Shown here: positions 1 to 64,000 of the stretch, in pieces
Layout of the letters: each line of letters opens with the position of its first letter
Position numbering within the stretch: position 1 is the stretch's first letter
From: an uncultured Coriobacteriaceae bacterium
Lineage (GTDB): Bacteria > Actinomycetota > Coriobacteriia > Coriobacteriales > UMGS124
Direction: 5' to 3'
Length of the DNA: 64,000 nucleotides
NCBI GenBank assembly: GCA_900539345.1
Contig: UQBS01000001.1
Coordinates: 6,938-70,937 of the forward strand
Position numbers and translations under genes: made by a program
Notes under the pieces: model-generated
Seen by the model: the letters and a program-made list of their open reading frames with translations, nothing else
Database searches by the model: none
Told to the model about the DNA's origin: nothing

Positions 1-752
1 GCACCGTCGCAGCCGAGCAGGGCAGGCGAGGGAGCCACGGCCGCGAGGTCTTTGGGCGCGTCGGCGCTGGCGCGTGCCTGCGGTGCGGCGCCAGACGTAA
101 GGCGTTCCAACCCCGCTACCTGGGCGTTTGCGCCAGGTGCGGCGGTCGTGCTGGTGAGGTTGCCCTCGCCTGCGAGCGCGTGGCTGCCCCCGCAGGCGGG
201 CTCGCCTGCCGCCCCGGCGCGTTCCGCATTCCACGCGTCCCTCTCGGCCAGCACGCGCTCGACCACCGCGAGGTTCTTGGCATGGAGCTTCTCGGGCATG
301 TACTGGCGGATGGCCTCGCACACGTCCTCGGCGCGCACCTCGTCGCACAGGGCGGCGAGCGCTCCCAGAAAGACGGTGTTGGGGATGGCGCGGCCGAGCA
401 CCTCGGTCGAGATGCCGTCGGCGTCGATTGCCGTGACGCGCGGGTCGTCCCAGGTACGCGCACTGTTCACCAGCACGCGACCACCTGCCTTGAGCTCGTC
501 TTCCCAGCCCGGGGCAAAGAGCGTCTCGTCCAGGTAGACCACAAAGTCCGCCTTGGTGGAGGCGCTGCGGTCGCCGATGGGGCGGTCGTCGAGCTTGGTG
601 AACGCGCGCATGGGGGCACCGCGCCGCTCGGGCCCGAACGACGGGAACGCCAGCGCGTGGCGTCCCGGTGCCATGGAGCACGCCGCGCCCAGCAGGCGGG
701 CCGCCGTGAAGGCGCCCTGGCCTCCGCGGCCATGCCAGAGTATCTCGATCAT
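1..752 (-). CDS. 2-oxoacid:ferredoxin oxidoreductase gamma-subunit family protein (pyruvate/indolepyruvate type), 3' end beyond window
   Basis: Absent from the ORF track because the frame stays open to position 1. ATG at 752-750 is preceded by GAGGGAG. N-terminus MIEILWHGRGGQGAFTAARLLG matches the characteristic start of POR-gamma domains. Sits upstream of paaK, as in aromatic 2-oxoacid clusters. Confidence 0.7.
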   Translation of the reverse strand, partial: MIEILWHGRGGQGAFTAARLLGAACSMAPGRHALAFPSFGPERRGAPMRAFTKLDDRPIGDRSASTKADFVVYLDETLFAPGWEDELKAGGRVLVNSARTWDDPRVTAIDADGISTEVLGRAIPNTVFLGALAALCDEVRAEDVCEAIRQYMPEKLHAKNLAVVERVLAERDAWNAERAGAAGEPACGGSHALAGEGNLTSTTAAPGANAQVAGLERLTSGAAPQARASADAPKDLAAVAPSPALLGCDG

Positions 753-935
753 ATGGCTCCCTCAACCGTATGCGTGTCTACCAAAAGGCGAGGTTGTCGC
801 AGGTGTCCGCGGCAACCTCGCCAGGATTGTCCCATTGTACTGTCGCCAGTGTTTCCGCGCTTTTAAGCAGGGCGGACGCCCACACTACTTCCAGTGCGCC
901 TTGCTGCGGGGGTCACAGGCGTGCAGGGGCGTCGC

Positions 936-1586
936 CTACTTCGCGTAGAGCTCCAGGCTGCGCGCGAGCTTCTCCACAAAGCGCTGTGCGATGGGGCTCA
1001 GCTCCTCGTCGGTGCGGGTGATATAGCCCAGCGACAGCTCGACGTCGCTCTCAAGCGGGATGGTGGTGAGCGAGCCGCCGTCGGTGATGCCCACGAGGAT
1101 GCCGCTCGTGAACGTGTAGCCGTTCATGGCCACGGCAAGCTCCGACAGGGAGGCGCGGTCGGTGAGCGCGATGCTCTTGGCGTGCGGCAAATCGCCCAGG
1201 GCCTCCTCGGCCAGGTAGTCGGGGGCGCCGTCCTCCTGCTCGAAGTAGACGTAAGGCCAATCAGCGAGCTGGTCGGGCGTCAGGCTCGTGGCGTTGGAGA
1301 GCGGGTGGCTCGCGGGCAGCGCCACGCGGGGCTTCGAGGTCGCAAGCTCGTGGAACTCCAGGCCGGCGGCCTCAATCTCGCGGTCGATGTCGGCAGCGGT
1401 GCGCGTGTTGCGCATGAGCACGCCCACCTCGCTGCGGCCCTCCACGACGTCGGCGATGACGCCGCGTGTGGTGCGGTCGCGCAGGGCATAGGAGTACTCC
1501 TCGCCGCCCAGGGCGAGGATGGTGTGAGCGAATGCCTGCACGTCGAACAGGTAGTGCTGGCCGGAGACGGCGAATTTCTGAGCCAT
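936..1586 (-). CDS. LysR-type substrate-binding domain protein without N-terminal HTH
   Basis: The 216 aa follow the periplasmic-binding-like LysR effector domain pattern. No room for an HTH, because the paaK stop is 12 nt upstream. Confidence 0.55.
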   Translation of the reverse strand: MAQKFAVSGQHYLFDVQAFAHTILALGGEEYSYALRDRTTRGVIADVVEGRSEVGVLMRNTRTAADIDREIEAAGLEFHELATSKPRVALPASHPLSNATSLTPDQLADWPYVYFEQEDGAPDYLAEEALGDLPHAKSIALTDRASLSELAVAMNGYTFTSGILVGITDGGSLTTIPLESDVELSLGYITRTDEELSPIAQRFVEKLARSLELYAK

Positions 1587-1598
1587 GGTGGGCCCTCC

Positions 1599-2936
1599 TT
1601 AGTTGTTGCGCTCGTCGATGAAGCGGGACGCCTTGTGCTCGCTGGAGACGTTGAGCTTGCCTTCGTCGAACACGAGCACCTTTGCGGGGCGCACGCCGGT
1701 GTGGGTCTTGAGGGCGTTCTCCACGCGGCGGGCAATCTCCTCGTAGGAGTCCTCGATGCCCGAGGAGCGCTCCACGCTCACCTCGTAGCGGGTGGTGAAG
1801 TTCTCGTTGTACACGCGGATGCGGTACTCGCCGGTGAGGCCGGGTTCGGCGCGCACCACGTACTCGACGTCGGTGGGGAACACGTTGACGGCGCCGACGA
1901 TGAACATCTCGTCCTTGCGGCCCTGGATGTGGATGCGGGCCAGGGTGCGGCCGCAGCTGCAGGTGTCGGTGGAGACGTAGCCGATGTCGCCGGAGCGGAA
2001 GCGGATCATCGGGCGGGCCTTCTTGCACAGCGTGGTGTAGACGAGCTCGCCGCGCGAGCCGGGCTCGAGCACCTCGCCCGTCGCGGGGTCCACGGTCTCA
2101 ACGAGGATCTGGTCCTCGACGATGTGCAGGCCGTCCTTGGCCTCGCACATGGCCGCGCAGGCGCCGTAGATGTCGGACAGGCCGAAGAAGTCGACGAGCT
2201 TGGCGCCCCACAGGTCCTCGATGGCCTTGCGCGTGGTGGCGATGGAGCCGCCGGGCTCACCTGCGACGATGATGGTGTGGATGTTGAAGTCGGTCTTGGG
2301 GTCGAGACCCTTCTCGATGGCCTTGTTGCCCAGCTGCCAGGCGTAGGACGGGCTCGTCCAGATGATGGTGGGCTGGTAGTGCTTGAGCACGAAGAGCAGG
2401 CGGTCGGAGGGCACGGCGCCCACCCAGATGGCCGTGGCGCCCAGGTTCTGCGCACCGATGACGTCGGGTCCGCCCACGTAGAGGGCGAAGTTGAGGCCGT
2501 GGACGTAGCGGTCGGTGGGACGCATGCCGGCCTGCCAGAACAGGCGAGCCTCGGTGTCCTGCCACAGGTCGAAGTCCTCCTGGGTGAACGGGCTCATCGT
2601 GGGTACGCCGGTCGAGCCCGAGCTCGTGGCCATGAACACGACGTCCTCCTCGGGCACGGCGCACAGCCCGCCGAAGAAGGAGCCGACGCCCTGAGTCTCG
2701 CGCTCGGTCTTCTTGTCGATGAAGGGGAACTTCTCGATGTCCTTGAGCGTGTGGATGTCCTCGGGGCTCACGCCGGCCTCGTCCCAGGCCTGCTTGTAGT
2801 AGGGGGCGTTGTCGTAGGACCAGCGCACCATCTCCTTCAGGCGCTCAAGTTGGAGCTGCTCGAGCTCGGGGCGAGGCATGCACTCGATTTCGGGGTCGTA
2901 GTACTTCTGGTCGTAGGGCAGCTTTTTCTTTGCCAT
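1599..2936 (-). CDS. paaK: phenylacetate-CoA ligase (PaaK / coenzyme F390 synthetase family adenylating enzyme)
   Basis: 445 aa. N-terminal YYDPEIECMPRPELEQLQLERLK and internal TSGSTG / SSGSTGVPT adenylation motif are typical of PaaK. Confidence 0.85.
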   Translation of the reverse strand: MAKKKLPYDQKYYDPEIECMPRPELEQLQLERLKEMVRWSYDNAPYYKQAWDEAGVSPEDIHTLKDIEKFPFIDKKTERETQGVGSFFGGLCAVPEEDVVFMATSSGSTGVPTMSPFTQEDFDLWQDTEARLFWQAGMRPTDRYVHGLNFALYVGGPDVIGAQNLGATAIWVGAVPSDRLLFVLKHYQPTIIWTSPSYAWQLGNKAIEKGLDPKTDFNIHTIIVAGEPGGSIATTRKAIEDLWGAKLVDFFGLSDIYGACAAMCEAKDGLHIVEDQILVETVDPATGEVLEPGSRGELVYTTLCKKARPMIRFRSGDIGYVSTDTCSCGRTLARIHIQGRKDEMFIVGAVNVFPTDVEYVVRAEPGLTGEYRIRVYNENFTTRYEVSVERSSGIEDSYEEIARRVENALKTHTGVRPAKVLVFDEGKLNVSSEHKASRFIDERNN

Positions 2937-3098
2937 TGCGGTCTCGCTTTCGTGTGTCTCGAAGCCCGCATGTGGGGGCTTGCGGGGGTTGTCCTCAAGG
3001 TGGTTACGCAGTCTAGCGCCTCGCGGGCAACCCGAAAGCTACGCATTATTGCAAACTGGCTATTGAAAAAATTGATATATGTATGATTACCGGGTGTT

Positions 3099-3950
3099 TT
3101 ATTCGTTCATGGAGCCGGTTCGATAACCATCCATGTCGATTGAGACGTGCTTGAATCCCAGTTCGTGGAGGGCTTGTGTGCCGCCGTTGCGCAAAAAGTC
3201 GAACATCGCGGCGATGCGCTCGGGCTCCACCTCCACGCGGGCCATCTCACCCTTGTCGTGCATGCGCACGCGCACCTGGCGAAAGCCTGCGTCGATGAGG
3301 AGCTGCTCGGCTTTGTCCACGCGCTCCAGCATCGGGTTGGAGATGAGCTCGCCGTAGACGAAGCGGCTGGCCAGGCAGGCAAACGAGGGCTTGTCCCAGG
3401 TGGGCAGGCCCAGCTCGCGCGACAGGTCGCGGATGTCCTGCTTGGTGAGGCCTGCCTCGAGCAGCGGGCTCAGCACGCCGGCTTCCTTCACAGCTGCAGA
3501 TCCGGGGCGATAGTCGGAGAGGTCGGAGACGTTGGAGCCCTCCGCGCAGGCGATGTGGGCGCCTGCCTCGATGAGTCCCATCTGTGCGGCTTTGGTATCA
3601 GCCGTTTCCTTGAGGTGCGCGAACAGGTCGCGCTTGCACAGGTAGCAGCGGTTTTTGGGGTTGTGGCTGAAGCCCTCGACCCCCTCGGCGTCGTGGGCGA
3701 TGAGCACTTGCTCGATGCCGCGGGCCTGGCAGAAGGCGATTGCCTCGTCGGTCTCGCGCTGTGGGTAGAGCGCGTTGGTCTCGGTGACGGCGATGACGCG
3801 GCCGCCGAGCTGCTCGTGGGCCACGGCCAGAAGCAGCGTCGAGTCCACGCCACCCGAGAAGCTCACCGCAATGGCGCCCAGACTTTTGAGATGGGCCCTC
3901 AAAGCCTCAAGCTTGGCGTGCTGTTCGTTCGTTGCGATGAAATCTACCAT
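3099..3950 (-). CDS. larE: ATP-dependent sacrificial sulfur transferase LarE-type PP-loop ATPase
   Basis: SFSGGVDS PP-loop and a CYLCK motif. Start trimmed to the ATG at 3950, preceded by AGGAGA (the track ORF starts at 4028). Confidence 0.8.
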   Translation of the reverse strand: MVDFIATNEQHAKLEALRAHLKSLGAIAVSFSGGVDSTLLLAVAHEQLGGRVIAVTETNALYPQRETDEAIAFCQARGIEQVLIAHDAEGVEGFSHNPKNRCYLCKRDLFAHLKETADTKAAQMGLIEAGAHIACAEGSNVSDLSDYRPGSAAVKEAGVLSPLLEAGLTKQDIRDLSRELGLPTWDKPSFACLASRFVYGELISNPMLERVDKAEQLLIDAGFRQVRVRMHDKGEMARVEVEPERIAAMFDFLRNGGTQALHELGFKHVSIDMDGYRTGSMNE

Positions 3951-4123
3951 GGCTTCTCCTTTTGCAGCCGCATATGGTGTGCGCTGTTCTGCATTTTTGC
4001 GCAAAAAGGGTAGCGTATTTATGCGCATGCTTCCTGCAGTGACAAAACTCGTCCAGAATTTGCAATAATTTAGCGATTTGCGTTTGGTTTTTTCAGCACT
4101 TTCCTTTTAGGAGCGAACCGCCT

Positions 4124-4423
4124 ATGGCACTCACCGCTAAGCAGCGCAAGCACCTGCGCAGCATGGTACACAACATGGAGCCTGTGCTCATCGTGGGCAA
4201 GTCCAACATCAACGAGGGCCTCATCGCCCAGGCAAACGAGGCCCTCGAGGCCCGCGAGCTCATCAAGTGCTCGGTCCTGGACGCCTCGGAGCTCACGGCC
4301 CGCGAGGCTTGCGACGAGCTGTGCGCCCGCACCGGCGCCGAGCCCGTGCAGGTCATCGGCCACAAGTTCTCGGTCTACCGTCCCACGCACCGCAAGGACG
4401 TCAAGAAGATCGAGCTGGACTAA
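4124..4423 (+). CDS. yhbY: ribosome assembly RNA-binding protein YhbY (CRM domain)
   Basis: 99 aa. LTAKQRKHLRS...PVLIVGK...ELIKC pattern typical of YhbY. Confidence 0.85.
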   Translation: MALTAKQRKHLRSMVHNMEPVLIVGKSNINEGLIAQANEALEARELIKCSVLDASELTAREACDELCARTGAEPVQVIGHKFSVYRPTHRKDVKKIELD

Positions 4424-4543
4424 CACAGCAACGGGCGCGGCATGCCCCGTGGCACACGCGCCGTCCTTGGCCATATGGGCAGGGGCGGCGCGTTGCCGTT
4501 TATGGGCTACATCATCGAGCAGGGCATATCAGGAGGAGCACAC

Positions 4544-5887
4544 ATGAAAGAAGAGCGCGCAGCGTACATCCAGGCCATCCGCGACCTCGACGGCGACCTG
4601 CCGGGCCGTCGCGCCGCGCTCGATTTCGTGGAGCAGTCCGACATCTGGGTGCACGGGGCTCCCGCTCGCTTCCCCTACGTGCCCTATCTCTTCAACGCCG
4701 CCGACGTGGCCTTCTTGCAGGACACCTGCACGCAGATTCACACCATCCTCTCCAAGGTCATCGCGCGCTATGTGGACGAACCCTCCTATCGCGACCTCTT
4801 CTGCTTCCCCGAGGAAGTGAAGCGCCTCATCCTTTTGCCCTGCGGCTACGACGAGAAGCTGCCCATGGGCCGCTTTGACCTGTTCCTCAACGAGGACGAC
4901 CTGTCGTACAAGTTCTGCGAGTTCAACACCGACGGGTCGGGCGCCATGTCGCGCGACCTGGTGTTGGCCAGCGCCCTTGAGCAGACCCCGGCTTTCGCCC
5001 GCTTCGCGCAGGGCAGGCGTGTGGAGAAGTTCGAGCTCTTCGACAGCTGGGTCGAAGCGTTCATGCAGGTGTACCGCTCCGACCGCTTTGCCAGCGCCCC
5101 TGTGCCCAACGTCTGCGTGACCGACTTTGCCGAGTCGGGCGTGTTCAGTGACTTCAACCGCTTCATCGCCGCCTTCGAGCGCGCGGGCATCCCCGCCCGC
5201 TTCGTGGACGTGCGCAGCTTCGAGTTCGACGGCGAGAGGCTCATCGACCCTGCCGACGGCACTCAGATCCACGCGATCTACCGCCGCGCCGTCACGAGCG
5301 AGATTCTGCAGCACCCCGGCGAGTGCGATGCGCTCATCGACGCCGTCGCCGCAGGTAAAGTCTGCCTTATCGGTCACTTCCGCACCACCGTCGTGCACTC
5401 CAAGATGGTCAACGTCGCGCTGTTCGACGAGCGCACCCGCGCTTTCCTCACGCCCGAGGAGTGCGCCTTCATCGACCGCACGGTGCCGCGCACCTATCGC
5501 TTGCGTTGCGATAACGCCACGCTCGACCTTGACGACGTGCTCCAGCACAAGGACGCCTGGATCGTGAAGCCCGAGGACGATTATGGCGCGCACGGCGTCT
5601 ATCCTGGCGTCGACTTCGACCAGGAGAGCTGGGAGCGCACCGTGCGCGACAACCTCGACTGCGGATACATCGCCCAGGAGTTCTACCAGCCCGCGCGCGT
5701 CGACGTCGTGCTGCCCGAGCACGCCGAGGGGCAGGACCCCTGCCTCGTGGAGAGCTGGCAGTCGATGCCGGGCTTCTATCAGTACAACGGGCATGTGGCG
5801 GGTCTGTATTGCCGCCTGGGCCAGGAGGGCGTCATCGCGCTCGACCACGGCGGCCTGTGCTCGTGCAGCTTCAAGGTGGACTGCTAG
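4544..5887 (+). CDS. glutathionylspermidine synthase-like ATP-grasp family protein
   Basis: RFDLFLNEDD...KFCEFNTDGS and WIVKPEDDYG segments fit the GSP-synthase pre-ATP-grasp family. Start set at ATG 4544 after AGGAGGAG. Confidence 0.65.
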   Translation: MKEERAAYIQAIRDLDGDLPGRRAALDFVEQSDIWVHGAPARFPYVPYLFNAADVAFLQDTCTQIHTILSKVIARYVDEPSYRDLFCFPEEVKRLILLPCGYDEKLPMGRFDLFLNEDDLSYKFCEFNTDGSGAMSRDLVLASALEQTPAFARFAQGRRVEKFELFDSWVEAFMQVYRSDRFASAPVPNVCVTDFAESGVFSDFNRFIAAFERAGIPARFVDVRSFEFDGERLIDPADGTQIHAIYRRAVTSEILQHPGECDALIDAVAAGKVCLIGHFRTTVVHSKMVNVALFDERTRAFLTPEECAFIDRTVPRTYRLRCDNATLDLDDVLQHKDAWIVKPEDDYGAHGVYPGVDFDQESWERTVRDNLDCGYIAQEFYQPARVDVVLPEHAEGQDPCLVESWQSMPGFYQYNGHVAGLYCRLGQEGVIALDHGGLCSCSFKVDC

Positions 5888-7777
5888 GTGGCCAAGAAGA
5901 AAGGCAAGACCTTCGGCGACCGCCTGGCCCGCCAGCTCAAGGTGAGCATGGGGGCCTGGTGGAGCGACGAAGGCATCCAGGCAATCAATGAGATAGCGCG
6001 TCAAGGAGAGGTTGAGGTGGCCGATGCCACCTTCGGCAGCCTCGTGCTGCAGCCGTGCCTCACCTTCCAGCACGAGATGGCCGTGCGCGACTTCGACGAG
6101 CAGGGCAAGGAGTTCGACGACCTGTCGCCCTTCGTCTATCCCGAGCTCATGCGCACCTGGGAGCACAACAGTGCCTGCGTGGAGTTCTCCGAAGGCGCCA
6201 CGGCGGTCGCATTCGATTCCGAGCCTGGGTTCGTCCAATCGGTGTCGCTGGCGGGTTTGTTCGACTTCTTCCCGGGCTGCGTGGCGCTCGACGTGCGCAA
6301 GCTCAATGTCATGCTCTACAACATCGTGGTGGACGAGGTGTTCGTCTACCCCTCCTACAACGCCGTGAACGGCCATGTCGCGCTCATGTTCGTGGGCGTG
6401 AACCAAAACCTTGGCTTTACGTTTGCCTACGAGGCGCGCCTGGTGCTGCAGGGCGAGACGTTCGGCGACGCTGCCCGCGCAACGAACCGCGTGTTGGAGG
6501 AGGAGCGTTCGGCATGCCTGGGTGGTTTCTCCACTGCGCCCTCCGAGGAGTTCTTCTCGGCGCTCGACTCCGAGCCCGAGCTGTTCGCCGTGACCTGGCG
6601 TCTTCTGGCCGCCCTGTGCTCGGAGCGTGTGGAGCTCGTGCGTCAGAGCTGGGGTCGCGGCGAGACGGTCAAGGTCCGCGCCCGCAAGCCCGAGAGCCAG
6701 CAGGTGGTTGAGGGCGTGCATGTGGGGGAGGGGCATGGCGGCCAGGCTGCTGCAGCCGGTGAGCAGGCGCAGGCGAGCCCTGCGTCGCAGGTGGACGCTT
6801 CGCAGGCGATGTCTGCCGGGGAGGCTGCAACCCAGGGGAAAACCGTGGACGGCGGCGTGGCCGCTGGACGGGTTGACCTGCATGCAGAAGGCCCTGGTGC
6901 TGGGGCTGACGGGCAAGTTGCTGCGGCTGGTGGCGTTGCATCCCAGGGGCAGGCCGCCTCGCGTGCGCAGGGTTCTGATGACCAGGGGCGGGTCGCCACG
7001 CCTGCGGATGACGGTGTTGCCGAGGGGCGGGCCGCCGCGCATGAAGGGGACGCTGCGGTCGAGTGCGGTGGTATCTCTGGCGAGTCTGTTGCACACGGCG
7101 AGGCCGCAGAGACCGCTGCTACATCTGCGGACGTCGAGCGCGCAGAGGAGGCCCGGCTTGAGCGCGACCTGCTCCAGGAAGAGGTCGACCGCCTGCGTGC
7201 CGAACTCGAGTCGCAGAAGTCTGCCGCCGCGTTTCGCACGCGCCAGCTCGAGGACGAGGCGCGTGAGCTGCGTGAACGCGCCCAAGGTCTTGAGAGCCGC
7301 GCCCGCCTTGTGGAGACCATGGACCTGCCCGAGACGCCCTATGAGGCGCTCTCATTGGCTGCCCAGGCTTTCTCCGATCGCATCGTCGTGCTTGACCGCG
7401 CGCGCAAAAGCGCCGAGGACTTCGTGAAGGGCGACCCCGGCGAGGTCTGGGCGGTGCTGCGCTCGGTGGCCGTGACGCTTCACAGCCTGCTTTTCGTCGA
7501 GCGCGAGCGCGGTTTGGCCAACGCCTTCCGCGACCGTACGGGCTACGAGCTGGCCCTGCGCGACTCGAAGGGTGCCAACCGCAACCCCGACCAGAAGGCC
7601 GAGCGCATGGTGGAGTACGAGGGCGCCGTGCGCGACGCCACGATGCACATCAAGGGCCGCGGCCTGCGCAAGGGCGAGAGCCTGCGCGTGCACTTCTTCG
7701 TCGACTACGACAAGAAGAAGATCGTCATCGCCCACTGCGGCGAACACCTCACCACCGACCGCACCTCAAGCATGTAG
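5888..7777 (+). CDS. hypothetical 629-aa protein: globular N-domain, Ala/Gly/Gln-rich linker, coiled coil, conserved-looking C-domain
   Basis: GTG start directly follows the TAG of the upstream gene. Coding-like composition outside the low-complexity centre. No family recognised. Confidence 0.6.
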   Translation: MAKKKGKTFGDRLARQLKVSMGAWWSDEGIQAINEIARQGEVEVADATFGSLVLQPCLTFQHEMAVRDFDEQGKEFDDLSPFVYPELMRTWEHNSACVEFSEGATAVAFDSEPGFVQSVSLAGLFDFFPGCVALDVRKLNVMLYNIVVDEVFVYPSYNAVNGHVALMFVGVNQNLGFTFAYEARLVLQGETFGDAARATNRVLEEERSACLGGFSTAPSEEFFSALDSEPELFAVTWRLLAALCSERVELVRQSWGRGETVKVRARKPESQQVVEGVHVGEGHGGQAAAAGEQAQASPASQVDASQAMSAGEAATQGKTVDGGVAAGRVDLHAEGPGAGADGQVAAAGGVASQGQAASRAQGSDDQGRVATPADDGVAEGRAAAHEGDAAVECGGISGESVAHGEAAETAATSADVERAEEARLERDLLQEEVDRLRAELESQKSAAAFRTRQLEDEARELRERAQGLESRARLVETMDLPETPYEALSLAAQAFSDRIVVLDRARKSAEDFVKGDPGEVWAVLRSVAVTLHSLLFVERERGLANAFRDRTGYELALRDSKGANRNPDQKAERMVEYEGAVRDATMHIKGRGLRKGESLRVHFFVDYDKKKIVIAHCGEHLTTDRTSSM

Positions 7778-7869
7778 TGGCGGACATTAAAATGTGTGAC
7801 ATTTCTCCTATATAGATGTATTATCCTGTCTTAATATGAACATGTTCTCCTATTAAGGCGGATACAACG

Positions 7870-8217
7870 ATGCAACTTCAACTCAAGATGTATCGCAAAC
7901 AGGCAAAGATGTCGCAAGCTGAACTGGCGGCGATGCTTGGCGTAAGCGCCCGCACGGTTGGTGCGTGGGAACGCGGCGAGAACCAGCCTGATGCCGATCA
8001 GATATGGCGATGTGCAGAAGCGCTCGGATTGTCGCCCAACGAAATATATGGTTGGGTCTCTCCGGATGATTCCCGGGCAACTCCTGCCGAGCAAGACAGC
8101 AACGACTCAATGGAACGTCAGCTAATCGATGCTTTTCATTCTATGAACGCTGCGGGTAAGGTAAGCCTTGTCGCTGTGGCTCGCTCTCTTGCATCCATCC
8201 CATGCAATCGAGTCTGA
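7870..8217 (+). CDS. XRE-family HTH regulator with C-terminal extension
   Basis: MSQAELAAMLGVSARTVGAWERGEN HTH. The C-terminal LIDAFHSMNAAGKVSLVAVARSL resembles the tail of the 38004-38402 protein. Confidence 0.75.
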   Translation: MQLQLKMYRKQAKMSQAELAAMLGVSARTVGAWERGENQPDADQIWRCAEALGLSPNEIYGWVSPDDSRATPAEQDSNDSMERQLIDAFHSMNAAGKVSLVAVARSLASIPCNRV

Positions 8218-8343
8218 TGCCTTTTGTTTTCTGCAGAGTGATTTGGGCAGCAATCTAATCAGGAAAGTAATCTAAATCGAGTTTAGTTTTGTATTGAAAA
8301 TAAATATAAATCAGCTTTATAATTACTTTTGAAGGGTTGCTTT

Positions 8344-8517
8344 ATGGTCAAGCGCAAGGAGGTTACGGACCTGTTGAGAAGGGCGGGCTTTACGCCTTGC
8401 GGTGGAACAAATCACGAGCATTGGACTAATGGTGAAAGGTGGACGCAGGTCCCCCGGCATGGTGAGATCCCGAACATCCTCTTCGAGAAAATCAAGAAGC
8501 AGGCTGGTCTCAAATAG
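8344..8517 (+). CDS. hicA: type II toxin HicA (mRNA interferase)
   Basis: 57 aa. KEVTDLLRRAGF...GTNHEHW...VPRHGEIP matches the HicA/YcfA pattern. GAAGGG RBS. Confidence 0.8.
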   Translation: MVKRKEVTDLLRRAGFTPCGGTNHEHWTNGERWTQVPRHGEIPNILFEKIKKQAGLK

Positions 8518-8538
8518 GGTATCGCGGAGGTGCTGTAC

Positions 8539-8994
8539 ATGTTTGCGGTGTATGAGTTCGAGTTTTTTGAAGACGAGGGATGGGTGCTTGCTTTTCCCTT
8601 TGGGCTTGAAGGTGGTACCCAGGGAAGAGACATGGCGCAGGCAGTTCGCATGGCGGCAGATTGGCTTAAAGGTGAAGTAGAACACAGCCTGATGAATGGC
8701 ACGCCGCTGCCTTCCCCGACGTTTGGCAATACTGCGGAACATGGCGGCATAATCGGTGTCGTGGGCGTTGAAACCTCGTTGGAGGCCATTGACACGGTGC
8801 TTGCGAGTGAGGCCGCCGAGATGCTCGGCGTTTCTCGCGGTCGCGTGTCGCAGATGCTTGCCGCGGGGCAGCTCGAGGGATTCCGCAGGGGGCGTGCTAC
8901 GTTTGTCACGAGAGAGTCGGTGAAGACCCGGCTTGCAGAGGCGCCAAAAGCGGGAAGGCCTCATCGGGAGGCGAGGGAGCTCGTCGTGGCGTAA
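8539..8994 (+). CDS. hicB: HicB-family antitoxin fused to a C-terminal excisionase/MerR-like HTH
   Basis: N-terminal YEFEFFEDEGWVLAFPF HicB fold signature. C-terminal AAEMLGVSRGRVSQMLAAGQLEGFRRGRATFVTRESV HTH. Follows hicA by 21 nt. Confidence 0.75.
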   Translation: MFAVYEFEFFEDEGWVLAFPFGLEGGTQGRDMAQAVRMAADWLKGEVEHSLMNGTPLPSPTFGNTAEHGGIIGVVGVETSLEAIDTVLASEAAEMLGVSRGRVSQMLAAGQLEGFRRGRATFVTRESVKTRLAEAPKAGRPHREARELVVA

Positions 8995-9047
8995 GGTTCC
9001 GGATCGAGATCGAGCCTTGCGCTCGCGTGGTCTTGGGCAGAAACGAA

Positions 9048-9082
9048 AAGAACCCGTTAGGCGCACTGCCTAACGGGTTCTT
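9048..9082. terminator. 15-bp perfect hairpin (AAGAACCCGTTAGGC / GCCTAACGGGTTCTT); T-rich tail on the minus strand
   Basis: Read directly. Downstream of hicB on + and followed by TTTTCGTTTCT on the minus strand. Confidence 0.6.
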
Positions 9083-9224
9083 ACAAGATTTCAATGGCTC
9101 CCCATCGGAGGGGATACGCGAATCAAATACGCAGCTTATGACGGTAGTTTATACATACTTATCGACAAGGCGGCGTAAATTACATGCTGCAAGTGAGTAC
9201 ACCATGCTGTTCCTGGAAGCGACT

Positions 9225-9260
9225 AAGCCGAGGCCGTCTTAGATATAGAGGCCTCGGCTT
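9225..9260 (-). terminator. hairpin AAGCCGAGGCC...GGCCTCGGCTT downstream of the endolysin gene
   Basis: 11-bp perfect stem read directly, 39 nt after the endolysin stop. Confidence 0.55.
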
Positions 9261-9298
9261 TGTCTGTCTTGCGCTTTTTGGTTTGATGGCGCAAAAAA

Positions 9299-10048
9299 CT
9301 AGCGGGCTAAGACCGCGCGGATGCGACCGACGCTGCCGGCCTTGTCGAACTTGTACTCGGGGACGACGCTGCCGTCCTTGCCGAGCAGCCCCTTGAGGGA
9401 CTCGTACTCCCCGTCGCTCTCGATGCCGCTCAGCTTGCGGGCGGCGGCGTCCCAGTAGTAGCGGCCCTCGGGTGCCGTGATCAGTGCCCTCTCGACCATC
9501 TGCATGCCTCCAATCTCGTCTGTCTGCTTGTCGTGCGTGCCTGCCTGTCCCGTGATGCGCGCGTGCAGCTCGCGCCACGCGCCCTCGTCTATGTACGCCT
9601 CGGGGCACGCCTTGTGCGGGTCCGCTGTGCGCCACGAGGCGAAGACGTCGACGACGTCGTGGTGCCTGATGACGCACTCGGCGGGGATGCCGTGGCGGCG
9701 CATCACGTCGCGCACCAGCTCGCCGAGCAGCCCCACCTCGCGCGGGCTGAAGCCCTCGCCGTCCCCGGCGACGACCTCGATGGATATGTGGTGCGTGTTC
9801 GCGCCGTAGTTGCCGCACGTCCAGGCGCCGCGCGACTCGTCGGTCGAGGCGTAGACCCCGTCGTCGCCGACGAAGTAGTGCGCGCCGCAGGGGTAGGTCA
9901 TGTTGCCACTGTAGTAGCACAAGGCGTTGGCGCGCGCCGTCTCGCCGGCGGCCCGCCCCGCGCCCCCGGTGTAGTGCACGACGACGTGCGTCGGGTCGTT
10001 CCAGCTGTACGACCCGTTCGTCGTGACGTAGTCGCGGTTAATCTCCAT
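9299..10048 (-). CDS. endolysin, N-acetylmuramoyl-L-alanine amidase (Amidase_2/PGRP type) with C-terminal binding region
   Basis: HVVVHYTGG, HHISIEV and HHDV...KACP motifs. Overlaps the holin stop, and is the last gene of the late operon. Confidence 0.85.
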   Translation of the reverse strand: MEINRDYVTTNGSYSWNDPTHVVVHYTGGAGRAAGETARANALCYYSGNMTYPCGAHYFVGDDGVYASTDESRGAWTCGNYGANTHHISIEVVAGDGEGFSPREVGLLGELVRDVMRRHGIPAECVIRHHDVVDVFASWRTADPHKACPEAYIDEGAWRELHARITGQAGTHDKQTDEIGGMQMVERALITAPEGRYYWDAAARKLSGIESDGEYESLKGLLGKDGSVVPEYKFDKAGSVGRIRAVLAR

Positions 10049-10412
10049 TGCCTGCCCCCGTCTTGTCCTCGAGGAGCCGCCCCAAGGGAGAGTCCTTCAA
10101 GGCCGGATAGCCCTTGCAGGTGTTCTCCCATATGGAGACCAACTCCATGAGGATGACGATGACGCAGACGGGCACCGTGCCCAGCCCCTCGATGGAGAGC
10201 CCGGCCACATGCTGGGCGATCACCTCAAGCGCGTACACCGCGACGATGACGAGGGCGATGCTGGCCTTGTGCAGGATGCCCTCGCGTATCTTGACGCTTT
10301 GCAGGCACTTGTTGACGACCGCCTGCAGAAAGCCGCTCGCGACGTCGAGCAGCATGAAAAGGCAGGCGCCGCCAATCGCCCAAAGCTGGACCTCTGTCAG
10401 GAACTCCCCCAT
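10038..10412 (-). CDS. phage holin (LL-H / holin_4_1-like)
   Basis: 124 aa with three hydrophobic helices. LLDVASGFLQAVVNK...KIREGILHK motif typical of this holin family. Confidence 0.8.
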   Translation of the reverse strand: MGEFLTEVQLWAIGGACLFMLLDVASGFLQAVVNKCLQSVKIREGILHKASIALVIVAVYALEVIAQHVAGLSIEGLGTVPVCVIVILMELVSIWENTCKGYPALKDSPLGRLLEDKTGAGNGD

Positions 10413-10628
10413 TCGCTTCCTTTCTCTCTGTGCCCTGAAAACGGGCGCGTCACTTTCGCTGGCCGGAAACTTACGTCCCAGCGGCGCGGCTACTCCGTCG
10501 CCGCGTCGGCACCGGCGGCGGAGCCGCCACCACCTCCCTGCTCCTCCCGCGCGTCCTGCGCGTCCAGGCCGTCGTGGTACGCGGCCGCCAGCCCCTCGAC
10601 CTCGGCGATGCCCGCCCTGCCGACGCCC

Positions 10629-13250
10629 CTATGCCTGGAGCATGCGGTTCAGGTCGCGGAAGACGGCGTCAGCTATCTGGTCGTAGCCGTCGTCCGAGGG
10701 GTGCACGCCGTTCGTCTGGTACGCCTCGGTCTTGGCGCTGCGGGCGTTGACCGGCCTCGTGGACTCCGGCATGCTGTTCTCGGTGTCGAACTGCCCCGCG
10801 ACGTTGACGAAGTGCACGTTGCCGTGCGACTTGGCGATGTCCGCGTACAGGTCGTTGAACTCGAACACCTTCCTGAGCTTGTCGAGGTAGTTCCACCCGC
10901 AGCCGTAGTTGCGCCCGAAGCCGTCGAGCGACGGCACCTGGAGGCCGAGGAGGCATATCTGGCAGGCGGGGTACGCGGACGACAGGTTCGATATGAACTC
11001 CTCGACGTGGCTCCTGTACGCGCCGGCGGAGAGGTAGGTGCTGTTCCACCCGAGGAGCACGTAGCAGTAGTCGATGCCGGAGGCCCCAAGGGACTCGGCG
11101 TACCTCGCGAAGTCCACCCTGCCCGCGGACTCGTCCCAGAACGGGTTGCCCGCCGCGAGCTCCGACGCGGTGAAGGCGATGTCGGACGTGTCGGAGCCGC
11201 CGGACAGGTGGGCGAGCGTCCCTGCCTGCGGCATCTTCCCGGAGCCAGCCGTCCGTATCATCTTGATGCGGCCGGCCTCGATGGTCTCGACCTTCCACGT
11301 CGAGCCGCCGCAGGTGTATAGCGAGTGCTGGTCAGCCTCCGTCTTCGCGTGCTCGCAGGTCACCCACACGAAGGCGTCTGACTTGCCCTCGCCGTTGTAG
11401 CTCGCGAACGTCCACCCGCCGTTGCCCTCGTACCCGGCCCCGCCGGCGCTGTGCGTACCGATGTAGCGGACGTTCGACAGCCCGAGGTCGGCCGGAGACC
11501 CGCCGCTGCCGGTGAGCCTGCGGAAGCTCTCCTGCGCCCAGCGGCCGTTCGACAGGAGCGAGTCGCCGACGCACAGGACGTTCTTGACAGTCTCCGGCGA
11601 CGTCGCGGCGGCGGAGGCGACGAGCTCGACGGTCTTCGAGGCGAGCTCGGCCCCGCAGTCGTCCTCGAGCGCCAGCCTGAGCGTGTGCGTCCCGGGCTCC
11701 TCGGGCCTGTAGTCGTACTTGCGGCGCCAGCACGACCCGACCTCGCATTCGGCGCGGATGCTGTAGGCGTACGGGTCGACGGCCTGCACGACACCCTTCC
11801 AGAAGAGCTCGAAGGTGTCTCCGACCACGAGGTCGTAACGGTCAGGGAGGCTGATGCCGACGGCCTTCGCGCCCGAGCCGCCCGATGCGGGGACGAGCAG
11901 CGACGCGGCGACTCTTTCCGATGTGCCGTCGTGAAAACTCCCAATATCGACAGGCATGTCGCCGTTGGCCGCGTACCGCGTCACGTTCGCCGCGCCATTG
12001 CCGCCGACGAAGCCGAAGCTCGCCTTGCGGTTCGCGGCCGCGCCGAGGCAGAACGCCTCGCCCGCCCTCAAGCTCCCGACGAACCGGAAGTCGACGTGGC
12101 CGACGGTGCCGGCCTTGATGTCGCAGGCCACCGCCTGCCTCAGCTCGGTCGCGCACCCGCCAATCTCGCCGCGGCCGAAGTACCCGGTGGCCTCGGTGAT
12201 GTCGGCGTCTCGCGCCTTCATGTACACTCGGAACCCGGCGAAGGTCACGTCGCGCTGCAGGGAGAACTGGGTGACCCACCCTGAGAACGTCGAATTCGCA
12301 TAGGTCTCATAGTTCGGCGCCTTGTCGACGGTGCGCAGCTCCTCGACGTCGAAGAGGGAGACTGCTAAGTCTGCCGTCTTGACGGCGCTCGACGCATCTG
12401 ACAGCGCGTCGGAGGCGTCGATGCGCGCATGCGCCGCCGCGTCGGCGAGGTAGCCGTCGCCCATGTAGACGTCGAGCGGGAGCTCGATGCCGGAACCGTT
12501 GACGTTCCTGTTGACGACCATCCACCTGGCGTGCTCGGGGACGGTCACCTCGTGCACTCCGACCCTGGCGTACCTGACGGCCCCGAAGACACCGGAGGAC
12601 TCGACGTCCTCCGAGGCCGCGAACGCGCACAGCGCGATGTACTCGTTGTACAGGCCGGCCGCGGAGTTGTCGAAGTACACGGTGTCGCCGGGCACGCACC
12701 TGATTGGGTCGGAGTGCCCGAAGCCGGGCGAGGCCTTGGGGTCGACGAACCCCCAGACGCCGCTCGGCTTCACGAACTTGCCGGCGGTTCCCGTCTCGAA
12801 CGTCAGGCCGACGCCGCACCTCCTGACGTCCCTGACCTGCCCGGCCACCGCCTCGCCCGCCTCGCGGGCGGAGGCGGCCGCGCTCGTCGCCTCCTGCGTG
12901 GCCTTCGCAGCACCCGCTATGTCGGCGTCTTGGCCGGGCTCGCCCTTGTCGCCCTTGGGGCCCTGCGGGCCGGTGGGGCCGGCCGCGCCGGTGTCGCCCT
13001 TGGGGCCGGTCGCGCCCGTGGCGCCGACGAAGTCGCCCCTGTCGAGCCTGCCCTGCACGTCGTCGGCCACCTCGGTCGCTCGCTTTGCGGCCCCGTCAGC
13101 CTCGCCTGCGGCCGTCTCGGCGGCCGTGGCTGCACTCGTCGCCTCTGCGGCCGCGTCTCTGGCCGCCTGCGCCGCCTGCCCGTACCTCTTGTCGTACTCG
13201 CGCAGGTGGTGCGCCCTGACCAGCGCGTTGCTGTCCACACCCAATGTCAT
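10629..13250 (-). CDS. tail fibre / receptor-binding protein with collagen-like Gly-X-Y run and C-terminal SGNH (GDSL) esterase domain
   Basis: GATGATGPKGDTGAAGPTGPQGPKGDKGEPGQ repeat. C-terminal VLCVGDSLLSNG and GVHPSDDGYDQIA motifs. Start at 13250 overlaps the upstream stop as ATGA. Confidence 0.75.
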   Translation of the reverse strand: MTLGVDSNALVRAHHLREYDKRYGQAAQAARDAAAEATSAATAAETAAGEADGAAKRATEVADDVQGRLDRGDFVGATGATGPKGDTGAAGPTGPQGPKGDKGEPGQDADIAGAAKATQEATSAAASAREAGEAVAGQVRDVRRCGVGLTFETGTAGKFVKPSGVWGFVDPKASPGFGHSDPIRCVPGDTVYFDNSAAGLYNEYIALCAFAASEDVESSGVFGAVRYARVGVHEVTVPEHARWMVVNRNVNGSGIELPLDVYMGDGYLADAAAHARIDASDALSDASSAVKTADLAVSLFDVEELRTVDKAPNYETYANSTFSGWVTQFSLQRDVTFAGFRVYMKARDADITEATGYFGRGEIGGCATELRQAVACDIKAGTVGHVDFRFVGSLRAGEAFCLGAAANRKASFGFVGGNGAANVTRYAANGDMPVDIGSFHDGTSERVAASLLVPASGGSGAKAVGISLPDRYDLVVGDTFELFWKGVVQAVDPYAYSIRAECEVGSCWRRKYDYRPEEPGTHTLRLALEDDCGAELASKTVELVASAAATSPETVKNVLCVGDSLLSNGRWAQESFRRLTGSGGSPADLGLSNVRYIGTHSAGGAGYEGNGGWTFASYNGEGKSDAFVWVTCEHAKTEADQHSLYTCGGSTWKVETIEAGRIKMIRTAGSGKMPQAGTLAHLSGGSDTSDIAFTASELAAGNPFWDESAGRVDFARYAESLGASGIDYCYVLLGWNSTYLSAGAYRSHVEEFISNLSSAYPACQICLLGLQVPSLDGFGRNYGCGWNYLDKLRKVFEFNDLYADIAKSHGNVHFVNVAGQFDTENSMPESTRPVNARSAKTEAYQTNGVHPSDDGYDQIADAVFRDLNRMLQA

Positions 13251-14137
13251 GCCTCCCTCTTGATGTACGCCATCATGTCCGCGTCGTCCACGTCGCTCCA
13301 CACGGGGCTGCTCGACGCGGCCTCGGCCTGCCCCGTGGCGTAGAGCCACATGTCCCCGTCGGTCGGGTCGCCGAGCATGAGCGTCAGCTCGCCGTCCACG
13401 CGGGACACGGTGTCGGCGGCCTTGGCCGCGTACTCCTCGGCGCTGGCCGCGCTGGCCCCCGCCTTACTCGCGCTGCCGTCGGCAAGCGCTTTTGCCGCTT
13501 CTGCGTCAGACTGCGCCGTCTTCGCCGCTGATGCCGACCGGCTCGCCGCGCCCTTGCTTTTCTCAGCCGCCGTCGCGCTCTTGCCGGCCTCGTCCCGCTT
13601 CGCGGCCGCCTCGCTTGCGTATTCCGCCGCCCTTCCCGCATCGGACTTGGCCGCGCCGGCGCTTGCCTTCGCCGCCTCGGCGCTCTCGGAGGCGGACCGC
13701 TGGGACTCCTTCAACAGCTCCATGAGCGCGTCGAGCTCGCGGCGGTACTCGGGGGCCTCGCCGGCAGGCATGTCCGCGCCGGCGCTGACGACCAGCGCGA
13801 AAGCCTCGGTCGAGCCGACGACCCTCCCGCCGTCCGTCACGCGCACGTAGACCAGGCATAGGCCGGGCCTTGAGGCCCACTCGGACTTGAGCGTCACATG
13901 CCAGGTGCCGTCCCCCGCCTGGCCCATACCTTGCTCGACGACCTCGTGCAGGGAGTTCACCCCGACGAGGTCGACGCGCATGTCCCCGACGTCGGCGGCC
14001 TCTCCGCCGGAGCGGAGCGTGACGCGGAGCGCGCAGCTCATCGCGTCGCCCTGCCTTACGTGCACGGCCTGGTCGCCCCTCGCGCCTGCCGCCTTCGCGA
14101 GGTCGAGGGCCAGCTCGTGCGTGACAAACGGTTCCAA
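13247..14137 (-). CDS. baseplate upper protein-like (BppU N-domain) with Ala-rich coiled coil
   Basis: N-terminal VHVRQGDAMSCALRVTLRSGG pattern of BppU_N, followed by a long AEAAKASAGAAKSDAG-type helical stalk. Confidence 0.6.
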   Translation of the reverse strand: MEPFVTHELALDLAKAAGARGDQAVHVRQGDAMSCALRVTLRSGGEAADVGDMRVDLVGVNSLHEVVEQGMGQAGDGTWHVTLKSEWASRPGLCLVYVRVTDGGRVVGSTEAFALVVSAGADMPAGEAPEYRRELDALMELLKESQRSASESAEAAKASAGAAKSDAGRAAEYASEAAAKRDEAGKSATAAEKSKGAASRSASAAKTAQSDAEAAKALADGSASKAGASAASAEEYAAKAADTVSRVDGELTLMLGDPTDGDMWLYATGQAEAASSSPVWSDVDDADMMAYIKREA

Positions 14138-14152
14138 TCATGCCTCCAATTC

Positions 14153-15100
14153 CTATGCCCACCCGAAGACCCTGTAGAGCCTGAGCTTGCCGTCCGACGT
14201 CGCCGTGCCTGTCGGGGAGATGTACAGCTCGGTGTTGTTCGACATGGTGAGCGTGCCGGCCTGGTCGACCGCCACCGTGACGCTCGCCGTGTAGAGGGCC
14301 GCGCCGTCGGATACCGTGCGGGACAGCGAGGTCGTGCCGCACGCATACGGCTGGTGGAGGCGCTGCGTGTACTGGCGCTTCCCGTCGCCGAAGACGAACT
14401 CGAGGAAGAGGTACCCCGACAGCTTGTAGCCGCCGAGGCTGAGCTTGCGGGTTCCGGTGGTCATCCCGCTCTCGTCGATCAGGAGCGTCTCCACGCCCGG
14501 CACGACGAGCGACGGCCAGTCGGTGTACATCGTGTCGAGCGGCGTCATGGTCGTGGCGGAGTGGCCACGCTTGCGTATCGAGGTGCCGTTTATGACCGCC
14601 ATGGGCACGCCGGCGGCGCTGCGCACCTCGAACGCGCCATCGGCGGACACGACGCTGTAGGCCGTGGCGCGATTGCCGTCCCCGTCGACCTTCCCGACCT
14701 CGACACCCTGCGCCGTGGCCTTGATGACGGTCGACAGGGCGTCGACCGCGCCCTGTGGGTCGACCTTCTCGCTTATCTTCGCCTCAAGCCCCTTGGCCGT
14801 CTTGCTCACGTCCACCTTGGTCGCGTAGGTCTGGGCCATCGTGCCGAGCGCCACGACGGTGTACGCGCCTCCCTGCTTCACGATCTTGACGCGCTCGCCC
14901 TTGCGCACGGGCGCGTCGACGCGCACCTCGACCTCCTCGTCGGAGCCGTCCATGAGCACGCGCACGGTCTCGCCGGCCGCCGCGTCCCCCTGCGCCGTGC
15001 CGTACCTCGTGGACGTCGCGGCCGCCCGCGGCGAGCCTGACGCGGCGCGGGTTCCCATGACGGACGCCAGGGAGCGCGCGATGTCGACGGTCGTGGCCAT
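14153..15100 (-). CDS. phage tail/baseplate protein (function unassigned)
   Basis: 315 aa in frame with track ORF 14153-15628. ATG at 15100 overlaps the upstream TGA (TGATG). Position lies within the tail-tip module. Confidence 0.6.
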   Translation of the reverse strand: MATTVDIARSLASVMGTRAASGSPRAAATSTRYGTAQGDAAAGETVRVLMDGSDEEVEVRVDAPVRKGERVKIVKQGGAYTVVALGTMAQTYATKVDVSKTAKGLEAKISEKVDPQGAVDALSTVIKATAQGVEVGKVDGDGNRATAYSVVSADGAFEVRSAAGVPMAVINGTSIRKRGHSATTMTPLDTMYTDWPSLVVPGVETLLIDESGMTTGTRKLSLGGYKLSGYLFLEFVFGDGKRQYTQRLHQPYACGTTSLSRTVSDGAALYTASVTVAVDQAGTLTMSNNTELYISPTGTATSDGKLRLYRVFGWA

Positions 15101-16182
15101 CAGCACCACCTCACAATCCGCAGTTTTGTCTTTGTGAGCCGCCCGGGGGTCAGGCTGCCGACCTCCATCTGCACGACCTGGCAGTCGACGCACAGGGTCC
15201 CGTCGCAGTCGGCGTCGTTGACGTAGCGCACGACGTCTCCGACGCCCAGGCCGGGGATGCCGACGTGCTCTATCTCGATGTGGACGGTCTCGCCCGAGTT
15301 CTCTGCGAGGTACGCCTTCGCGGCCGCCTGCAGCCCTCCCTCGGGGGGCTCCGTCACCCGGACGACCTCGGTCCTGTGGTAGCCGATCGAGTCGTAGCTC
15401 CACTCGGACGCCTGCGGGAGGTCTGCGACGGCCTTCTGGCAGCCGCCCTCGGTGCTCAGGTAGTAGACGACCCGGTTGAGGATCTTCGACCTCGTCGAGT
15501 CCCATGAGACGCCCGGCACGTAGACGCAGTTGCTCCCGGCCTCGAAGACGTAGGACGGCTCCAGGTCGCCCGGCGCCGCCTTCTGCCTCAGCAGCAGCGA
15601 CCCGTCGGCCTGCGGCATCACCTCGCACCCGAGCCAGGCGGCCATCTCCCTGACGACGTCGAGCTTGCCTTCACCAAGCTCGAACCATATGTCCGAGCCC
15701 GTGCGTCTCGACGCCGGCACGTCAGCGGCGACGGCGAGCCTGCCGCCGTCCGCCTCCACGACCGCGCGTATGGCGTCGACCACGACGGTCCCGGCGGGCC
15801 GCGCGAAGTCGTTCATAAGCACGTCGCTGCTGTGCCTCCAGAGCGCCGAGTAGCAGGTCAGCTGGCTGCTTGCGTGCCCGTGCTTCGTCAGTTTCGAGCA
15901 GTTGTCGACGAAGAAGGTGCCGAGGGCGTCGGCGGCCTGCGTGCCGTCCGGCATGGTCACGACGTCGGTCAGGCGCAGCATGTATCCCTTCCCGCCGCGC
16001 CGATAGTCGGCGCCGGAGGCGAGCTGGACCGTCGCGCCGACGACGTTGGTCGACTCGTAGTCGTACGTGACCGAGGAGGCAGTCGGCACGAAGTCCACCT
16101 CTCCGACGACCTTGAGCGTGAAGGGGTCGACGAGCTCGCAGCGGTAGTCGTCGACGCGGCCCGACGCCGCCCAGTCCGTCAT
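15100..16182 (-). CDS. tail-tip protein (Tal / siphovirus Gp37-like)
   Basis: 360 aa immediately after Dit. Its position fits actinobacterial siphovirus tail proteins. Confidence 0.6.
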   Translation of the reverse strand: MTDWAASGRVDDYRCELVDPFTLKVVGEVDFVPTASSVTYDYESTNVVGATVQLASGADYRRGGKGYMLRLTDVVTMPDGTQAADALGTFFVDNCSKLTKHGHASSQLTCYSALWRHSSDVLMNDFARPAGTVVVDAIRAVVEADGGRLAVAADVPASRRTGSDIWFELGEGKLDVVREMAAWLGCEVMPQADGSLLLRQKAAPGDLEPSYVFEAGSNCVYVPGVSWDSTRSKILNRVVYYLSTEGGCQKAVADLPQASEWSYDSIGYHRTEVVRVTEPPEGGLQAAAKAYLAENSGETVHIEIEHVGIPGLGVGDVVRYVNDADCDGTLCVDCQVVQMEVGSLTPGRLTKTKLRIVRWC

Positions 16183-16785
16183 CTACACCACCTCCGCGTA
16201 CTTGATCGACACCTCGGCGCCCCAACGACGCATGACCGTCGAGACGCCCGTGACCGCGACGAGCTTCCTCGAGCCGTCCGGGGACTTGACGATGCAGCTC
16301 TTGGCGAACGCGAGGCGCTCGGCGTCGCGCTGCGCCGATGGCCCGACGAGGGACATCGCCGCCTTGCCGGTCGCCTGGCCGCCAACGCCGTAGAAGGCGC
16401 TGCAGCGCTCGCGGCCTGACAGCTTCACGGTCGTCATCTCGGCGGCGCCGCTCCACGACCAGCCTGGCTGCAGCAGGACCTCGTACTCTTTGCCGGTTGC
16501 GAGGTCGACGATCTTGCCAACGGCAAGCTCGACCGTAGCGGTAGCGGTCGCGGGCCTGCTCAGGCCGACGGCCGAGCTTGCCCCTGCCCCGACGGCCTCG
16601 AACGTCGCCTCTCCGGGCGGCAGCGCGCGGAAGACGGCCGAGCCGCCGACGCCGACGTCGACCGTGTCGCACGCAAGGCACGAGCCCTTGAGCTTGACCG
16701 TCGCGCGGGAGATGGGCGAGCCGCGGTCGCCGGAGTCGCCGACCCTGACCGTCACGCTGTCGCCGTGCACGGAGGCCGAGAGCAG
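16183..16785 (-). CDS. C-terminal extension frame of the distal tail protein (Ig/CarboxypepD_reg-like), reachable only by -1 shift or a 1-nt indel at the C8 tract
   Basis: 200 codons of protein-like sequence (SVTVRVGDSGDRGSPISRATVKLKG...) with no credible own start or RBS. The frame opens exactly at the homopolymer. Confidence 0.55.
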   Translation of the reverse strand: MLSASVHGDSVTVRVGDSGDRGSPISRATVKLKGSCLACDTVDVGVGGSAVFRALPPGEATFEAVGAGASSAVGLSRPATATATVELAVGKIVDLATGKEYEVLLQPGWSWSGAAEMTTVKLSGRERCSAFYGVGGQATGKAAMSLVGPSAQRDAERLAFAKSCIVKSPDGSRKLVAVTGVSTVMRRWGAEVSIKYAEVV

Positions 16786-17636
16786 GGGGGGGTGTTGCAC
16801 TTGCTCCTGTCCTGTATCTCGACCGTGGCCGAGGCGGCGGCGAGGCTGTAGCCGATCGGCTTGTACGCCGCGTTCACGCGCACGGCGACGCGGCACTCGG
16901 CGGCCCTGGGCATCACGGCGAGCTCCTTGATGCCTATCCGGGCGCGCGTGCCCTGCAGCGTCGTCCACACGCTCCTGTCGGCCGGCAAGGCCTGCAGGCC
17001 GCCGATGGAGAGGGCCTCGACGCAGCACCTGTCGTCCGAGCGCGCCCACGTCCCCGACCGGTCGAGGACGATGTCGAGGCCCTGCAGGTCGTATGCGACC
17101 GACGCGACCGAGTAGCTCGGGATGTACCCGACCCAGGAGTCGGCCCTCGCGGTCGGCGACACGGTTTCGCCGTCGGGGCCGGTGACGCCCGACACGTACT
17201 CCGTGTGGGCCGAGACCCTGAAGTGGAGCTCGTCGTAGCGCCGCGCGTCGAACGACCAGTCGGCGCCCGTGAAGCTGCCGGCCGGCACAATCGCCGAGAG
17301 CGCGACCGCGCACTCGTAGCACCCGTCAGACCGCACGATCGCGGCGGACCTCGATGCAGAGCCGGTCTCCGGCAGCTCCCATGCGTACGAGCCCGAGCGC
17401 CACGTCGTGCCGTAGGCCGTGTCGGGCCTCGTCTCGGTGGCGCGTGGCACGCCGAGCCAGTCGAGGCGCAGGTGCGCCCGCGCGTTGACGGCGCGGTCGC
17501 TCATCATGCGCCACCTGACGAACGGCTCCATGCCGGAGGGGCCGCCGTCCTCGACGCGCACCGAGCTGCCGCCGGTCGACAGCAACGCGTCCTGCGCGGT
17601 CGAGGCGAGGACGAGCCCCAGGTTGCTGATTGCCAC
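16752..17636 (-). CDS. distal tail protein (Dit), short form
   Basis: 294 aa immediately after the tape measure gene. After the C8 tract the last 10 codons (CSRPPCTATA) look like out-of-frame read-through. Confidence 0.65.
   Translation of the reverse strand: MAISNLGLVLASTAQDALLSTGGSSVRVEDGGPSGMEPFVRWRMMSDRAVNARAHLRLDWLGVPRATETRPDTAYGTTWRSGSYAWELPETGSASRSAAIVRSDGCYECAVALSAIVPAGSFTGADWSFDARRYDELHFRVSAHTEYVSGVTGPDGETVSPTARADSWVGYIPSYSVASVAYDLQGLDIVLDRSGTWARSDDRCCVEALSIGGLQALPADRSVWTTLQGTRARIGIKELAVMPRAAECRVAVRVNAAYKPIGYSLAAASATVEIQDRSKCNTPPCSRPPCTATA
16785..16792 (-). repeat. C8 homopolymer (G8 on + strand) at the Dit frame junction
   Basis: Read directly: AAC ACC CCC CCC TGC on the coding strand. 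Confidence 0.95.
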
Positions 17637-20621
17637 TTATATCGCCCCGATTTCGCTGAGCCGCAGGAGGAAGGCCCTGACGGCGTCGTTGATCTCCTCC
17701 GAGTCGTTGACGCGGGCGCCGTCGATGAAGACGTTGCACGTGTTGCCGGCGGGCGACCCCACCTCCGCCGAGACCCTGCTCGCGATCTCGTCGGCGAAGG
17801 GCGCCATCTTGCGCCTGCCCTCGAGCGGGATCACGCCCTCCGCGCCGTCCTCGCCGACGCCGATGACCGTGGCCGCCGTGGCGATGCCGCCGGTGGCGTA
17901 CCACTCGACGTGCGGCAGGTTGATCGGCGTGTCGTAGCCGAAGACGCTGAGAGTCTCCCAGGTCACGTGGGGCACCGGGAAGCTGATGCTGCCGATGGCC
18001 GACGTGATGGAGTCTCCGAGGCCCGAGAAGAAGCCGACGATCTCGTCGGGGATCCCCATGAGGAAGTCGCGCGCCGAGGCGACGGGGTCCTCGATGAAGT
18101 CCCTGACGTTTTGGAAGATTCCCTCGACCGTCGTGTCGACGCCCCAGCTCGAGAACGCCGTCGAGACCGCGCCGACGAAGCCGCCGACGGTCGTGGTGAG
18201 CGTGCCGACGGGGTCCTCGATGAACCCCTTCAGCGCCGTCCACGTCGCGCTGACCGTGTCGGCGATGCCCCACTCGCCGAAGGCGGCGGCCACGTCGCCG
18301 ACGAAGCCCTGCACGGCGGCCGTCGTCTGCGGGAAGTTCTCCTCGGCTGCGGTCAGCAGGCCGCCCATGACGTCGGAAGCGGCGCCCTTCGCGCCCTCCC
18401 AGGCGCCCGCCCAGTCGCCCTCGCCGAGGCTCTCGACAATGCCGGAGATGTGCCCGGACAGACCTGGGAAGGCCTCGTCCGCCGCCTCGGCGACGCCCGT
18501 CGAGAAGTCGCGCACCGCCGTCTCAGCCGTCGACCAGGCCGTGCCCCATGCGTCGGAGACGGTCGTGCCGACCCCCTCCATGCCCTGCACGAGGTCCGGG
18601 AACAGGGTGTCGACGAGGTTGTTGAGGCCGGTCCCCAGGTCTTCGGCGAACTGCACCGCGCCGCTCCATGCGGAGCTGAAGTCGCCGGAGAGCGCCGACG
18701 ACAGGACCCCGCAGCCGTCCGCGAGGAGCGTGAGCAACGTGACGAGCCCCTGGCCGGCGGCGTCGCCGAGCACGCCGACGAGGTCGCCGGCACCCTGGAA
18801 GAGGTCGGATATGAGTCCGTTGACGCCCTCCGCGCTGTCGTCGAGGCTGCCGAACAGCTCCCCGAGCGCGGGCAGGAGCGTGTCGTTGAAAGTCTCGATC
18901 ACCGGTGCCAGGCTGTCGCCGAGCGACGACCTGACGGCGTCGAATGCCTCGGCGGCGGGGGAGAGGTCGAGCCTCTCGAAGAAGTCGGCCAGGGGAGGGC
19001 CTGCCACCTCGGCGATGTCCTTGAAGCCGGCGCTTACGAGCTCCATGCCGGCGGCCGCGTCGCTGGCTATCTGGAAGAGCCCGGTCAGGGCGCCCTCGGC
19101 AAGGCCGGACAGGAGCTCCGATGCGGGGCCCGCCACCGGCTCGAGCGCCGAGAAGGCGCCCGCGAGGTTGGTGCCGACCCCCTCCGCCGCGTCCTTGACG
19201 GCCCCCACGAAGCTGTCGAAGTCCGGGGACACGTCGTCCCAGAACTCGCCGACCTTCGTCGCCGCGGTCTCGAACGCGCCGCCCACTCCCGTGCCTACCT
19301 GCTCGACGAGGGGTGCAAGCCTGTCGACGAGGCCGTCCGTGTGCTCCGATACCGTGCCCGTCTTCGTGCCGAACTCGTCGAACACGTCGTACGTCTGGTC
19401 GGTGCCCCACACGAGGTCGGCCAGCTTGCCTGTCAGCGTGCCGACGGCGGGGACGAGCGTGTCCGTGGCGACCTGGGCGGCGCCCCTGAGCGCCGGGCTG
19501 ACGGCGTCGTACAGGTCGAGCTGCAGGCCCTCGAGCGCCGAGTCGAGCGCCTTCATGTCGCCGGCGAGCGTGTCGTTCATGGTCTGCGCCATGTCGCCGG
19601 CGGCGCCGCCCGCCCCTCGCAGGGCCTCCTCGAAGTCCGCCGCGGTGCCTATGCCGGCGGCGAGGAGCAGGTTCAGGCCCTTCGTCGAATCGGCGGTGAA
19701 CACCTGGCCCAGCGCCGCGGCGCGCTGGGCGTCGGTCATCCCGTCGGTCGCGCTCTCGACGTCGAGAAGGACGTCGGTGAGGTCCCTCGCACTGCCGTCG
19801 GCGTTGTAGAGCGCGACGGCCGTGTCGCCGATCGCGACGGAGCCGTCCTTGCACTTCGACTGGAGGTCGCGCATGATCGCCGCGAGGGCCGTGCCCGCCT
19901 CGGAGCCCTTCAAGCCTTGGTTCGCGAGCATGGAGAGGAGCGAGGTCGTGGTCTCCACGTCCTGGCCGGCGGCGCTCATGTTGGCCGCGCAGTTGCGGTA
20001 CGCCTCGCCGAGCTGGGCGGCGCTCGTGTTGCTGTTGGCCTGGGCGTAGGCGAGGAGGTCGGCGAAGTAGGCCGAGTCGCTCGCCGCCATGCCGAAGGCC
20101 GACAGGTAGTCGGTGACCATGTCCGACGCCTCGGCGAGTCCCATGCCCGAGGCCGCGGCGAGGTCGAGCACTCCGCCGAGCGCGCCGGCGCTCGTCTGCG
20201 CGTCCCATCCGGCCAGCGCCATGTAGCCGAGCGCGTCGGCCGCCTCGCTCGCCGAGAACTGCGTCGTGGCGCCGTAGCTCTTCGCTGTCTCCTCGAGCAT
20301 CGACAGGTCGTCGGCGCCCGCGCCCGAGAGGGCGGCCACCTTGGCCATCGACGCCTCGAAGTCCGAGCCGGTCTGCACGATCGAGCCCGCGAACCCGGCG
20401 ACGGCGGACACCGCCGTCTGCACGCCCGCGGTGACGAGGTTGCCGAGGGCAATTGATCCTGCCGACACGGAGGACTGGATGCCCGACATGAGGCCGGCGC
20501 CCATCGTCGCGCCGCTCCCGGAGAGGTTCACCCCCGACAGGCCCGAGCTTATCGCGCTCGACGCCCCGGTGAGCTTCGGGACGACCGTGACGTAGGCGCT
20601 GCCGAGGTTCGTTCCAGACAT
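17637..20621 (-). CDS. tail tape measure protein
   Basis: 994 aa. TP901-type core (LLSMLANQGLKGSEAGTALAAIMRDL), long helical repeats, position after the G/GT genes. Confidence 0.9.
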   Translation of the reverse strand: MSGTNLGSAYVTVVPKLTGASSAISSGLSGVNLSGSGATMGAGLMSGIQSSVSAGSIALGNLVTAGVQTAVSAVAGFAGSIVQTGSDFEASMAKVAALSGAGADDLSMLEETAKSYGATTQFSASEAADALGYMALAGWDAQTSAGALGGVLDLAAASGMGLAEASDMVTDYLSAFGMAASDSAYFADLLAYAQANSNTSAAQLGEAYRNCAANMSAAGQDVETTTSLLSMLANQGLKGSEAGTALAAIMRDLQSKCKDGSVAIGDTAVALYNADGSARDLTDVLLDVESATDGMTDAQRAAALGQVFTADSTKGLNLLLAAGIGTAADFEEALRGAGGAAGDMAQTMNDTLAGDMKALDSALEGLQLDLYDAVSPALRGAAQVATDTLVPAVGTLTGKLADLVWGTDQTYDVFDEFGTKTGTVSEHTDGLVDRLAPLVEQVGTGVGGAFETAATKVGEFWDDVSPDFDSFVGAVKDAAEGVGTNLAGAFSALEPVAGPASELLSGLAEGALTGLFQIASDAAAGMELVSAGFKDIAEVAGPPLADFFERLDLSPAAEAFDAVRSSLGDSLAPVIETFNDTLLPALGELFGSLDDSAEGVNGLISDLFQGAGDLVGVLGDAAGQGLVTLLTLLADGCGVLSSALSGDFSSAWSGAVQFAEDLGTGLNNLVDTLFPDLVQGMEGVGTTVSDAWGTAWSTAETAVRDFSTGVAEAADEAFPGLSGHISGIVESLGEGDWAGAWEGAKGAASDVMGGLLTAAEENFPQTTAAVQGFVGDVAAAFGEWGIADTVSATWTALKGFIEDPVGTLTTTVGGFVGAVSTAFSSWGVDTTVEGIFQNVRDFIEDPVASARDFLMGIPDEIVGFFSGLGDSITSAIGSISFPVPHVTWETLSVFGYDTPINLPHVEWYATGGIATAATVIGVGEDGAEGVIPLEGRRKMAPFADEIASRVSAEVGSPAGNTCNVFIDGARVNDSEEINDAVRAFLLRLSEIGAI

Positions 20622-20652
20622 GCCTCACCACACTATTCTCTTATCGGGTTCC

Positions 20653-21033
20653 CTACTCCCTCGGGCCCGCGAGCGCGTCCATGATGTCGGACGGCTCCAT
20701 GCCGACCGCCTCGGGGGGCTTTCCCTGGTTTTCGGCCGGGCCGCCGAACGGCCTCGGCATCTTCCCCGGCCTGCCCTTCGCGTTCCATGCGATGACGGCC
20801 GCGTCGTTCGCTATCCTGGCGAGCATGTAGCGGTCCTCCGGCCACGACATCGACGCGTCGAGCGCACCCATGGTCAGCGACCCCGCCGGCAGCATGGCCG
20901 CGAGGTCCGCGGCCTCTGAGACGCTCAGGCGGGCGACCTCGTCGTAGGAGACGTGGTACACCCGCCTGAAGTCGGCCCTCAGCTGCGGTTTGAGCCCTCT
21001 GCCCAGCACGCCCGCCAGGAACGTCAGTTTTTT
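20653..21033 (-). CDS. tail assembly chaperone GT extension (-1 frame)
   Basis: The frame opens at the slippery heptamer and reads KKLTFLAGVLGRG... It ends 32 nt before the tape measure gene. Confidence 0.7.
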   Translation of the reverse strand, partial: KKLTFLAGVLGRGLKPQLRADFRRVYHVSYDEVARLSVSEAADLAAMLPAGSLTMGALDASMSWPEDRYMLARIANDAAVIAWNAKGRPGKMPRPFGGPAENQGKPPEAVGMEPSDIMDALAGPRE

Positions 21034-21278
21034 ACCGTCTGCCCGGCGTGCTCGTCGAACCATGCGACAAGGGACGTCACGCGCGTGCGCCCGTCCTCGC
21101 CGCGCAGCTCCTCGACGAGCTCCCTGTAGCCGTCCTCGCCAAGCGCGGCCCTCACGAGGTCGAGCTTGCACATGATCACGAGGTCGCCGTCCTTCGACTC
21201 GGCCGCCTTCCTCATCTTGCGCACGACCTCGAAGACCTCGACGTCGTCGGACCAGCCCTCTCTCAACTCAACAGCCAT
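21024..21278 (-). CDS. tail assembly chaperone (G-like)
   Basis: 84 aa acidic protein between the tail tube and tape measure genes, ending at the slippery site. Confidence 0.75.
   Translation of the reverse strand: MAVELREGWSDDVEVFEVVRKMRKAAESKDGDLVIMCKLDLVRAALGEDGYRELVEELRGEDGRTRVTSLVAWFDEHAGQTVKN
21027..21033 (-). promoter_or_regulatory. -1 programmed ribosomal frameshift slippery heptamer A_AAA_AAC
   Basis: Coding strand GTA AAA AAC TGA at the end of the G gene. The -1 frame continues for 126 codons. Confidence 0.7.
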
Positions 21279-21288
21279 GGTCGCCTCC

Positions 21289-21861
21289 CTAGACCGTCTT
21301 CGCGAAGTGCTTCTTCGAGCAGTAGCCGAGCGCAGAGTCCTTCAGGTCGTGGAAGGTCGCCCCGTACGAGACGAGCGAGCCCCTCTGGTAGACCTCGTCC
21401 TCGACGCCCGTGAGCTTCGCGCGCGGGACGACGTCTCGGGCCACGCCGCCGCCGTGCAGGACGGTCTCGACGACCATGACGTGCTCGACGTCGTTGAAGG
21501 CACTTCGCTCGAAGGAGGCGAGCCCGCCGCCGTCCTCGGCGGCCTTCACCTTGTCGTCGCCCCACACGAGCTTCATGTTCACCTCGTTCGTCTCGACCAT
21601 GGTGAACTTGCTGTTCTCCGTGTAGCCGTCGTTGTCGGACAGCACGTCGTCGCCGCTCCAGTCCTTGAAGGAGGTCTCGCTCGTGGAGTGGCTGATCGTG
21701 AACCCGTCGGTCGAGATGCAGCCGACGCACAGGAACGCCTCGCCGAGCGGCGTCTTCGCGTCCATGGGCACGGCGGTCCCGGCGGGCGCGACGAAGACCG
21801 CGCCTCCCGCTTTCGGCTTGCCCGTCGTCACGTTTGCGTAGTTGTTTCCGTTGTTGGCCAT
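21289..21861 (-). CDS. major tail (tube) protein
   Basis: 190 aa. AAGGAG RBS. Start trimmed from track ORF 21289-22485. Position fits a TP901/phi13-type tube protein. Confidence 0.75.
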   Translation of the reverse strand: MANNGNNYANVTTGKPKAGGAVFVAPAGTAVPMDAKTPLGEAFLCVGCISTDGFTISHSTSETSFKDWSGDDVLSDNDGYTENSKFTMVETNEVNMKLVWGDDKVKAAEDGGGLASFERSAFNDVEHVMVVETVLHGGGVARDVVPRAKLTGVEDEVYQRGSLVSYGATFHDLKDSALGYCSKKHFAKTV

Positions 21862-21881
21862 TCCGGCTCCTTTACTTGTCG

Positions 21882-22232
21882 TTACAGATAGCACCTGAGC
21901 GCCACGACGGCCTGGTACCTCGCGCTGCGCTCCTCGACGGCGGGGAAGTTGTACATGCCCGTGACCTCGGAGTCCGTCACGGTCCCGACGTTGTCCGGCA
22001 TGTCGAGCAGGGCGTTGCACGCGCGGCACATGAGGGCCTCGGCCGAGACCCTCGTCGGCGACCAGGCCTGGACGGTGAGCACCGGCGAGTCCAGGTCGGC
22101 AAGGGAGTCGACGCCGCCGCCGGTCCTCTCGACGGTCACGAACTCGGCCGGCCTGTCCGCCGGCACGTCGCCGTAGGCGTCGATGCCGACGCTGCACAGG
22201 TACTCGACCGTCACGCTCTCTATGGGGATCAT
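21882..22232 (-). CDS. tail terminator / tail completion protein
   Basis: 116 aa, canonical position upstream of the tube gene. Stop and start abut the neighbouring genes. Confidence 0.55.
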   Translation of the reverse strand: MIPIESVTVEYLCSVGIDAYGDVPADRPAEFVTVERTGGGVDSLADLDSPVLTVQAWSPTRVSAEALMCRACNALLDMPDNVGTVTDSEVTGMYNFPAVEERSARYQAVVALRCYL

Positions 22233-22505
22233 CTAGCCCCTTCCCGACGCGAGCGCCTTGAGGAGCGCGTTCGACCGCGTCTGCATCGACATCGCCTTGA
22301 CGTCGGCCGTCGTGACGGCCGCGTACACCCTGTTCCTCACCGCTTTGGGGGCGTGGGAGCCGCTCTCGAGGTCGCTCACGTACCTCCCGCCGGACGCCGA
22401 GGCAACCGCGGCCACCGCGTCCGCCTTGCGCTTCAGGATCGGCCCGGTGCTCTCGAGGAGCCTCTCGGCGCCCTCCCGGTCCCACTTGAACTCGACGTCA
22501 GCCAT
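22233..22505 (-). CDS. HK97 gp10-like head-tail joining protein
   Basis: 90 aa (MADVEFKWDREGAERLL...). Assigned by position and size. Confidence 0.5.
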   Translation of the reverse strand: MADVEFKWDREGAERLLESTGPILKRKADAVAAVASASGGRYVSDLESGSHAPKAVRNRVYAAVTTADVKAMSMQTRSNALLKALASGRG

Positions 22506-22845
22506 CGACCGCCTCCACGTCCACGGGCATCGACCAGGGGCCGGGCACGTTGCCCTCCGCGTACGGCTGCGGCGACCCGACAACGGACCAGAGCAGCCCG
22601 CGCGCCTCGACCCTGCACCCGCGCAGGTCGGCGGCGTAGCCCTTCGGGAAGTGCAGCGTGATGCGGCGGCGCGTCTCGTCGATGCGGTCGACCTGGGCGG
22701 ACGAGGCCGTCGCGGGCGCGACCAGCACGCCGCCGACCTCCTCGCGGCGCCACTCGTAGGTCTTGTTGCGCATCGCGTCCTCGCCCGACTCGACGGGCCT
22801 GAGCACCGTCACCGCCTCCGTGGCGAACCCCCACGGCGCGCTCAC
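22498..22845 (-). CDS. head closure / head-tail adaptor protein
   Basis: 115 aa. Order after the connector gene matches SPP1 gp15/16-like genes. Confidence 0.55.
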   Translation of the reverse strand: MSAPWGFATEAVTVLRPVESGEDAMRNKTYEWRREEVGGVLVAPATASSAQVDRIDETRRRITLHFPKGYAADLRGCRVEARGLLWSVVGSPQPYAEGNVPGPWSMPVDVEAVDG

Positions 22846-23228
22846 TGGGCGCCCCCTATCGCAGGCTCGACGGAGCCGAGCCTGACGCGCTTGATGCCGA
22901 GCAGCCGGCGCTCGGCGGAGGACAGGTACAGGCCGCCGTCGGGGTTCGCGTAGGTGTAGGACAGCGTGTACGGGCCTGCCGTGCGCGACTGGTTGGCGAC
23001 GCCGTCGACGGTGGACCCGTCGCCGACGGCGCGGTGCACCATCTGGCAGACGACGGCCTTGAGGTTGGCCGCCTGCAGCTCGTCGGAGGCGTCGTAGCGA
23101 ACGCCGGCCCTCGCCATCTCCGAGAGGACGAGGGCGGAGGCGTCGTGCAGGCGCTCGGCGGTCGACGCGACGGAGGGGGCGTCCGGCCAGCGCGCGAGCA
23201 GGTCGGCTATCGTCGCAAGCTCGACCAT
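22842..23228 (-). CDS. gp6-like head-tail connector protein
   Basis: 128 aa (MVELATIADLLARWPD...). Typical start and position immediately after the capsid gene. Confidence 0.6.
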   Translation of the reverse strand: MVELATIADLLARWPDAPSVASTAERLHDASALVLSEMARAGVRYDASDELQAANLKAVVCQMVHRAVGDGSTVDGVANQSRTAGPYTLSYTYANPDGGLYLSSAERRLLGIKRVRLGSVEPAIGGAQ

Positions 23229-23238
23229 GGCGGGCCGC

Positions 23239-24123
23239 CTACTCGGAGGCGACTGCGGCGCCGGTGAGCTTGCAGAACTGGTCGAGCCACTTGTAGCGCC
23301 AGCCCACGACGAACTCGATCTTGCAGGCGAACATGTCGTTCTGCCAGAGGTTGAGGTTGGTCCCGTCGGGGAGCGTGAGCGTCGACTGGTTGGAGACGTC
23401 GAACGAGACGTCCTCGTGCACGCCGTAACATGCGCTGGTCCAGTCTCCGGCGTATCCGTAGACGGCCTTTGCGGAGGTCGTCGCGGGCTTGTAGACGCCC
23501 TTCTCGAAGTAGGTCGCGGCGCCGAGGATGGTGCTGGGGGCGGCTGCGGCCGCGTCCTGCACGAAGATCGGCCGGCCGTTCTTGTCGAGGGAGCCGAGCA
23601 GGAGGCTCTTTCCCTTCGTGCTGAACACGAAGCCGTTGATGACGCCGTCGGCTGCGGAGACCGCCTCGTCGGCCGCGACGAGGCCCGCCCACGTGTCGGT
23701 CTCGATGTCGGCCTCTTTTGCGGCCGTGATCTGGTCGAAGTCGGTGCCGGGTGCGGCACCCACGCCGAAGACCGTGCTGTCGAACTTCTGCGCCATTGCC
23801 AGCGGGACCCTTTGGATGATGGCGTCGTAGAGCTTCGCCTCGTTCTTCAGGAACTCGTTGGAGAAGGGCACGATGACCGACATCTTGTAGCCCTTCACCT
23901 TCTTGTGGTTGTAGGTGCCCTCGGAGACGGCGATGCTCTTGCCCTCCTCCACCCAGGACGCCGTGGGGTCGCCGGTGATCATGGGCACCTCGGCGCCCGC
24001 GTAGGGGAGGTCGATCCTGTTCGAGAGCCTCATCACGGTGGAGCCCTGCTGCACCTTCGCCCAGACCTCGTCGGAGACCTCGACGGGCAGGACGATGCCG
24101 GTGGTGCCGGTGGTGATTGCCAT
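23239..24123 (-). CDS. major capsid protein (HK97 fold, no delta domain)
   Basis: 294 aa. Follows a separate scaffold gene. Confidence 0.85.
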   Translation of the reverse strand: MAITTGTTGIVLPVEVSDEVWAKVQQGSTVMRLSNRIDLPYAGAEVPMITGDPTASWVEEGKSIAVSEGTYNHKKVKGYKMSVIVPFSNEFLKNEAKLYDAIIQRVPLAMAQKFDSTVFGVGAAPGTDFDQITAAKEADIETDTWAGLVAADEAVSAADGVINGFVFSTKGKSLLLGSLDKNGRPIFVQDAAAAAPSTILGAATYFEKGVYKPATTSAKAVYGYAGDWTSACYGVHEDVSFDVSNQSTLTLPDGTNLNLWQNDMFACKIEFVVGWRYKWLDQFCKLTGAAVASE

Positions 24124-24137
24124 TTCTTACCTGCTTT

Positions 24138-24590
24138 CTACTTTCCGAACGCTGCTTCCATCGCCTGCGCGAACGCGTCGCGCGGGCCCGACTTGGGCGC
24201 GGTGGGCGAGCCGCCCTCGCTGCCCACGAACGGCAGGGAGTGCTTTTTGAAGTGCGGCGCGAGCGCCTTTGCGTGCTCCATGACCTCCTCGGCGGTGGAG
24301 CCGCGCAGCAGGTCTGCCGGGACGCCCGTCTCCTTGGACGCCTCCTCGCGCCACCTCGCGGCGTCGCGCTCAGCCTTCATCCCGTCGAGCTCTTGCCGTG
24401 CGGCCTCGAGCGACGCGGTGAGCGACGCGATCTGCTCCACGTTGCGGTCGTTTGCCGCCTTGAGTTCGGTCAGGGCCTCGTAGTTCTCCTTGGACCTGTC
24501 CTCCCACTTCCTGGACTCGGACTTCCAGTCCGTCTGCTCCTTGCCGTGCGGCTCGGCGCCCTCGACGCCCTGGCTGTTCTCGTCTTCCAT
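24138..24590 (-). CDS. capsid scaffolding protein
   Basis: 150 aa, charged helical protein directly upstream of the capsid gene. Confidence 0.75.
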   Translation of the reverse strand: MEDENSQGVEGAEPHGKEQTDWKSESRKWEDRSKENYEALTELKAANDRNVEQIASLTASLEAARQELDGMKAERDAARWREEASKETGVPADLLRGSTAEEVMEHAKALAPHFKKHSLPFVGSEGGSPTAPKSGPRDAFAQAMEAAFGK

Positions 24591-24658
24591 CCCTGCCTGC
24601 CTTTCCTGCTGGGGCCGTGCGGCCCCGTGACTTCGGCCGTGCGGCCTCTTGCGTCAAC

Positions 24659-24685
24659 GAAAAAGGGCCCTCTCGGGCCCCTTTC
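24659..24685 (-). terminator. intrinsic terminator (GGGGCCC GAGA GGGCCC TTTTT on the minus strand)
   Basis: Hairpin plus T-run read directly. Shares a 21-nt identical block with 25062-25082. Confidence 0.65.
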
Positions 24686-24751
24686 ATCGGATCGGTTGCG
24701 CCTTATGCCTTTAGATGAACGGTATGGCGCTTTCTGCCTTGCGCGGATCCA

Positions 24752-25033
24752 TTACTGCTCGCCTGAGGTTCGTTGGGTGAACTCGTTTGCGCCGACGTAC
24801 CCCTCGAGCATCCAAATCCTGTCCCTCAGCCTCGGCCTGCAGATGTCTGCGCCGACTTGCTCGCTGTAGTTTTCCTTGTCGATGCACCCGCTGTGTTCGA
24901 CGAGCGTGAACCCATTCGGCATTTTCCAGACCACGACGGTGCAGTTGCCGAACACCGTGAAGACTTTCTCCTCGCAGGCCGCCGCCAAGGCGTCGATATG
25001 CTCTTTCGGAACGAAGTTGTTTTCGCTAAGCAT
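24752..25033 (-). CDS. Gp49-like protein (N4 Gp49 / Sf6 gene 66 family)
   Basis: HIDALAA...VFTVFGNCTVVVWKMPNGFTLVEHSGCIDKENY...IWMLEGY matches the family pattern. An alternative start lies at 25057. Confidence 0.7.
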   Translation of the reverse strand: MLSENNFVPKEHIDALAAACEEKVFTVFGNCTVVVWKMPNGFTLVEHSGCIDKENYSEQVGADICRPRLRDRIWMLEGYVGANEFTQRTSGEQ

Positions 25034-25063
25034 GGTTGCTCTGCCCCTTTTGCTCATAGGTAA

Positions 25064-25092
25064 CGAAAAAGGGCCCTCTCGGACCCTCTCGG
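25064..25092 (-). terminator. terminator-like hairpin plus T-run downstream of the immunity gene
   Basis: GAGGGTCCGAGAGGGCCCTTTTTCG on the minus strand. Imperfect stem. Confidence 0.45.
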
Positions 25093-25113
25093 TTCTCGTT
25101 CTTTCTGTGTCCG

Positions 25114-25365
25114 TCAGTTGTCCAACGGAGTCCATTCAAGGCGCTTCAGCATGGCCATCGTCTCCGGCGACCATGCCGGGTACATGCCCAGGCCGGACTC
25201 GGAGGCCGTGTAATACGGATAGCCGTCTCCAATTAGGTCGACGTGCGGTTCCACGGTGTCCATGTCGAAGACGTACGTGTCGCCGTCCACGGCATACATG
25301 GTGTACCTGCACCCGGCGCGTAGGCTGCCGGAAACGATCGCCAGGGCTTCCTCGAGACTGATCAT
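25114..25365 (-). CDS. putative immunity protein for the MuF-fused toxin
   Basis: 83 aa. Its ATG overlaps the toxin gene stop as ATGA. Acidic small protein with no family recognised. Confidence 0.55.
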   Translation of the reverse strand: MISLEEALAIVSGSLRAGCRYTMYAVDGDTYVFDMDTVEPHVDLIGDGYPYYTASESGLGMYPAWSPETMAMLKRLEWTPLDN

Positions 25366-26726
25366 GAGACCTCCTCGCAGCAGTCGTCCACCACATCGGT
25401 CGGGTACAGGTCGTCGACCCTCAGGAGGGACGGAGACCTGACGCTTCCCGCCCCGCTGTAGCAGTCCCTCAGGTAGCCGTCTCCTATCACGCTGCCGCAC
25501 TGCGGGTCGACGTATTGAATCCCGTCTGAAGTCGATTCTATCACGATTACATGGCCCTTGCTCGGGTTGGCGGGGTTGCTGACCGTCAGGAAGGCCCTCG
25601 ACCCGACGCCGTAGCCGGACATCTCCCGCTCGACGGCGGTGACGAGGTCGTCGCCGGGGGCCTCGTCGAACCACGTCGCATTTCGGGCGCGGCCCTGCCC
25701 GTCGACGAACGCGTCGGCGTACGAGTGGCCGGAGCGGCGGTCGGCAACGGGGTCGTCTGTATAACTGTTCCCGTTTCCGTCCACCGGACGGGGCTTGGCG
25801 ACCACATCGTAGCCCCTCCTGCGCATCTCGTATGCGACGACGCACCTCTGGCAGTTCGCGGACCACATGTCGCCGGTGCCCTTGGCGCCGTAGTTCCTGT
25901 TGACCGCCGCGGCGCACGACGCGATGTCTGTGCGGGCCGTGGTGGCGACGAACGGGACGTAGTACCCGGCCCCGACGTCGCCGCCGGGGCCCCACGCCGC
26001 CTTCGCCGCGTCCTTCTGGGTGCGGGTGAGGTCGCCGCGTGAGTCTATCTCCTCGAAGGCCTGCCACTTGTCCCGCATCTCGTCGAGGTCGACGCCCCTG
26101 ACGCTCGTGGAGCCCTTGACTCCCGGCACGACGTAGCAGTCGCACCCGCGGTGGTACCTGTGGCCGGCGCCTGCCGCCGCCGCCGAGGTGTAGACGAAGC
26201 CCCTCGACGCCACCATGACGCAGAACGTGCAGGTCTCCGAGCCTCCCGTCATGCGGGCGTACCGGACGCCGCGCGCGGAGTCCCTCTCGACGTTGCGCGC
26301 GACGGTCGAGTCGTAGGCCCTGCGCGTCGAGTCCCTCACGTACGAGCAGCACTGGGAGCGGAACTCCGCCTTGCTCTCCTCGTTCAGGCCCCCCGACGCG
26401 AGCTTGCCCGCCTGGTAGCGGGCGGTCGCCTCGAGCTGCTCGCGGTCGACGGCCCACTCGGCGTCGGCGGGCGGGACGTCGAGCCCCTCTGCGGCCATGA
26501 TCTGGTCGTAGAGCGCCGCCGCGACCTCGGCCGACACCGCCCCGTACCTCTCAAGGCAGGCCTGCATGACGCGGATGGCGCGCTCGCGCGCATCGGCGAC
26601 GGATATGCCCGGGTGCGCCTCGAAGATCCGGCGCATGAGCTCGTCGCACGAGAGCGCGGCCGCCTGCGCGGCGCCGCGCACCTTGCCGACGGCCCGGTCG
26701 AGCGCGGCCCTACTCAGCTGCGCCAT
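25362..26726 (-). CDS. minor head protein (MuF / SPP1 gp7-like) fused to a C-terminal papain-fold toxin domain (Tox-PL1 / glutamine deamidase-like)
   Basis: N-terminal half has ETCTFCVMVASRGFVY...HRGCDCYVVP, typical of MuF/gp7. C-terminal half has NCQRCVVAYEMRRRGYDV, KGHVIVIES and YVDPQCG in Cys-His-Asp order. Confidence 0.75.
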   Translation of the reverse strand: MAQLSRAALDRAVGKVRGAAQAAALSCDELMRRIFEAHPGISVADARERAIRVMQACLERYGAVSAEVAAALYDQIMAAEGLDVPPADAEWAVDREQLEATARYQAGKLASGGLNEESKAEFRSQCCSYVRDSTRRAYDSTVARNVERDSARGVRYARMTGGSETCTFCVMVASRGFVYTSAAAAGAGHRYHRGCDCYVVPGVKGSTSVRGVDLDEMRDKWQAFEEIDSRGDLTRTQKDAAKAAWGPGGDVGAGYYVPFVATTARTDIASCAAAVNRNYGAKGTGDMWSANCQRCVVAYEMRRRGYDVVAKPRPVDGNGNSYTDDPVADRRSGHSYADAFVDGQGRARNATWFDEAPGDDLVTAVEREMSGYGVGSRAFLTVSNPANPSKGHVIVIESTSDGIQYVDPQCGSVIGDGYLRDCYSGAGSVRSPSLLRVDDLYPTDVVDDCCEEVS

Positions 26727-28119
26727 CGCCGTCTCCGGCTATCAGCGCGAGGGCGCCCATGGCCTCGGAGCGCCGGCGCTGGGACTGCATGCTCCTGCGG
26801 CGCCGCTCGTCGTAGCCGAGGTCCTCGAGGAACTCGTCGGTCTCGGCGTACCAGGGCGCGACGCTGGCGATCTTCACGGCGCTGTCGGCCTGGGAGGCCG
26901 CGGAGGGCATGGCGGGGGAGCGGAACACCGCGGCGACGTCCCCCACGAGCTCGCCGACGCCGGCGAGGGGGACGTCGAGCACGGCCGCGAGGGACATGCG
27001 GGCGACGTTCTCCAGCGCACGGGCGTTGCCGGCGTTCAGGTCCTGCGCCCTGCAGACGAGCGCCTCCTTGGCCGCGTAGATGGCCTCGGCGGAGGACGGG
27101 TTGTCGTGGATGACGCCGAGCTCGCTGATCGGCACGTCCGTCTCGCCGGAGAAGCGGGCGGCGAGCGCGCGCATGTAGTCCACGTGCGGCTGCATGCTGC
27201 CCTGCTGCAGCTGCCCGAACTGGGGCACGTCACCGTCCTCGTTGACGCCGATGGCGAAGATGCTGCCGATGTAGGCGTCCCACTTCGTCTTGCTCTCGAA
27301 GATGCCGTCGTCGGCCCCGAGGAGGTACTTCTGCGGGCTGGTGAAGAACTCGGCCGATATCTCGGAGCGCAGGGCCTCGCGCACGGCCGAGTCGGTGATG
27401 CTCATGACCGCGCGGCTGATGCGGCTGCGGCCGAACGGGCGCCCCGGGTACACCGGCGTGTGCGCCATCGCCTCGAGCGTCGGCCTGCCCATGGCGTGCT
27501 CGTTCTTCCACGCGATCCACCTGCCGCCGTACTTCTGGACCTCCCACACGGCGTCGTCGGTGTAGAGGCACACCGCGCTCGGCTCGCACGTGCCGAGCGA
27601 GGGGCGCTCCTCGACGTCGACGATCGCCATGCCGCACCTCAGGCGCTTGCGCCGGCGGTCCCAGATCGCCGACGCCTCCTCGGCGCCGTAGGTGCTGATG
27701 ACCACGTCGGGCTCGCCCGGGCCGCCCATCGAGACGCTGAAGAAGGCCACGGAGTTCACGAGTTCGCCGTTGACGGCGCCGCGGTAGAGCATGTCGACCA
27801 TGTTGTCGTCGGCTATCTTGCGGACCATCGACAGGGTGTCCCTGTCGCCCGCCGCGAAGCCGTCGAACCTGCTCCTCGCGGCAAGGGAGTCGACCGCCTT
27901 GGCCGGCCAGCCGACCGCCGTTTCGACGTTGCGCAGCGACGGGGGTATCGAGATGCCGAGGTCCTTGAGCCGGTTGTGGCACTCGTAGTACCTGCGCCGC
28001 AGGACGTTGCGCGAGAGCTTGCTCTTCCACACCGCCACGAGGTCCCTCAGCATCTCGCTCTCCGCGAGCGGCAGGCCGCGGGCGGCGGATATCTCCGGGA
28101 GGACGCATTCCGTTGTCAT
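26710..28119 (-). CDS. portal protein (SPP1 Gp6-like)
   Basis: C-terminal 469 aa of track ORF 26710-29445. ATG at 28119 overlaps the TerL TGA. Position between TerL and MuF. Confidence 0.85.
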   Translation of the reverse strand: MTTECVLPEISAARGLPLAESEMLRDLVAVWKSKLSRNVLRRRYYECHNRLKDLGISIPPSLRNVETAVGWPAKAVDSLAARSRFDGFAAGDRDTLSMVRKIADDNMVDMLYRGAVNGELVNSVAFFSVSMGGPGEPDVVISTYGAEEASAIWDRRRKRLRCGMAIVDVEERPSLGTCEPSAVCLYTDDAVWEVQKYGGRWIAWKNEHAMGRPTLEAMAHTPVYPGRPFGRSRISRAVMSITDSAVREALRSEISAEFFTSPQKYLLGADDGIFESKTKWDAYIGSIFAIGVNEDGDVPQFGQLQQGSMQPHVDYMRALAARFSGETDVPISELGVIHDNPSSAEAIYAAKEALVCRAQDLNAGNARALENVARMSLAAVLDVPLAGVGELVGDVAAVFRSPAMPSAASQADSAVKIASVAPWYAETDEFLEDLGYDERRRRSMQSQRRRSEAMGALALIAGDGDGAAE

Positions 28120-29504
28120 CAAAGCAGCTTCGCCTTGCCCCTCTTCTTCTTCGCCGGCGCAGTGGCCGCCGCCCAGTAGGCGAGCAGCGCCGCCTCGACC
28201 GGCGCGGGGTCCGCGTCGTCGGTGGCGCCGAACACCCACGCGCCGGCGGACTGGTTCTTCTTGACGCAGCCGAGGGCCGACGCCGTGAGATTCTCCTGGC
28301 CGAAGTGGGTCACGCCCCTGTTCGCCACCGCGTCGGCGAACATGGCCGTCGCCTCGACGAAGTTGCGCGGGGACGGCTCCTTCAGCACCCTCTGCGCCTG
28401 TTTGTCGCCCTGGAGCTCCGCCCTGACGATGGGGGCGCCCTGCACGCCGTACACGGCGATCGCCGAGGCGACGTCGGCGCAGCGCGCGAGCGTCCTGGCC
28501 ACCTCCTTCGGGCGGCCCTTGGTGACGCCCGCCTTGACCACCTCGACGTGCACGGGCCTGCCGTCGCACCTGACGGCGACCGCCACGGCGTAGGTCCCGA
28601 CGGCGCTGAAGGCCGCAGCGAAGAACCTCTCGCCGTCCGTTGGCTCCGTCTCGGCGCAGCGCGCCCAGTCGCCCGGGTCGATCGGCCTCTTCGCCGACAC
28701 GACGCGGAAGTAGCCCAGGCGCTCGCGCGCGAAGCTCTCGGGCGCCATCGAGGCGAGCTTCGCCTCGATCGTCCTCTCGTCGATGCGGATGCCCAGGCCC
28801 GGGTTTGTCGCGTACCACCTCTCGTGGTCCGTGACGTCGCCGACCGAGTCGACGGCCCACTCGCTCCAGCACGAGTAGGGCGAGCCGCCCGCGTGCGCCT
28901 CGGCGTGGATGCGGCTGAACACCTCGGCGCCGCACCCAGGGTCGGGCGGGGTGCCGAGGAAGATGCTCTGCGGGCTGCCGAGCGGGGCCGCGTCGTTGAG
29001 CGCCGAGAGGGCCTCGTACTGCTTGTCGGTGAGCTCCTGGGCCTCGTCGTAGATGATCGTGTCTCGCGTGTCCCCGCGGCCCGCCGAGTCCGTCCTGGTC
29101 ATGCACTCGATGGCGGCGCCGCTCTTGAACTCGATCGCGCGGCGGCCGTTTCCCCTGATGACCTTCTTCACGAGCCTGTTCAGGTCGCGGAACGGCGCGT
29201 ACGGGTCGTTCGCCTCGGTGCCGAAGAAGCCCTCGGTGAGGCGCTTGAAGACCTTCTCCGCCGTCTTGCTCTCGTGCGCCGTGTAGAGGATCGACTCGCC
29301 GAAGACCAGGACGCCCGGCAAGATTCTGCCGACCACGATGCCCGTCTTGCCGTTCTGGCGGGGTGCCCCGACGCCGGCGGTGACGCAGAGCAGGCGGCCT
29401 TGCGCGTCGCGGGCGAGCCAGTCGTTCATGATGTACTGCTGCCAAGGGTCCAGCACGTAGCGGTACGCCTGGCAGAGCTCGACCGACAGCGGGCCGTGCG
29501 TCAT
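28119..29504 (-). CDS. terminase large subunit
   Basis: APRQNGKTGIV Walker A and IIYDEAQEL Walker B. Start uncertain: ATG 29504 or GTG 29537. Confidence 0.9.
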   Translation of the reverse strand: MTHGPLSVELCQAYRYVLDPWQQYIMNDWLARDAQGRLLCVTAGVGAPRQNGKTGIVVGRILPGVLVFGESILYTAHESKTAEKVFKRLTEGFFGTEANDPYAPFRDLNRLVKKVIRGNGRRAIEFKSGAAIECMTRTDSAGRGDTRDTIIYDEAQELTDKQYEALSALNDAAPLGSPQSIFLGTPPDPGCGAEVFSRIHAEAHAGGSPYSCWSEWAVDSVGDVTDHERWYATNPGLGIRIDERTIEAKLASMAPESFARERLGYFRVVSAKRPIDPGDWARCAETEPTDGERFFAAAFSAVGTYAVAVAVRCDGRPVHVEVVKAGVTKGRPKEVARTLARCADVASAIAVYGVQGAPIVRAELQGDKQAQRVLKEPSPRNFVEATAMFADAVANRGVTHFGQENLTASALGCVKKNQSAGAWVFGATDDADPAPVEAALLAYWAAATAPAKKKRGKAKLL

Positions 29505-29550
29505 GGCGTAGGGAGGGCAGACGTGGTAGGTCGGCACCTGCGAGCCGACC

Positions 29551-29844
29551 CTAGGAGGCGAGGCCGCCCTTGAACTTGTAGATGATTCCATTGAGCGGGC
29601 TCTCCTCGTCCTCGGCGCCGCCCGCGCCCCTCAGCTCGCGGCGCAGCTTCACGCCGTCGAGCACCGTGACGGCGAGCGCCTTGGTGTCGCGGCCGGAGTT
29701 GCAGCTGTCGAGGAGCTGGCAGCACTTGGCGACCACCGCCTCGACCGTCTTCTCGTCGTCGCCCTCCAGCCAGGCCCGCTCGATGGGGCCGGCACGGCGG
29801 GGCGGCGGCCACGTCTCGCCTGTCAAGGTCAGCTGTTCGCCCAT
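29551..29844 (-). CDS. terminase small subunit (P27-like)
   Basis: 97 aa between HNH and TerL. ATG 29844 after TGGAG. Confidence 0.6.
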   Translation of the reverse strand: MGEQLTLTGETWPPPRRAGPIERAWLEGDDEKTVEAVVAKCCQLLDSCNSGRDTKALAVTVLDGVKLRRELRGAGGAEDEESPLNGIIYKFKGGLAS

Positions 29845-29860
29845 GGGCCGCTCCAAACGC

Positions 29861-29880
29861 AAAAGGCCCCTCGCGGGGCC
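29861..29880 (-). terminator. hairpin GGCCCC GCGA GGGGCC plus TTTT between the HNH and TerS genes
   Basis: Read directly on the minus strand. Confidence 0.45.
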
Positions 29881-29963
29881 ATGTGGAAAATTTCATTGGG
29901 GGGATAAGGGCGCAATGCCACGGGGGTCGCCGCGGCCGGGGGGCGGGGGGATGCCCCCCTGGG

Positions 29964-30266
29964 TCACGAGGGAGACGACCAGTCGCGCGACGCCGGCGAG
30001 TCGCCGGCCGACCTGCCGCGGCGCACGCCGTTGCCGCGCCGCTCGTTGCACACACGGTGGGCGAGGTGCACGTTGGCGCGGTCGACGGGCGAGCCGCCGA
30101 GCGACACGGGCACGACCTCGTCGAGCTCCGGCGCCAACGGGTCGCCCGCCGGCAGCGACTTGTCGACGGGGCGCCCGCAGATCCAGCACACGTCCTCCTC
30201 CGCGAGGACCCTGCGCCTGAGCTCGCGGCGCCGGTGGCCGTTCGCGTACCTCGAGCGGCCGGCCAT
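29964..30266 (-). CDS. HNH endonuclease (packaging-associated)
   Basis: CWICGRPV...ELDEVVPVSLGG...NVHLAHRVCNERRG HNH motif. Start trimmed to ATG 30266 after GGGAGGGTG. Confidence 0.85.
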   Translation of the reverse strand: MAGRSRYANGHRRRELRRRVLAEEDVCWICGRPVDKSLPAGDPLAPELDEVVPVSLGGSPVDRANVHLAHRVCNERRGNGVRRGRSAGDSPASRDWSSPS

Positions 30267-30411
30267 CGCCACACCCTCCCTCTCGGGCGCCGCCGCGGCC
30301 GCGCCCCCGAAACGCAAGAGGGGGCCGACGGCTGCATGCCGCGACCCCCTCCGTGACTCTCTCAATCGACGCCCTATCCGTGCGAGCCTATCAATAGCGG
30401 CTTTCGGCCGC

Positions 30412-30468
30412 GCAGTCAACGCCAGTCCTTGCTAGTCTCTGCCAGTCTCGTGCTAGTCGCTGCTAGTC
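30412..30468. repeat. five to six tandem 10-11 bp repeats GCYAGTC(NNN)
   Basis: GCCAGTC at 30421, GCTAGTC at 30431, GCCAGTC at 30441, GCTAGTC at 30452 and 30462, plus a degenerate GC-AGTC at 30412. Confidence 0.9.
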
Positions 30469-30927
30469 TTACACACAACCTACACGTATGAGCGCGAGCG
30501 GGCCGCCCTGCGCGTCGATCCAGTCGAGCGCCGAGTCGATGGAGTAGCGGACCCCGGAGACGCTCATGCCGACCGCCTCGGAGACCTCGGCGTAGCTCTT
30601 GCACATCAGGTACCGCTCCTGAAGGCACGAGCGCCAGCTCGCCGCCGCGCGGGGGTTGGGCGGGCGCACCGCCGCGATGACCTCCCACGCCTCGTCCTCC
30701 CTGGCGCACAGCTCGTCGAGCCTGTCGGCCCACCTGCGCTTCGCCCTGTCCACCGCCATGAGCCGGCCGAGGACCCCGTCCGGCGAGGCGCCCCCGCCGC
30801 GCGTGGGCAGCGGCGCCGAGCCGCCCACGCCGTCCACCCGGTCCTCCGCCACGTCGAGCATCTCGCGCGCCCGCCGCAGGTCGTGCTCGACCAGGACGAG
30901 CTCCTCGAAGTAGTCGCGAGCCTTCAT
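30469..30927 (-). CDS. sigma-70 region-4-like HTH protein (candidate late-gene activator)
   Basis: C-terminal RYLMCKSYAEVSEAVGMSVSGVRYSIDSALDWI HTH. GAGGAGG RBS. Position just upstream of the packaging genes. Confidence 0.6.
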   Translation of the reverse strand: MKARDYFEELVLVEHDLRRAREMLDVAEDRVDGVGGSAPLPTRGGGASPDGVLGRLMAVDRAKRRWADRLDELCAREDEAWEVIAAVRPPNPRAAASWRSCLQERYLMCKSYAEVSEAVGMSVSGVRYSIDSALDWIDAQGGPLALIRVGCV

Positions 30928-30938
30928 CCGCCGCCTCC

Positions 30939-31079
30939 TCAGCCTATCCCGAATCCCCAGAGCACCGCCCTCACCAAGACGGCGACGACGGCCGCGGGCA
31001 GGAGCACCGCGGCCGTCAAGACGAGCCGTGCTATGAGCCGCCCGACCAGGCGGGCGGCGTCGTTGCCGTCGTTCCTCAT
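30939..31079 (-). CDS. small membrane protein (46 aa)
   Basis: GGAAGGTGG RBS and one long hydrophobic helix. Confidence 0.45.
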   Translation of the reverse strand: MRNDGNDAARLVGRLIARLVLTAAVLLPAAVVAVLVRAVLWGFGIG

Positions 31080-31197
31080 CACTACCACCTTCCGCGTCAC
31101 CTGCGCGTGCAGAGCCTGACGGCGCTGCCGACAACGAGGAGAGCCGTCAGGCCGAGGCTGCCGCGCAGCGCCTCGCACCAACCCCGCACCACCGCCC

Positions 31198-31584
31198 TCA
31201 CCCCCATCCCCGCCGTTCGGGCTGCCAGCCCTGCTGCGCAGGCGGCTGGCACGCCGCCTGCCGGGGCGGCAGGACGATGTCGGTCACCACCACGTCGAGC
31301 TTGGTCCGCACCTGGCCGTCGCGCTCCCACCTGCTGAAGCGCAGCCTGCCCTCGACGGTCACCGGCATGCCCTTCGCGAGGATCGGGGCCAGCGCCGCCG
31401 CGCGCCTGCCGACCACCGAGCAGTCCACGAAGTTCGCCCTCTCGCAGAGGTTGCCGGCCTGGTCGCGCCAGGACTCCCCGACGGCGAGCCCGAAGCCCAA
31501 CACGGCCGTCCCGCCCTGCGTCTCGCGGTACTGCGGGTCCCTGGTGAGCCTGCCGGTGAGGACCACCCTGTTCACGTCCGACAC
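31198..31584 (-). CDS. ssb: single-stranded DNA-binding protein
   Basis: NRVVLTGRLTRDPQYRETQGGTAVLGFGLAV OB-fold start typical of SSB. Confidence 0.9.
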   Translation of the reverse strand: MSDVNRVVLTGRLTRDPQYRETQGGTAVLGFGLAVGESWRDQAGNLCERANFVDCSVVGRRAAALAPILAKGMPVTVEGRLRFSRWERDGQVRTKLDVVVTDIVLPPRQAACQPPAQQGWQPERRGWG

Positions 31585-31600
31585 CCTGCGCCTCCCGAAA

Positions 31601-31634
31601 AGTTTTCAACCGAGTTTCAACCGAGTTTTCAACA
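31601..31634. repeat. three tandem 11-12 bp repeats AGTTT(T)CAACCG upstream of ssb
   Basis: Read directly. Confidence 0.9.
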
Positions 31635-31711
31635 ATCAACACAGCGCCCTATTCCTACTGGGAAAGACTCCCAGGTTTTTCTTTATTGAATGAATGGATG
31701 AATGGGCAATT

Positions 31712-31883
31712 GTTTTTGCAATTTGCAGATGCAGGCTAGTGCAAGCATCCGTGCAAACCGCCTTGAAAACCAACCAGCAAACGCATGTGCAAACCTTTTT
31801 GCAATTCGTTTTGCAATTCGTTTTGCAATTCGTTTTGCAAACGTTTCTGCAACCAGCTTTACGAACGTCTCCGCAACCAAACG
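31712..31883. repeat. iteron-like array: 3 perfect plus about 4 degenerate 12-bp TTTTGCAATTCG units, preceded by scattered TGCAA motifs
   Basis: Perfect copies at 31797-31808, 31809-31820 and 31821-31832. Visibly AT-richer than the flanks. Confidence 0.9.
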
Positions 31884-32276
31884 TCACGGCGCCGCCGACG
31901 CGGCCTTGTTCGCGCGCCTGGCCGCCACGCTCTCGCGCTGGGCCGCCGCCTTGCCCTCCTTGTACATGAACCTGTCCGCGACGCTCTGGATCCGTATGAG
32001 GCCCTCCTCCCAGCACGCCGCGTCGATGAGGCCCAGGGCCGCGAACTCGTCGAGCAGCTCCTCCGTCTTGGCGGGCGTCATGCCCCACTGGTGGGCGAGG
32101 GCGTCGACGTGGCGCCTGCCGACCTCCTGGTGCTCCTGCAGCGACGAGGCCACCATGACGAGAAGCTCGTAGTAGCAGCCCACGAGGGCCATGCCGCCCT
32201 TGCGCGACCGAAGCGACACCATGCCCAGCGTCGAGGGCATGGTGTTGGGCACCTCGACGTACCAGTCCTTTGCCAT
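31884..32276 (-). CDS. replication-associated protein, DUF4373 (Lin1244/Lin1753 N-terminal)-like
   Basis: 130 aa (MAKDWYVEVPNT...GCYYELLVMVAS). Weak family resemblance. Lies next to the iteron array. Confidence 0.45.
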   Translation of the reverse strand: MAKDWYVEVPNTMPSTLGMVSLRSRKGGMALVGCYYELLVMVASSLQEHQEVGRRHVDALAHQWGMTPAKTEELLDEFAALGLIDAACWEEGLIRIQSVADRFMYKEGKAAAQRESVAARRANKAASAAP

Positions 32277-32280
32277 TCCA

Positions 32281-32505
32281 TCACCTCCCGTTCCCGTTCG
32301 ACCTGTTCCAGGCGTCGACCGCCGACCTCGGGTCGGGGCCGACCGCGACGGGCGCGACCCGACAGGAGCGCTCGCGGCACTCCACGAGGAACACCCACCC
32401 GCCGCAGCACCTCGAGCGCACGACGGCGGGCGCACGCCCGCAGGCGCGGCACGGCGCCGGCTCGGGGAGCCCCACGTACCTGCGCCCGCCCACGGTCAGC
32501 TCCAT
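32281..32505 (-). CDS. Lar-family restriction alleviation-like protein
   Basis: 74 aa with CRACG...LVECRERSC...AVDAWNRSNG, i.e. the CxxC...C..C...A..aWNrR pattern. Confidence 0.6.
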   Translation of the reverse strand: MELTVGGRRYVGLPEPAPCRACGRAPAVVRSRCCGGWVFLVECRERSCRVAPVAVGPDPRSAVDAWNRSNGNGR

Positions 32506-32705
32506 GGCCCGCGCCCCCTCCCGGTGCCGCCGCCCCTGGCGCGCGGCCTGGGCAGCGGCACGCCCATCCTGCGCAGCTCGGCCGCCGCGATCGGCGGCGT
32601 CGTGCCGCCTGCCTCGGCGACGGAGAGGATCGAGCCGCCGCACAGGGCCACGAGCCGCATGCTCCGGCGCTCCTCGTCCGAGAACACCCTCTTCAACGCA
32701 AACAC
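32496..32705 (-). CDS. hypothetical protein
   Basis: 69-aa track ORF with balanced composition in the early operon. Confidence 0.35.
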   Translation of the reverse strand: MFALKRVFSDEERRSMRLVALCGGSILSVAEAGGTTPPIAAAELRRMGVPLPRPRARGGGTGRGRGPWS

Positions 32706-32742
32706 CTCCCACGGGGCCCCACGGGGCCGCAGGCGACGGCAT

Positions 32743-33126
32743 CTAGGCCACGGCCCTCAGCAGGGCCGCGACCGCCAGCACGGCGTCGACCACGAGCGCC
32801 ACGGCGACGGCGAAGCCGGCCTTCCCCCAGGTGTCGAAGGCCTCGAGCATGTCCCGCTCGAGCGCGGCGAGCCGCGATCGGCTTTTGTCGACCCGCTGGG
32901 ACACAATGAGCATCTGCCTGTCAAGCAAGCAGACGCGGCCGTCGACCTCCTCCACCGAGCGCCTCAGGGCGCCCATGGGGTCGAGCGGCGCCGTGCACGA
33001 CGGCTCCTCGAGCCCCTCGCATGCCGGCACGTCCTCGTGCACGCCCTGCGGCGTCTCCCGGCGCATCGCGTCCCGGCCGCCCTTCGCGGCCCTCACCCTG
33101 CCGTCGTGCCTCATTTCTTCTCCCAT
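32743..33126 (-). CDS. hypothetical protein with C-terminal transmembrane helix
   Basis: 127 aa, GGAAGGGA RBS, AGFAVAVALVVDAVLAVAALL helix. Confidence 0.45.
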   Translation of the reverse strand: MGEEMRHDGRVRAAKGGRDAMRRETPQGVHEDVPACEGLEEPSCTAPLDPMGALRRSVEEVDGRVCLLDRQMLIVSQRVDKSRSRLAALERDMLEAFDTWGKAGFAVAVALVVDAVLAVAALLRAVA

Positions 33127-33146
33127 CGTCTGTCCCTTCCTATCGT

Positions 33147-33341
33147 CTACGGCTCGAACAGGCCCCTCGGGTCGCACCCCAGCACCTCCGCGAGCCTGCA
33201 CAGCTTGTCGAGGGTCATCGTCGACATCCCCCGGTCGGACACCCAGTGGCTGACGGCCTGGCGGGAAACCCCCATGGACTTCGCCAGCTCGCCCTTTTTC
33301 ATCCTCCGGTCGGCGAGCACGACCTCAAGCCTCGACTTCAT
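33147..33341 (-). CDS. small XRE/Cro-type HTH protein, paralogue 1 of 3
   Basis: 64 aa: MKSRLEVVLADRRMKKGELAKSMGVSRQAVSHW...LGCDPRGLFEP. Confidence 0.75.
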   Translation of the reverse strand: MKSRLEVVLADRRMKKGELAKSMGVSRQAVSHWVSDRGMSTMTLDKLCRLAEVLGCDPRGLFEP

Positions 33342-33536
33342 CTCCTGTACACTCCTTGTAAAGTGCCGCCTGTTTAAAACCAGAGGCGCCCGTGCGCTGC
33401 GCCCCCTGCGGGATGGGCGGGCCGACACACCGCCGCGATGCCCACGCCGGCGGCGTTTCGACGAGGGAGGCGTGTATGCCCGCCCCTCCCGAAGTGCCCG
33501 CCCCGCAGGGGGCGCAGGGCGCACGCGCACGCGCCG

Positions 33537-33788
33537 TCACGCGATCACCGCGACCTCTCGGAACTCGCAGCCGAGGCATGTGCCCACGACCCCGAGGACC
33601 TCGCGGGCGGCCCGCTCGTCGCCCTCGAACCAGACCACCCTGGTCTTCCCGGTGACGTCCTTCACCTCGCAGCACCAGCTGCCCGGGCCCAAGCCGCTCA
33701 CCCAGGCCCTGAAGCCGCCGTTGGTGCAGCTGAACTCGTAGCGCAGGTCCGTGTCCGCAACGCCGTGCGGGCGCAACGCCGCCCCCAT
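33537..33788 (-). CDS. hypothetical protein
   Basis: 83-aa track ORF that abuts the upstream gene. Confidence 0.45.
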   Translation of the reverse strand: MGAALRPHGVADTDLRYEFSCTNGGFRAWVSGLGPGSWCCEVKDVTGKTRVVWFEGDERAAREVLGVVGTCLGCEFREVAVIA

Positions 33789-33789
33789 G

Positions 33790-33960
33790 TCAGCACCTCG
33801 CGGGGGCGGGCGCCTTCGGCCGCTCCGCCGCCCTGGACTCGCGCCACGCCATGAAAATCGGCCACAACGCGTTCGCCATCACGGTCGCCCTCACGCTCTC
33901 GGGCGGTATGCGCGGTGCCTCTCCGCGATGCCGCGCAGGCGCCTCGACTGTCTCGTCCAT
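33790..33960 (-). CDS. hypothetical protein
   Basis: 56 aa. GAGGAGG RBS 5 nt upstream of ATG 33960. Confidence 0.45.
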   Translation of the reverse strand: MDETVEAPARHRGEAPRIPPESVRATVMANALWPIFMAWRESRAAERPKAPAPARC

Positions 33961-33962
33961 CG

Positions 33963-34172
33963 CTACCTCCTCGTCAGCAGCCATGCCGGCAGGCCCACGA
34001 AGGCGCCCGCCGCGAGCGCAAGCCCCAGCGCGTCGAAGAGCGCCGGGCACGCCTCGTCGAGCACCTGCGGCAGCACCACGCCGCCGACCACGAAAACCAC
34101 GGCGGCGAGCGCGCCCGCGAGGGCCTCCGCCCACTCCCGGAACTCGTCAAACCATGCTGTGCTAGAATCCAT
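33963..34172 (-). CDS. small membrane protein (two predicted helices)
   Basis: 69 aa: MDSSTAWFDEFREWAEALAGALAAVVFVVGGVVLP... Confidence 0.45.
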   Translation of the reverse strand: MDSSTAWFDEFREWAEALAGALAAVVFVVGGVVLPQVLDEACPALFDALGLALAAGAFVGLPAWLLTRR

Positions 34173-34239
34173 CCCGTCATCTTCCCTTCGATGGTGACCA
34201 TGGCCCCGGCGAGCTGCTATCTCGCGCGGGGCCGCTCTT

Positions 34240-34434
34240 TTACGGCTCGAACAAATCCCTCGGGTCGCACACCAGGGCGTCAGCGACGCGGCAGAGCTTG
34301 CCCACCGTGAGGCCGGCCATGCCCTTGTCGGTGCACCACTTCCCCACCGCCTGCGGGCGCACGCCCACGTCATCCGCCAGCTCGCGCTTCTTCACGCGCC
34401 TTTCCGCCAGCATGTCCTCCAACCTCGACTTCAT
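34240..34434 (-). CDS. small XRE/Cro-type HTH protein, paralogue 2 of 3
   Basis: 64 aa. GGAGG RBS. Shares a 49-nt identical block with paralogue 3. Confidence 0.75.
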   Translation of the reverse strand: MKSRLEDMLAERRVKKRELADDVGVRPQAVGKWCTDKGMAGLTVGKLCRVADALVCDPRDLFEP

Positions 34435-34719
34435 CGCACAACCTCCGTTCTCGTTGTTCATCTGTCCGCCCCGTGCGTAGACTCCCGTTTATCCGCCGAA
34501 AACAGGCGGTGCCCGGCGCGTGCCGGCGCCGGGCGGCCTATTCCCGAGGAGATTGGAGACTCCATGGCCAAGAACATCCACAAGCCCGGAGAGGACAACC
34601 AGACCCCGGAAGGTGGGTCGAGGTGGGGCCTCGTGGCGGGGAGGTCAGCAACCCCCGCGTCGTGCACATCGGTCAGGGGGACAGGCTCCCCTCGACCCAG
34701 CAACCCGGCAGGGGATGGG

Positions 34720-34893
34720 TCAGGAAATAGCGCCGTCGGAGGGCCCCGAGAGGGGCCTTCCCTCTATACGCATCCTCTTGCGAGACAGGCACCACGAGCG
34801 GTTGAAAAGCTCGAGCTGGATCCAAGACTCGACCCAGAGCACACCGTCCTCCTCGTACTTCGTCATGTAGTGCCGCAGCGGCGATGGCCACAT
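34720..34893 (-). CDS. hypothetical protein
   Basis: 57 aa. GGGAGGGAGG RBS 7 nt upstream. Confidence 0.45.
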   Translation of the reverse strand: MWPSPLRHYMTKYEEDGVLWVESWIQLELFNRSWCLSRKRMRIEGRPLSGPSDGAIS

Positions 34894-34916
34894 GCGACCA
34901 CCTCCCTCCCTGAGCC

Positions 34917-35111
34917 TCACGGTTCGAACAGATCTCTCGGGTCGCACCCCAGCGCCTGCGCCACGCGGCAGAGCTTGCCCACCGTGAGGCCGGCCATGCC
35001 CTTGTCGGTGCTCCACACGTGCACGGCCTGCCTGTGCACGCAGAGCTCCCGCGCCAGGGCGGTCTTCGTCACCCGCTTCTCAGCGAGCACGACGTTCAAC
35101 CTCGACCTCAT
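34917..35111 (-). CDS. small XRE/Cro-type HTH protein, paralogue 3 of 3
   Basis: 64 aa: MRSRLNVVLAEKRVTKTALARELCVHRQAVHVW...LGCDPRDLFEP. Confidence 0.75.
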   Translation of the reverse strand: MRSRLNVVLAEKRVTKTALARELCVHRQAVHVWSTDKGMAGLTVGKLCRVAQALGCDPRDLFEP

Positions 35112-35421
35112 CGCCGTCCTTCGCCCCCTTCGACATCTCCCATAGGCGGCCGGCGCTCTCCATCTCGAGGCGCTCCTCGCGCCTGGCCTGGTCCCTGACC
35201 CTCTCTGCGCGCTCGCCGAGCCGCGCCGACACGGTCAAAAGCGACTGGTGGCACCAGCGGAGCACGGAGCCGAACTGGTCCACCTCCAAGTAGTGCATCC
35301 TGTCCGCCGCGCTTTGGATGCACCCGGCCGCGTCCCTCAGGTACCCGGCGGCCTCCTCAAGCTCCTCGGCGCCCATCGGCGCCGACATGCGCCTGTAGCA
35401 CGGCGCTCCCTCGTCACTCAT
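35080..35421 (-). CDS. hypothetical protein
   Basis: 113 aa, helical and charged. In frame with track ORF 35080-35745. Confidence 0.45.
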   Translation of the reverse strand: MSDEGAPCYRRMSAPMGAEELEEAAGYLRDAAGCIQSAADRMHYLEVDQFGSVLRWCHQSLLTVSARLGERAERVRDQARREERLEMESAGRLWEMSKGAKDGDEVEVERRAR

Positions 35422-35914
35422 CGCCGTCCTCCATCCCATCCGACATCCACCGCATGAGCCGGGCGGCCATGAGGAGCTTGTCGGCGAGCATCGCCAGGTC
35501 CTCGGCGTACCTGACCGCCTGCAGGCCGCGCAGGTCGTTGACCGCGCGCACGACGTCGACGGCGGCGCCTTCCAGCGTGCGGCACGGGCCCTCGACATCG
35601 CCCGCACCCATGGGCCTGAGGTCCCGATGGCCGACGACGCGCAGGCAGACCATGGTGCCGTCGACGACCTGCGCGGGCCCCTTGCGCATGAGCCTCCGTG
35701 CGTCCTCGACGATGTACTCGCCCCTGAGGTCGAGCACGACGGCAAGCTGCTCGAGCACCTTGGGGTCCACGAGGCGGCCGTCCGACATCGCAGCGATCTC
35801 GCGCAGGCGGCCTGCGACGAAGCCGAGCTCCTCGACGCGGCCGCGCTTGCCCGTCGTGAGCGGGCTGGCCATACCTCCCAGCTCGCTGAGCGGGCTTCCA
35901 GGTTCGCTAATCAT
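35414..35914 (-). CDS. hypothetical protein
   Basis: 166 aa. Its ATG overlaps the upstream TGA (ATGA). Confidence 0.5.
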   Translation of the reverse strand: MISEPGSPLSELGGMASPLTTGKRGRVEELGFVAGRLREIAAMSDGRLVDPKVLEQLAVVLDLRGEYIVEDARRLMRKGPAQVVDGTMVCLRVVGHRDLRPMGAGDVEGPCRTLEGAAVDVVRAVNDLRGLQAVRYAEDLAMLADKLLMAARLMRWMSDGMEDGDE

Positions 35915-36228
35915 CCCGACCGCCCCCATCCTTGTGCATGCACTGCCAGAACAGCGCGGCCCTGCCTTCGCCATACCTTCACCTCGTCCTCGGTGTCGCC
36001 GCCGTGGGCGCACCGGTAGCGGATGGCCTTGGCGACCTGCTCGCTGGCGTGGTCGGGGTCGTCCCCGCAGACCTGCGGGAAGCCGGTTACCTCCATGCAG
36101 TCGCCGACCCCCGCGCCGGACAGGAACTCGTCCACCGCCTCGGTGGCGAACCTCTCCAGCTCGAGTGACGCGCCCCTGCGCCCCGGCAGCTCCCATCGCT
36201 CGATTTTGGTCGGCACCCGTCCTCCCAT
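35911..36228 (-). CDS. hypothetical protein, first gene of the minus-strand early operon
   Basis: 105 aa. GGGAGGAC RBS. Divergent from the 36328 regulator. Confidence 0.55.
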   Translation of the reverse strand: MGGRVPTKIERWELPGRRGASLELERFATEAVDEFLSGAGVGDCMEVTGFPQVCGDDPDHASEQVAKAIRYRCAHGGDTEDEVKVWRRQGRAVLAVHAQGWGRSG

Positions 36229-36327
36229 CTCTTATAACGCGCAATTCTTTCGCGTGCAGTTAGCGCGTAACCACGCCTGCATACTAACGTACGATTTGCG
36301 CGTAGTCAACGATTGGATTGGACTGGG
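36229..36327. promoter_or_regulatory. divergent early/lysogeny control region with three ACGCGC-core operator-like sites
   Basis: AACGCGCAA at 36236-36244, TAGCGCGTAA at 36261-36270, TTGCGCGT at 36296-36303 (reverse complement of ACGCGCAA). Confidence 0.45.
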
Positions 36328-36549
36328 ATGGACTTCGGCAAGAGGCTTCGCGCCGTTCGCATGAACCGCGGGCTCACCCAACAGCAGACCGCCGACACTG
36401 CCGGCGTCTCGCTGCGCGTCTACCAGAACTACGAGCAGGGGACGCGCAGGCCGACTTTCGAGTGCCTTGCCCTGCTGTGCAGGCTCTTCAACGTCAGCTC
36501 TGATTATCTCCTTGGGCTTTCTGACGAAGAACGCGCTGGTGGACGCTGA
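36328..36549 (+). CDS. XRE-family HTH regulator (73 aa)
   Basis: LRAVRMNRGLTQQQTADTAGVSLRVYQNYEQG HTH. Confidence 0.75.
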   Translation: MDFGKRLRAVRMNRGLTQQQTADTAGVSLRVYQNYEQGTRRPTFECLALLCRLFNVSSDYLLGLSDEERAGGR

Positions 36550-36703
36550 ACATGTCCTCCAGTGAGTCCCAGATTTCGAAGTCGCCGGTGCGCTCGCCGG
36601 CCTCGATGTTCTGGTAGTACCGCAGGCTTATCCCCAGCCTGTCCGCCACCGCCTGCTGGGTCATGCCGGCCTTCGCGCGGGCCGTCTTCAGGTTGTCGCG
36701 CAT
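36494..36703 (-). CDS. XRE-family HTH regulator (69 aa)
   Basis: LKTARAKAGMTQQAVADRLGISLRYYQNIEAG HTH. Its 3' end overlaps the convergent 36328 gene by 56 nt. Confidence 0.7.
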   Translation of the reverse strand: MRDNLKTARAKAGMTQQAVADRLGISLRYYQNIEAGERTGDFEIWDSLEDMFSVHQRVLRQKAQGDNQS

Positions 36704-36735
36704 AGCGTCACCCCCTCTCGATTGGAGTTGCTGAC

Positions 36736-37224
36736 ATGACATCGCCAGACGCCGACAAGGTCGCCCGCAGCATCGACCGGCTTGCCGACAAGGTCGCGAG
36801 CCTCGACCGCAGCCAGAGGACGCAGGTCAGAAGGCCAGGCGTCCCCGACATATCGCGAACGCTCACCGACGAGGAGGCCGACGAGCTTCGCCTGCTCATC
36901 GACGCTGGCGGCTCCATCGGCGAGCGCTGCGACTCGCGCTCCACGCTGCCCGACGGCTCACCAGACGAGACGCTCAGGGGCATGTGGCTAGAGCTTGCCG
37001 ACATGGGCCTGCTCGTCGCACTCGAGATGGCCGACGGCTCCGTCCGCGTCTGGTCGGTGACCACGCGCGGGCACTGGGCCGCCAAAAAGCTCGAGTCGGA
37101 GCGCAAGCGCGCCGCGGACGAGCAGAAGAGGCGAGACCGCCACGACTTCCGCGTGGAACTGGTCGGCGCGACCTCTGGCCTTCTTGGTGTCGTTCTCGGC
37201 TACGTGCTTGCCAGGTTCTTCTAG
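36736..37224 (+). CDS. hypothetical tail-anchored membrane protein (162 aa)
   Basis: TGGAG RBS. C-terminal GATSGLLGVVLGYVLARFF helix. Confidence 0.55.
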   Translation: MTSPDADKVARSIDRLADKVASLDRSQRTQVRRPGVPDISRTLTDEEADELRLLIDAGGSIGERCDSRSTLPDGSPDETLRGMWLELADMGLLVALEMADGSVRVWSVTTRGHWAAKKLESERKRAADEQKRRDRHDFRVELVGATSGLLGVVLGYVLARFF

Positions 37225-37322
37225 CCGAGCAGCTTCGCGATGATGACGCCGAGCGTGAATCCGGCCAGCGAAAACAGCGCGCCGAGATAGGCGAGCTTGT
37301 GCGTGTGGTCAGGCTCCTTCAT
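37221..37322 (-). CDS. 33-aa hydrophobic peptide (MKEPDHTHKLAYLGALFSLAGFTLGVIIAKLLG)
   Basis: Strong GGAGAGGAGGTGG SD 4 nt before the ATG. Single TM helix. Its stop overlaps the convergent gene stop in a CTAG palindrome. Confidence 0.5.
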   Translation of the reverse strand: MKEPDHTHKLAYLGALFSLAGFTLGVIIAKLLG

Positions 37323-37340
37323 GGTGCCACCTCCTCTCCG

Positions 37341-37394
37341 GCAGGACTCGAACCTGCGCCCCGTCGCGGGGCGTCTCCCCTTTCCGGCCAGGGG
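37341..37394 (-). other. tRNA-like fragment / structured leader: three adjacent hairpins including an exact T-arm consensus
   Basis: Minus strand: CCCCT-loop-AGGGG, CGCCCCG-CGA-CGGGGCG, GCAGG-TTCGAGT-CCTGC. No acceptor stem, D arm or 7-nt anticodon loop could be built. Confidence 0.5.
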
Positions 37395-37503
37395 TGTCGG
37401 CCATGTCACCGCGCCACCTCGCGACGCGGGATTTCAAGGTGCGGTAGTGCACGTCACTCGCGGGGAAGCCCCAGTTCCCTCGTGTGCATGGCTGGCCGCC
37501 TCC

Positions 37504-37854
37504 TTAGACTGCCGGGGCGAGAAGGGGGGCGACAGCGTGCTGGGCGGCACCGGCGAAGCGGTCGACCTCGGCGTAGGGGGATGCGGCGGCAGACTGGGCG
37601 GTGCCGGAGGCCGTGCGCGGATCGCGTCGGGACGGAGCGTCCAGGGAGATGCCGCACAGGTCGTTCGGCGTGCAGCCGAGGGCCTGCGCCAGGCGGAACG
37701 CGGTCTTGAACTGCGGCAGCATCGCGCCGCTCATGTACTTGCGAACGGCGTCGACGGAGCAGCCCGTCTCACGCGCCAGGCGCTCGGCTCCCATGCCAGA
37801 GAGGTCCATGTAGGCCTTCAGGCGACTCGGGAAAATCTCTTCCAAATCCGACAT
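37504..37854 (-). CDS. XRE-family HTH regulator (116 aa, CI-like candidate)
   Basis: GMGAERLARETGCSVDAVRKYMSG HTH. Divergent from 38004 across an AT-rich gap. Confidence 0.7.
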   Translation of the reverse strand: MSDLEEIFPSRLKAYMDLSGMGAERLARETGCSVDAVRKYMSGAMLPQFKTAFRLAQALGCTPNDLCGISLDAPSRRDPRTASGTAQSAAASPYAEVDRFAGAAQHAVAPLLAPAV

Positions 37855-38003
37855 TGGTACTTCCTCCTAATAATAAGTCCGTAAACCGTACTTCTGACTC
37901 TGCAGAATAGATACGCTTTACGAACTTGTCAATACTTTTCTGCCAATTAAGTTGATTCATATACACGTTTTTGGTAGATTTCTCGCCATAGGAGGTGAAG
38001 CCT
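37855..38003. promoter_or_regulatory. AT-rich divergent intergenic region between two HTH regulators
   Basis: Visibly AT-rich 149 bp between opposed start codons. Confidence 0.5.
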
Positions 38004-38402
38004 ATGGACAAGGAGTACACCTTGCGCCTGAGAGAGATTCGAAAAGCGAAACAACTCACTCAAGACGACTTGGCTTCAAAGATTGGAACGACCAAACGAA
38101 TTGTTGGCAGTTGGGAGAGGGAGGAAGCGGCCATGTCCCTCTCCGACGCCGTGGACTGCGCGAAGGCGCTGGGCTGCACGCCGAACGACCTGTGCGGGTG
38201 GGACGAGGGCGGGGACGCCCCCGCGCCCGAGGTCGCGTGCCGCCCCGACGACCCCCTCAAGCGGCAAGTCGTGGACGCCTACGACTCCATGACGCAGGCG
38301 GGCCGGGAGTCCCTCGCCGGCGTGGCCAAGGGCCTGAGCGCCCTCCCCGAGAACCGCCCGGGGGACGCACGTGATCGCGTTTCGGCCAAGGACGTCGCGT
38401 AG
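38004..38402 (+). CDS. XRE-family HTH regulator with C-terminal extension (132 aa)
   Basis: AGGAGGTG RBS. LTQDDLASKIGTTKRIVGSWERE HTH. The tail VVDAYDSMTQAGRESLAGVAKGL parallels the 7870 protein. Confidence 0.75.
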   Translation: MDKEYTLRLREIRKAKQLTQDDLASKIGTTKRIVGSWEREEAAMSLSDAVDCAKALGCTPNDLCGWDEGGDAPAPEVACRPDDPLKRQVVDAYDSMTQAGRESLAGVAKGLSALPENRPGDARDRVSAKDVA

Positions 38403-38499
38403 CCGCTGACGTGCGGACGGAAAATCGGCGGGCGGGGCTTCCGTGACGGTTTGGTGCGTTGCATACAATTTATCGTTACGCTAAATTGTAAGGAGCAAA

Positions 38500-38844
38500 A
38501 TGGGATTGAATCATGAGAGGAGCCATCCGACACACTCGCTCGACGAGGCGCGACGCCTAGCTCATGAAGGCAAGCTGACCGTCAACAGGCGGGCGCGGGA
38601 CTTCATACGGAACCGCCACGGGCGCAACGACAGCGCCTGCTTCGTCGCCGGCCTGCTCGACGCCATCGACCCGCAGGACTTTTACAAGTCGGTCGAGCTC
38701 GATGTCATGCCGGGTTGCTGGGGCGACGTGTACCGTGGCGTCGAGTACGAGGGCGAGGAATGGTACGTGAAGTTCACCGTCAGGGAGGACGGCACGGCAT
38801 CGCTGTGCGTCCTGTCGGCGAACTGGGAAGGCTACCTACATTAG
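38500..38844 (+). CDS. mqsR: MqsR-family type II toxin
   Basis: Aligns by eye along E. coli MqsR: HPTHSL..., DFYKS, WGDVYRG, WYVKFTV. Confidence 0.8.
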   Translation: MGLNHERSHPTHSLDEARRLAHEGKLTVNRRARDFIRNRHGRNDSACFVAGLLDAIDPQDFYKSVELDVMPGCWGDVYRGVEYEGEEWYVKFTVREDGTASLCVLSANWEGYLH

Positions 38845-38853
38845 GAGGACACG

Positions 38854-39363
38854 ATGAGGTGCTTGGAATGCGGCGCCGAGATGAGGCACACCGCCGAGGC
38901 CATGACGGAGGCGTACCGGGGCGAGGAGTTCACGGTCGATGGAATCGACCGGTGGGTCTGCGACGCCTGCGGCAACGACGAGATGCAGGTCTCCGAGGCC
39001 GAAAGGCTCTCCCGCGCCCTGGCGCGCGAGTACGCCCGTGCCCACGGCCTTCTCGCGCCGGACGAGGTGAAGGAGCTGCGCAAGTCGCTCGGCCTCACCC
39101 AAAGGGAGTTCGAGAGGCTGCTGGGCGTGTCCTCGCCGACCGCCAGCCGCTGGGAGACCGGGGCCATGCAGCAGTCCATGACCGCGAACAGGCTGATGGC
39201 GCTGCTCAGGGACTGCCCCGAGGCAGCCGAGCAGCTCATGGAGATGGCCGAGATTCACAAGGCCCCCGTCGCGGTACCCCTGGGGGTCACGGCCGCAGTC
39301 GGCTCCTCGGCGTTCGGCGGCGTATCGGGCTCGAAGTTTTCAGTTGTGGTCGGAAGGGCGTGA
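38854..39363 (+). CDS. mqsA: MqsA-family antitoxin (zinc ribbon + XRE HTH) with extended C-terminal tail
   Basis: CLECG...CDACG zinc ribbon and LRKSLGLTQREFERLLGVSSPTASRWETG HTH, plus about 45 extra hydrophobic/Gly-Ser residues. Confidence 0.8.
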   Translation: MRCLECGAEMRHTAEAMTEAYRGEEFTVDGIDRWVCDACGNDEMQVSEAERLSRALAREYARAHGLLAPDEVKELRKSLGLTQREFERLLGVSSPTASRWETGAMQQSMTANRLMALLRDCPEAAEQLMEMAEIHKAPVAVPLGVTAAVGSSAFGGVSGSKFSVVVGRA

Positions 39364-39818
39364 TGGTCGTGCCAGGCTATATCTCGAATGCGCGAGTGGA
39401 GTCCGTGAGGCTCGCGGAATGCTCCGTGTGGACGAACCCCGACGGTCCCGGCGTGTCGATGTCGGCCGAGGCGAACGTCGAGATGGGGCAGCTCTCCCAG
39501 CTTCCCGCCGACTCCGACGGCTGGCTGACCTACGCGGCGTCGGTCGGGATAACGGTGCAGCTCGTCGACGAGGAAGGCTCGATGCCGAGGGCGAGGGCGG
39601 CCGTGAAGCTCGTCGGCGTCGTGTCCGTGCCCGCAGGCGAAGCCGACCCCGCGCACGCAGCCAAGGTGGCCGCCGCCGCGTCGATGTACCCGCAGGCGCA
39701 GGCCTACGTGTCGATGCTCTCCTCAATTGCCCAGGTCGGCACGATGCCGACGCCCGTCATAGACCCAGAGGGGCTCGTCTCCGCCGTCGACGCGCTCGTT
39801 GCCGCCAACGGGCAGTAG
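39363..39818 (+). CDS. SecB-like chaperone candidate (third component of a TAC module)
   Basis: 151 aa. ATG overlaps the mqsA stop (TGATG). AAVKLVGVVSV and ASMYPQAQAYVSMLSSIAQVGTMPTPVIDP parallel the SecB / Rv1957 core segments. Confidence 0.55.
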   Translation: MVVPGYISNARVESVRLAECSVWTNPDGPGVSMSAEANVEMGQLSQLPADSDGWLTYAASVGITVQLVDEEGSMPRARAAVKLVGVVSVPAGEADPAHAAKVAAAASMYPQAQAYVSMLSSIAQVGTMPTPVIDPEGLVSAVDALVAANGQ

Positions 39819-40047
39819 GCGTGCCTCCTTCGCGGGGCTGGCTTGACGGCGCGGCGAGTGCGGTATAGTTTTTGGCAGTGACACGGCAGGGGGTCTCCAT
39901 GGAGCCCTGCCCAGGGCGGCTGCCTCCGGGTGGTCGCCCTTTTTCGTTTGGAGCCAGTAACGCAGCACTGAAAGGCCTGCTGGGAATCATTTTACCGACC
40001 TCGGCAAAATGACCGTCGCGCCCTACAATCGCGCCGAGGAGGCGCGC

Positions 40048-41034
40048 ATGCTGAGAGTGAGAAGGAAGATGGAAAGAGAGAGGGTTGTCTATAGGATTTG
40101 CGGCGTCGACCCTGAGACCGGGGTCGGCGCCCAGGAGCTGGCGAAGGTTCTGTCCAGCTTCAGCGGCCTCGTGCGCGAGACCGTCACGGTGCTCGGGTGC
40201 CAGGACGAGGTGTCCATCAAGGTGCGGCCCTTCCGCGAGGGGTCGTTCATAGTCGAGTTCGCGACCGAGGTCGCCAGCGGCCTGCTCGGGTTCCTCTCGT
40301 CCAGCGAAGGAGGGGCACTGAGCACCGGCCTCGCGATTCTCGGCTTCCTCGGCGGAGGGTCGTTCACGCTGCCTGCCATCGTCCGAAAGGTGAGGGGCCG
40401 CGTCGACCGTTTCACCGACAACGGCGACGGTACATACACCTATGGGTCGGGCGACGACGCCGTCACGGTCGGCGAGGACACGCACAGAGTCGTGCAGTCC
40501 CAGAAGGTCGCCGAGCAGTACACCACGGCCGCCATGGGGCCGATTGTCGGCAGCATCAACGCCCAGAGCGTCCAGATATACGTCGGCGACCCGCACACCC
40601 CTCCGGCGGCGGGGCACCAGGCGACGTTCACGCCTGAGGACGGGGAGCCCTTGGCGACCTACCGCAAGGTGGCGACGGGCAACTCCGACATGCTTGACGA
40701 GGTCACCTCGGAGAAGACGAGCTTCGAGATGCACGGCGTGATCCTTCACCCGGCGTCGGGCTCCTACGACGGCGCGGAGCGCGGCTACACCTTCACCACG
40801 GGCGACGGCGCGGATGCGACAACGTACAGGAAGGTCGCGATAGCGGACGAGGAGTTCCGTGAGAGGCTCGAGCGCGCGGAGGTGAGGCTCTTCGCAAAGG
40901 ACACGCTCAAGGTCGACATGACGGCCGTGCAGAGGGTGTCCAAGACCCGCGCGGTGACGTGGGCCTACACGATCGACAAGGTGCACTCGTACGAGCCGTA
41001 CAGACCGTGCCAGCAGGAGGGCCTCGGCATATAG
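40048..41034 (+). CDS. hypothetical 328-aa protein of unknown function (lysogeny-arm cargo)
   Basis: GAGGAGG RBS before ATG 40048 (the track ORF begins at 40009). Gly-rich hydrophobic segment and an internal TYRKVA duplication. Confidence 0.6.
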   Translation: MLRVRRKMERERVVYRICGVDPETGVGAQELAKVLSSFSGLVRETVTVLGCQDEVSIKVRPFREGSFIVEFATEVASGLLGFLSSSEGGALSTGLAILGFLGGGSFTLPAIVRKVRGRVDRFTDNGDGTYTYGSGDDAVTVGEDTHRVVQSQKVAEQYTTAAMGPIVGSINAQSVQIYVGDPHTPPAAGHQATFTPEDGEPLATYRKVATGNSDMLDEVTSEKTSFEMHGVILHPASGSYDGAERGYTFTTGDGADATTYRKVAIADEEFRERLERAEVRLFAKDTLKVDMTAVQRVSKTRAVTWAYTIDKVHSYEPYRPCQQEGLGI

Positions 41035-41114
41035 GCCGCCGTCGAGAGCTCTGGTAGCCCACCATTTTCGTGAGGTCGCGAAAATGGGCCTCGACCCGCC
41101 CGCAAGCGCAAAAA

Positions 41115-41142
41115 AGCGGGGCCGCCCGAAGGCGACCCCGCT
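41115..41142 (+). terminator. hairpin AGCGGGGCCGCC CGAA GGCGACCCCGCT downstream of 40048-41034
   Basis: Read directly. Flanked by an A-run upstream and TGTATTTTG downstream. Confidence 0.45.
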
Positions 41143-41429
41143 GCGAGGGCTGTATTTTGCCAGACGTAACCCCCCAGGTTCGGCACACCCAATGGTTAGG
41201 GGTACGTACTGCCGGGGGGTACAAGGCGATGACAGGAGGAGGTCGACGCGGGGCGTCTTTTTCTTCTGTCGCGATTCATTCTACCCCCTAAGGGGTGTTT
41301 GGCGAATGTTTTTTGTTCACATGTCGAATGTCGGGCTGATGAAGCCGGACCAGACGTGGTGATTTGCCGCGTCATTGTAGCGTAGCGGTTTATTACTGAT
41401 TTTCGAATTGAGTATTTAGGAGGGCACCC

Positions 41430-42905
41430 ATGGACATGCAGGGCAAGGCGAGGACGGCCGTCGTCTATGCGCGCTTCAGCTGCTCGAAGCAGCGCGAGGC
41501 GTCCATCGACGACCAGCTGCGCGAGTGCCGCGCGTGGTGCGAGCGCGAGGGCGTCGAGGTCGTGCGGGAGTACTGCGACTATGCCGTGTCGGGCCGCACC
41601 GACGAGCGGCCGGAGTTCCAGCGCATGATCTCCTCGGCGGGGGAGTCCGACCTCGTCGTCGTGTACATGATGGACCGTTTCTCGCGCAACGAGTTCGACG
41701 CACCGATATACAAGCGCGAGCTGCAGCGCCATGGCGTGCAGCTGGTCTCCGCGCTCGAGCGCATCCCAGAGTCGCCGGAGGGCATCATCTACGAGAAGCT
41801 CCTCGAGGGGCTCGCTGCCTGCGAGAGCCGCAAGACGTCCGTGCGCACGAGGCGAGGGATGGAGGGAAATGCGCTCAAATCCATGCCGAACGGCGGCCAG
41901 CGGCCCTACGGGTACCGCAACGTCGGCGGGAAATACATTGTGGACGAGGCTGAGGCCGCCGTCGTGCGCGAGATCTTCGAGCGTCGCGCCTCCGGCGAGA
42001 CGAACCACCACATCGCCGCCGACCTGGCTGCACGCGGGGTGGTCAATGCCCAGGGCAGGCCGATGAGGGACCAGGTAGTCGGGAAGATCATCAGGTCGCG
42101 CAGGTACGTGGGAGAGTACCGGTGGGGCACGATCGTGACCCCGAACGCCTTCGAGGCCATCGTGGACGAGGCGCTGTGGGAGTCCGCAAACGCCAAGGTA
42201 GCCGCCAGGAGCCGCGACCGCGAGAGGCAGGACTACAGGGAGTACCCGCTCGTCGGCAAGGCCCTGTGCGCCGTATGCGGCCACGGGCTTTCGGGCGAGT
42301 CTGCCCACGGCAGGGGCGGCGTGCGGTACGACTACTACACCTGCAGCGCCGGCGGCGCGCGCAACCACATTCGGAGGACCCGCGCGCAGTGGCTCGAGAG
42401 AGCCGTGGTGCAGGGCATCCGCGCCATGCTGTCCGACCGCGCCACGGCCGAGCACATCGCAGGGATGGTCGTGGAGTCCAAGACCGGCGCCGCCGTTGAG
42501 CGCCGTCGCGCTGGCATCCAGGCCGACATCCGCAAGGCGGACGACGCCATGCGCAATTTGATCCGCGCCATCGAGGAGGGGCTGTACACGCCTGCCATGA
42601 GGGAGAGGATGGACGAGCTGCAGGCCGCCAAGGCGCACGCCGAGGCCGAGCTCGCCATGGTGCAGGAGACCACCGTCACCGTCGAGGAGTTCACGGAGTT
42701 CCTGCTCTCCGGCACCTCGATGAGCCACAGGCAAATCATCGACTGCTTCGTGTGGTCAATTGTATTGGACAATGATGACGCCGTCGTGACTCTCAACTGG
42801 GACACCCGACAGGCACAAAAAAACGAACCAGCTCGTATCGAACTGGTTCGTAAGAATAGCGAATGGCTCCCCGAGCAGGGCTCGAACCTGCAACAACTCG
42901 GTTAA
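41430..42905 (+). CDS. large serine recombinase (prophage integrase)
   Basis: AVVYARFSCSKQ catalytic Ser region, recombinase domain, CAVCG...YYTC zinc ribbon, coiled coil. The last roughly 30 codons run through the tRNA-Asn terminator and into the tRNA gene. Confidence 0.9.
   Translation: MDMQGKARTAVVYARFSCSKQREASIDDQLRECRAWCEREGVEVVREYCDYAVSGRTDERPEFQRMISSAGESDLVVVYMMDRFSRNEFDAPIYKRELQRHGVQLVSALERIPESPEGIIYEKLLEGLAACESRKTSVRTRRGMEGNALKSMPNGGQRPYGYRNVGGKYIVDEAEAAVVREIFERRASGETNHHIAADLAARGVVNAQGRPMRDQVVGKIIRSRRYVGEYRWGTIVTPNAFEAIVDEALWESANAKVAARSRDRERQDYREYPLVGKALCAVCGHGLSGESAHGRGGVRYDYYTCSAGGARNHIRRTRAQWLERAVVQGIRAMLSDRATAEHIAGMVVESKTGAAVERRRAGIQADIRKADDAMRNLIRAIEEGLYTPAMRERMDELQAAKAHAEAELAMVQETTVTVEEFTEFLLSGTSMSHRQIIDCFVWSIVLDNDDAVVTLNWDTRQAQKNEPARIELVRKNSEWLPEQGSNLQQLG
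42817..42850 (-). terminator. intrinsic terminator of tRNA-Asn
   Basis: Minus strand CGAACCAGTTCG ATA CGAGCTGGTTCG followed by TTTTTTT. Confidence 0.75.
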
Positions 42906-42938
42906 CAGCCGAGTGCTCTACCATTGAGCTATCGGGGA
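42864..42938 (-). tRNA. tRNA-Asn (GTT), CCA encoded
   Basis: Hand-folded 75-nt cloverleaf: 7-bp acceptor TCCCCGA/TCGGGGA, anticodon loop CTGTTAA, T loop TTCGAGC. Confidence 0.95.
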
Positions 42939-43155
42939 ATGCGGTTGTCAGCGTCTTGCGTGGTGCTCGCTGCAGGACTTAGATATATTGCACCTCCAGA
43001 GAGTCTTTGGCAACGATGATTTTCAAATATGAGGGACCAACTCATTTTCTACACAATTCCGCTATCTTCGTCTGGTTACGTATCCGCGTACAAATCATCG
43101 CGCGTACCTGCTAATCTAGCGACTCACGTATCCTATCCACCTTCGAGGGAGAACC

Positions 43156-43578
43156 ATGATCAAAGAGATTGTCAAGGACCAGGAATTCCTTGCCCAGGTC
43201 AGCGAGCCTGCAACCATCGAGGACGTTCAGGTTGCCACCGACCTTGTCGACACCATGAACCACCTGTCCGAGAGCTGTGCCTGCCTTGCCGCCAACCAGA
43301 TCGGCTACAACAAGGCCATCATCGCCTTTGCCGATGACAACAACAAGGTCAACGTCATGTACAACCCCAAGCTCATCCAGTTCATGGGGCCCTTCGAGGC
43401 CACTGAGGGCTGCCTGAGCCTCGACGAGGAGAGCACCTCCACTCGTTACCAGCTCATCCGCGTGGCCTATCAGGAGGAGCAGAACGGCAAGATGCTCTCC
43501 CGCGTGAAGAAGTACTCCGGCTTTACCGCTCAGGCCATTCAGCACGCCATCGATCACACCAAGGGCATGCTGGTCTAA
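43156..43578 (+). CDS. peptide deformylase-like protein with non-canonical motifs 1 and 3
   Basis: 140 aa. EGCLS present. Motif 1 reads CACLAANQ instead of GxGxAAxQ. Motif 3 reads QHAIDH instead of HExxH. Confidence 0.75.
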   Translation: MIKEIVKDQEFLAQVSEPATIEDVQVATDLVDTMNHLSESCACLAANQIGYNKAIIAFADDNNKVNVMYNPKLIQFMGPFEATEGCLSLDEESTSTRYQLIRVAYQEEQNGKMLSRVKKYSGFTAQAIQHAIDHTKGMLV

Positions 43579-43704
43579 GTTTCGCCGAGGGGAGTGGTGG
43601 CACGCGGCTTTAGACGCAAGTTGTCGACAACTTGTGAATTATCTGAAGTCATGAAGCATCGCGATGTGATTCGCGCCAAGTTGTGTCATTATATCCCCCG
43701 CGTT

Positions 43705-43792
43705 GTCGGAGTGGCGGAATAGGCAGACGCGCTAGCTTGAGGTGCTAGTGACCTTTACGGTCTTGCGGGTTCAAGTCCCGCCTCCGACACCA
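43705..43792 (+). tRNA. tRNA-Leu (GAG), long variable arm, CCA encoded
   Basis: Hand-folded: acceptor GTCGGAG/CTCCGAC, anticodon stem CTAGC/GCTAG with loop TTGAGGT, variable hairpin, T loop TTCAAGT. Confidence 0.9.
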
Positions 43793-43803
43793 TTTGAAAT
43801 GCC

Positions 43804-43829
43804 AAGGGGCCTTTCGGGGTCCCTTTTTT
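43804..43829 (+). terminator. intrinsic terminator after tRNA-Leu
   Basis: GGGGCC...GGTCCC stem followed by TTTTTT. Confidence 0.7.
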
Positions 43830-43926
43830 GTTATCTGGCATATGGGTTGTTGCCAGCTTTTACATTCCCCAAAGCCCTTCCTGCACGCCTGCGACGTGTT
43901 TGCGCGAAGTGTTCCCGCAAAACCCG

Positions 43927-44095
43927 GGTTCTCCAGCCGCTAAAGAGGAGTGGGGGTAGCTAACGAAGGCGGTGCACCGGGAGCGCTTGAGTGCTCTCCC
44001 AACAAAATGCCTGCTCATAGGCCTGCCAGTATGTAATGCCCAACACGCTCAATGGTTCGTTGCGCATCGGCAGCCAAGAACGCGGCTGGAGAACC
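43927..44095. repeat. 14-bp perfect inverted repeat GGTTCTCCAGCCGC / GCGGCTGGAGAACC separated by 141 bp
   Basis: Arms at 43927-43940 and 44082-44095, read directly. Lies in a gene-poor stretch between two tRNA genes. Confidence 0.85.
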
Positions 44096-44409
44096 ACGCT
44101 TTTGCGGCACTATCTCTCGATTTCAATGCGCTGAAGTGGCGTTCGTGTTGGATCGGGGTGGTGGGGTCCAGTAGACCTCCGTCTCGATGACTCGTGAGCG
44201 TTCAGATTATTTCAGGTGGGGAGGGGAAACGACAGAAGTCGGGCATGTGCCGTGAGCGGCGCCTTCGAACGAGTCATGTGTACGGTCGAGTTGCCCAAAG
44301 GGGCGTGCAAACACGCGACTCTTCATCAAGAAACGTATGCGGGCAAGCTTCTGGAGCTGTACTGTCCATGTCAAATCTGCTGCTTCGACAGAAAACTACC
44401 AGCTAAACG

Positions 44410-44436
44410 AAAAGAGGCCAGCTTGCGCTGGCCTCT
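44410..44436 (-). terminator. intrinsic terminator after tRNA-Gly
   Basis: AGAGGCCAGC GCAA GCTGGCCTCT followed by TTTTCGTTT on the minus strand. Confidence 0.75.
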
Positions 44437-44447
44437 TGAGTAATCAC

Positions 44448-44523
44448 TGGAGCGGACTACGGGACTCGAACCCGCGACCCCAACCTTGGCAAGGTTGTGC
44501 TCTACCAACTGAGCCAAGTCCGC
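44448..44523 (-). tRNA. tRNA-Gly (GCC), CCA encoded
   Basis: Hand-folded 76-nt cloverleaf: acceptor GCGGACT/AGTCCGC, anticodon loop TTGCCAA. Confidence 0.95.
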
Positions 44524-44747
44524 ATGTGCGAGGAATTACTATACGCGTCATGACTCCTCTTGGCTAGTCAAAACAGGCGATTCATAAACAGCACACATAT
44601 GGCCAAGATCCGGGCCAAGGCCGCGAAACATATGACATGCGCAGCACGGTTTTGAAACGTGCATGTGGTAGGCTTTGCGCCATACGCTGGATCGGACGTG
44701 CCTGTCGCACAACATGCAGGGCACACGCTATGAGAAGGGTCGCTCTT

Positions 44748-45833
44748 ATGAAGAGGAATCGTATCCAGGGCATCTCCGCCGCCGTTGCTTCGCTGACACT
44801 TGCAGGCACCTGCTTTGCCGCTCCCGCTTATGCCGCTTCCAACTCGGTGTTTGGCTCTGGTTTCTCTGGTCAGTCTTCGACCGAGACTCCCATTACGTCC
44901 CCCGTTGCCGAGCCCGTCCCGGATACGAGCCAGGCCACCATGCCTGACGATCCCGACGACGTCGATCCGGATTTCCTCGTAGATTCCGACGTGGACTATG
45001 CAGCGCTGGTCATGGAGATGCTTGGTCTCGACGACGCCGCGCTCGATCAGATTCTTTCTGGCGATCTTTCCATTGTGACCAATGCCCTGGGCGATACCAT
45101 TGACGCAGACACTCAGGCTGCCATTGACGAGGCCTCTCAGAGCCTTGCCGAGGCGAACCTCACTACCGCGCAGGTCAAGGATGCCTTCAATGCCGTGGCG
45201 AACGAGGCCGTCAATTCCCTGGCAGACCTGATCGACGCCACCGAAACCTTCCTGACCGAGAACAACCTCATCGTTGAGGATGCCGTGCTCTACAGCGGGG
45301 AGCCCTATCTGGCAGACGACCCCACCGCTCAGCAGCTCACCCTCGGTGGCGTCTCGATGCTCATTCCGAGTGACTTCGCGTTTCAGCAGCTGACTCCCGA
45401 AGAGATCGCCGCGGCGTTTGAGCTCGACAACGCCGAGGATATCGTGAGCGATGCCTATATCGCCACCAACGACACGAGCTCTGCCGGTCTTATCTGCGCC
45501 CAGCTTACGCCCGATGCCCTGGGCGGCGCCGGGTATGACATAGCGCAGACCATGGCCGACGAATCCAAGCTCGTCTACCTCGAGACGGAAAGTTCCGTGT
45601 TCAGTGCGGGGTGCGCGAGCCTCGAAGACGGCACGCCTATCTTCGACCTGGGCTACCTCAAGGCTTCCGAAGAGCGCCCCTGCTTCTACGAGCTCATTAT
45701 GATGCCCTCCGATGACGGTGGTCTTGTCGTTGTGTTTGCGCTGACCGATGAGACGGCCACGCTTGACGACTGCGCGACCTTGTCCGACATCATGACCTCC
45801 CTTGCCGGCACGGGTTACGTGGAGGCACGCTAG
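44748..45833 (+). CDS. secreted acidic protein of unknown function
   Basis: Signal peptide MKRNRIQGISAAVASLTLAGTCFAAPAYA. GAGAAGGG RBS. An alternative start lies at 44730. Confidence 0.6.
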   Translation: MKRNRIQGISAAVASLTLAGTCFAAPAYAASNSVFGSGFSGQSSTETPITSPVAEPVPDTSQATMPDDPDDVDPDFLVDSDVDYAALVMEMLGLDDAALDQILSGDLSIVTNALGDTIDADTQAAIDEASQSLAEANLTTAQVKDAFNAVANEAVNSLADLIDATETFLTENNLIVEDAVLYSGEPYLADDPTAQQLTLGGVSMLIPSDFAFQQLTPEEIAAAFELDNAEDIVSDAYIATNDTSSAGLICAQLTPDALGGAGYDIAQTMADESKLVYLETESSVFSAGCASLEDGTPIFDLGYLKASEERPCFYELIMMPSDDGGLVVVFALTDETATLDDCATLSDIMTSLAGTGYVEAR

Positions 45834-45836
45834 TCT

Positions 45837-46505
45837 ATGACCCAACCTCGTTTTTCGTACGTGCTGTTCGACTGTGACGGCACGCTGCTCAACACCATCG
45901 GCGACCTGGCCTGCGCGGGCAACCTCGTGTGCGAGGCGCACGGCTGGCTCACGCATGACATCGATTCGTTCAAGCGCATGGTGGGCGACGGCCAGCGCGT
46001 GCTCGTGAGGCGTTTCGTTCCCGAGGACGTTGCAGCCGACCCCGATGCGCTTGAGGCTGCCTACCAGGAGTTTGTCGAGCTCTATAGCGCCCACAAGGAA
46101 GACACGACGGGCCCCTACGAGGGCATCGTCGCCTGCGTGGAGCGCCTGAGGGCCGCCGGCGTGCATGTGGGCGTGCTCACGAACAAGAACCACGAGCAGG
46201 CTATCCCGCTTGTCGAGAAGTTCTTCCCGGGCCTTTTCGACGCCGTGCAGGGCAGGCTCGACACACTGCCCGCCAAACCCGCCGCTCCCATGACGCACGC
46301 GCTCATGGATGCGCTGGGGGCCGATCCGGCGTCGACCCTCATGGTGGGAGATACCTCGGTCGACATTGCATGCGGCACTAACGCGGGCATCGCTGCCTGC
46401 GGCGTTACCTGGGGTTTCCGCCCTCGCACCGAGCTTGTTGAGGCGGGTGCCAACTTTATCGTCGACACCCCTGCCGAATTGGCCCGTCTCATCTTGGGCG
46501 AGTAA
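45837..46505 (+). CDS. HAD-family hydrolase (phosphoglycolate phosphatase-like)
   Basis: FDCDGTLLNT motif I, LTNK motif II, GDTSVD motif IV. Confidence 0.8.
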   Translation: MTQPRFSYVLFDCDGTLLNTIGDLACAGNLVCEAHGWLTHDIDSFKRMVGDGQRVLVRRFVPEDVAADPDALEAAYQEFVELYSAHKEDTTGPYEGIVACVERLRAAGVHVGVLTNKNHEQAIPLVEKFFPGLFDAVQGRLDTLPAKPAAPMTHALMDALGADPASTLMVGDTSVDIACGTNAGIAACGVTWGFRPRTELVEAGANFIVDTPAELARLILGE

Positions 46506-46661
46506 GGCCGCGCGGCACATCTGCCGCTTGCATTTCGCTTCTTTTCTGTCGGGGCCCGTTCCGGGATGGTGCGGGTCCCGCTTTGTGTTTAAGTGGGGGT
46601 CTCAAAGGGGTTGCGGCGCATCGGACGTGTCGTGATGCGCGGTACAAGCGGGGTGGTGGAC

Positions 46662-48599
46662 ATGGCTCAGGCACAGTTTGACAGGCATCTCAAGCCGGGT
46701 GACGCCCGCGCGGCCCTTGATCGCATCGCCTCGTCGCAGGCCTTCCAGGCAAGCCGTTTCTCGAGCTCGGTATACGAAGATGAGCCCATCCTGCGTACGG
46801 GAAGCCAGTTTCGCCGCGACGCGGAGTCATCGCGACCCTACCAGCTCATCCATCAGCTCGCACAACGCGAGGACTTGAGGTACGCCCCCGCGGCGAGGGT
46901 GTTCTATGAGCAGGCGCGCGCTCTTGCCGACTTCGACGGCACGGGCGACCCCACGGTGCCCTTCAAGTCATATTTCCCCACCTACCAGGCCATGAACGAC
47001 CGTCAGCTCTCGTCGTATCTGGCATGGCGCACCCAGGCCCGCAAGGGCGTCATCGCCGCCTCCACGGCGAGCTATGCGTTCGTCTATATCTACGAGCTGC
47101 TCATGGGCGTGGGAACGCAGGAGGGCCTGCCTGCGCTTGCAGCACTGACGTCCTTTTGGGTCGCCTGGAAGAAACAAGCCACGACAGATGCCGGTTTGCT
47201 CGACTTCTACCTGCACATCTGGCTGCGCGACTACATCGTGTACCATGGCCTCGACCGATCGCTTCTCGAGCGCGTGAGCGGTCCCGCCTCCCAGCGCGAT
47301 GTCGTTGACGTGTATGCCGCCGTTCCCGTGCTGCGCGAGGCTGAGGCGCTTGTGCTTGCCGGGGGTTCCCTTGCAGGTGACATGGCGCAGAAAACGTTTG
47401 ACGCCATGTGCCTGGCGTCGTCGTTTCGCCTCACGGGCTCAAAGTTCTACAAGGACTATCCGGCTGAGACGCAGGCCGTGACCTGCGGTGTCTTTGCGCG
47501 CTTGGTTCAGCATTGTGCCCATCGCCGCAAGGTGGGCTATGTCGACGGGCTGTTTGGCGCCGAGCAGCGCCGCGCCCATCCCATGTTTTACGGCGCCGTG
47601 TTCTATGCCCCACAGACCCATCCCGATGCCACGTACCGCGTGAGCGATTCTGAGGCGTACATCTGTCGTGACGGCACCTGGCGGCGCAAGGTGCCTTGTG
47701 CCGAGGAGACACGCAGCCGCGACCTGGGGCTTTTGATGCACACGGTGGATCACGAGATGCGTCGCATATGGGAGTACCCCAAGCAGGTGCGCGCCTACGA
47801 GGTGCCCCGCTACCTTGAGGGATTCGTTACCAAGGAGGCCACGGCTGCCCATGAGGCCTGGCTCGCGGCTCAGACTCCCAAGATTCATATCGACCGTTCG
47901 CTTCTGCGCGGTATTCGCACGGCCGCCGTCAAGACGCGCGAGTCGCTCCTGGTAGATGAGGAGCGAGCCGAGGAACCCGCGATGACGGGCGTGGGCGTTG
48001 CACCGAAGGCGCCCGCGACTGTGACTGCACCGGCCACGCCGAGCAAGGAAGACGGTCTGCATGCGGCATCCCAAGCGGGCGGGGCAATTGCGGCTCCTGG
48101 TTCGGGCACGGCCTCCATGGCGGGTGTGGCGGCTGACTCGAGTGCGGCCTTCTCGGCAGGCAAGGTGCCTGCGGCTCTCGCTTCTAGCATGGTTGCCACA
48201 TCGGGTATGGAGGCTGCTTCAGGCGTGGCTCGCATGGCAGGTGAGTCGACTATGGCTTCCACTTCGAATGCGGTTTCTGCGCTGGGCGCGTTGCCTGGGT
48301 TGAATGGACGTCCTGCGGCGGGCGAGGCAGATGCGGATTCTGCCTTGGACGTGGATCGCGCCACCTCCACTGAACCTTGTGGTCTCACTGCCTCTGAGCT
48401 GGCGTTTCTCCAGGCGCTCCTTGCCGGTGATGTGGCGGGCGCGAAGGCGGCAGTGGGTGTCGGCATGGTGAGCCTCATGGTGGACGCGGTGAACGAGAAG
48501 CTCTACGACGAGATCGGCGACGCCGCCATCGAGTTCGACGGCGACACCCCGCAACTTGTGGAAGACTATCGTCCCGATGTGGAGGAGCTTCTCTCGTAA
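46662..48599 (+). CDS. sngA: TerB-N / TerB-C domain protein (Shango SngA-like)
   Basis: FKSYFPTYQAMNDRQLSSYLAWR...SYAFVYIYELLMG fits TerB-N. C-terminal MVDAVNEKLYDEIGDAAIEFDGDTPQLVEDY fits TerB-C. Ala/Ser-rich linker between them. Confidence 0.7.
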   Translation: MAQAQFDRHLKPGDARAALDRIASSQAFQASRFSSSVYEDEPILRTGSQFRRDAESSRPYQLIHQLAQREDLRYAPAARVFYEQARALADFDGTGDPTVPFKSYFPTYQAMNDRQLSSYLAWRTQARKGVIAASTASYAFVYIYELLMGVGTQEGLPALAALTSFWVAWKKQATTDAGLLDFYLHIWLRDYIVYHGLDRSLLERVSGPASQRDVVDVYAAVPVLREAEALVLAGGSLAGDMAQKTFDAMCLASSFRLTGSKFYKDYPAETQAVTCGVFARLVQHCAHRRKVGYVDGLFGAEQRRAHPMFYGAVFYAPQTHPDATYRVSDSEAYICRDGTWRRKVPCAEETRSRDLGLLMHTVDHEMRRIWEYPKQVRAYEVPRYLEGFVTKEATAAHEAWLAAQTPKIHIDRSLLRGIRTAAVKTRESLLVDEERAEEPAMTGVGVAPKAPATVTAPATPSKEDGLHAASQAGGAIAAPGSGTASMAGVAADSSAAFSAGKVPAALASSMVATSGMEAASGVARMAGESTMASTSNAVSALGALPGLNGRPAAGEADADSALDVDRATSTEPCGLTASELAFLQALLAGDVAGAKAAVGVGMVSLMVDAVNEKLYDEIGDAAIEFDGDTPQLVEDYRPDVEELLS

Positions 48600-48725
48600 G
48601 GTTCACTTGCCTTGCGCGCTGTGTTGACTTGGCCCGCGGGGGCTTTTTGTCCGCTGCACTTGGTATCCTATCTGCGATTGCGCTTATCGGTGGGCTCAGG
48701 AGCTCGCCGGCAGAAAGGTTGCCCG

Positions 48726-50357
48726 ATGAACGCCAAAGCAAATGCCTCCAGTGCCGCCGACACCCCCAAGGTGCCCCGTCGCATCGCCTCGGTCATCATC
48801 AACTCCCTTAAGGGCGGTGTCGTGCCGCGCGTGGGCTTGCCGTACATCACCGTGGGTCGCCAGGCCGAGATTGAGGCGCTCCTGCACGACCTCGAGCTCG
48901 TGGGGGAGGGCGGCGCGTCGTTCCGCTTCCTCGTAGGCCGTTACGGTTCGGGCAAGAGCTTCTTGCTGCAGACCATCCGCAACCACGCCATGGGCAAAGG
49001 CTTCGTCGTGGCCGACGCCGACCTGTCGCCCGAGCGCCGCCTGCAGGGCACGAAGGGCCAGGGTCTGGCCACCTACCGCGAGCTTATCAGCAACCTTTCC
49101 ACCAAGACGCGCCCCGAGGGCGGCGCGCTCACGCTCATTCTCGATCGCTGGATTTCCAACGTGCAGATGGAGGTGGCTGGCGAGGGCGGCTTCGACCTGG
49201 CAAACCCTGCCGACCCCGCGTTTGCCGCCGAGGTCGAGAAGCGCATCTACGTGGTCATTCGCCAGCTGCAGGACATGGTGCATGGATACGACTTCGCGCG
49301 CCTGCTCGCCATGTATTTCCGCGCCTACGTGGAGTCCGACGACGAGACGAAGGCCAATGTCGTACGGTGGTTCCGTGGCGAGTACCGCACCCGCGCCGAG
49401 GCCAAGGCCGACCTGGGCGTGAACATCGTGATTGGCGACGACGACTGGTACGATTACATCAAGCTGTTTGCGAGCTTCCTCAAGGGCGCGGGCTACGCGG
49501 GCCTCGTTGTGCTTGTCGACGAGCTCGTGAACCTGTACAAGATTCCCAACGCCGTGGCACGCCAGTACAACTACGAGAAGATTCTCACCATGTACAACGA
49601 CACGCTCCAGGGCCGCGCGAGCTACCTGGGCATCATCATGAGCGGCACGCCTCAATGCGTGGAGGACCGCCGCCGTGGCCTCTACAGCTACGAGGCGCTG
49701 CGCAGCCGTCTGGCTCAGGGACGCTTTGCCAGCGAGGGCCATGTGGACATGCTTGCCCCTGTCATCCAGCTCCAGCCGCTGACCCCAGAGGAGCTGCTCG
49801 TGCTTGTGGAGAAGCTCGCCGACATCCATGCGGGCTTCTTTGGCTACGAGCGCGTCCTGCGCGAGGAGGACCTGGTGGCCTTCCTGCAGGTAGAGCTTGC
49901 GCGTGTGGGCGCCGACAGCCACATCACGCCGCGTGAGATCATCCGTGACTTCGTGGAGCTGCTCGACATCCTCTATCAGAACCCCGCGCTCACCCTTGAG
50001 GGGCTTGTGAATGACCCGGCGTTCTCCCAGCGTCCGGCCACCTTGCCGTGCGAGGAGGACGATTCCCGCGTGACGAGCACCACCGCGCAAGCGGGATTCG
50101 GGCAGGCTTTCGCCTCCCGTCCGACTGCGTCCGGCGCTCAACGCATCGCTTCTTCGAGCTCGACGTCTGCCGTCGCCGCGCAGGCGGCGCCGTCAGCGGG
50201 TCTTGGGCAGGTGGCCCCCGGTCGTTGCGCCCCGCAGTCGGCATCCTCGCTGTATGACGAGGTGATCCAGCCGACCGCCTCCGAGGTGCCTAGCACTCAG
50301 CGTGTGGCGGCCGAGCCGGTTGCGGCGCCGCGCACGTTCGCAGAGTTCACCATCTAG
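48726..50357 (+). CDS. sngB: P-loop ATPase, BrxD/DUF2791-like (Shango SngB-like)
   Basis: Walker A GRYGSGKSF, Walker B LVVLVDELVNL. Low-complexity C-terminal tail. Confidence 0.7.
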   Translation: MNAKANASSAADTPKVPRRIASVIINSLKGGVVPRVGLPYITVGRQAEIEALLHDLELVGEGGASFRFLVGRYGSGKSFLLQTIRNHAMGKGFVVADADLSPERRLQGTKGQGLATYRELISNLSTKTRPEGGALTLILDRWISNVQMEVAGEGGFDLANPADPAFAAEVEKRIYVVIRQLQDMVHGYDFARLLAMYFRAYVESDDETKANVVRWFRGEYRTRAEAKADLGVNIVIGDDDWYDYIKLFASFLKGAGYAGLVVLVDELVNLYKIPNAVARQYNYEKILTMYNDTLQGRASYLGIIMSGTPQCVEDRRRGLYSYEALRSRLAQGRFASEGHVDMLAPVIQLQPLTPEELLVLVEKLADIHAGFFGYERVLREEDLVAFLQVELARVGADSHITPREIIRDFVELLDILYQNPALTLEGLVNDPAFSQRPATLPCEEDDSRVTSTTAQAGFGQAFASRPTASGAQRIASSSSTSAVAAQAAPSAGLGQVAPGRCAPQSASSLYDEVIQPTASEVPSTQRVAAEPVAAPRTFAEFTI

Positions 50358-50366
50358 GCGGCCCCC

Positions 50367-52829
50367 TTGAACGTTTTCGACCGCTATGCGCCTTTCGTCC
50401 AGGATTTCATTTACTCGCACGGCTGGGAGTCGCTGCGCGGCATCCAGGTGGCCGCCGGCGACGCCATCTTCAACACCGACGACAACGTGCTCCTGGCGGC
50501 GTCCACGGCTTCGGGCAAAACTGAGGCGGCGTTCTTTCCGATTCTCACGCTCTTTGACGAGAATCCGCCGGCATCGGTGGGCGCCATCTACGTGGGCCCG
50601 CTCAAGGCGCTCATCAACGACCAGTTCTACCGCCTGAACGACCTGTGCGCTGAGGCGGGCATCCCCGTGTGGCACTGGCACGGCGACGTGAGCGCCTCTC
50701 ACAAGGCGCGCATGCTCAAGAACCCCTCGGGCATCCTGCAGATTACTCCCGAGTCGCTTGAAGCGCTGCTCATGCACAAGCATTCGGCTGTGGCCAGGCT
50801 TTTCAGCGACCTGCGCTTTGTGGTGATCGACGAGGTGCATTCGCTTCTGCGTGGCGATCGCGGAGGGCAGACGCTTTGCTGCATCGAGCGCCTCTCGCGC
50901 ATGGCGGGCGTCAACCCCCGCCGCATTGGTCTATCGGCCACCATCGGCGACCCCGAGCTCACGGGCGAGATCCTCTCGCGCGGCACGGGTCGGGGCTGCG
51001 TCATCCCACAGGTCAAGGAGCAGGGCCGTACCTGGCGTCTCTCCATGGAGCATTTCTTCGTGAGCGGCCCCCAGGCGGTGCAGCGTGGACCTCATCCCCG
51101 CACGCAGATAAGCGAGCCTGCCGGAGCCGCAGGACCCGCGCTTGAGCCCGCCAGCGACGTGGCGCCCGAGCACGCCGACCCCGGTATCGCCTACATCTTC
51201 GAGCACACCAAAGATGCCAAGTGCCTGGTCTTTGTCAACTCGCGCGAAGAGGCTGAGGCTGTCACCACGAGTCTGCGCCAGTATTGCGAGGCCACCGGCC
51301 AGCCCGACCGCTTCCTCATCCACCATGGCAACCTTTCCTCGTCGCTGCGCGAGAGCGCCGAGGACGCCATGCGCGACGACGACCGCGTGTTCACGACCGT
51401 GACAACCGCCACCCTCGAACTCGGCATCGACATCGGCAGGCTTGAGCGGGCCTTCCAGATAGACGCGCCGTTCACGGTGAGCAGCTTTCTGCAGCGCATG
51501 GGTCGCACCGGCAGGCGCGAGCGGCCTTGCGAGATGTGGTTCGTCATGCGCGAGGAGGAGCCCGAGGCGCGCGCCCTCATGCCCGAGTGCATTCCCTGGA
51601 AGCTTGTGCAAGGCATCGCCCTTGTGCAGGTGTACCTGGAGGAACGTTGGGTCGAGCCGCCGCGCACGGGCCGGATGCCCTTCAGCCTGCTCTATCACCA
51701 GACCATGGCGACGCTTGCCTCGTGCGGCGAGATGAGCGCCGCCCAGCTGGCCAATCAGGTGCTCAATCTGTCGTGCTTCGACAATATCTCGCCCGACGAC
51801 TATCGGGTGCTCCTGCGTCACCTTGTGGACATCGACCACATCGAGCGCGCCGATGAGGGTGGTCTCATCGTGGGTCTCGCTGGCGAGCGCGTCACGAGTT
51901 CCTACAAGTTCTATGCGACGTTCCAGGACAACGAGGAGTACGCCTGCCGCAGCGAGTCTATGGAGCTCGGCACGATTGTGCAGCCGCCGCCACCGGGCGA
52001 GAAGATTGCCATCGCTGGCCATGTGTGGATTGTCGAGGAGGTTGACCACAAGCGCCATGTGGTGTACTGCACGCAGGTGAAAGGCAAGGTGCCGGCCTAC
52101 TTTGGCGAGGTCGCCGGCGACATCCACACCCACGTGCTCGAACGCATGCAGCGCGTGCTGGCGGAGGACACGCAATACATGTACCTCATGGGCAACGCCC
52201 AGGCTCGCTTGGAGGAGGCGCGCCATGTCGCACGCGCCTCGGGGCTTGTTGCGGGGCCGACCCCTCCGGCGGGGGCTTTGCCTGCGGGAGCGGCGCGTCT
52301 GCCTCGCCAGGCAGCCCAGGGTGCCGTGTGGGGGGAGGACCCGGCTGACTGGCAGGATGCGGGTGCCGCTGGCCCTGGGGGCGTGCGTGGCAACGAGGCG
52401 CTCATGCGCTCCTCGGACGCAGGCGAGTTTCCCTATGCCGCCGCAGCCTCTTTGGCCGAGGGTGACTGGCTTATCAACCTGGGCGGCGACACCTGGGCGC
52501 TTTTCCCCTGGCTGGGCACGTATGCGTTCCTGACGCTCGAGCGTCTCATCAAGATCAAGTGTGCGCCCCGCCTGGGCATCAAGGGCATCGACTCGGCGCG
52601 GCCCTACTACATCCAGTTCCGCATGGCAGCCGAGCGAGACGACTTCCTGCAAGTAGTGCAGCAAGAGGCGCTCGCCCTTACCGACCCCATGGAGCTCGTG
52701 TATCCCGAGGAAGTGCCCATCTTCGACAAGTACGACGAGTTCGTTCCCGAAAGCCTCGTGCGCAAGGGTTTCGCCCACGGCGTGCTCGACATCGAAACCA
52801 TGCGCGCCCGCGTCCTTTCCTGGCAATGA
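50367..52829 (+). CDS. sngC: Lhr-like DEAD/DEAH-box helicase (Shango SngC-like)
   Basis: ASTASGKTEAAF, VVIDEVHSL, SATIG, TATLELGIDIG and QRMGRTGRR motifs. TTG start 9 nt after the sngB stop. Confidence 0.8.
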   Translation: MNVFDRYAPFVQDFIYSHGWESLRGIQVAAGDAIFNTDDNVLLAASTASGKTEAAFFPILTLFDENPPASVGAIYVGPLKALINDQFYRLNDLCAEAGIPVWHWHGDVSASHKARMLKNPSGILQITPESLEALLMHKHSAVARLFSDLRFVVIDEVHSLLRGDRGGQTLCCIERLSRMAGVNPRRIGLSATIGDPELTGEILSRGTGRGCVIPQVKEQGRTWRLSMEHFFVSGPQAVQRGPHPRTQISEPAGAAGPALEPASDVAPEHADPGIAYIFEHTKDAKCLVFVNSREEAEAVTTSLRQYCEATGQPDRFLIHHGNLSSSLRESAEDAMRDDDRVFTTVTTATLELGIDIGRLERAFQIDAPFTVSSFLQRMGRTGRRERPCEMWFVMREEEPEARALMPECIPWKLVQGIALVQVYLEERWVEPPRTGRMPFSLLYHQTMATLASCGEMSAAQLANQVLNLSCFDNISPDDYRVLLRHLVDIDHIERADEGGLIVGLAGERVTSSYKFYATFQDNEEYACRSESMELGTIVQPPPPGEKIAIAGHVWIVEEVDHKRHVVYCTQVKGKVPAYFGEVAGDIHTHVLERMQRVLAEDTQYMYLMGNAQARLEEARHVARASGLVAGPTPPAGALPAGAARLPRQAAQGAVWGEDPADWQDAGAAGPGGVRGNEALMRSSDAGEFPYAAAASLAEGDWLINLGGDTWALFPWLGTYAFLTLERLIKIKCAPRLGIKGIDSARPYYIQFRMAAERDDFLQVVQQEALALTDPMELVYPEEVPIFDKYDEFVPESLVRKGFAHGVLDIETMRARVLSWQ

Positions 52830-53167
52830 CACAAGGGGAGGGGCGTGCTGTGTCATTTTGCGCGCCGTGGGAGCGGCCGCTCTCGGACGCAAGGGGACGA
52901 GGGCGCTGCGTTATGGCATGCTCGACGTTGATGCCGCTTGAACTTGCGTTCTCGGTTGGCAATGACGAAAAGGAATGGCGAAAAGAGGCCGGTGCAATCC
53001 GTCGTTTCGGGTTAGTTCTGCCTGGTCACACCCCATGGCGCACGTGCCGCCGCTTGTTGGCACCCAATGGCACGCCGGGCCACTTCGTTGCAAATGCAAC
53101 AGTCCTGGTGAGCAAAGGGGCTATACTGGACTGCATCCGTGTGCTTTGCTAAGGAGAGGATGTTTGC

Positions 53168-54157
53168 ATGAAGAAGGAAACGCTCGTTGCCATTGTCGAG
53201 GCTCTCAAGGAGGGCAAGACGCCGGTTTTCCCTGCGGAGGACTTCCCCTGCTTCGAGCCGGAGGCCCTCGCGGGCAAGGAGAACGTGACGCCCGTCGTGC
53301 TCGACGCCCTCGTCAACGGCATCACTATGGCCGACGTGCCCGTTTTCGAGCGTGCCATCGCTGCCATGGACGCTGGCGAGCTTGCCTGGATCGGCTTCAA
53401 GCTCGTGTTCGACCCCCAGGCCGCTCAGTCCAATGTGGACAACGAAGTCACCAAGAAGTACGGCGAGCAGGGTTCTGCCGACGGTGAGCCGCTCGTTTTC
53501 TTCTGCAGCGATGCCAAGGAGGTCGTGGCCAGCCGCGAGTACTCGCCGCGCGACCTCTTCCAGATGAAGGACATCACGCGTGGCCCGGGCATGCACAACG
53601 ACCAGTTCGCCGGCCTCACCTGGATGAGCGCCCCGCTTTTCGACAAGGTCCACGTGTGGCTGCTCGGTGCTTCCGACGCTGCTGCCGAGACGGCCGCCCT
53701 CGCCGAGCACGTGGGCTTCCGCGTGACGGTCGTGGACTACGATCCCGCCTACATCAGCGAGGAGCGCTTCCCCACTTCTGAGCGCATCCTGCTGCCTGGC
53801 CCCGGTTTTGTCGGCATCGACGACATCGAGTGCGCTCCTGAGGACTACGTGTGCGTCCTTACCCGTGGCCACATGTTCGACCCGCAGGGCTGCGTGTGGG
53901 GCACGCGCCAGCACGCGCACTACGTGGGCATGATGGGCTGCAAGGGCAAGAACGACACCGTGCACAACCTCGTGCTGGCCCAGGGCGCAACCGAGCTCGA
54001 CTGGCAGCGCGTCAAGCGCCCCATCGGCCTCAAGTTTGGCGCCAAGACCCCCGCAGAGCTCGCCATCGCCATCGTCGCCGAGCTCGTGGACGTGCGTTAC
54101 CAGCAGCGTTACTCCGCCGAGGCTCGCGCCAAGCACGAGGCCAGCCTGGGCAGGTAG
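53168..54157 (+). CDS. XdhC/CoxI-family protein (Rossmann-like XdhC_C domain)
   Basis: VWLLGASDAAAETAALAEHVGFRVTVVD...VCVLTRGHMFD...PIGLKFGAKTPAELAIAIVAEL. Confidence 0.7.
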   Translation: MKKETLVAIVEALKEGKTPVFPAEDFPCFEPEALAGKENVTPVVLDALVNGITMADVPVFERAIAAMDAGELAWIGFKLVFDPQAAQSNVDNEVTKKYGEQGSADGEPLVFFCSDAKEVVASREYSPRDLFQMKDITRGPGMHNDQFAGLTWMSAPLFDKVHVWLLGASDAAAETAALAEHVGFRVTVVDYDPAYISEERFPTSERILLPGPGFVGIDDIECAPEDYVCVLTRGHMFDPQGCVWGTRQHAHYVGMMGCKGKNDTVHNLVLAQGATELDWQRVKRPIGLKFGAKTPAELAIAIVAELVDVRYQQRYSAEARAKHEASLGR

Positions 54158-54193
54158 GGCTCGCCCGAGACGCCTTGCGCAACTCCCGCTATG

Positions 54194-54233
54194 AAAAATC
54201 CCCCAGCCCACACCATGTGGACTGGGGGATTTT
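54194..54233. terminator. bidirectional terminator between convergent genes
   Basis: AAAAATCCCCCAG ... CTGGGGGATTTT, a 12-bp stem with flanking A and T runs. Confidence 0.75.
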
Positions 54234-54275
54234 CGTAAGCGAGCAATCGCGGCGTTGCTGCGCCTTGTCGTGCTC

Positions 54276-55310
54276 CTACACCAGCGGGTGGTGGCAGGCG
54301 CACATGTGCGGCCCCTCGGGGGTCTGCGCCAGGCAACGCAGCTCGGGGCTCTCGGTGCGGCACAGCTCGTCGGCGTAGGGGCACCTCGGGTGGAAGCGGC
54401 AACCGCTCGGCAGGTTGATGGGGGAGGGAAGCTCGCCCAGAACCGCCGCTTTCTTGTCGTCCACCTTGTTCTCCTCCATGGAGGGCGCGGCGGCAAGAAG
54501 CACCTTGGTGTAGGGGTGCGCCGGCGCGGTGTACAGCGTGTCGGTGGGGGCAGTCTCCACCATGGCGCCCAGGTACATCACGGCTACGCGGTCGGAGATG
54601 TAGCGCACCACGCGCAGGTCGTGGCTGATGAACAGGATCGACAGGCCAAGCTTCTCCTGGAGGTCGCAAAGCAGGTTGATAATCTGCGCCTGGATGGAGA
54701 CGTCGAGTGCCGAAACCGGCTCGTCGGCGATGATGAGCTTGGGCTGCACGGCCAGGGCGCGGGCGATGCCGATGCGCTGACGCTGGCCGCCCGAGAAGGC
54801 GCTCGGCAGGCGGTCGGCCTGGTCCTCGCTGAGGCCCACGAGCTCAAGCAGCTCGATGATGCGTGCGTCGACCTCGGCTTTGGTGCACATGTTGTGGTGC
54901 AGCAGCTCCTCGCGCAGCACCTGGCGCACGGTCATGCGGGGGTTGAGCGAAGAGTAGGGATCCTGGAAGATCATCTGGATGTCTTTGCAGCTGTTGCGCA
55001 GCTCATGCTTGGAAAGCTGAGAGAAGTCAACGCCCGCAAAGACGACCTTGCCGCCCGTGGGGTTGTACAGGTTGATGACCGTGCGGGCAAGCGTGGACTT
55101 GCCGCAGCCGGACTCGCCCACCAGGCCGAGCGTCTCGCCTGCGTTGAGGGAGAACGACACGTGATCCACGGCGGTGAGGTGCTTGCGCTCCTTGCGCATG
55201 ACGGCGTCAAGCACGCCGTACTTGAGGGGGAAGCTCTTGCACAGGTCGGTCACCTCAAGCAGGGGCTCGCCCTGCGCGGCAGCCTTGGGAGCCTTCGTCT
55301 CTTCGGCCAT
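54276..55310 (-). CDS. peptide ABC transporter ATP-binding protein (OppF/DppF-type)
   Basis: GESGCGKST Walker A, FSGGQRQR signature, C-terminal oligopeptide-type extension with CRFHPRCP. Confidence 0.9.
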
Positions 55311-56419
55311 TATGCAACGCCTCCCTTCTTCTTGGGCGTGATGTCGGGCGTAAGGGCATCGGCCGCATCCTTGTCGGCGTTGACGCCCTGCTCAGAGCCG
55401 GATGCAATGAGCTCTTCAGCGAAGTCGCGGTCCTGGTCGGTCACGCGGGTGCGGTCGTAGGGGTCGGCGTGGTGGCAACGCACGCGGTGGCCACCCACAA
55501 GCGTCTGCATGTTGGGGGCCTTGGTGCGGCACATCTCGTCGGCAAAGGGGCAGCGGGGCGCAAAAGCGCAGCCCACAATCTCGTGAGCCAGGTTCGGCGG
55601 CGCACCGTGGATGGGCTCCAGACGGGCGCGCGTGTCGTTCTCAGCAGGCAGCGAGTTGATGAGGCCCACGGTGTAGGGGTGCTTGGGGTGGTGCAGCAGG
55701 TTGCGCGTGTCGGCGATCTCGACGATGCGGCCGGCGTACATGACGCCCACGTGGTGGCACATCTCGTTCACGACGCCCAGGTCGTGCGTCACGAGCAGGA
55801 TGGACATGCCGAGCTTCTCGCGCAGGTCGTTGAGCAGGCAGATGATCTGGTCCTGGATGGTGACGTCGAGGGCGGTGGTGGGCTCGTCGGCAAGCAGCAG
55901 ACGAGGCTGGCTTGCCAGGGCGATGGCGATCATCACGCGCTGACGCATACCGCCCGACATCTCATGGACGTAGTTGCCCATGCGGTTGGCCGGCTCGGGG
56001 ATGCCCACGAGGCGCAGCAGCTCGATAGCGCGCTCCTCCATCTCCTTCTTGCTCAGACCCTCGCGCTTGAGGGACTCGAAGAATTGCTTGCGCACGGTGG
56101 TGACCGGGTTGAGCGAGGTCATCGGGTCCTGGAAGATCATGCCGATCTCTTTGCCGCGCAGGCCTCGAATCTCGCGGTCGTTCATCGTCGTGAGCTCCTG
56201 GCCCTTGTAGCGCACGGAGCCGCCCACGATCTTGCCCACCTCGGGCAGCAGGCGCACGAGCGAACGGGCGGTGGTGGACTTACCGCAGCCCGATTCGCCT
56301 ACCAGGCCGAACGTCTCGCCCTCGGCGATGGAGAACGTGACCTTCTCCACGGCGCGCACCGTGGAGCTCTTGGTTATGTAGTGCATTGAGAGGTCGTCGA
56401 CCTCGAGGATGTTTGCCAT
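55310..56419 (-). CDS. peptide ABC transporter ATP-binding protein (OppD/DppD-type)
   Basis: [17 protein letters not shown] and CAFAPRCPF motifs. Confidence 0.9.
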
Positions 56420-56434
56420 GTCTCAGGCCCCCTT

Positions 56435-57310
56435 CTAGTCCTTGGTCCTGAGCAGGTCGTTGAGGCCGTCGCCAAAGAGCGAGAAGCCGAGACCAACGAT
56501 TGCCATGACGATGCCGGGCATGGAGGAAATCCACCAATAGCCGCCGAGCAGGTAGCTCTTGCCACTGGAGATGATGGAGCCCCACTCAAGGGTGGCGGCG
56601 TCCACGCCCAGGCCCAGGAAGCTCATGGAGGCGGCGGTCATGATGCACATGACGATGTCGGAGGCCGCGTACACCACGGAGCTGGAGATGACGTTGGGCA
56701 GGATGTGGCGGAAGATGATCTTCGCATCGGAGTAGCCCAGGGTCTTGGCGGCCTGCACATACTCGGAGTTCTTGGCGATGAGGACCTCGGAGCGCACGAG
56801 ACGCGTGTAGGGAGGCCAGCTTACGATCCACATGGCGATGAGCAGGTTCATGACGCCGTTGCCCAGGATGGCCACGATGGCGATGGCGAGGACCATGAAC
56901 GGGAACGCCACGAAAATGTCGAGGATGCGCATGATGATGGTGTCGAGCTTGCCGCCGTAGTAGCCGCAGATGAGACCCAGAAGGGTGCCCACCACGAAGG
57001 GCAGGGCCACCGAACCCAGGCCGATGAGCAGGTCGAGGCGCGTGGCGGCGATGACCATGGTGTAGATGTCGCGGCCGTAGTTGTCGGTGCCGAACCAGTG
57101 CTCGGCGCTGGGCGCTTGGAGCATGGCGGTGAAGTCCATGAGGTCGGTGACGGGCTTGGCGGCATCAGGGGCGAAGAGCGTGGGGAAGGCCGCCACGACA
57201 AATGCCAGCGCCACGATCACGGCGCCGATGACAAGGCTGGGGCTGCGGCGCCAAATCGGGATCTTCTTGACCTTGGTGCGCTTGGGAGCGAGTGCTGCAG
57301 TGTCTGCCAT
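56435..57310 (-). CDS. peptide ABC transporter permease (OppC/DppC-type)
   Basis: Multi-TM BPD-transport family pattern. Position in the operon. Confidence 0.85.
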   Translation of the reverse strand: MADTAALAPKRTKVKKIPIWRRSPSLVIGAVIVALAFVVAAFPTLFAPDAAKPVTDLMDFTAMLQAPSAEHWFGTDNYGRDIYTMVIAATRLDLLIGLGSVALPFVVGTLLGLICGYYGGKLDTIIMRILDIFVAFPFMVLAIAIVAILGNGVMNLLIAMWIVSWPPYTRLVRSEVLIAKNSEYVQAAKTLGYSDAKIIFRHILPNVISSSVVYAASDIVMCIMTAASMSFLGLGVDAATLEWGSIISSGKSYLLGGYWWISSMPGIVMAIVGLGFSLFGDGLNDLLRTKD

Positions 57311-58260
57311 TATTTCTCATCTCCCAACTTGATACGGTGGTCGAGCACCGAGTAGAGAATGTCGGTGACGAGGTTCACGACGAGCGTGATGATGACGAAC
57401 ACCATGACGCAAGCCTGGACGGTGGCGTAGTCGCGGCCGGTGACCGACTGCACGAGCAGGGCGCCGATGCCCGGCAGGCCGAAGATGTTCTCGATGATGA
57501 CCGAGCCGGAAAGCATGCCGATGATGCGCATCGACAGCAGCGTGGCCGTGGGGATGAGGGCGTTGCGAAGCACGTAGCCCGTGGAAATCACCCAGCTAGA
57601 GAGGCCCTTGGAGCGGCCGAAGTCCACGTAGTCGGCATTGCGCACATCAACGACGTTGTTGCGCACGTTACGAATGACGACGGCGATGGAGGAGAAGGCC
57701 AGGGTGAAGCCAGGAAGGATGAGCGCCTCGAAATGCTCGGGCCACGTCTTGCCCCAGCCGGAGGTGGGGAAGATTCCCAGGTTCACGCCGAAGACGATGA
57801 GCAGCACCAGGCCTACCCAGAACGAAGGGGCAGCCAGGCCGATGAGGGCAAAGATGCGCGTCAGGATGTCGGGCAGCTTGTCCTTCTTCACGCCGGCCAT
57901 GTAGCCCAGGGGCAGAGCCACGATGACGGTGAAGACCGTGGCGGTGAGGGCCAGGCACAGGGTCACCTGCATGCGCGAGGCGATGAGCTGCGAGACGGGC
58001 ATCTTGTAGATGGTGGACGAGCCCAGGTCGCCTTGCACGAGGTTGCTTACGTACACGGTGAACTGAGTCCACAGCGATGCGTTGAGGCCCATCTGCTCCT
58101 TGAGCGCCTCATACACCTTGGGGTCGATCTTGTCGCCCAGCGTTGCGAGAGCCGCGTCGCCAGGCAGAAGGCGCATAAGCAGGAATATCGCGATGACTGC
58201 AATGATGAGCACGGGGATCATCTGCAACACACGTTTCACGATGTAACGGAATGTTTCCAC
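57310..58260 (-). CDS. peptide ABC transporter permease (OppB/DppB-type)
   Basis: N-terminal FRYIVKRVLQMIPVLII typical of OppB/DppB. Confidence 0.85.
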   Translation of the reverse strand: METFRYIVKRVLQMIPVLIIAVIAIFLLMRLLPGDAALATLGDKIDPKVYEALKEQMGLNASLWTQFTVYVSNLVQGDLGSSTIYKMPVSQLIASRMQVTLCLALTATVFTVIVALPLGYMAGVKKDKLPDILTRIFALIGLAAPSFWVGLVLLIVFGVNLGIFPTSGWGKTWPEHFEALILPGFTLAFSSIAVVIRNVRNNVVDVRNADYVDFGRSKGLSSWVISTGYVLRNALIPTATLLSMRIIGMLSGSVIIENIFGLPGIGALLVQSVTGRDYATVQACVMVFVIITLVVNLVTDILYSVLDHRIKLGDEK

Positions 58261-58470
58261 GCCTTCCCCTCCTTCCTTTCCTCTCCTTGCGTGCGAATAC
58301 AGAACTGTATATGCACACGTCTTCCATACACGAATTGCTAATCATACACGCTTTTTTACTCGTAACTACATCAAATGGGGCCGCGATGGATTTTTCCACC
58401 GCAGCCCCCGGATATTTGCGTTGTTACGCCTTAAGCGCGCGCCCAGTAAAGCTCAACCCTCGCGTGAGGA

Positions 58471-60018
58471 TTAGGCCTCGCGGGCAAGGTCCTCGAGGCG
58501 GTAGTTGCCAAGCGGGGTCTGGACCCAGCCGGTGACGGCCTTGTTCATGGCGTTGCACCAAGGGGTGACCATGAGCGGCACGTAGATGGCCAGCTCGCGC
58601 AGCTTCTGCTGAATCTGAGCGTAGAGGTCCTTGCGCTTCTCCTCGTCGAGCTCGATGAGGGCGTCGGAGTTGAGCTGCTGCATCTCGTCGTCAAACTCCA
58701 TGCCGGAGTAGTAGCCGCAGGTGACGCTGTAGTCGAACACGAACTGCATCATCTCAGCGGGGTCGGTGACGTCGTCGTTCCAGCCGGAGATGATGAAGTC
58801 GTAGTTGGAAAGGTCCTTGCGGGCGGCGGAGTAAGCCGTGGCCTCAATCTGGTTGAGTTTCACGGTGACGCCGATTTGCGCCCACTGCTTCATGAGGATC
58901 ATGCCGATCTGCTGATTGGTCTCGTTGCCCTCGCGCATCAGCAGGGTGAGCTCAAACGGGCCGACGCCGGCCTCCTCAAGCAGGGCCTTTGCCTTCTCGA
59001 TGTCGCCGGAGGGCTGGTCGGAGGCATAGTAGAACTCAGAGGTGGGGTTGATGATGGAGCTGGCGGGCGTGGCGTAGCCGAAGGTGATGGTGTCCACGAA
59101 CTCCTGGGAGTTGGTGGCCAGGTAGAGGGCCTCGCGCACCTTGGGGTCAGCGAGCTTCTCGCTCTTGCTGTTCAGCGACAGCCAGTACACCATGGTGGAG
59201 GGGTCAGCCTCGACGCTGATGTTGGGGTCGCCCTCGAGCTGCATCAGGCCAGAGAAGGACAGGTCGGTAGCGATGTCGATGTCGCCGCCCTGCAGCTGGA
59301 TGATGCGGGCCGCGTCGTCGGAGACAACCTTGAACTCGACGGTCTTGGTGAGGGGCTTGCCCTCAACGCGGTAGTTGGGGTTGGCCTCAAGCGTGAGGTA
59401 CTCGCCCTTCTTCCACTCGGAGACGGCATAGGGGCCGGTGCCGAGGATGCCGTTGTGGTATTCGTCGGCACCGGCCTTCTCGAAGTAGGCCTTGCTCTGA
59501 ACGCCCACGGTGAAGATGCAGAGGTTGGCCAGCGTGGAGGCAGCCTCTTCCTTGGTGTAGACGATGACGGTGGTGTCGTCGGGGCACTCGACGTGGTCGA
59601 GGTTCTCGACGCACATATGCCAGCTGGAGTCCTCAGTCTCGATGGCGCGGGTGAAGGTCCACTCCCAGTCCTCAGCGGTGACGGGGGTGCCGTCGGAGAA
59701 GAGCAGGCCCTCCTGCACGTGGAAGGTGTAGACCTTGCCGTCCTCGGAAATCTCGGGCATGTCGGTGGCCAGGCAGGGCTCGATGGAGGAGCCGTCGTCG
59801 GAGCTCTTCAGCAGGCCGTCGAGGATGAGGTTGAAGATGAAGATGTTCGGGTTGCCGGTGCAGGTCACAGGGTCGAGGTCGTCGGAGTCGACGGCGCGGC
59901 CGATGACGATCTTCTCGACTGGGTCGGCGTTGGCGACGTTGACGCCACCGAAGGCGGCCAGGGTGCCCAGGGCAGCAGAGCTGAGCAGGAAATTGCGGCG
60001 GCTAAGCTGAAGGTCCAT
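58471..60018 (-). CDS. ABC transporter substrate-binding protein, family 5 (peptide/nickel), Tat-type signal
   Basis: Start trimmed to MDLQLSRRNFLLSSAALGTLAAFGG (twin-arginine-like). SBP_bac_5-like body. Confidence 0.85.
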   Translation of the reverse strand: MDLQLSRRNFLLSSAALGTLAAFGGVNVANADPVEKIVIGRAVDSDDLDPVTCTGNPNIFIFNLILDGLLKSSDDGSSIEPCLATDMPEISEDGKVYTFHVQEGLLFSDGTPVTAEDWEWTFTRAIETEDSSWHMCVENLDHVECPDDTTVIVYTKEEAASTLANLCIFTVGVQSKAYFEKAGADEYHNGILGTGPYAVSEWKKGEYLTLEANPNYRVEGKPLTKTVEFKVVSDDAARIIQLQGGDIDIATDLSFSGLMQLEGDPNISVEADPSTMVYWLSLNSKSEKLADPKVREALYLATNSQEFVDTITFGYATPASSIINPTSEFYYASDQPSGDIEKAKALLEEAGVGPFELTLLMREGNETNQQIGMILMKQWAQIGVTVKLNQIEATAYSAARKDLSNYDFIISGWNDDVTDPAEMMQFVFDYSVTCGYYSGMEFDDEMQQLNSDALIELDEEKRKDLYAQIQQKLRELAIYVPLMVTPWCNAMNKAVTGWVQTPLGNYRLEDLAREA

Positions 60019-60327
60019 GTGTGTCTCCCTTTCGTATGCCCGCCCTCGGGCTGAGGCCGGGCTGTACCCTTGTGCTGAAGATGTCAGGCTGTGCCAGACT
60101 GTTCCAACACCGTGCTTTGCATTGTGGCAGCGGAAAATGCGAAGGGGGCCGCAAACGGCGCAGATTTCAACACTTGGTAACAAAAGGCCCTCGGCCAGAT
60201 TAAAAGTGCTGGTCGAGGGCCTATAACTGAAATCTTATGTTAATTTGCGCGCATGAACGGGCGGTTAAATTCTCCACAGGAGCGTGCTGGGCGCCCGCGA
60301 ACGGTGGAATTGCCGCCCTCTGCGGTC

Positions 60328-61440
60328 TTAGAACTCGGCGACGACTTCGGGGGTAAGCGAGGCCACGCTTGCCACGGCCACGCGCGCCGTGTTCATCACG
60401 TCGTCGATGCTGGCGATGGCGCAGTTCGAGTGGATGTAGCGGCAGGGGACGCCGGCCACCACGCAGGGGATGCCGTTGTCCATGAGGTGTGCGATGCCGC
60501 CGTCGGTGCCGCCGCCCACGCGCACCGCGCCCTGGGCAGGCAGGCCCGCCTGCTTGGCCGCATTGAGCACGAAGCGCTGGTAGCGGGGGTGCGTGATCAT
60601 GCAGCAGTCGGCGTAGCGCAGCATCGGGCCCTGGTTGACGCAGCACTGCGCGTCGTCGGGGTTGCCGAACGTGTCATCGGCCGGGGCGCCCTCGAACATG
60701 AAGCAGACGCTGGGGTTGAAGTGACGCACGGCGCTCGCCACGCCGCGCTCGCCAACCTCTTCCTGGGCGCTGACCGAGGCAACGACGTCGAAGGGCAGGT
60801 CGAGCTTGGAGAGCTCGCGCATGGCCAGCAGCATGGCGGCCACGCCGGCGCGGCAGTCGAAGGCCTTGCCGAACATCATGCGCTGCTCGGGCTGGTAGTG
60901 GAACGTGGTGGCCGGGCACACGGGCTCGCCGACGCCCATGTGGAACTTCTCGATGGCCTCCTGCTTGCTCGTGGCGCCCACGTCGATCTTGAGCTCCATG
61001 CCGGCAAGGCCCGCCTCGCGCTCGGCGGGCGTCATGAAGTGCGGGGGCTTTGCGCCAACGACGCCGCGCACCCAGTTGCCCTCGGTGGTGCGCACGAGCA
61101 CCTCCATGCCGATGGTGCTGCCCTTGGAGAAGCCGCCCAGGTTGATGAAGGTGAGGGTGCCGTCGGCGTGGATGGACTTCACCATGAGGCCCACCTCGTC
61201 GCCATGGGCGTCGAGCATGACGACGGGCTTGGTGCCCGAGAAGTTCTTGGGCTTGATGAAGCCGCACATGAGCGAGTTGCGCTCGAAGTCGGCGAAGGGC
61301 TCGCAGAACTCCTTGACGGCCGCGAGGGTCTCTTCCTCGAAGCCCGAGGGGCTCTTGGCGTTGGAAAGCTTGCCCATGAGGTTGACGACTTCGGCGTCCT
61401 CGAAGGCAATGCTTGCGGCATCGATGCTTGAGCAAGTCAT
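60328..61440 (-). CDS. M42-family metallo-aminopeptidase (FrvX/YsdC-like)
   Basis: VMLDAHGDEVG...GGTDGG pattern. Start trimmed to ATG 61440. Confidence 0.8.
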   Translation of the reverse strand: MTCSSIDAASIAFEDAEVVNLMGKLSNAKSPSGFEEETLAAVKEFCEPFADFERNSLMCGFIKPKNFSGTKPVVMLDAHGDEVGLMVKSIHADGTLTFINLGGFSKGSTIGMEVLVRTTEGNWVRGVVGAKPPHFMTPAEREAGLAGMELKIDVGATSKQEAIEKFHMGVGEPVCPATTFHYQPEQRMMFGKAFDCRAGVAAMLLAMRELSKLDLPFDVVASVSAQEEVGERGVASAVRHFNPSVCFMFEGAPADDTFGNPDDAQCCVNQGPMLRYADCCMITHPRYQRFVLNAAKQAGLPAQGAVRVGGGTDGGIAHLMDNGIPCVVAGVPCRYIHSNCAIASIDDVMNTARVAVASVASLTPEVVAEF

Positions 61441-61728
61441 GAAGCAAATCCCCTTTCGTTTGGCATGCCGGGCCGCACGGGGCGGCTCGCGCTGGGTGAC
61501 CAGATTGCACGCATCATAGCCCGCTTGTGCCATGAGGGAAACACTGGCGACCATTCAGTTCAAAACGGCCACGCAAGGTGGGGTAGCGAAAGGGGCTCCG
61601 GTGCGGTCTTGGCGATTGAGGAGAGTTGCGCTTCCGTTCACAAGATGCAAACGTTGGAGGTTAGAATGGCGCTCGTTCAATTCGGGCGACCGACATCGCG
61701 CCGGCCGCGTCAACGAAAGGGGACCGCC

Positions 61729-62571
61729 ATGCGTTTGGCTCGCATCACTTGGCCTCAGTGCCAGGCCTATTTCAAGGACAACGACACCGTCCTCATCGGC
61801 GTGGGATCCATTGAGTGCCACGGCCTGCACAACCCGCTCGGCACTGACACCATGGCGCCCGACTATCTCATGGACCTCATCGAGGCTCGCGAGCCCAGCG
61901 TGCTCATCGCCCCCACCGTGCCCTACGGCGCTACCGACGACCTCATGGGCTTCCCGGGCACCGTGTCGCTGGGTGTGCAGGGCCTCATCGACGTGCTTAT
62001 GAGCATCACCGATTCGCTGTATGCCTATGGCGCGCGTCGTTTTGTCTTTGTGAACGGCCACGGCGGCAACGTCAAGTCCATCGCCACGGTGTGCTCGGCT
62101 CTCAACGAGCAGGGCTGCATCGCCGTCCTCATGAACTGGTGGAAGATGGCCCCTCAGCTTAACCCCGCATGGGGCGGCGGCCACGGCGACGGTATGGAGA
62201 CGAGCGCCAACCTCGCCATTGATCCCGAGAGCGTGGATATGACGGCGCTTGCCCCCGAGGCACTGCGCGATGACTTCGGCCCCTCGCTCAAGACGACAGG
62301 CTGGGTGAGCGTGGAGTGGGACGGTGTGTCGGTCGACATGCCCCGCCCGCTCGTGCGCATGGCCTCCAACGGCTGGGTGGCCGAGGGCCACGACAACCCG
62401 CCTGAGACCGCCAGCGCCGAGCTGGGCAAGGCCATGCTCGAGGGCACGGCCGACTACATCGCCCGCTTCGTGGCCAACCTGCGCGATGTGGAGCTGCCCG
62501 AGCCGCTGTGCTACGAGGACGAAACCGCCAAGGGACTGGCATACATCGAGGGTCTTAAGGCTGGCAAATAG
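61729..62571 (+). CDS. creatininase-family amidohydrolase, paralogue 1
   Basis: GSIECHGLHNPLGTD...FVNGHGGN motifs. AAAGGGGA RBS. Confidence 0.8.
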   Translation: MRLARITWPQCQAYFKDNDTVLIGVGSIECHGLHNPLGTDTMAPDYLMDLIEAREPSVLIAPTVPYGATDDLMGFPGTVSLGVQGLIDVLMSITDSLYAYGARRFVFVNGHGGNVKSIATVCSALNEQGCIAVLMNWWKMAPQLNPAWGGGHGDGMETSANLAIDPESVDMTALAPEALRDDFGPSLKTTGWVSVEWDGVSVDMPRPLVRMASNGWVAEGHDNPPETASAELGKAMLEGTADYIARFVANLRDVELPEPLCYEDETAKGLAYIEGLKAGK

Positions 62572-62650
62572 CAACGCGTACTGTATGGTTGAAGGTTGCT
62601 GTAAACCCTAAAGGTCGCAGCTTATCGCCTTGTTTGAAAGGAAGCTCACC

Positions 62651-63427
62651 ATGCGTCTTGAACGTAGCACATACCCTCAAGTAGAGGCTTATCTTGAAGG
62701 TAATGACACCGTGCTCATGCTCTTTGGCTCCACCGAGCAGCACGGCAAGCACAACCCGTTGGGCACCGACTCGTTTGCTCCGCAGAAGCTCTCCGAGCTC
62801 ATCGAGAAGGACCTGCCGGGACTCCTCATCGCGCCTATCCTGCCTTTCGGCTCCTCGCCTCGTTTCGTCGAGTTCCCCGGCACGTTCAACCTGGGCGACC
62901 AGCTCTACCTTGCCGTGGTGAAGAAGCTTTGCGAGAACCTTTACGACCAGGGTTTCCGTCACTTCGTGTTCTTGAACGGCCACGGCGGCAACTCCAAGGC
63001 GCTCACTGAGTGCCAGCTCGACCTTGCCCAGAAGGGCTGCCGTGCGGCATTGCTCAACTGGTGGAGCATGGTGGCCGACTTCAACCCGGAGTGGGCCGGC
63101 GGCCACGGTGGCGGCCAGGAGACGAGCGCCAACCTCTACATCGATCCCACCATGGTGGACCTCGACAGCGTCGAGGGCATGGGCCTCATCAACGACTTGG
63201 GTGACGACATGCCCAGCGTCCACTTCGACACCGTGAAGTACAAGGGCGTGAGCGTGACGGTGCCTCGCCCCACCAACTATTACGCTGAGAACGGCTGGAT
63301 CGGTCCCGACGACCCCAAGAAGGCCAGCGCCGAATGGGGCCGCGAGATGATGGAGACTGTGGCTGCTTGGATGGTCGACTTCATCCAAGCGTTCTCCAAG
63401 ACTCCTCTGCCCGATTCCGAGGACTAA
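62651..63427 (+). CDS. creatininase-family amidohydrolase, paralogue 2
   Basis: GSTEQHGKHNPLGTD...FLNGHGGN motifs. GAAAGGAAG RBS. Confidence 0.8.
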   Translation: MRLERSTYPQVEAYLEGNDTVLMLFGSTEQHGKHNPLGTDSFAPQKLSELIEKDLPGLLIAPILPFGSSPRFVEFPGTFNLGDQLYLAVVKKLCENLYDQGFRHFVFLNGHGGNSKALTECQLDLAQKGCRAALLNWWSMVADFNPEWAGGHGGGQETSANLYIDPTMVDLDSVEGMGLINDLGDDMPSVHFDTVKYKGVSVTVPRPTNYYAENGWIGPDDPKKASAEWGREMMETVAAWMVDFIQAFSKTPLPDSED

Positions 63428-63442
63428 GGAATTCGACGCGGC

Positions 63443-64000
63443 ATGCGTAAGACGCGGGCGGGAGCACAGACAACGCTAGAGGGCATCGAGGTCGTGCGCT
63501 CACGGCGCAAGACGCTCGCCCTTGAGGTGAAGGCTCCCGCCCGCGTTATCGTGCGCGCCCCCATGCGCACCTCGCAGAAGGCGATTTGCGAATTTGTGGA
63601 GAGCCACCGTGCCTGGATCGCTGCGGCACTTGCACGTGTGCAAGCCCGCCAGGAGGCGCGTGCTCAGGCTGTCCAGCAAGAGGGCCTGCTGACCGAGGAG
63701 GACCTTGCGGCGCTTGCGCGCCAGGCCCGCCTGATAATCCCGGCACGCGTGGAGCACTTCGCCGCCCAGATAGGCGTGACCTATGGCCGCATAACCCTGC
63801 GATGCCAAAAAACGCGCTGGGGCAGCTGCTCGACGGCGGGCAACCTCAACTTCAACGTGCTGCTCATGCTCGCCCCGCCCGAGGTGCTCAACTACGTGGT
63901 GATTCACGAGCTGTGCCACCGCCTTGAGATGAACCACTCCGCACGCTTCTGGGACCTTGTCAGTCGTTACGATCCCGACCAGCGCCTCCATCGCGCCTGG
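63443..64000 (+). CDS. YgjP-like (DUF45) metal-dependent hydrolase, 3' end beyond window
   Basis: Absent from the track because there is no stop in the window. ATG at 63443. RWGSCS...NLNFNVLL...VVIHELCHRLEMNHSARFW with an HExxH motif. Confidence 0.75.
   Translation, partial: MRKTRAGAQTTLEGIEVVRSRRKTLALEVKAPARVIVRAPMRTSQKAICEFVESHRAWIAAALARVQARQEARAQAVQQEGLLTEEDLAALARQARLIIPARVEHFAAQIGVTYGRITLRCQKTRWGSCSTAGNLNFNVLLMLAPPEVLNYVVIHELCHRLEMNHSARFWDLVSRYDPDQRLHRAW

Follow-up and report, generated by a model that had tools for sequence, protein, structure and literature searches.

A candidate MqsRA-type toxin-antitoxin-chaperone operon with a divergent SecB-fold chaperone in a prophage of a gut actinobacterium

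Toxin-antitoxin-chaperone (TAC) systems have recently come to be recognised as a class of anti-phage defence whose sensor is the chaperone. To our knowledge, nearly all functional work on them has been carried out in Escherichia coli, Vibrio and Mycobacterium tuberculosis. Of the MqsRA type, Vcho-TAC of Vibrio cholerae RC385 has been validated experimentally as an MqsRA-chaperone system (Bordes et al. 2016, PMC5105189) and MqsRAC of E. coli C496_10 defends against phage T2 (Vassallo et al. 2022, PMC9519451); a preliminary description of the locus studied here, made from its letters alone, was right that TACs of this family had already been reported. M. tuberculosis HigBA1-SecB(TA) (Rv1955-Rv1956-Rv1957; structure 5MTW) combines a SecB-fold chaperone with an antitoxin whose disordered C-terminal chaperone-addiction (ChAD) element ends in Val-Ala. 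The TACs HigBAC and CmdTAC of E. coli are prophage encoded; aromatic short linear motifs in their ChADs dock on the SecB sheet, and the chaperone itself also senses phage (Mets et al. 2024, bioRxiv 10.1101/2024.02.24.581848).

Here, we report a three-gene cassette found in a 64,000-nucleotide window (the whole stretch of DNA analysed) from a high-GC gut Actinobacterium, probably a member of the Coriobacteriales. The cassette resembles Vcho-TAC and E. coli MqsRAC in gene order (mqsR, tail-extended mqsA, SecB-like gene) and in its toxin and antitoxin families. Unlike these proteobacterial systems, it is borne by a prophage of an Actinobacterium, between repressor and integrase, and its chaperone is missed by the Pfam SecB, NCBIfam and PADLOC models, the systems being compared here by description. 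The M. tuberculosis system is likewise actinobacterial with a SecB-fold chaperone, but is built on HigBA rather than MqsRA, and Rv1957 is chromosomal, not prophage borne. HigBAC and CmdTAC share the prophage location and differ in their toxins (HigB and the ADP-ribosyltransferase CmdT). We read the locus, at a probability of about 0.78, as a prophage-borne MqsRA-type tripartite TAC operon whose likeliest role is abortive-infection defence. Its features are as follows.

38464..38490, no strand: imperfect palindrome, candidate operator (inverted repeat)
38500..38844, + strand: mqsR-like toxin gene (gene 1), 114 aa (PF15723 match)
38854..39258, + strand: mqsA antitoxin (gene 2), folded part, residues 1 to about 135 (MqsA models, AF2)
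39259..39363, + strand: MqsA C-terminal extension, residues 136-169 plus stop codon (beyond the MqsA models)
39363..39818, + strand: SecB-like chaperone gene (gene 3), 151 aa (AF2 fold, Foldseek)
39913..39950, + strand: terminator-like GC-rich hairpin followed by a T-run (consensus match only)

Operon layout, toxin and flanking elements

All three open reading frames were found on the + strand where the preliminary description had placed them, tightly packed, with 9 nt between gene 1 and gene 2 (38854-39363, 169 aa in full) and -1 nt between gene 2 and gene 3. The described TGATG overlap can be read directly in the sequence (gene 2 TGA, 39361-39363; gene 3 ATG, 39363-39365). Toxin, antitoxin and chaperone follow one another in this order on one strand and in one operon, with the Shine-Dalgarno-like elements AGGAG (gene 1), AGGAGG (gene 2) and GGAAGGG (gene 3). 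GC3 in the called frames is 0.83, 0.90 and 0.89, respectively, which marks all three as real coding frames. A longer open reading frame in the frame of gene 3 (38715-39818, 367 aa) is not considered coding in its part before 39363 (38715-39362), given a GC3 of 0.49 there.

Gene 1 exceeded the cut-off of Pfam MqsR_toxin (PF15723; E 5.6e-10, 39.9 bits against 26.2, model positions 2-89 of 95) and aligned with E. coli MqsR (3HI2) over residues 5-97. The MqsR motifs noticed earlier recur in this alignment, with DFYKS identical, WGDVY opposite WQDVY and YVKFTV opposite YLKITV. Alanine mutants of E. coli MqsR K56 and Y81 are catalytically dead (PMC9636575); these residues pair with K63 and Y89 of gene 1, and R72 pairs with R79. 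The position of E. coli Q68 is occupied by Gly, and K96 could not be aligned. The gene 1 product is predicted to be a ribosome-independent mRNA endoribonuclease.

The palindrome, with arms TACAATTTATCGT and ACGCTAAATTGTA (13 nt each, 92% complementary), lies 10 bp upstream of the mqsR start codon and is a candidate operator for MqsA autoregulation; its core GTTTATCGTTACGCTAAATT is kept in a relative of 59% identity (L004), in which the flanks have diverged. No consensus sigma-70 promoter was called in front of mqsR by the promoter scan, and a hand-read one (TTGCAT-17-TAAATT, 38459-38487) was discarded, as its transcription start would fall inside the Shine-Dalgarno element. The cassette is possibly co-transcribed with the upstream repressor-like gene (37995-38402). 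The operon likely ends at the hairpin 95 nt after gene 3 (12-pair stem, 8 GC pairs, tail TTTTCGTTTG), a consensus match of which the scan expects 1.6 in a shuffled region.

Antitoxin tail and SecB-fold chaperone

Gene 2 passed the curated thresholds of PF15731 (MqsA_antitoxin; E 3e-17, 63.3 bits against 30) and TIGR03830 (E 3.7e-30, 104.3 bits against 61.8, residues 3-128), and the E. coli MqsA structures 2KZ8 and 3GN5 matched its residues 2-126. The double CxxC zinc ribbon and helix-turn-helix (HTH) proposed from the letters are both present: the ribbon (C3, C6, C36, C39) is N-terminal, an XRE-type HTH forms the C-terminal portion of the folded part, and both Cys pairs, C3/C6 and C36/C39, show no or almost no variation among 41 relatives.

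Beyond this fold the protein carries a tail that lies outside every MqsA model and structure. The models end at residue 126-128, and AF2 gave a pLDDT of 96-98 through residue 130 and a last predicted helix ending at 131. Residues 136-169 (KAPVAVPLGVTAAVGSSAFGGVSGSKFSVVVGRA) have a pLDDT of 43-54, no predicted secondary structure, a GRAVY of +0.92, a basic composition with 0 acidic residues, and two Phe (F154, F162). A hydrophobic extension had been described previously, and both its presence and its character stand; its length does not, at about 38-41 residues (depending on whether helix or model ends are taken) rather than about 45. Close MqsA homologues of 132-136 aa are without a tail, so that the C-terminal extension, with its predicted disorder, is missing from two-component homologues; the tails of relatives that have one differ in length and sequence.

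ChADs vary in sequence, have aromatic anchors and end in an aliphatic-Ala degron (PMC5105189; bioRxiv 10.1101/2024.02.24.581848). The tail fits this description, being hydrophobic, basic, Phe-containing, outside the models and predicted disordered, and is a candidate ChAD element. The Vcho-MqsA ChAD occupies residues 136-176 (41 aa; PMC5105189), and the extension here residues 129/136-169; the HigA ChAD is 96 aa long with four aromatic motifs, whereas the present tail is much shorter with its two Phe. Where the M. tuberculosis antitoxin ends in Val-Ala, gene 2 ends in Arg-Ala and many relatives in Ala-Ala. KFSVVVGRA, the terminal motif, is recurrent among tails that accompany the gene 3 chaperone family. 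Many such tails, on MqsA and on HigA-like antitoxins, have an ending that resembles [KR]-F-x-V-[VI]-x-G-[RK]-A-A, a motif absent or partial in several others (L007, L010, L017).

By sequence, gene 3 had no match in Pfam, NCBIfam, PHROGs, PADLOC, the PDB or deposited phage genomes, and none to Pfam SecB (PF02556) at the gathering threshold of 26 bits; in the PADLOC catalogue, genes 1 and 3 had no specific match and gene 2 generic HTH matches only. The AF2 model of gene 3 (pLDDT 84.7) comprises four beta-strands, a long helix and a C-terminal helix, and its top 19 Foldseek matches in the PDB were all SecB or Rv1957, in line with the SecB-like third gene that had been proposed and contrary to the refuting case set out there, a third gene lacking any SecB-fold similarity. 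The model matched E. coli SecB (1QYN) with a Foldseek E of 3e-7 (TM 0.72/0.80) and SecB structures 1QYN, 1OZB, 1FX3 and 5JTL with TM 0.67-0.80; similarity to Rv1957 (5MTW; E 1e-6, TM 0.52-0.60) was lower than to E. coli SecB (TM 0.69-0.80). Fold and topology are those of the export chaperone SecB (E. coli 1QYN, H. influenzae 1FX3; TM 0.72-0.80), with the strand-4 and helix-1 segments in register but an identity of only 15-16%. The two gene 3 segments singled out in the preliminary description also fall in register with E. coli SecB (VKLVGVVSV with EVQQGGIFSI, MYPQAQAYVSML with LFPYARECITSM). Canonical SecB is a stand-alone housekeeping gene, whereas gene 3 is translationally coupled to the antitoxin.

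Profile comparisons point the same way as the model at lower scores: hhalign of the gene 3 family with E. coli SecB gave a probability of 76% over 100 columns, the family profile reached PDB SecB at E 0.39, and the best of 33 members, the only one to reach Pfam SecB, did so at E 0.23. The divergent third genes of two further loci (L018, L027) matched both the gene 3 family HMM and Pfam SecB, each weakly (20.6 and 14.6 bits to the latter, threshold 26), and so form the only bridge to Pfam SecB. A profile search of a word-indexed protein database returned 17 members of the family, none with a Pfam domain. In a set of 1.8 billion representatives, clustering at 50% identity puts the family at about 34 clusters. 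Sequence alone leaves gene 3 below the Pfam threshold, and its predicted fold identifies it as a SecB homologue.

Tripartite toxin-antitoxin modules with a non-chaperone third component exist, and gene 3 might serve such a module as accessory regulator or as a second antitoxin, in the manner of the PaaR-PaaA-ParE or HipBST types. We hold this to be highly improbable: the model has a full-length SecB fold (TM 0.72-0.80) and no DNA-binding or kinase-type fold, and an HTH domain is already present on MqsA.

Relatives, prophage setting and probable role

Among metagenomic relatives, a gene of 145-155 aa lies directly downstream of mqsA in 12/12 lineages with an MqsA tail of at least about 30 residues and in 0/4 lineages with a short-tailed or tail-less MqsA (one-sided Fisher p 5.5e-4, on a small, metagenomic sample); the contig end truncates one long-tailed case (L038). 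The toxin-antitoxin-chaperone order is the same in at least 11 other lineages, and the trio is kept at chaperone identities down to 31-59% (L004, L007, L010, L017, L020, L025, L033), the relative of 59% identity being labelled a Coriobacteriales MAG. A related-locus search with a 4-sequence chaperone alignment returned one genome locus and one viral locus only. The gene 3 family also follows tail-bearing HigA-like antitoxins (L012, L013), which agrees with the known modularity of TACs; the putative toxins of these two loci (141-143 aa) received no assignment in Pfam, NCBIfam or the PDB.

These relatives bear on whether gene 3 belongs to the system at all. MqsRA could be an ordinary two-component module, and gene 3 a SecB-fold moron in its own right that has no action on MqsA and serves, for example, as a holdase for proteins of the phage or the host. 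This reading draws on the lack of detectable sequence-family membership of gene 3 and on the SecB-fold proteins found in other phage genomes. It is made improbable by the overlap of the gene 3 start with the mqsA stop, by the restriction of the gene to tail-bearing antitoxins and its absence where the tail is missing, and by the occurrence of the same family behind unrelated antitoxins that also bear tails. Family thresholds, disordered tail, SecB fold and the co-occurrence of tail and third gene all agree with the TAC reading first offered in the preliminary description.

The cassette lies in a siphovirus-type prophage, with the repressor-like gene on one side and the integrase on the other, co-directional with both, in the lysogeny-arm setting that had been described. 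Its relatives have the same placement in several different prophages, with serine or tyrosine integrases. No att-site direct repeats were found around tRNA-Asn and the integrase end, as expected for a serine integrase. A PDC-S42-like defence-candidate gene (40009-41034) adjoins the cassette.

Classical toxin-antitoxin modules stabilise mobile elements, and a TAC may likewise serve prophage addiction, with death or arrest awaiting segregants that have lost the prophage. The position within the lysogeny module, beside the integrase, and a labile, tail-bearing antitoxin would suit such logic. We nevertheless think addiction unlikely as the main function, since segregation does not remove an integrated prophage, the varied integrase neighbours and the nearby PDC-S42-like gene are typical of defence moron slots, and the validated E. 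coli TACs act in defence.

For the preferred reading, a defensive TAC, HigBAC and CmdTAC are by analogy the mechanistic template. MqsR would cleave mRNA as an RNase, the zinc-ribbon domain of MqsA would neutralise it, and the HTH domain probably represses the operon. The hydrophobic, aromatic-containing tail of 34-38 residues would leave MqsA aggregation-prone and/or protease-sensitive unless held by the product of gene 3, whose translation is coupled to that of mqsA, and neutralisation of MqsR would depend on a steady supply of free chaperone. A protein of a superinfecting phage may then draw the chaperone away from the tail by competition and thereby set MqsR free. By the example of E. coli MqsRAC, HigBAC and CmdTAC, the operon most likely defends the lysogen from superinfecting phages by abortive infection.

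More tentatively, and with the odds somewhat against it, gene 3 may represent a previously unannotated SecB(TA) clade that has specialised in the prophages and mobile elements carried by gut Actinobacteria and their relatives. Such chaperones would read the compact C-terminal element [KR]-F-x-V-[VI]-x-G-(G)-[RK]-A-A-COOH, common to unrelated MqsA and HigA-like antitoxins and merging a chaperone anchor with a ClpX-type terminal degron, and would serve as superinfection-immunity sensors.

The cassette type is already known, and what is new is a chaperone missed by current family databases, together with a recurring motif that ends the paired tails; the cassette is otherwise an expected variation on a known theme. 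Because the gene 3 family escapes current models, surveys based on Pfam SecB or PADLOC undercount TACs. The recurrent tail motif, common to two antitoxin families, is a concrete and testable candidate for a recognition and degron element, and the same TAC architecture extends to prophages of high-GC gut bacteria.

Cassette layout and prophage setting

The cassette consists of three plus-strand ORFs, which lie exactly where the preliminary description had placed a candidate toxin-antitoxin-chaperone (TAC) system:

38500-38844, +, gene 1, MqsR-like toxin, 114 aa
38854-39363, +, gene 2, tailed MqsA-like antitoxin, 169 aa
39363-39818, +, gene 3, SecB-like candidate chaperone, 151 aa

A 9-nt gap separates genes 1 and 2, genes 2 and 3 share the one-base TGATG overlap already reported, and a purine-rich ribosome-binding element stands 5′ of every start codon. 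GC3, which tells real from shadow frames in this genome (~65% GC), was 0.83, 0.90 and 0.89 for genes 1, 2 and 3, respectively. The gene 3 frame stays open for a long way 5′ of its start (38715-39362); GC3 in this stretch was 0.49, and it was therefore rejected as non-coding. An imperfect palindrome (27 bp, 10 bp upstream of mqsR), whose core is kept in a relative with 59% chaperone identity, represents a candidate operator for MqsA. Downstream of gene 3 lies a terminator-like hairpin.

The window contains a siphovirus-type prophage, with tail fibre, major tail protein and head protease genes on the minus strand and several XRE-type regulators on the plus strand. Located features of the prophage and its right flank were as follows:

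9299-10048, -, endolysin
17637-20621, -, tape-measure protein
28119-29591, -, large terminase
36313-36549, +, XRE/HTH_3 gene
36494-36742, -, XRE/HTH_3 gene
37504-37854, -, XRE/HTH_3 gene
37995-38402, +, XRE/HTH_3 gene, repressor-like
40009-41034, +, 341-aa gene
41430-42905, +, large serine integrase
42864-42938, -, tRNA-Asn(GTT)
43705-43792, tRNA-Leu
44448-44523, tRNA-Gly
46593-48599, +, SngA (TerB_N/TerB_C; PADLOC E 4e-64)
48612-50357, +, SngB (BrxC/D-type ATPase; PADLOC E 3e-188)
50367-52829, +, SngC (DEAD/Cas3-like helicase; PADLOC E 5e-268)

The proposed prophage location thus holds: the cassette sits between the repressor-like gene and the integrase, all three co-directional, and is therefore positioned for expression in the lysogen. 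In relatives it adjoins serine or tyrosine integrases in otherwise differing contexts, and so behaves as a mobile moron. A 99%-identical copy was found on an IMG/VR viral contig, and the 59% relative came from a human gut Coriobacteriales MAG.

Several further features were observed in the window. The four small XRE/HTH_3 genes (36313-38402) alternate in orientation and probably form the lysis-lysogeny switch; a strong promoter-like site (10/12 matches) lies on the minus strand at 37932-37904. Between cassette and integrase, the 341-aa gene matches phrog_3243 (unknown function; 2e-20) and partially PADLOC defence candidate PDC-S42 (8e-17); L001, a locus otherwise 95% identical, lacks this gene, which therefore looks like the occupant of a variable moron/defence slot. 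The 3′ end of the integrase ORF overlaps tRNA-Asn by 42 nt, which suggests integration into or beside that gene; the rest of the prophage showed no long att direct repeat. SngA to SngC make up a complete Shango defence system in the host flank immediately right of the prophage (46593-52829), with the same neighbours in L001. A 196-nt direct repeat occurs three times (33149, 34242 and 34919, spanning 33149-35114; 69-79% identity) and may reflect early genes that are paralogues, or a regulatory block present in several copies. In the structural module, a near-identical 25-nt GC hairpin (AACGAAAAAGGGCCCTCTCGGGCCC) occurs at 24656-24680, 25062-25086 and 29856-29880, resembling a terminator when read on the minus strand. 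A tandem 9-nt periodic repeat (12932-13021), within a tail-fibre-like ORF (10629-13349, -), looks, from DNA periodicity, like a collagen-like Gly-X-Y stretch.

Gene families of the three products

Gene 1 passed the Pfam MqsR_toxin threshold (39.9 bits; cut-off, 26.2) and aligned over residues 5 to 97 with E. coli MqsR (PDB 3HI2), reproducing the motif matches noted previously. Among tested variants of E. coli MqsR, only K56A and Y81A abolish cleavage entirely (PMC9636575); because K63 and Y89 of gene 1 pair with these residues, the toxin is probably an active RNase. Gly replaces Q68.

Gene 2 was likewise confirmed as MqsA-like by PF15731 (63.3 bits) and TIGR03830 (104.3 bits) over residues 1 to 128, and by matches of residues 2 to 126 to solved E. 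coli MqsA structures. Its AlphaFold2 model, built on 41 relatives, was confident across both the zinc ribbon and the HTH, as far as about residue 130 (pLDDT 96-98); from about residue 138 to 169, pLDDT fell to 43-54 with no predicted secondary structure. The anticipated C-terminal extension (KAPVAVPLGVTAAVGSSAFGGVSGSKFSVVVGRA) is hydrophobic (GRAVY, +0.92), with no acidic residues, three basic residues and two phenylalanines. Aligned MqsA relatives agree well in the folded part and differ greatly in the tail, both in sequence and in length (8 to 64 residues), which is also how Bordes et al. (PMC5105189) describe TAC antitoxin extensions.

Gene 3 matched nothing in Pfam, NCBIfam, PHROGs, PADLOC or PDB sequences, nor deposited phage genomes (tblastn). 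A word-indexed search returned only three close relatives; 34 were obtained when 1.84 billion representatives were searched exhaustively with an HMMER profile. No family member has a Pfam domain on record. The AlphaFold2 model (pLDDT 84.7; pTM 0.77) comprised four long strands in antiparallel arrangement, one helix of 27 residues and another at the C terminus. Its top 19 PDB matches (Foldseek) were all E. coli and H. influenzae SecB (1QYN, 1OZB, 1FX3 and 5JTL; TM 0.67-0.80; best E, 3e-7) or, at ranks 4, 7, 17 and 18, the M. tuberculosis TAC chaperone Rv1957 with the peptide of its chaperone-addiction extension (ChAD) (5MTW; TM 0.52-0.60; E 1e-6), followed from rank 20 onward by DUF1149-type proteins (2HNG and 2O2A; TM <0.55). 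Predicted viral proteins also include structural look-alikes, some annotated as SecB. The sequence-level tie is weak, though consistent: the family profile reached E. coli SecB at E 0.39, hhalign gave 76% probability over 100 columns, and both alignments paired the segments singled out in the preliminary description. The third genes of loci L018 and L027, which follow a tailed MqsA, scored 24.5 and 19 bits on the family HMM and E 4e-4 and 0.03 on Pfam SecB and, on these scores, bridge the two families. We conclude that gene 3 encodes a distant homologue of SecB, one that falls outside current family models.

Antitoxin tails and the genes behind them

Chaperone relatives at 95%, 59%, 36%, 31% and 30% identity (loci L001/L002/L006, L004, L007, L010 and L017) all lie directly behind MqsR and MqsA genes, the latter encoding 169 to 204 aa. 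A second sampling began from MqsA relatives and added further loci. Where the MqsA tail was at least about 30 residues, a 145-155 aa gene lay a few bases from the mqsA stop in 12/12 independent lineages (11 of these genes scored on the family HMM), against 0/4 lineages with tail-less or short-tailed MqsA (L014, 136 aa; L035, 132 aa; L022, 153 aa; L026, 156 aa; one-sided Fisher P = 5.5e-4). A further long-tailed MqsA (L038), where the contig ends, was left out of the 12. Two alternatives, that gene 3 has no connection with the toxin-antitoxin pair or that it is a regulator, fit poorly because of the gene's translational coupling to mqsA, its strict association with tailed antitoxins and its SecB fold.

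In L018 (3004-3444), L027 (2964-3401), L039 (2931-3368) and L037 (1608-2054), a tailed MqsA is followed by a divergent 145-148 aa gene; some hit both the family HMM and Pfam SecB, at sub-threshold scores. The L037 gene has no convincing match to either model, and MqsA may therefore work with several chaperone subfamilies. Members of the gene 3 family also lie 3′ of tail-bearing HigA-like HTH_3 antitoxins of 127-128 aa (L012, region 1324-2583; L013, region 3200-4483) and, in L009 (3-625), behind an ORF cut by the contig end; all three upstream tails look disordered. A 141-143 aa protein 5′ of the antitoxin in L012 and L013 had no Pfam, NCBIfam or PDB match and may be an undescribed TAC toxin. 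Such sharing of one chaperone family by different toxin-antitoxin pairs is a documented form of TAC modularity (PMC5105189; bioRxiv 10.1101/2024.02.24.581848).

Many tails paired with the family, in MqsA and HigA-like systems alike, end similarly, with a basic/polar residue, then an aromatic, and a C-terminal aliphatic-Ala; the motif was absent or partial in several (L007, L010 and L017).

Endings of antitoxin tails
Window MqsA: SKFSVVVGRA
P0039 (considered as a sequence alone): SRFSIATGRA
L025: GKFNVVPGGKAA
L033: DRFSVIPGGRAA
L020: CFKVVKGALAA
L012: AFAVIEGRAA
L009: RFEVLGEAA
L013: AKVVRA

Aromatic anchors of this type dock ChADs on SecB(TA), and Val-Ala/Ala-Ala ends serve M. tuberculosis HigA1 and CmdA as ClpXP degrons (bioRxiv 10.1101/2024.02.24.581848). 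By analogy, the motif would combine a ChAD anchor with a ClpXP-type degron.

Proposed mode of action and significance

Gene families, SecB fold and tail-gene co-occurrence support the TAC interpretation computationally, and we consider the locus a chaperone-addicted MqsRA system with a probability of nearly 0.8. MqsA would keep MqsR inactive, and the tailed MqsA would be unstable unless a co-translated SecB-like tetramer held its tail; chaperone titration or halted chaperone synthesis would then release the RNase. The probable role, judged by analogy from E. coli MqsRAC, a demonstrated defence system that protects against T2 (PMC9519451), and from HigBAC and CmdTAC, is protection of the lysogen from other phages; HigBAC is triggered by the lambda major tail protein, a competitor of the ChAD for the chaperone (bioRxiv 10.1101/2024.02.24.581848). 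Prophage addiction is the weaker alternative.

The locus belongs to a known TAC type, since MqsRA-chaperone TACs, as the preliminary description stated, were defined and validated earlier (in V. cholerae RC385; PMC5105189) and prophage-encoded TACs are known (bioRxiv 10.1101/2024.02.24.581848). What it adds is modest: a SecB-like family that escapes Pfam, NCBIfam, PADLOC and PHROGs, its occurrence in prophages of high-GC gut bacteria, and a terminal tail motif common to the two antitoxin families paired with it.

Follow-up and report, generated by a model that had tools for sequence, protein, structure and literature searches.

The three-gene cluster at 46662-52829 (+ strand) of the window, the whole 64,000-nt stretch of DNA that we analysed from an uncultured gut Coriobacteriales bacterium, is, judged from its sequence, almost certainly a Shango (SngABC) locus. 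Shango was described in Escherichia coli and Pseudomonas aeruginosa PA14 (Millman et al. 2022; Johnson et al. 2023), and anti-phage activity of homologues has been demonstrated experimentally (PMC10250203; Millman preprint). The genes are co-directional, with gaps of 126 nt and 9 nt, at the positions that a preliminary description of this DNA had given:

46662..48599, + strand: sngA (ATG to TAA, 645 aa), TerB_N/TerB_C protein, fast-evolving subunit
48726..50357, + strand: sngB (ATG to TAG, 543 aa), BrxD-like ORC/Cdc6-type AAA+ ATPase
50367..52829, + strand: sngC (TTG to TGA, 820 aa), Lhr/BrxHI-like SF2 helicase

The top PADLOC match of each protein was a Shango model (SngA: 4.3e-64; SngB: 625 bits, 2.4e-188; SngC: 890 bits, 4.9e-268), with the BREX models far behind (BrxD for SngB: 174 bits, 1.9e-51; BrxHI for SngC: 394 bits, 2.5e-118), in agreement with the earlier assignment to Shango. 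The two domains on which that assignment had been made to depend were both found in SngA above the curated Pfam cut-offs (TerB_N, PF13208: 85 bits, 7.7e-24, cut-off 25 bits; TerB_C, PF15615: 55.6 bits, 9.3e-15, cut-off 26.3 bits). Pfam also identified BrxC_BrxD in SngB (559 bits, 8.8e-168; cut-off 22 bits) and DEAD and Helicase_C in SngC. The folded parts of all three proteins are under strong purifying selection (dN/dS 0.01-0.05), and no recognisable nuclease, toxin or membrane domain was found in any of them.

Gene callers start sngA at GTG 46635; since L003 carries a 2-nt indel and GCA in place of GTG at this position, and homologues begin MAQA, we consider ATG 46662 the better start. Within SngA we distinguish the following parts:

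46779..46808, + strand: conserved peptide DEPILRTGSQ, aa 40-49, in the N-terminal stretch
46878..47333, + strand: TerB_N domain (Pfam PF13208), aa 73-224
47967..48365, + strand: predicted disordered Ala/Gly/Ser-rich linker, aa 436-568, following an invariant LLVDEER motif
48336..48584, + strand: TerB_C domain (Pfam PF15615), aa 559-641, acidic, winged-helix-like H-H-H-beta-beta-H

The motifs quoted for SngA in the preliminary description were located at aa 105-123 (FPTYQAMNDRQLSSYLAWR), aa 140-147 (FVYIYELL) and aa 608-628 (DAVNEKLYDEIGDAAIEFDGD). Across 52 homologues, residues D40, E41, P42, I43, G47 and Q49 either never vary or reach at least 90% conservation, and the AF2 model gives the DEPILRTGSQ stretch a pLDDT of 54-67 and no secondary structure. 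The model is confident at aa 60-430 and aa 570-645, with the TerB_C domain at pLDDT 87-96. Searching the PDB with it produced no significant fold match, and the weak, non-significant LysR/MarR winged-helix matches were placed nowhere specific in SngA by the output; a so far unrecognised catalytic fold in aa 225-430 is therefore possible. SngA diverges much faster than SngB and SngC in the same locus pairs, with an identity of 33-38% against 71-74% for SngB and SngC in one set of loci, and of 55% against 76-80% in two sister lineages. This quick divergence could alternatively reflect weak constraint on a scaffold instead of a sensing role.

The Walker A and B motifs of SngB and the helicase motifs of SngC are complete, as had been reported, and the TTG start of sngC agrees with the N-termini of homologues. 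The features of the two proteins are:

48936-48959, + strand: SngB Walker A GRYGSGKS, aa 71-78
49506-49523, + strand: SngB Walker B VVLVDE, aa 261-266
50037..50336, + strand: SngB low-complexity tether, A/G/S/P/T-rich, aa 438-537
50337..50354, + strand: SngB C-terminal tip FAEFTI-COOH, conserved across the family
50505-50528, + strand: SngC motif I (GKT, aa 50-52)
50829-50840, + strand: SngC motif II DEVH, aa 155-158
50934-50942, + strand: SngC motif III SAT, aa 190-192
51072..51164, + strand: SngC variable RecA1-RecA2 loop, aa 236-266, short here
51492-51518, + strand: SngC motif VI QRMGRTGRR, aa 376-384
52257..52463, + strand: SngC Ala/Gly/Pro-rich clade-specific insertion, aa 631-699, before the C-terminal alpha/beta domain
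52464..52826, + strand: SngC C-terminal alpha/beta domain shared with BrxHI, aa 700-820, pLDDT 83-96

A C-terminal [LFY]AxFx[LI] was present in 33 of 150 SngB family representatives and in 0 of 240 SngA and SngC controls; SngB-like tips read FAEFEL in Oscillospiraceae, FAEFTI in Collinsella, LANFKL in Klebsiella and YTGFTV in Clostridium. In SngC, the AF2 model of the C-terminal half shows winged-helix, beta-barrel and alpha/beta C-terminal domains in series, as in BrxHI; this half had no significant fold match. BrxHI profile matches extend to the C-terminus in SngC homologues that lack the insertion, and the corresponding BrxHI domain has been published as Lhr-CTD-like (PMC12839542). The RecA1-RecA2 loop reaches ~200 aa in the homologues P0136 and P0149.

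The preliminary description had noted Ala/Gly/Ser/Pro-rich insertions or tails in all three proteins. Such stretches are real (SngA: 66%, SngB: 59%, SngC: 61% A/G/S/P/T), but instead of new modules they are three expanded linkers, located where family members differ in length, and the SngA stretch, described as about the last third of the protein, makes up only ~21% of it. The segments of SngA (aa 436-568) and SngC (aa 631-699) are predicted to be disordered (pLDDT <50 in the AF2 models). The SngA linker ranges from ~10 to ~140 aa across homologues and evolves at a dN/dS of 0.62-0.77, versus 0.02-0.04 for aa 1-435. The tether and tip of SngB (aa 438-543) have a dN/dS of 0.38-0.42 (aa 1-437: 0.02-0.05), and the tail matching the tether is 9-39 aa long in most family representatives. 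The SngC insertion (dN/dS 0.08-0.15) occurs only in P0121-P0125 and is missing in 11 other aligned homologues; SngC measures 795-796 aa in the sister lineages L091 and L092, so that, judged from protein length, their stretch at this site is presumably shorter.

The gap between the first two genes is itself conserved:

48600..48725, + strand: sngA-sngB spacer, containing an extended -10-like TGGTATCCT at 48661-48669

Column identity in the spacer is 96% in four species, at a synonymous divergence of 0.2-0.3 in the flanking genes, and its core is retained in L091 and L092; in other Shango loci sngA and sngB overlap or lie 3 nt apart. The sequence suggests that the spacer probably serves sngBC as an internal promoter or a regulatory element.

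For comparison, the E. coli/P. aeruginosa-type Shango was represented by a Klebsiella pneumoniae IncF plasmid copy (NZ_CP021686; L089). Both loci share gene order and the three families (PADLOC SngA, SngB and SngC), close juxtaposition of sngB and sngC, the lack of a recognisable nuclease, and a hydrophobic SngB C-terminal tip after acidic residues, with the SngB proteins ~41% identical. They differ in that the 769-aa SngA of Klebsiella carries a TerB domain (PF05099, aa 518-624) in its middle, at the position occupied here by the 133-aa linker, SngB (438 aa) lacks the 100-aa tether, SngC (731 aa) lacks the 69-aa insertion, and sngA and sngB are 3 nt apart instead of a conserved 126 nt. This copy contains no A/G/S/P/T-rich window, consistent with the earlier remark that such insertions are not associated with the characterised proteobacterial examples. 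Compact Shango loci of gut Bacillota (the Oscillospiraceae-type L081 and a Clostridium estertheticum plasmid, L090) resemble the present one in combining TerB_N and TerB_C without TerB, but their proteins (498, 438 and 748 aa) have no low-complexity stretch and their genes overlap; L081 SngB, with the tip FAEFEL, and SngC are 71% and 74% identical to those here, and SngA only 33%.

The operon stands beside an intact prophage (~9.3-42.9 kb; terminase, protease, major head, tape measure, tail fibre, endolysin and serine integrase genes), which lies upstream with 3.8 kb between the end of its integrase gene and sngA, and three tRNA genes were found, as the preliminary description had indicated. 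Its neighbours are:

45837..46505, + strand: HAD hydrolase, upstream (Pfam HAD_2, 1.9e-29), syntenic in L001-L003
53168..54157, + strand: xdhC-like gene (Pfam XdhC_C), downstream and conserved, outside the system

The suggestion of a defence/integration hotspot holds for prophage integration but not for a variable defence island: the operon is solitary amid housekeeping genes, with no further defence system on either side, and Shango occupies the same site in 7/7 nearest species representatives, in 12/12 contigs with identical xdhC and in the two sister lineages (xdhC 72-81% identical). Such a solitary, fixed and syntenic position is atypical for a defence system. Adjacency to xdhC is confined to this clade; in 73 further Eggerthellaceae-type loci, xdhC is present and Shango is not. 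Housekeeping-like conservation, named beforehand as a sign against defence, was seen within the clade but not family-wide. Outside this clade Shango is mobile: the same three genes are found next to a Lit protease gene on the Klebsiella IncF plasmid, and also on the Clostridium plasmid and, in contig L081 (SngC labelled Candidatus Onthovicinus by NCBI), between serine and tyrosine recombinase genes, so that L081 is probably mobile.

The literature that we found up to 2026 agrees with the preliminary description that the mechanism of Shango is unresolved. BrxD is classified as a standalone ORC/Cdc6 AAA+ ATPase that is tightly paired with BrxHI and has been proposed as its loader (PMC12839542). 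By analogy, SngB and SngC would correspond to the BrxD-BrxHI dyad of type-2 BREX, with SngB loading or activating SngC in an ATP-dependent manner, and SngC acting as an Lhr/Ski2-like ssDNA translocase bearing winged-helix, beta-barrel and Lhr-CTD-like DNA-binding modules. SngA would be a rapidly diverging sensor/adaptor that sets when, and on which nucleic acid, the motor engages. The helicase would then dismantle or block phage replication/recombination intermediates, without cell suicide. The three A/G/S/P-rich segments may serve as flexible tethers between modules, that of SngB ending in the conserved acidic-aromatic tip, a probable docking point for a partner subunit. We propose this loader/helicase/sensor mechanism tentatively, at somewhat less than an even chance. 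In its favour we count the BrxD-BrxHI pairing, the domain series in the SngC model, the Lhr match, the divergence of SngA, the SngB tip and the absence of transmembrane segments; against our reading as a whole we count the solitary, fixed position of the operon, the possible catalytic fold in SngA, weak constraint as another source of SngA divergence, and the published suggestion that Shango acts in membrane surveillance through TerB (Millman preprint).

Millman et al. put that suggestion forward for Bunzi and Shango on the grounds that TerB is membrane-associated, and a TerB protein of Dionysus has been discussed likewise. In a rival reading along these lines, SngA would sense envelope or membrane perturbation at phage entry and trigger a cell-harming response, or abortive infection. 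A true TerB domain in Klebsiella SngA fits this idea, but PF05099 is missing from SngA here (Pfam) and from all 120 of its nearest homologues, none of the three proteins has a hydrophobic segment of transmembrane level, and no toxic effector domain, such as a pore or a lipase, was detected (Pfam, PADLOC; fold searches of SngA and the SngC C-terminal half); we regard it as quite unlikely for this locus. Far more doubtful still is a remnant of type-2 BREX (Pgl), a system common in Actinomycetota, in which a BrxD-BrxHI dyad would have survived the loss of PglX, PglZ, PglW and BrxC beside an unrelated TerB_N gene. The two systems do have homologous ORC/Cdc6-type ATPase and Lhr/Ski2-like helicase genes side by side, BrxHI and SngC both have winged-helix, beta-barrel and Lhr-CTD-like domains, SngB matches the BrxD model and SngC the BrxHI model, and BrxD and BrxHI form a linked dyad (PMC12839542). 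The Shango models nevertheless score 3.6-fold (SngB) and 2.3-fold (SngC) higher in bits, and NCBIfam BrxD reaches 174 bits where its cut-off requires 350. Neither the PglX methyltransferase nor PglZ, PglW or BrxC was found among the selected window ORFs (Pfam or PHROGs), the partner here being a TerB_N/TerB_C protein, and all three genes occur together, as an intact unit, in different phyla.

We also considered that SngABC in this clade has been domesticated as a chromosomal DNA-repair/replication-restart helicase module, like Lhr or MrfA, and is no longer mainly for defence. The shared site speaks for this, as do the failure to find an empty site among the relatives recovered, the absence of flanking defence genes, a G+C content matching that of the surrounding genome, a synonymous divergence in the range of the flanks (0.16-0.43 versus 0.14-0.26) and a dN/dS as low as that of xdhC. 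Furthermore, among solved structures the SngC motor is closest in sequence to two repair helicases, Lhr of Mycobacterium smegmatis (5v9x, 1.4e-28, the top PDB match) and MrfA/YprA (6znp, 8.6e-24), which have a similar post-motor domain order; the similarity peaks in the motor domains, in RecA1 in the case of Lhr and in both RecA domains in that of MrfA. SngC is, however, far under the NCBIfam cut-offs of these families and, unlike them, is encoded with SngA and SngB, while the Shango profiles score far above any repair-helicase model (NCBIfam ligase-associated DEXH: 197 bits; cut-off 850). SngC-type helicases group with BrxHI, DruE and DpdJ in a clade specific to defence (PMC12278908), close homologues are carried on plasmids and recombinase-flanked elements, the quick divergence of SngA is the pattern expected of an arms-race subunit, and stably inherited defence systems are not unusual as such. 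On balance we judge domestication improbable.

We favour, with rather better than even confidence, an intact, expressed-looking Shango operon of the TerB_N + TerB_C subtype without TerB, carried vertically at a single chromosomal site upstream of xdhC by an uncultured clade of gut Coriobacteriales and perhaps working by the loader/helicase/sensor mechanism. The locus is an ordinary member of the Shango family, unusual only in its long floppy linkers and its fixed chromosomal place.

Three co-directional open reading frames lie in the window exactly where the preliminary description had placed a Shango-type cluster, and every motif that it had quoted is present in their products. They are adjacent, in the order A-B-C, with gaps of 126 nt (sngA-sngB) and 9 nt (sngB-sngC), and the same order is found in an Oscillospiraceae-type locus (L081), in L082, on the Klebsiella pneumoniae IncF plasmid NZ_CP021686 (L089) and on a Clostridium estertheticum plasmid (L090):

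46662-48599, plus strand, sngA, open reading frame of 645 aa, ATG start
48726-50357, plus strand, sngB, open reading frame of 543 aa
50367-52829, plus strand, sngC, open reading frame of 820 aa, TTG start

Gene callers elsewhere placed the sngA start at GTG 46635; we kept ATG 46662 because one orthologous locus has a 2-nt indel and lacks the GTG, and because MAQA opens SngA even in homologues as distant as 55% identity. The N-termini of every aligned homologue agree with the TTG start of sngC. This TTG shares its reading frame with the TAG stop codon of sngB (50355-50369; GCG GCC CCC between them), such that read-through would yield a SngB-SngC fusion; the shared frame is probably due to chance (1 in 3) and translational coupling.

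All three proteins gave their top PADLOC match to the Shango model (SngA: PDLC03958, 4.3e-64, aligned over positions 53-527 of the 528-position profile; SngB: PDLC03959, 2.4e-188; SngC: PDLC03960, 4.9e-268), with the BREX BrxD/BrxHI models as distant seconds. In SngA, Pfam matched both domains that had been claimed for it above the gathering score, namely TerB_N (PF13208; 85 bits, 7.7e-24) and TerB_C (PF15615; 55.6 bits, 9.3e-15). SngB matched BrxC_BrxD/DUF2791 (PF10923; 8.8e-168) and contains both Walker A (GRYGSGKS) and Walker B (VVLVDE), and SngC, a DEAD/DEAH-type SF2 helicase of the SngC/BrxHI clade, matched DEAD and Helicase_C with motifs I, II, III and VI intact. The PADLOC models and Pfam domains together uphold the Shango identity. 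A fragment or remnant of a BREX type 2 (Pgl) system was weighed and is ruled out by profile scores and gene context: SngB scored 174.5 bits against NCBIfam BrxD NF033438 (cut-off 350), and PglX, PglZ, PglW and BrxC were absent from the window ORFs searched. Nor does SngC match the Lhr/ligase-associated DEXH repair helicases over the full length of the model: it scored 197 bits against TIGR04121 (cut-off 850), with its best stretch at aa 11-207 only. Since the BrxD and Lhr-type NCBIfam models fall far below their cut-offs and Pgl genes are absent from the ORFs searched, the operon is Shango and not a BREX fragment; a pseudogene reading is likewise ruled out, by profile scores, context and dN/dS. 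These results support the placement of the operon in the TerB-less gut subtype of Shango, within which its tethers are unusually long and its place on the chromosome is fixed. It is no new kind of system but another case of the experimentally validated Shango, whose mechanism, as the preliminary description had said, is still called unknown in the papers searched, which run up to 2026.

The TerB domain proper (PF05099) gave no Pfam match in window SngA at E<=0.01, and it is also missing from the PADLOC SngA profile and from the Pfam architecture of the 120 nearest SngA homologues, whereas Klebsiella SngA has a true TerB domain (aa 518-624) at the place where window SngA has a linker. SngA is termed 'TerB-like' in the literature; in practice PF05099 is not a defining feature, and its absence here is treated as a subtype difference. 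The profile matches indicate that Shango can dispense with TerB in a large gut clade, where the idea of membrane surveillance loses weight. The three Shango proteins show no detectable nuclease, toxin or transmembrane features, and with both TerB and membrane segments missing, a membrane-surveillance role is disfavoured for the TerB-less subtype. The predicted SngA structure consists mostly of alpha-helices, to which a small beta-sheet (aa 302-344) and a TerB_C of H-H-H-beta-beta-H topology are added, and the model of the SngC C-terminal half consists of winged-helix, beta-barrel, helical and alpha/beta modules, the same series as published for BrxHI, with its Lhr-like CTD (PMC12839542). PDB sequence searches with SngA and SngB returned nothing, and Foldseek against the PDB gave nothing significant (best E: 1.4 for the SngA model and 0.037 for the SngC C-terminal half) and no nuclease fold for either model; weak LysR/MarR winged-helix and LuxS-like matches were set aside as functional evidence.

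Each protein contains one segment rich in Ala, Gly, Ser, Pro and Thr:

SngA aa 436-568, linker between the invariant LLVDEER motif and TerB_C
SngB aa 438-537, tether between the body of the ATPase and the closing hexapeptide FAEFTI
SngC aa 631-699, insertion after the helical region that follows the beta-barrel and before the C-terminal alpha/beta domain

All three are real and are linker expansions that mark module boundaries. No stretch of such composition exists in the Klebsiella, Clostridium or Oscillospiraceae-type Shango proteins, which supports the earlier impression that characterised proteobacterial examples lack the insertions. The SngA linker ranges from ~10 to ~140 residues among homologues, has AF2 pLDDT <50 between flanks that both exceed 85, and shows a dN/dS of 0.62-0.77. 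The SngC insertion, present in the alignment only in homologues P0121-P0125, is disordered by prediction, yet is under purifying selection (dN/dS 0.08-0.15, a noisy value from 69 codons only). SngC of the sister lineages L091 and L092 is ~25 residues shorter than that of the window, and its insertion is presumably shorter too.

The SngB C-terminus ends in a short, conserved acidic-aromatic tip with the consensus [DE][DE][LFY]-A-x-F-x-[LI]-COOH, and variants of it (FAEFEL, FAEFSI, FAEFTI, LANFKL and YTGFTV) come from Oscillospiraceae-type, Coriobacteriales, Collinsella, Klebsiella and Clostridium loci. A family search of 1.84 billion representatives returned 2104 SngB matches; tails were 9-39 residues long in most complete family members, and [LFY]-A-x-F-x-[LI], usually preceded by acidic residues, closed the protein in 33 of the best 150 of the 2104, compared to none of 240 SngA or SngC sequences. 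In the window clade, the tip sits on a tether stretched to ~100 residues. By analogy to the SSB tail, which recruits genome-maintenance proteins, the tip might link the loader ATPase with either the helicase or SngA, with the three tethers as spacers of an SngABC assembly, an idea that we consider unlikely.

Upstream of Shango lies a siphovirus-like prophage (~9.3-42.9 kb) closed by a serine integrase; tRNA-Asn, a peptide deformylase gene, tRNA-Leu, tRNA-Gly, a 398-aa ORF and a HAD hydrolase gene precede the operon, and an xdhC-like gene (53168-54157, plus strand), an Opp-type ABC transporter, and peptidase and creatininase genes follow it. PADLOC found no other defence genes beside Shango, and the G+C content of the operon equals that of its surroundings. 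Uncultured gut Coriobacteriales MAGs have counterparts of the xdhC-like gene at 97-98% identity, and Gordonibacter, Eggerthella, Adlercreutzia and relatives have them at 64-73%. Directly upstream of xdhC stands sngC in 7/7 nearest GTDB species representatives, and the full order unk398-HAD-sngA-sngB-sngC-xdhC-opp is seen in all 3 of those 7 with enough flank; Shango is also present on 12/12 contigs carrying the identical XdhC protein, and L091/L092 again show sngABC-xdhC, followed by ygjP and speE. An empty-site allele (HAD adjoining xdhC, without Shango) was absent among the GTDB species representatives and the identical-protein contigs. A further 73 Eggerthellaceae-type loci have xdhC with no Shango next to it; they come from more distant genomes that lack synteny around xdhC and are therefore uninformative on insertion or loss. 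In pairwise comparisons the synonymous divergence is 0.16-0.43 for the Shango genes, a range overlapping the 0.14-0.26 of the flanks, and dN/dS is 0.01-0.05 for the folded parts of the Shango proteins and 0.03-0.04 for xdhC. Judged from these comparisons, the operon is under constraint, has been passed on vertically within this clade and is predicted to be functional. Of the defence/integration hotspot proposed from the sequence, the nearby prophage and tRNA genes are there, but at this scale a variable island is not, the operon being fixed, syntenic and solitary.

Elsewhere, near-identical architecture occurs in L081 between serine and tyrosine recombinase genes; NCBI labels the L081 SngC Candidatus Onthovicinus, and near-identical SngC proteins are labelled Oscillospiraceae. 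Its SngB and SngC are 71-74% identical to those of the window, implying transfer across phyla if the taxonomic labels hold. Shango is also found on the Clostridium estertheticum plasmid and on hundreds of Klebsiella and Salmonella plasmids, one copy being beside a Lit protease gene. A scan of IMG/VR turned up no close SngB relatives. As far as its distribution tells, Shango is patchy and mobile at the family level but fixed in this clade. In a Collinsella tanakaei locus (GCA_016900335, 1-12463), sngC is ~7.5 kb from sngA-sngB, and the interval contains four unrelated genes (a Fe-hydrogenase-like gene, two ABC transporter components and an SLH protein). SngC homologues P0123 and P0124, from related metagenome contigs, are mosaics, 82-84% identical to the window over aa 1-300 and mostly 95-100% over aa 300-820 (except P0124, 80% over aa 301-400), a pattern which suggests recombination inside sngC between same-clade Shango variants. 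Two contigs of GTDB records labelled Alistipes onderdonkii (L007) and Prevotella sp. CAG:279 (L070) carry Coriobacteriales-type xdhC (86% and 69% identical to the window copy), the former also with sngC (80%); both contigs probably ended up in those MAGs through contamination at the binning stage.

Several other features of the window were recorded. In the stretch 41430-42938, the prophage gene for the serine integrase ends at 42905 and so overlaps, at its 3' end, tRNA-Asn (42864-42938, minus strand), suggesting that the prophage integrated into or beside the tRNA-Asn gene. Just before the integrase, a prophage ORF (40009-41034, plus strand) matches the PADLOC candidate defence family PDC-S42 (8.4e-17) and phrog_3243 and may be a prophage-borne defence gene. 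The 398-aa ORF (44637-45833, plus strand), between tRNA-Gly and the HAD gene in a lower-G+C stretch (~58%), is syntenic in the close relatives L001-L003 with a dN/dS of 0.07-0.14, and has no match in Pfam, PHROGs or PADLOC. A 629-aa ORF (5888-7777, plus strand) without a Pfam match resembles PADLOC HEC-07 (2.3e-14) and NsnC (1.5e-10) over its C-terminal 200 residues, and the ORF upstream of it (4424-5887) has a weak glutathionylspermidine-synthase-like match.

Other Shango loci have no spacer between sngA and sngB, whereas the 126-nt spacer here is 96% conserved across species with a synonymous divergence of 0.2-0.3, and its core, including the extended -10-like element TGGTATCCT (48661-48669), is kept in the sister lineages. 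An internal promoter or attenuator that would uncouple sngBC from sngA is plausible; since a scan of 46.3-53.3 kb revealed no sigma-70 consensus promoter, the internal-promoter idea relies on conservation. Terminator-like hairpins were no commoner in this region than in shuffles, and Rfam found only the three tRNAs and no known RNA in the spacers. The sngC-xdhC intergenic region (52830-53167) varies by indels among close relatives (338 nt here, ~203 nt in L002/L003 and ~124 nt in L001), and its last ~100 nt before xdhC are conserved among them.

Between the window and L091/L092, SngB (76-79%) and SngC (80%) have kept roughly the same identity as XdhC (72-81%), the product of the core gene next door, and SngA (55%) diverges far faster than either within the same locus pairs, as it also does between the window and L081. 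BrxD has been described as an ORC/Cdc6-type AAA+ ATPase that stands alone and is closely paired with the helicase BrxHI, which it is proposed to load or activate (PMC12839542); SngB-SngC is a homologous dyad, its genes, nearly abutting here, being overlapping or nearly so elsewhere. Based on this homology and on the rate asymmetry of SngA, we infer a scheme for the window locus in which SngA would be a sensor or adaptor, as fast divergence is expected for a phage-meeting subunit, SngB would be the loader, its tip possibly a docking peptide, and SngC would act on phage nucleic acid. Phage resistance has been shown only for the E. coli and P. aeruginosa Shango homologues (PMC10250203; Millman preprint), and the broad-dose protection by Pseudomonas Shango (PMC10250203) argues against simple abortive infection.

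The rate asymmetry of SngA, the dispensable TerB, the SngB tip and the BrxD-BrxHI-like dyad provide handles on the Shango family. If the docking idea were true, the three clade-specific disordered tethers would have a function as spacers within an SngABC assembly that is both large and flexible and that may have become a fixed, near-housekeeping chromosome guardian in this lineage. The fixed position of the operon indicates that a 'defence' system can keep its place on the chromosome while gut Coriobacteriales lineages diverge deeply.
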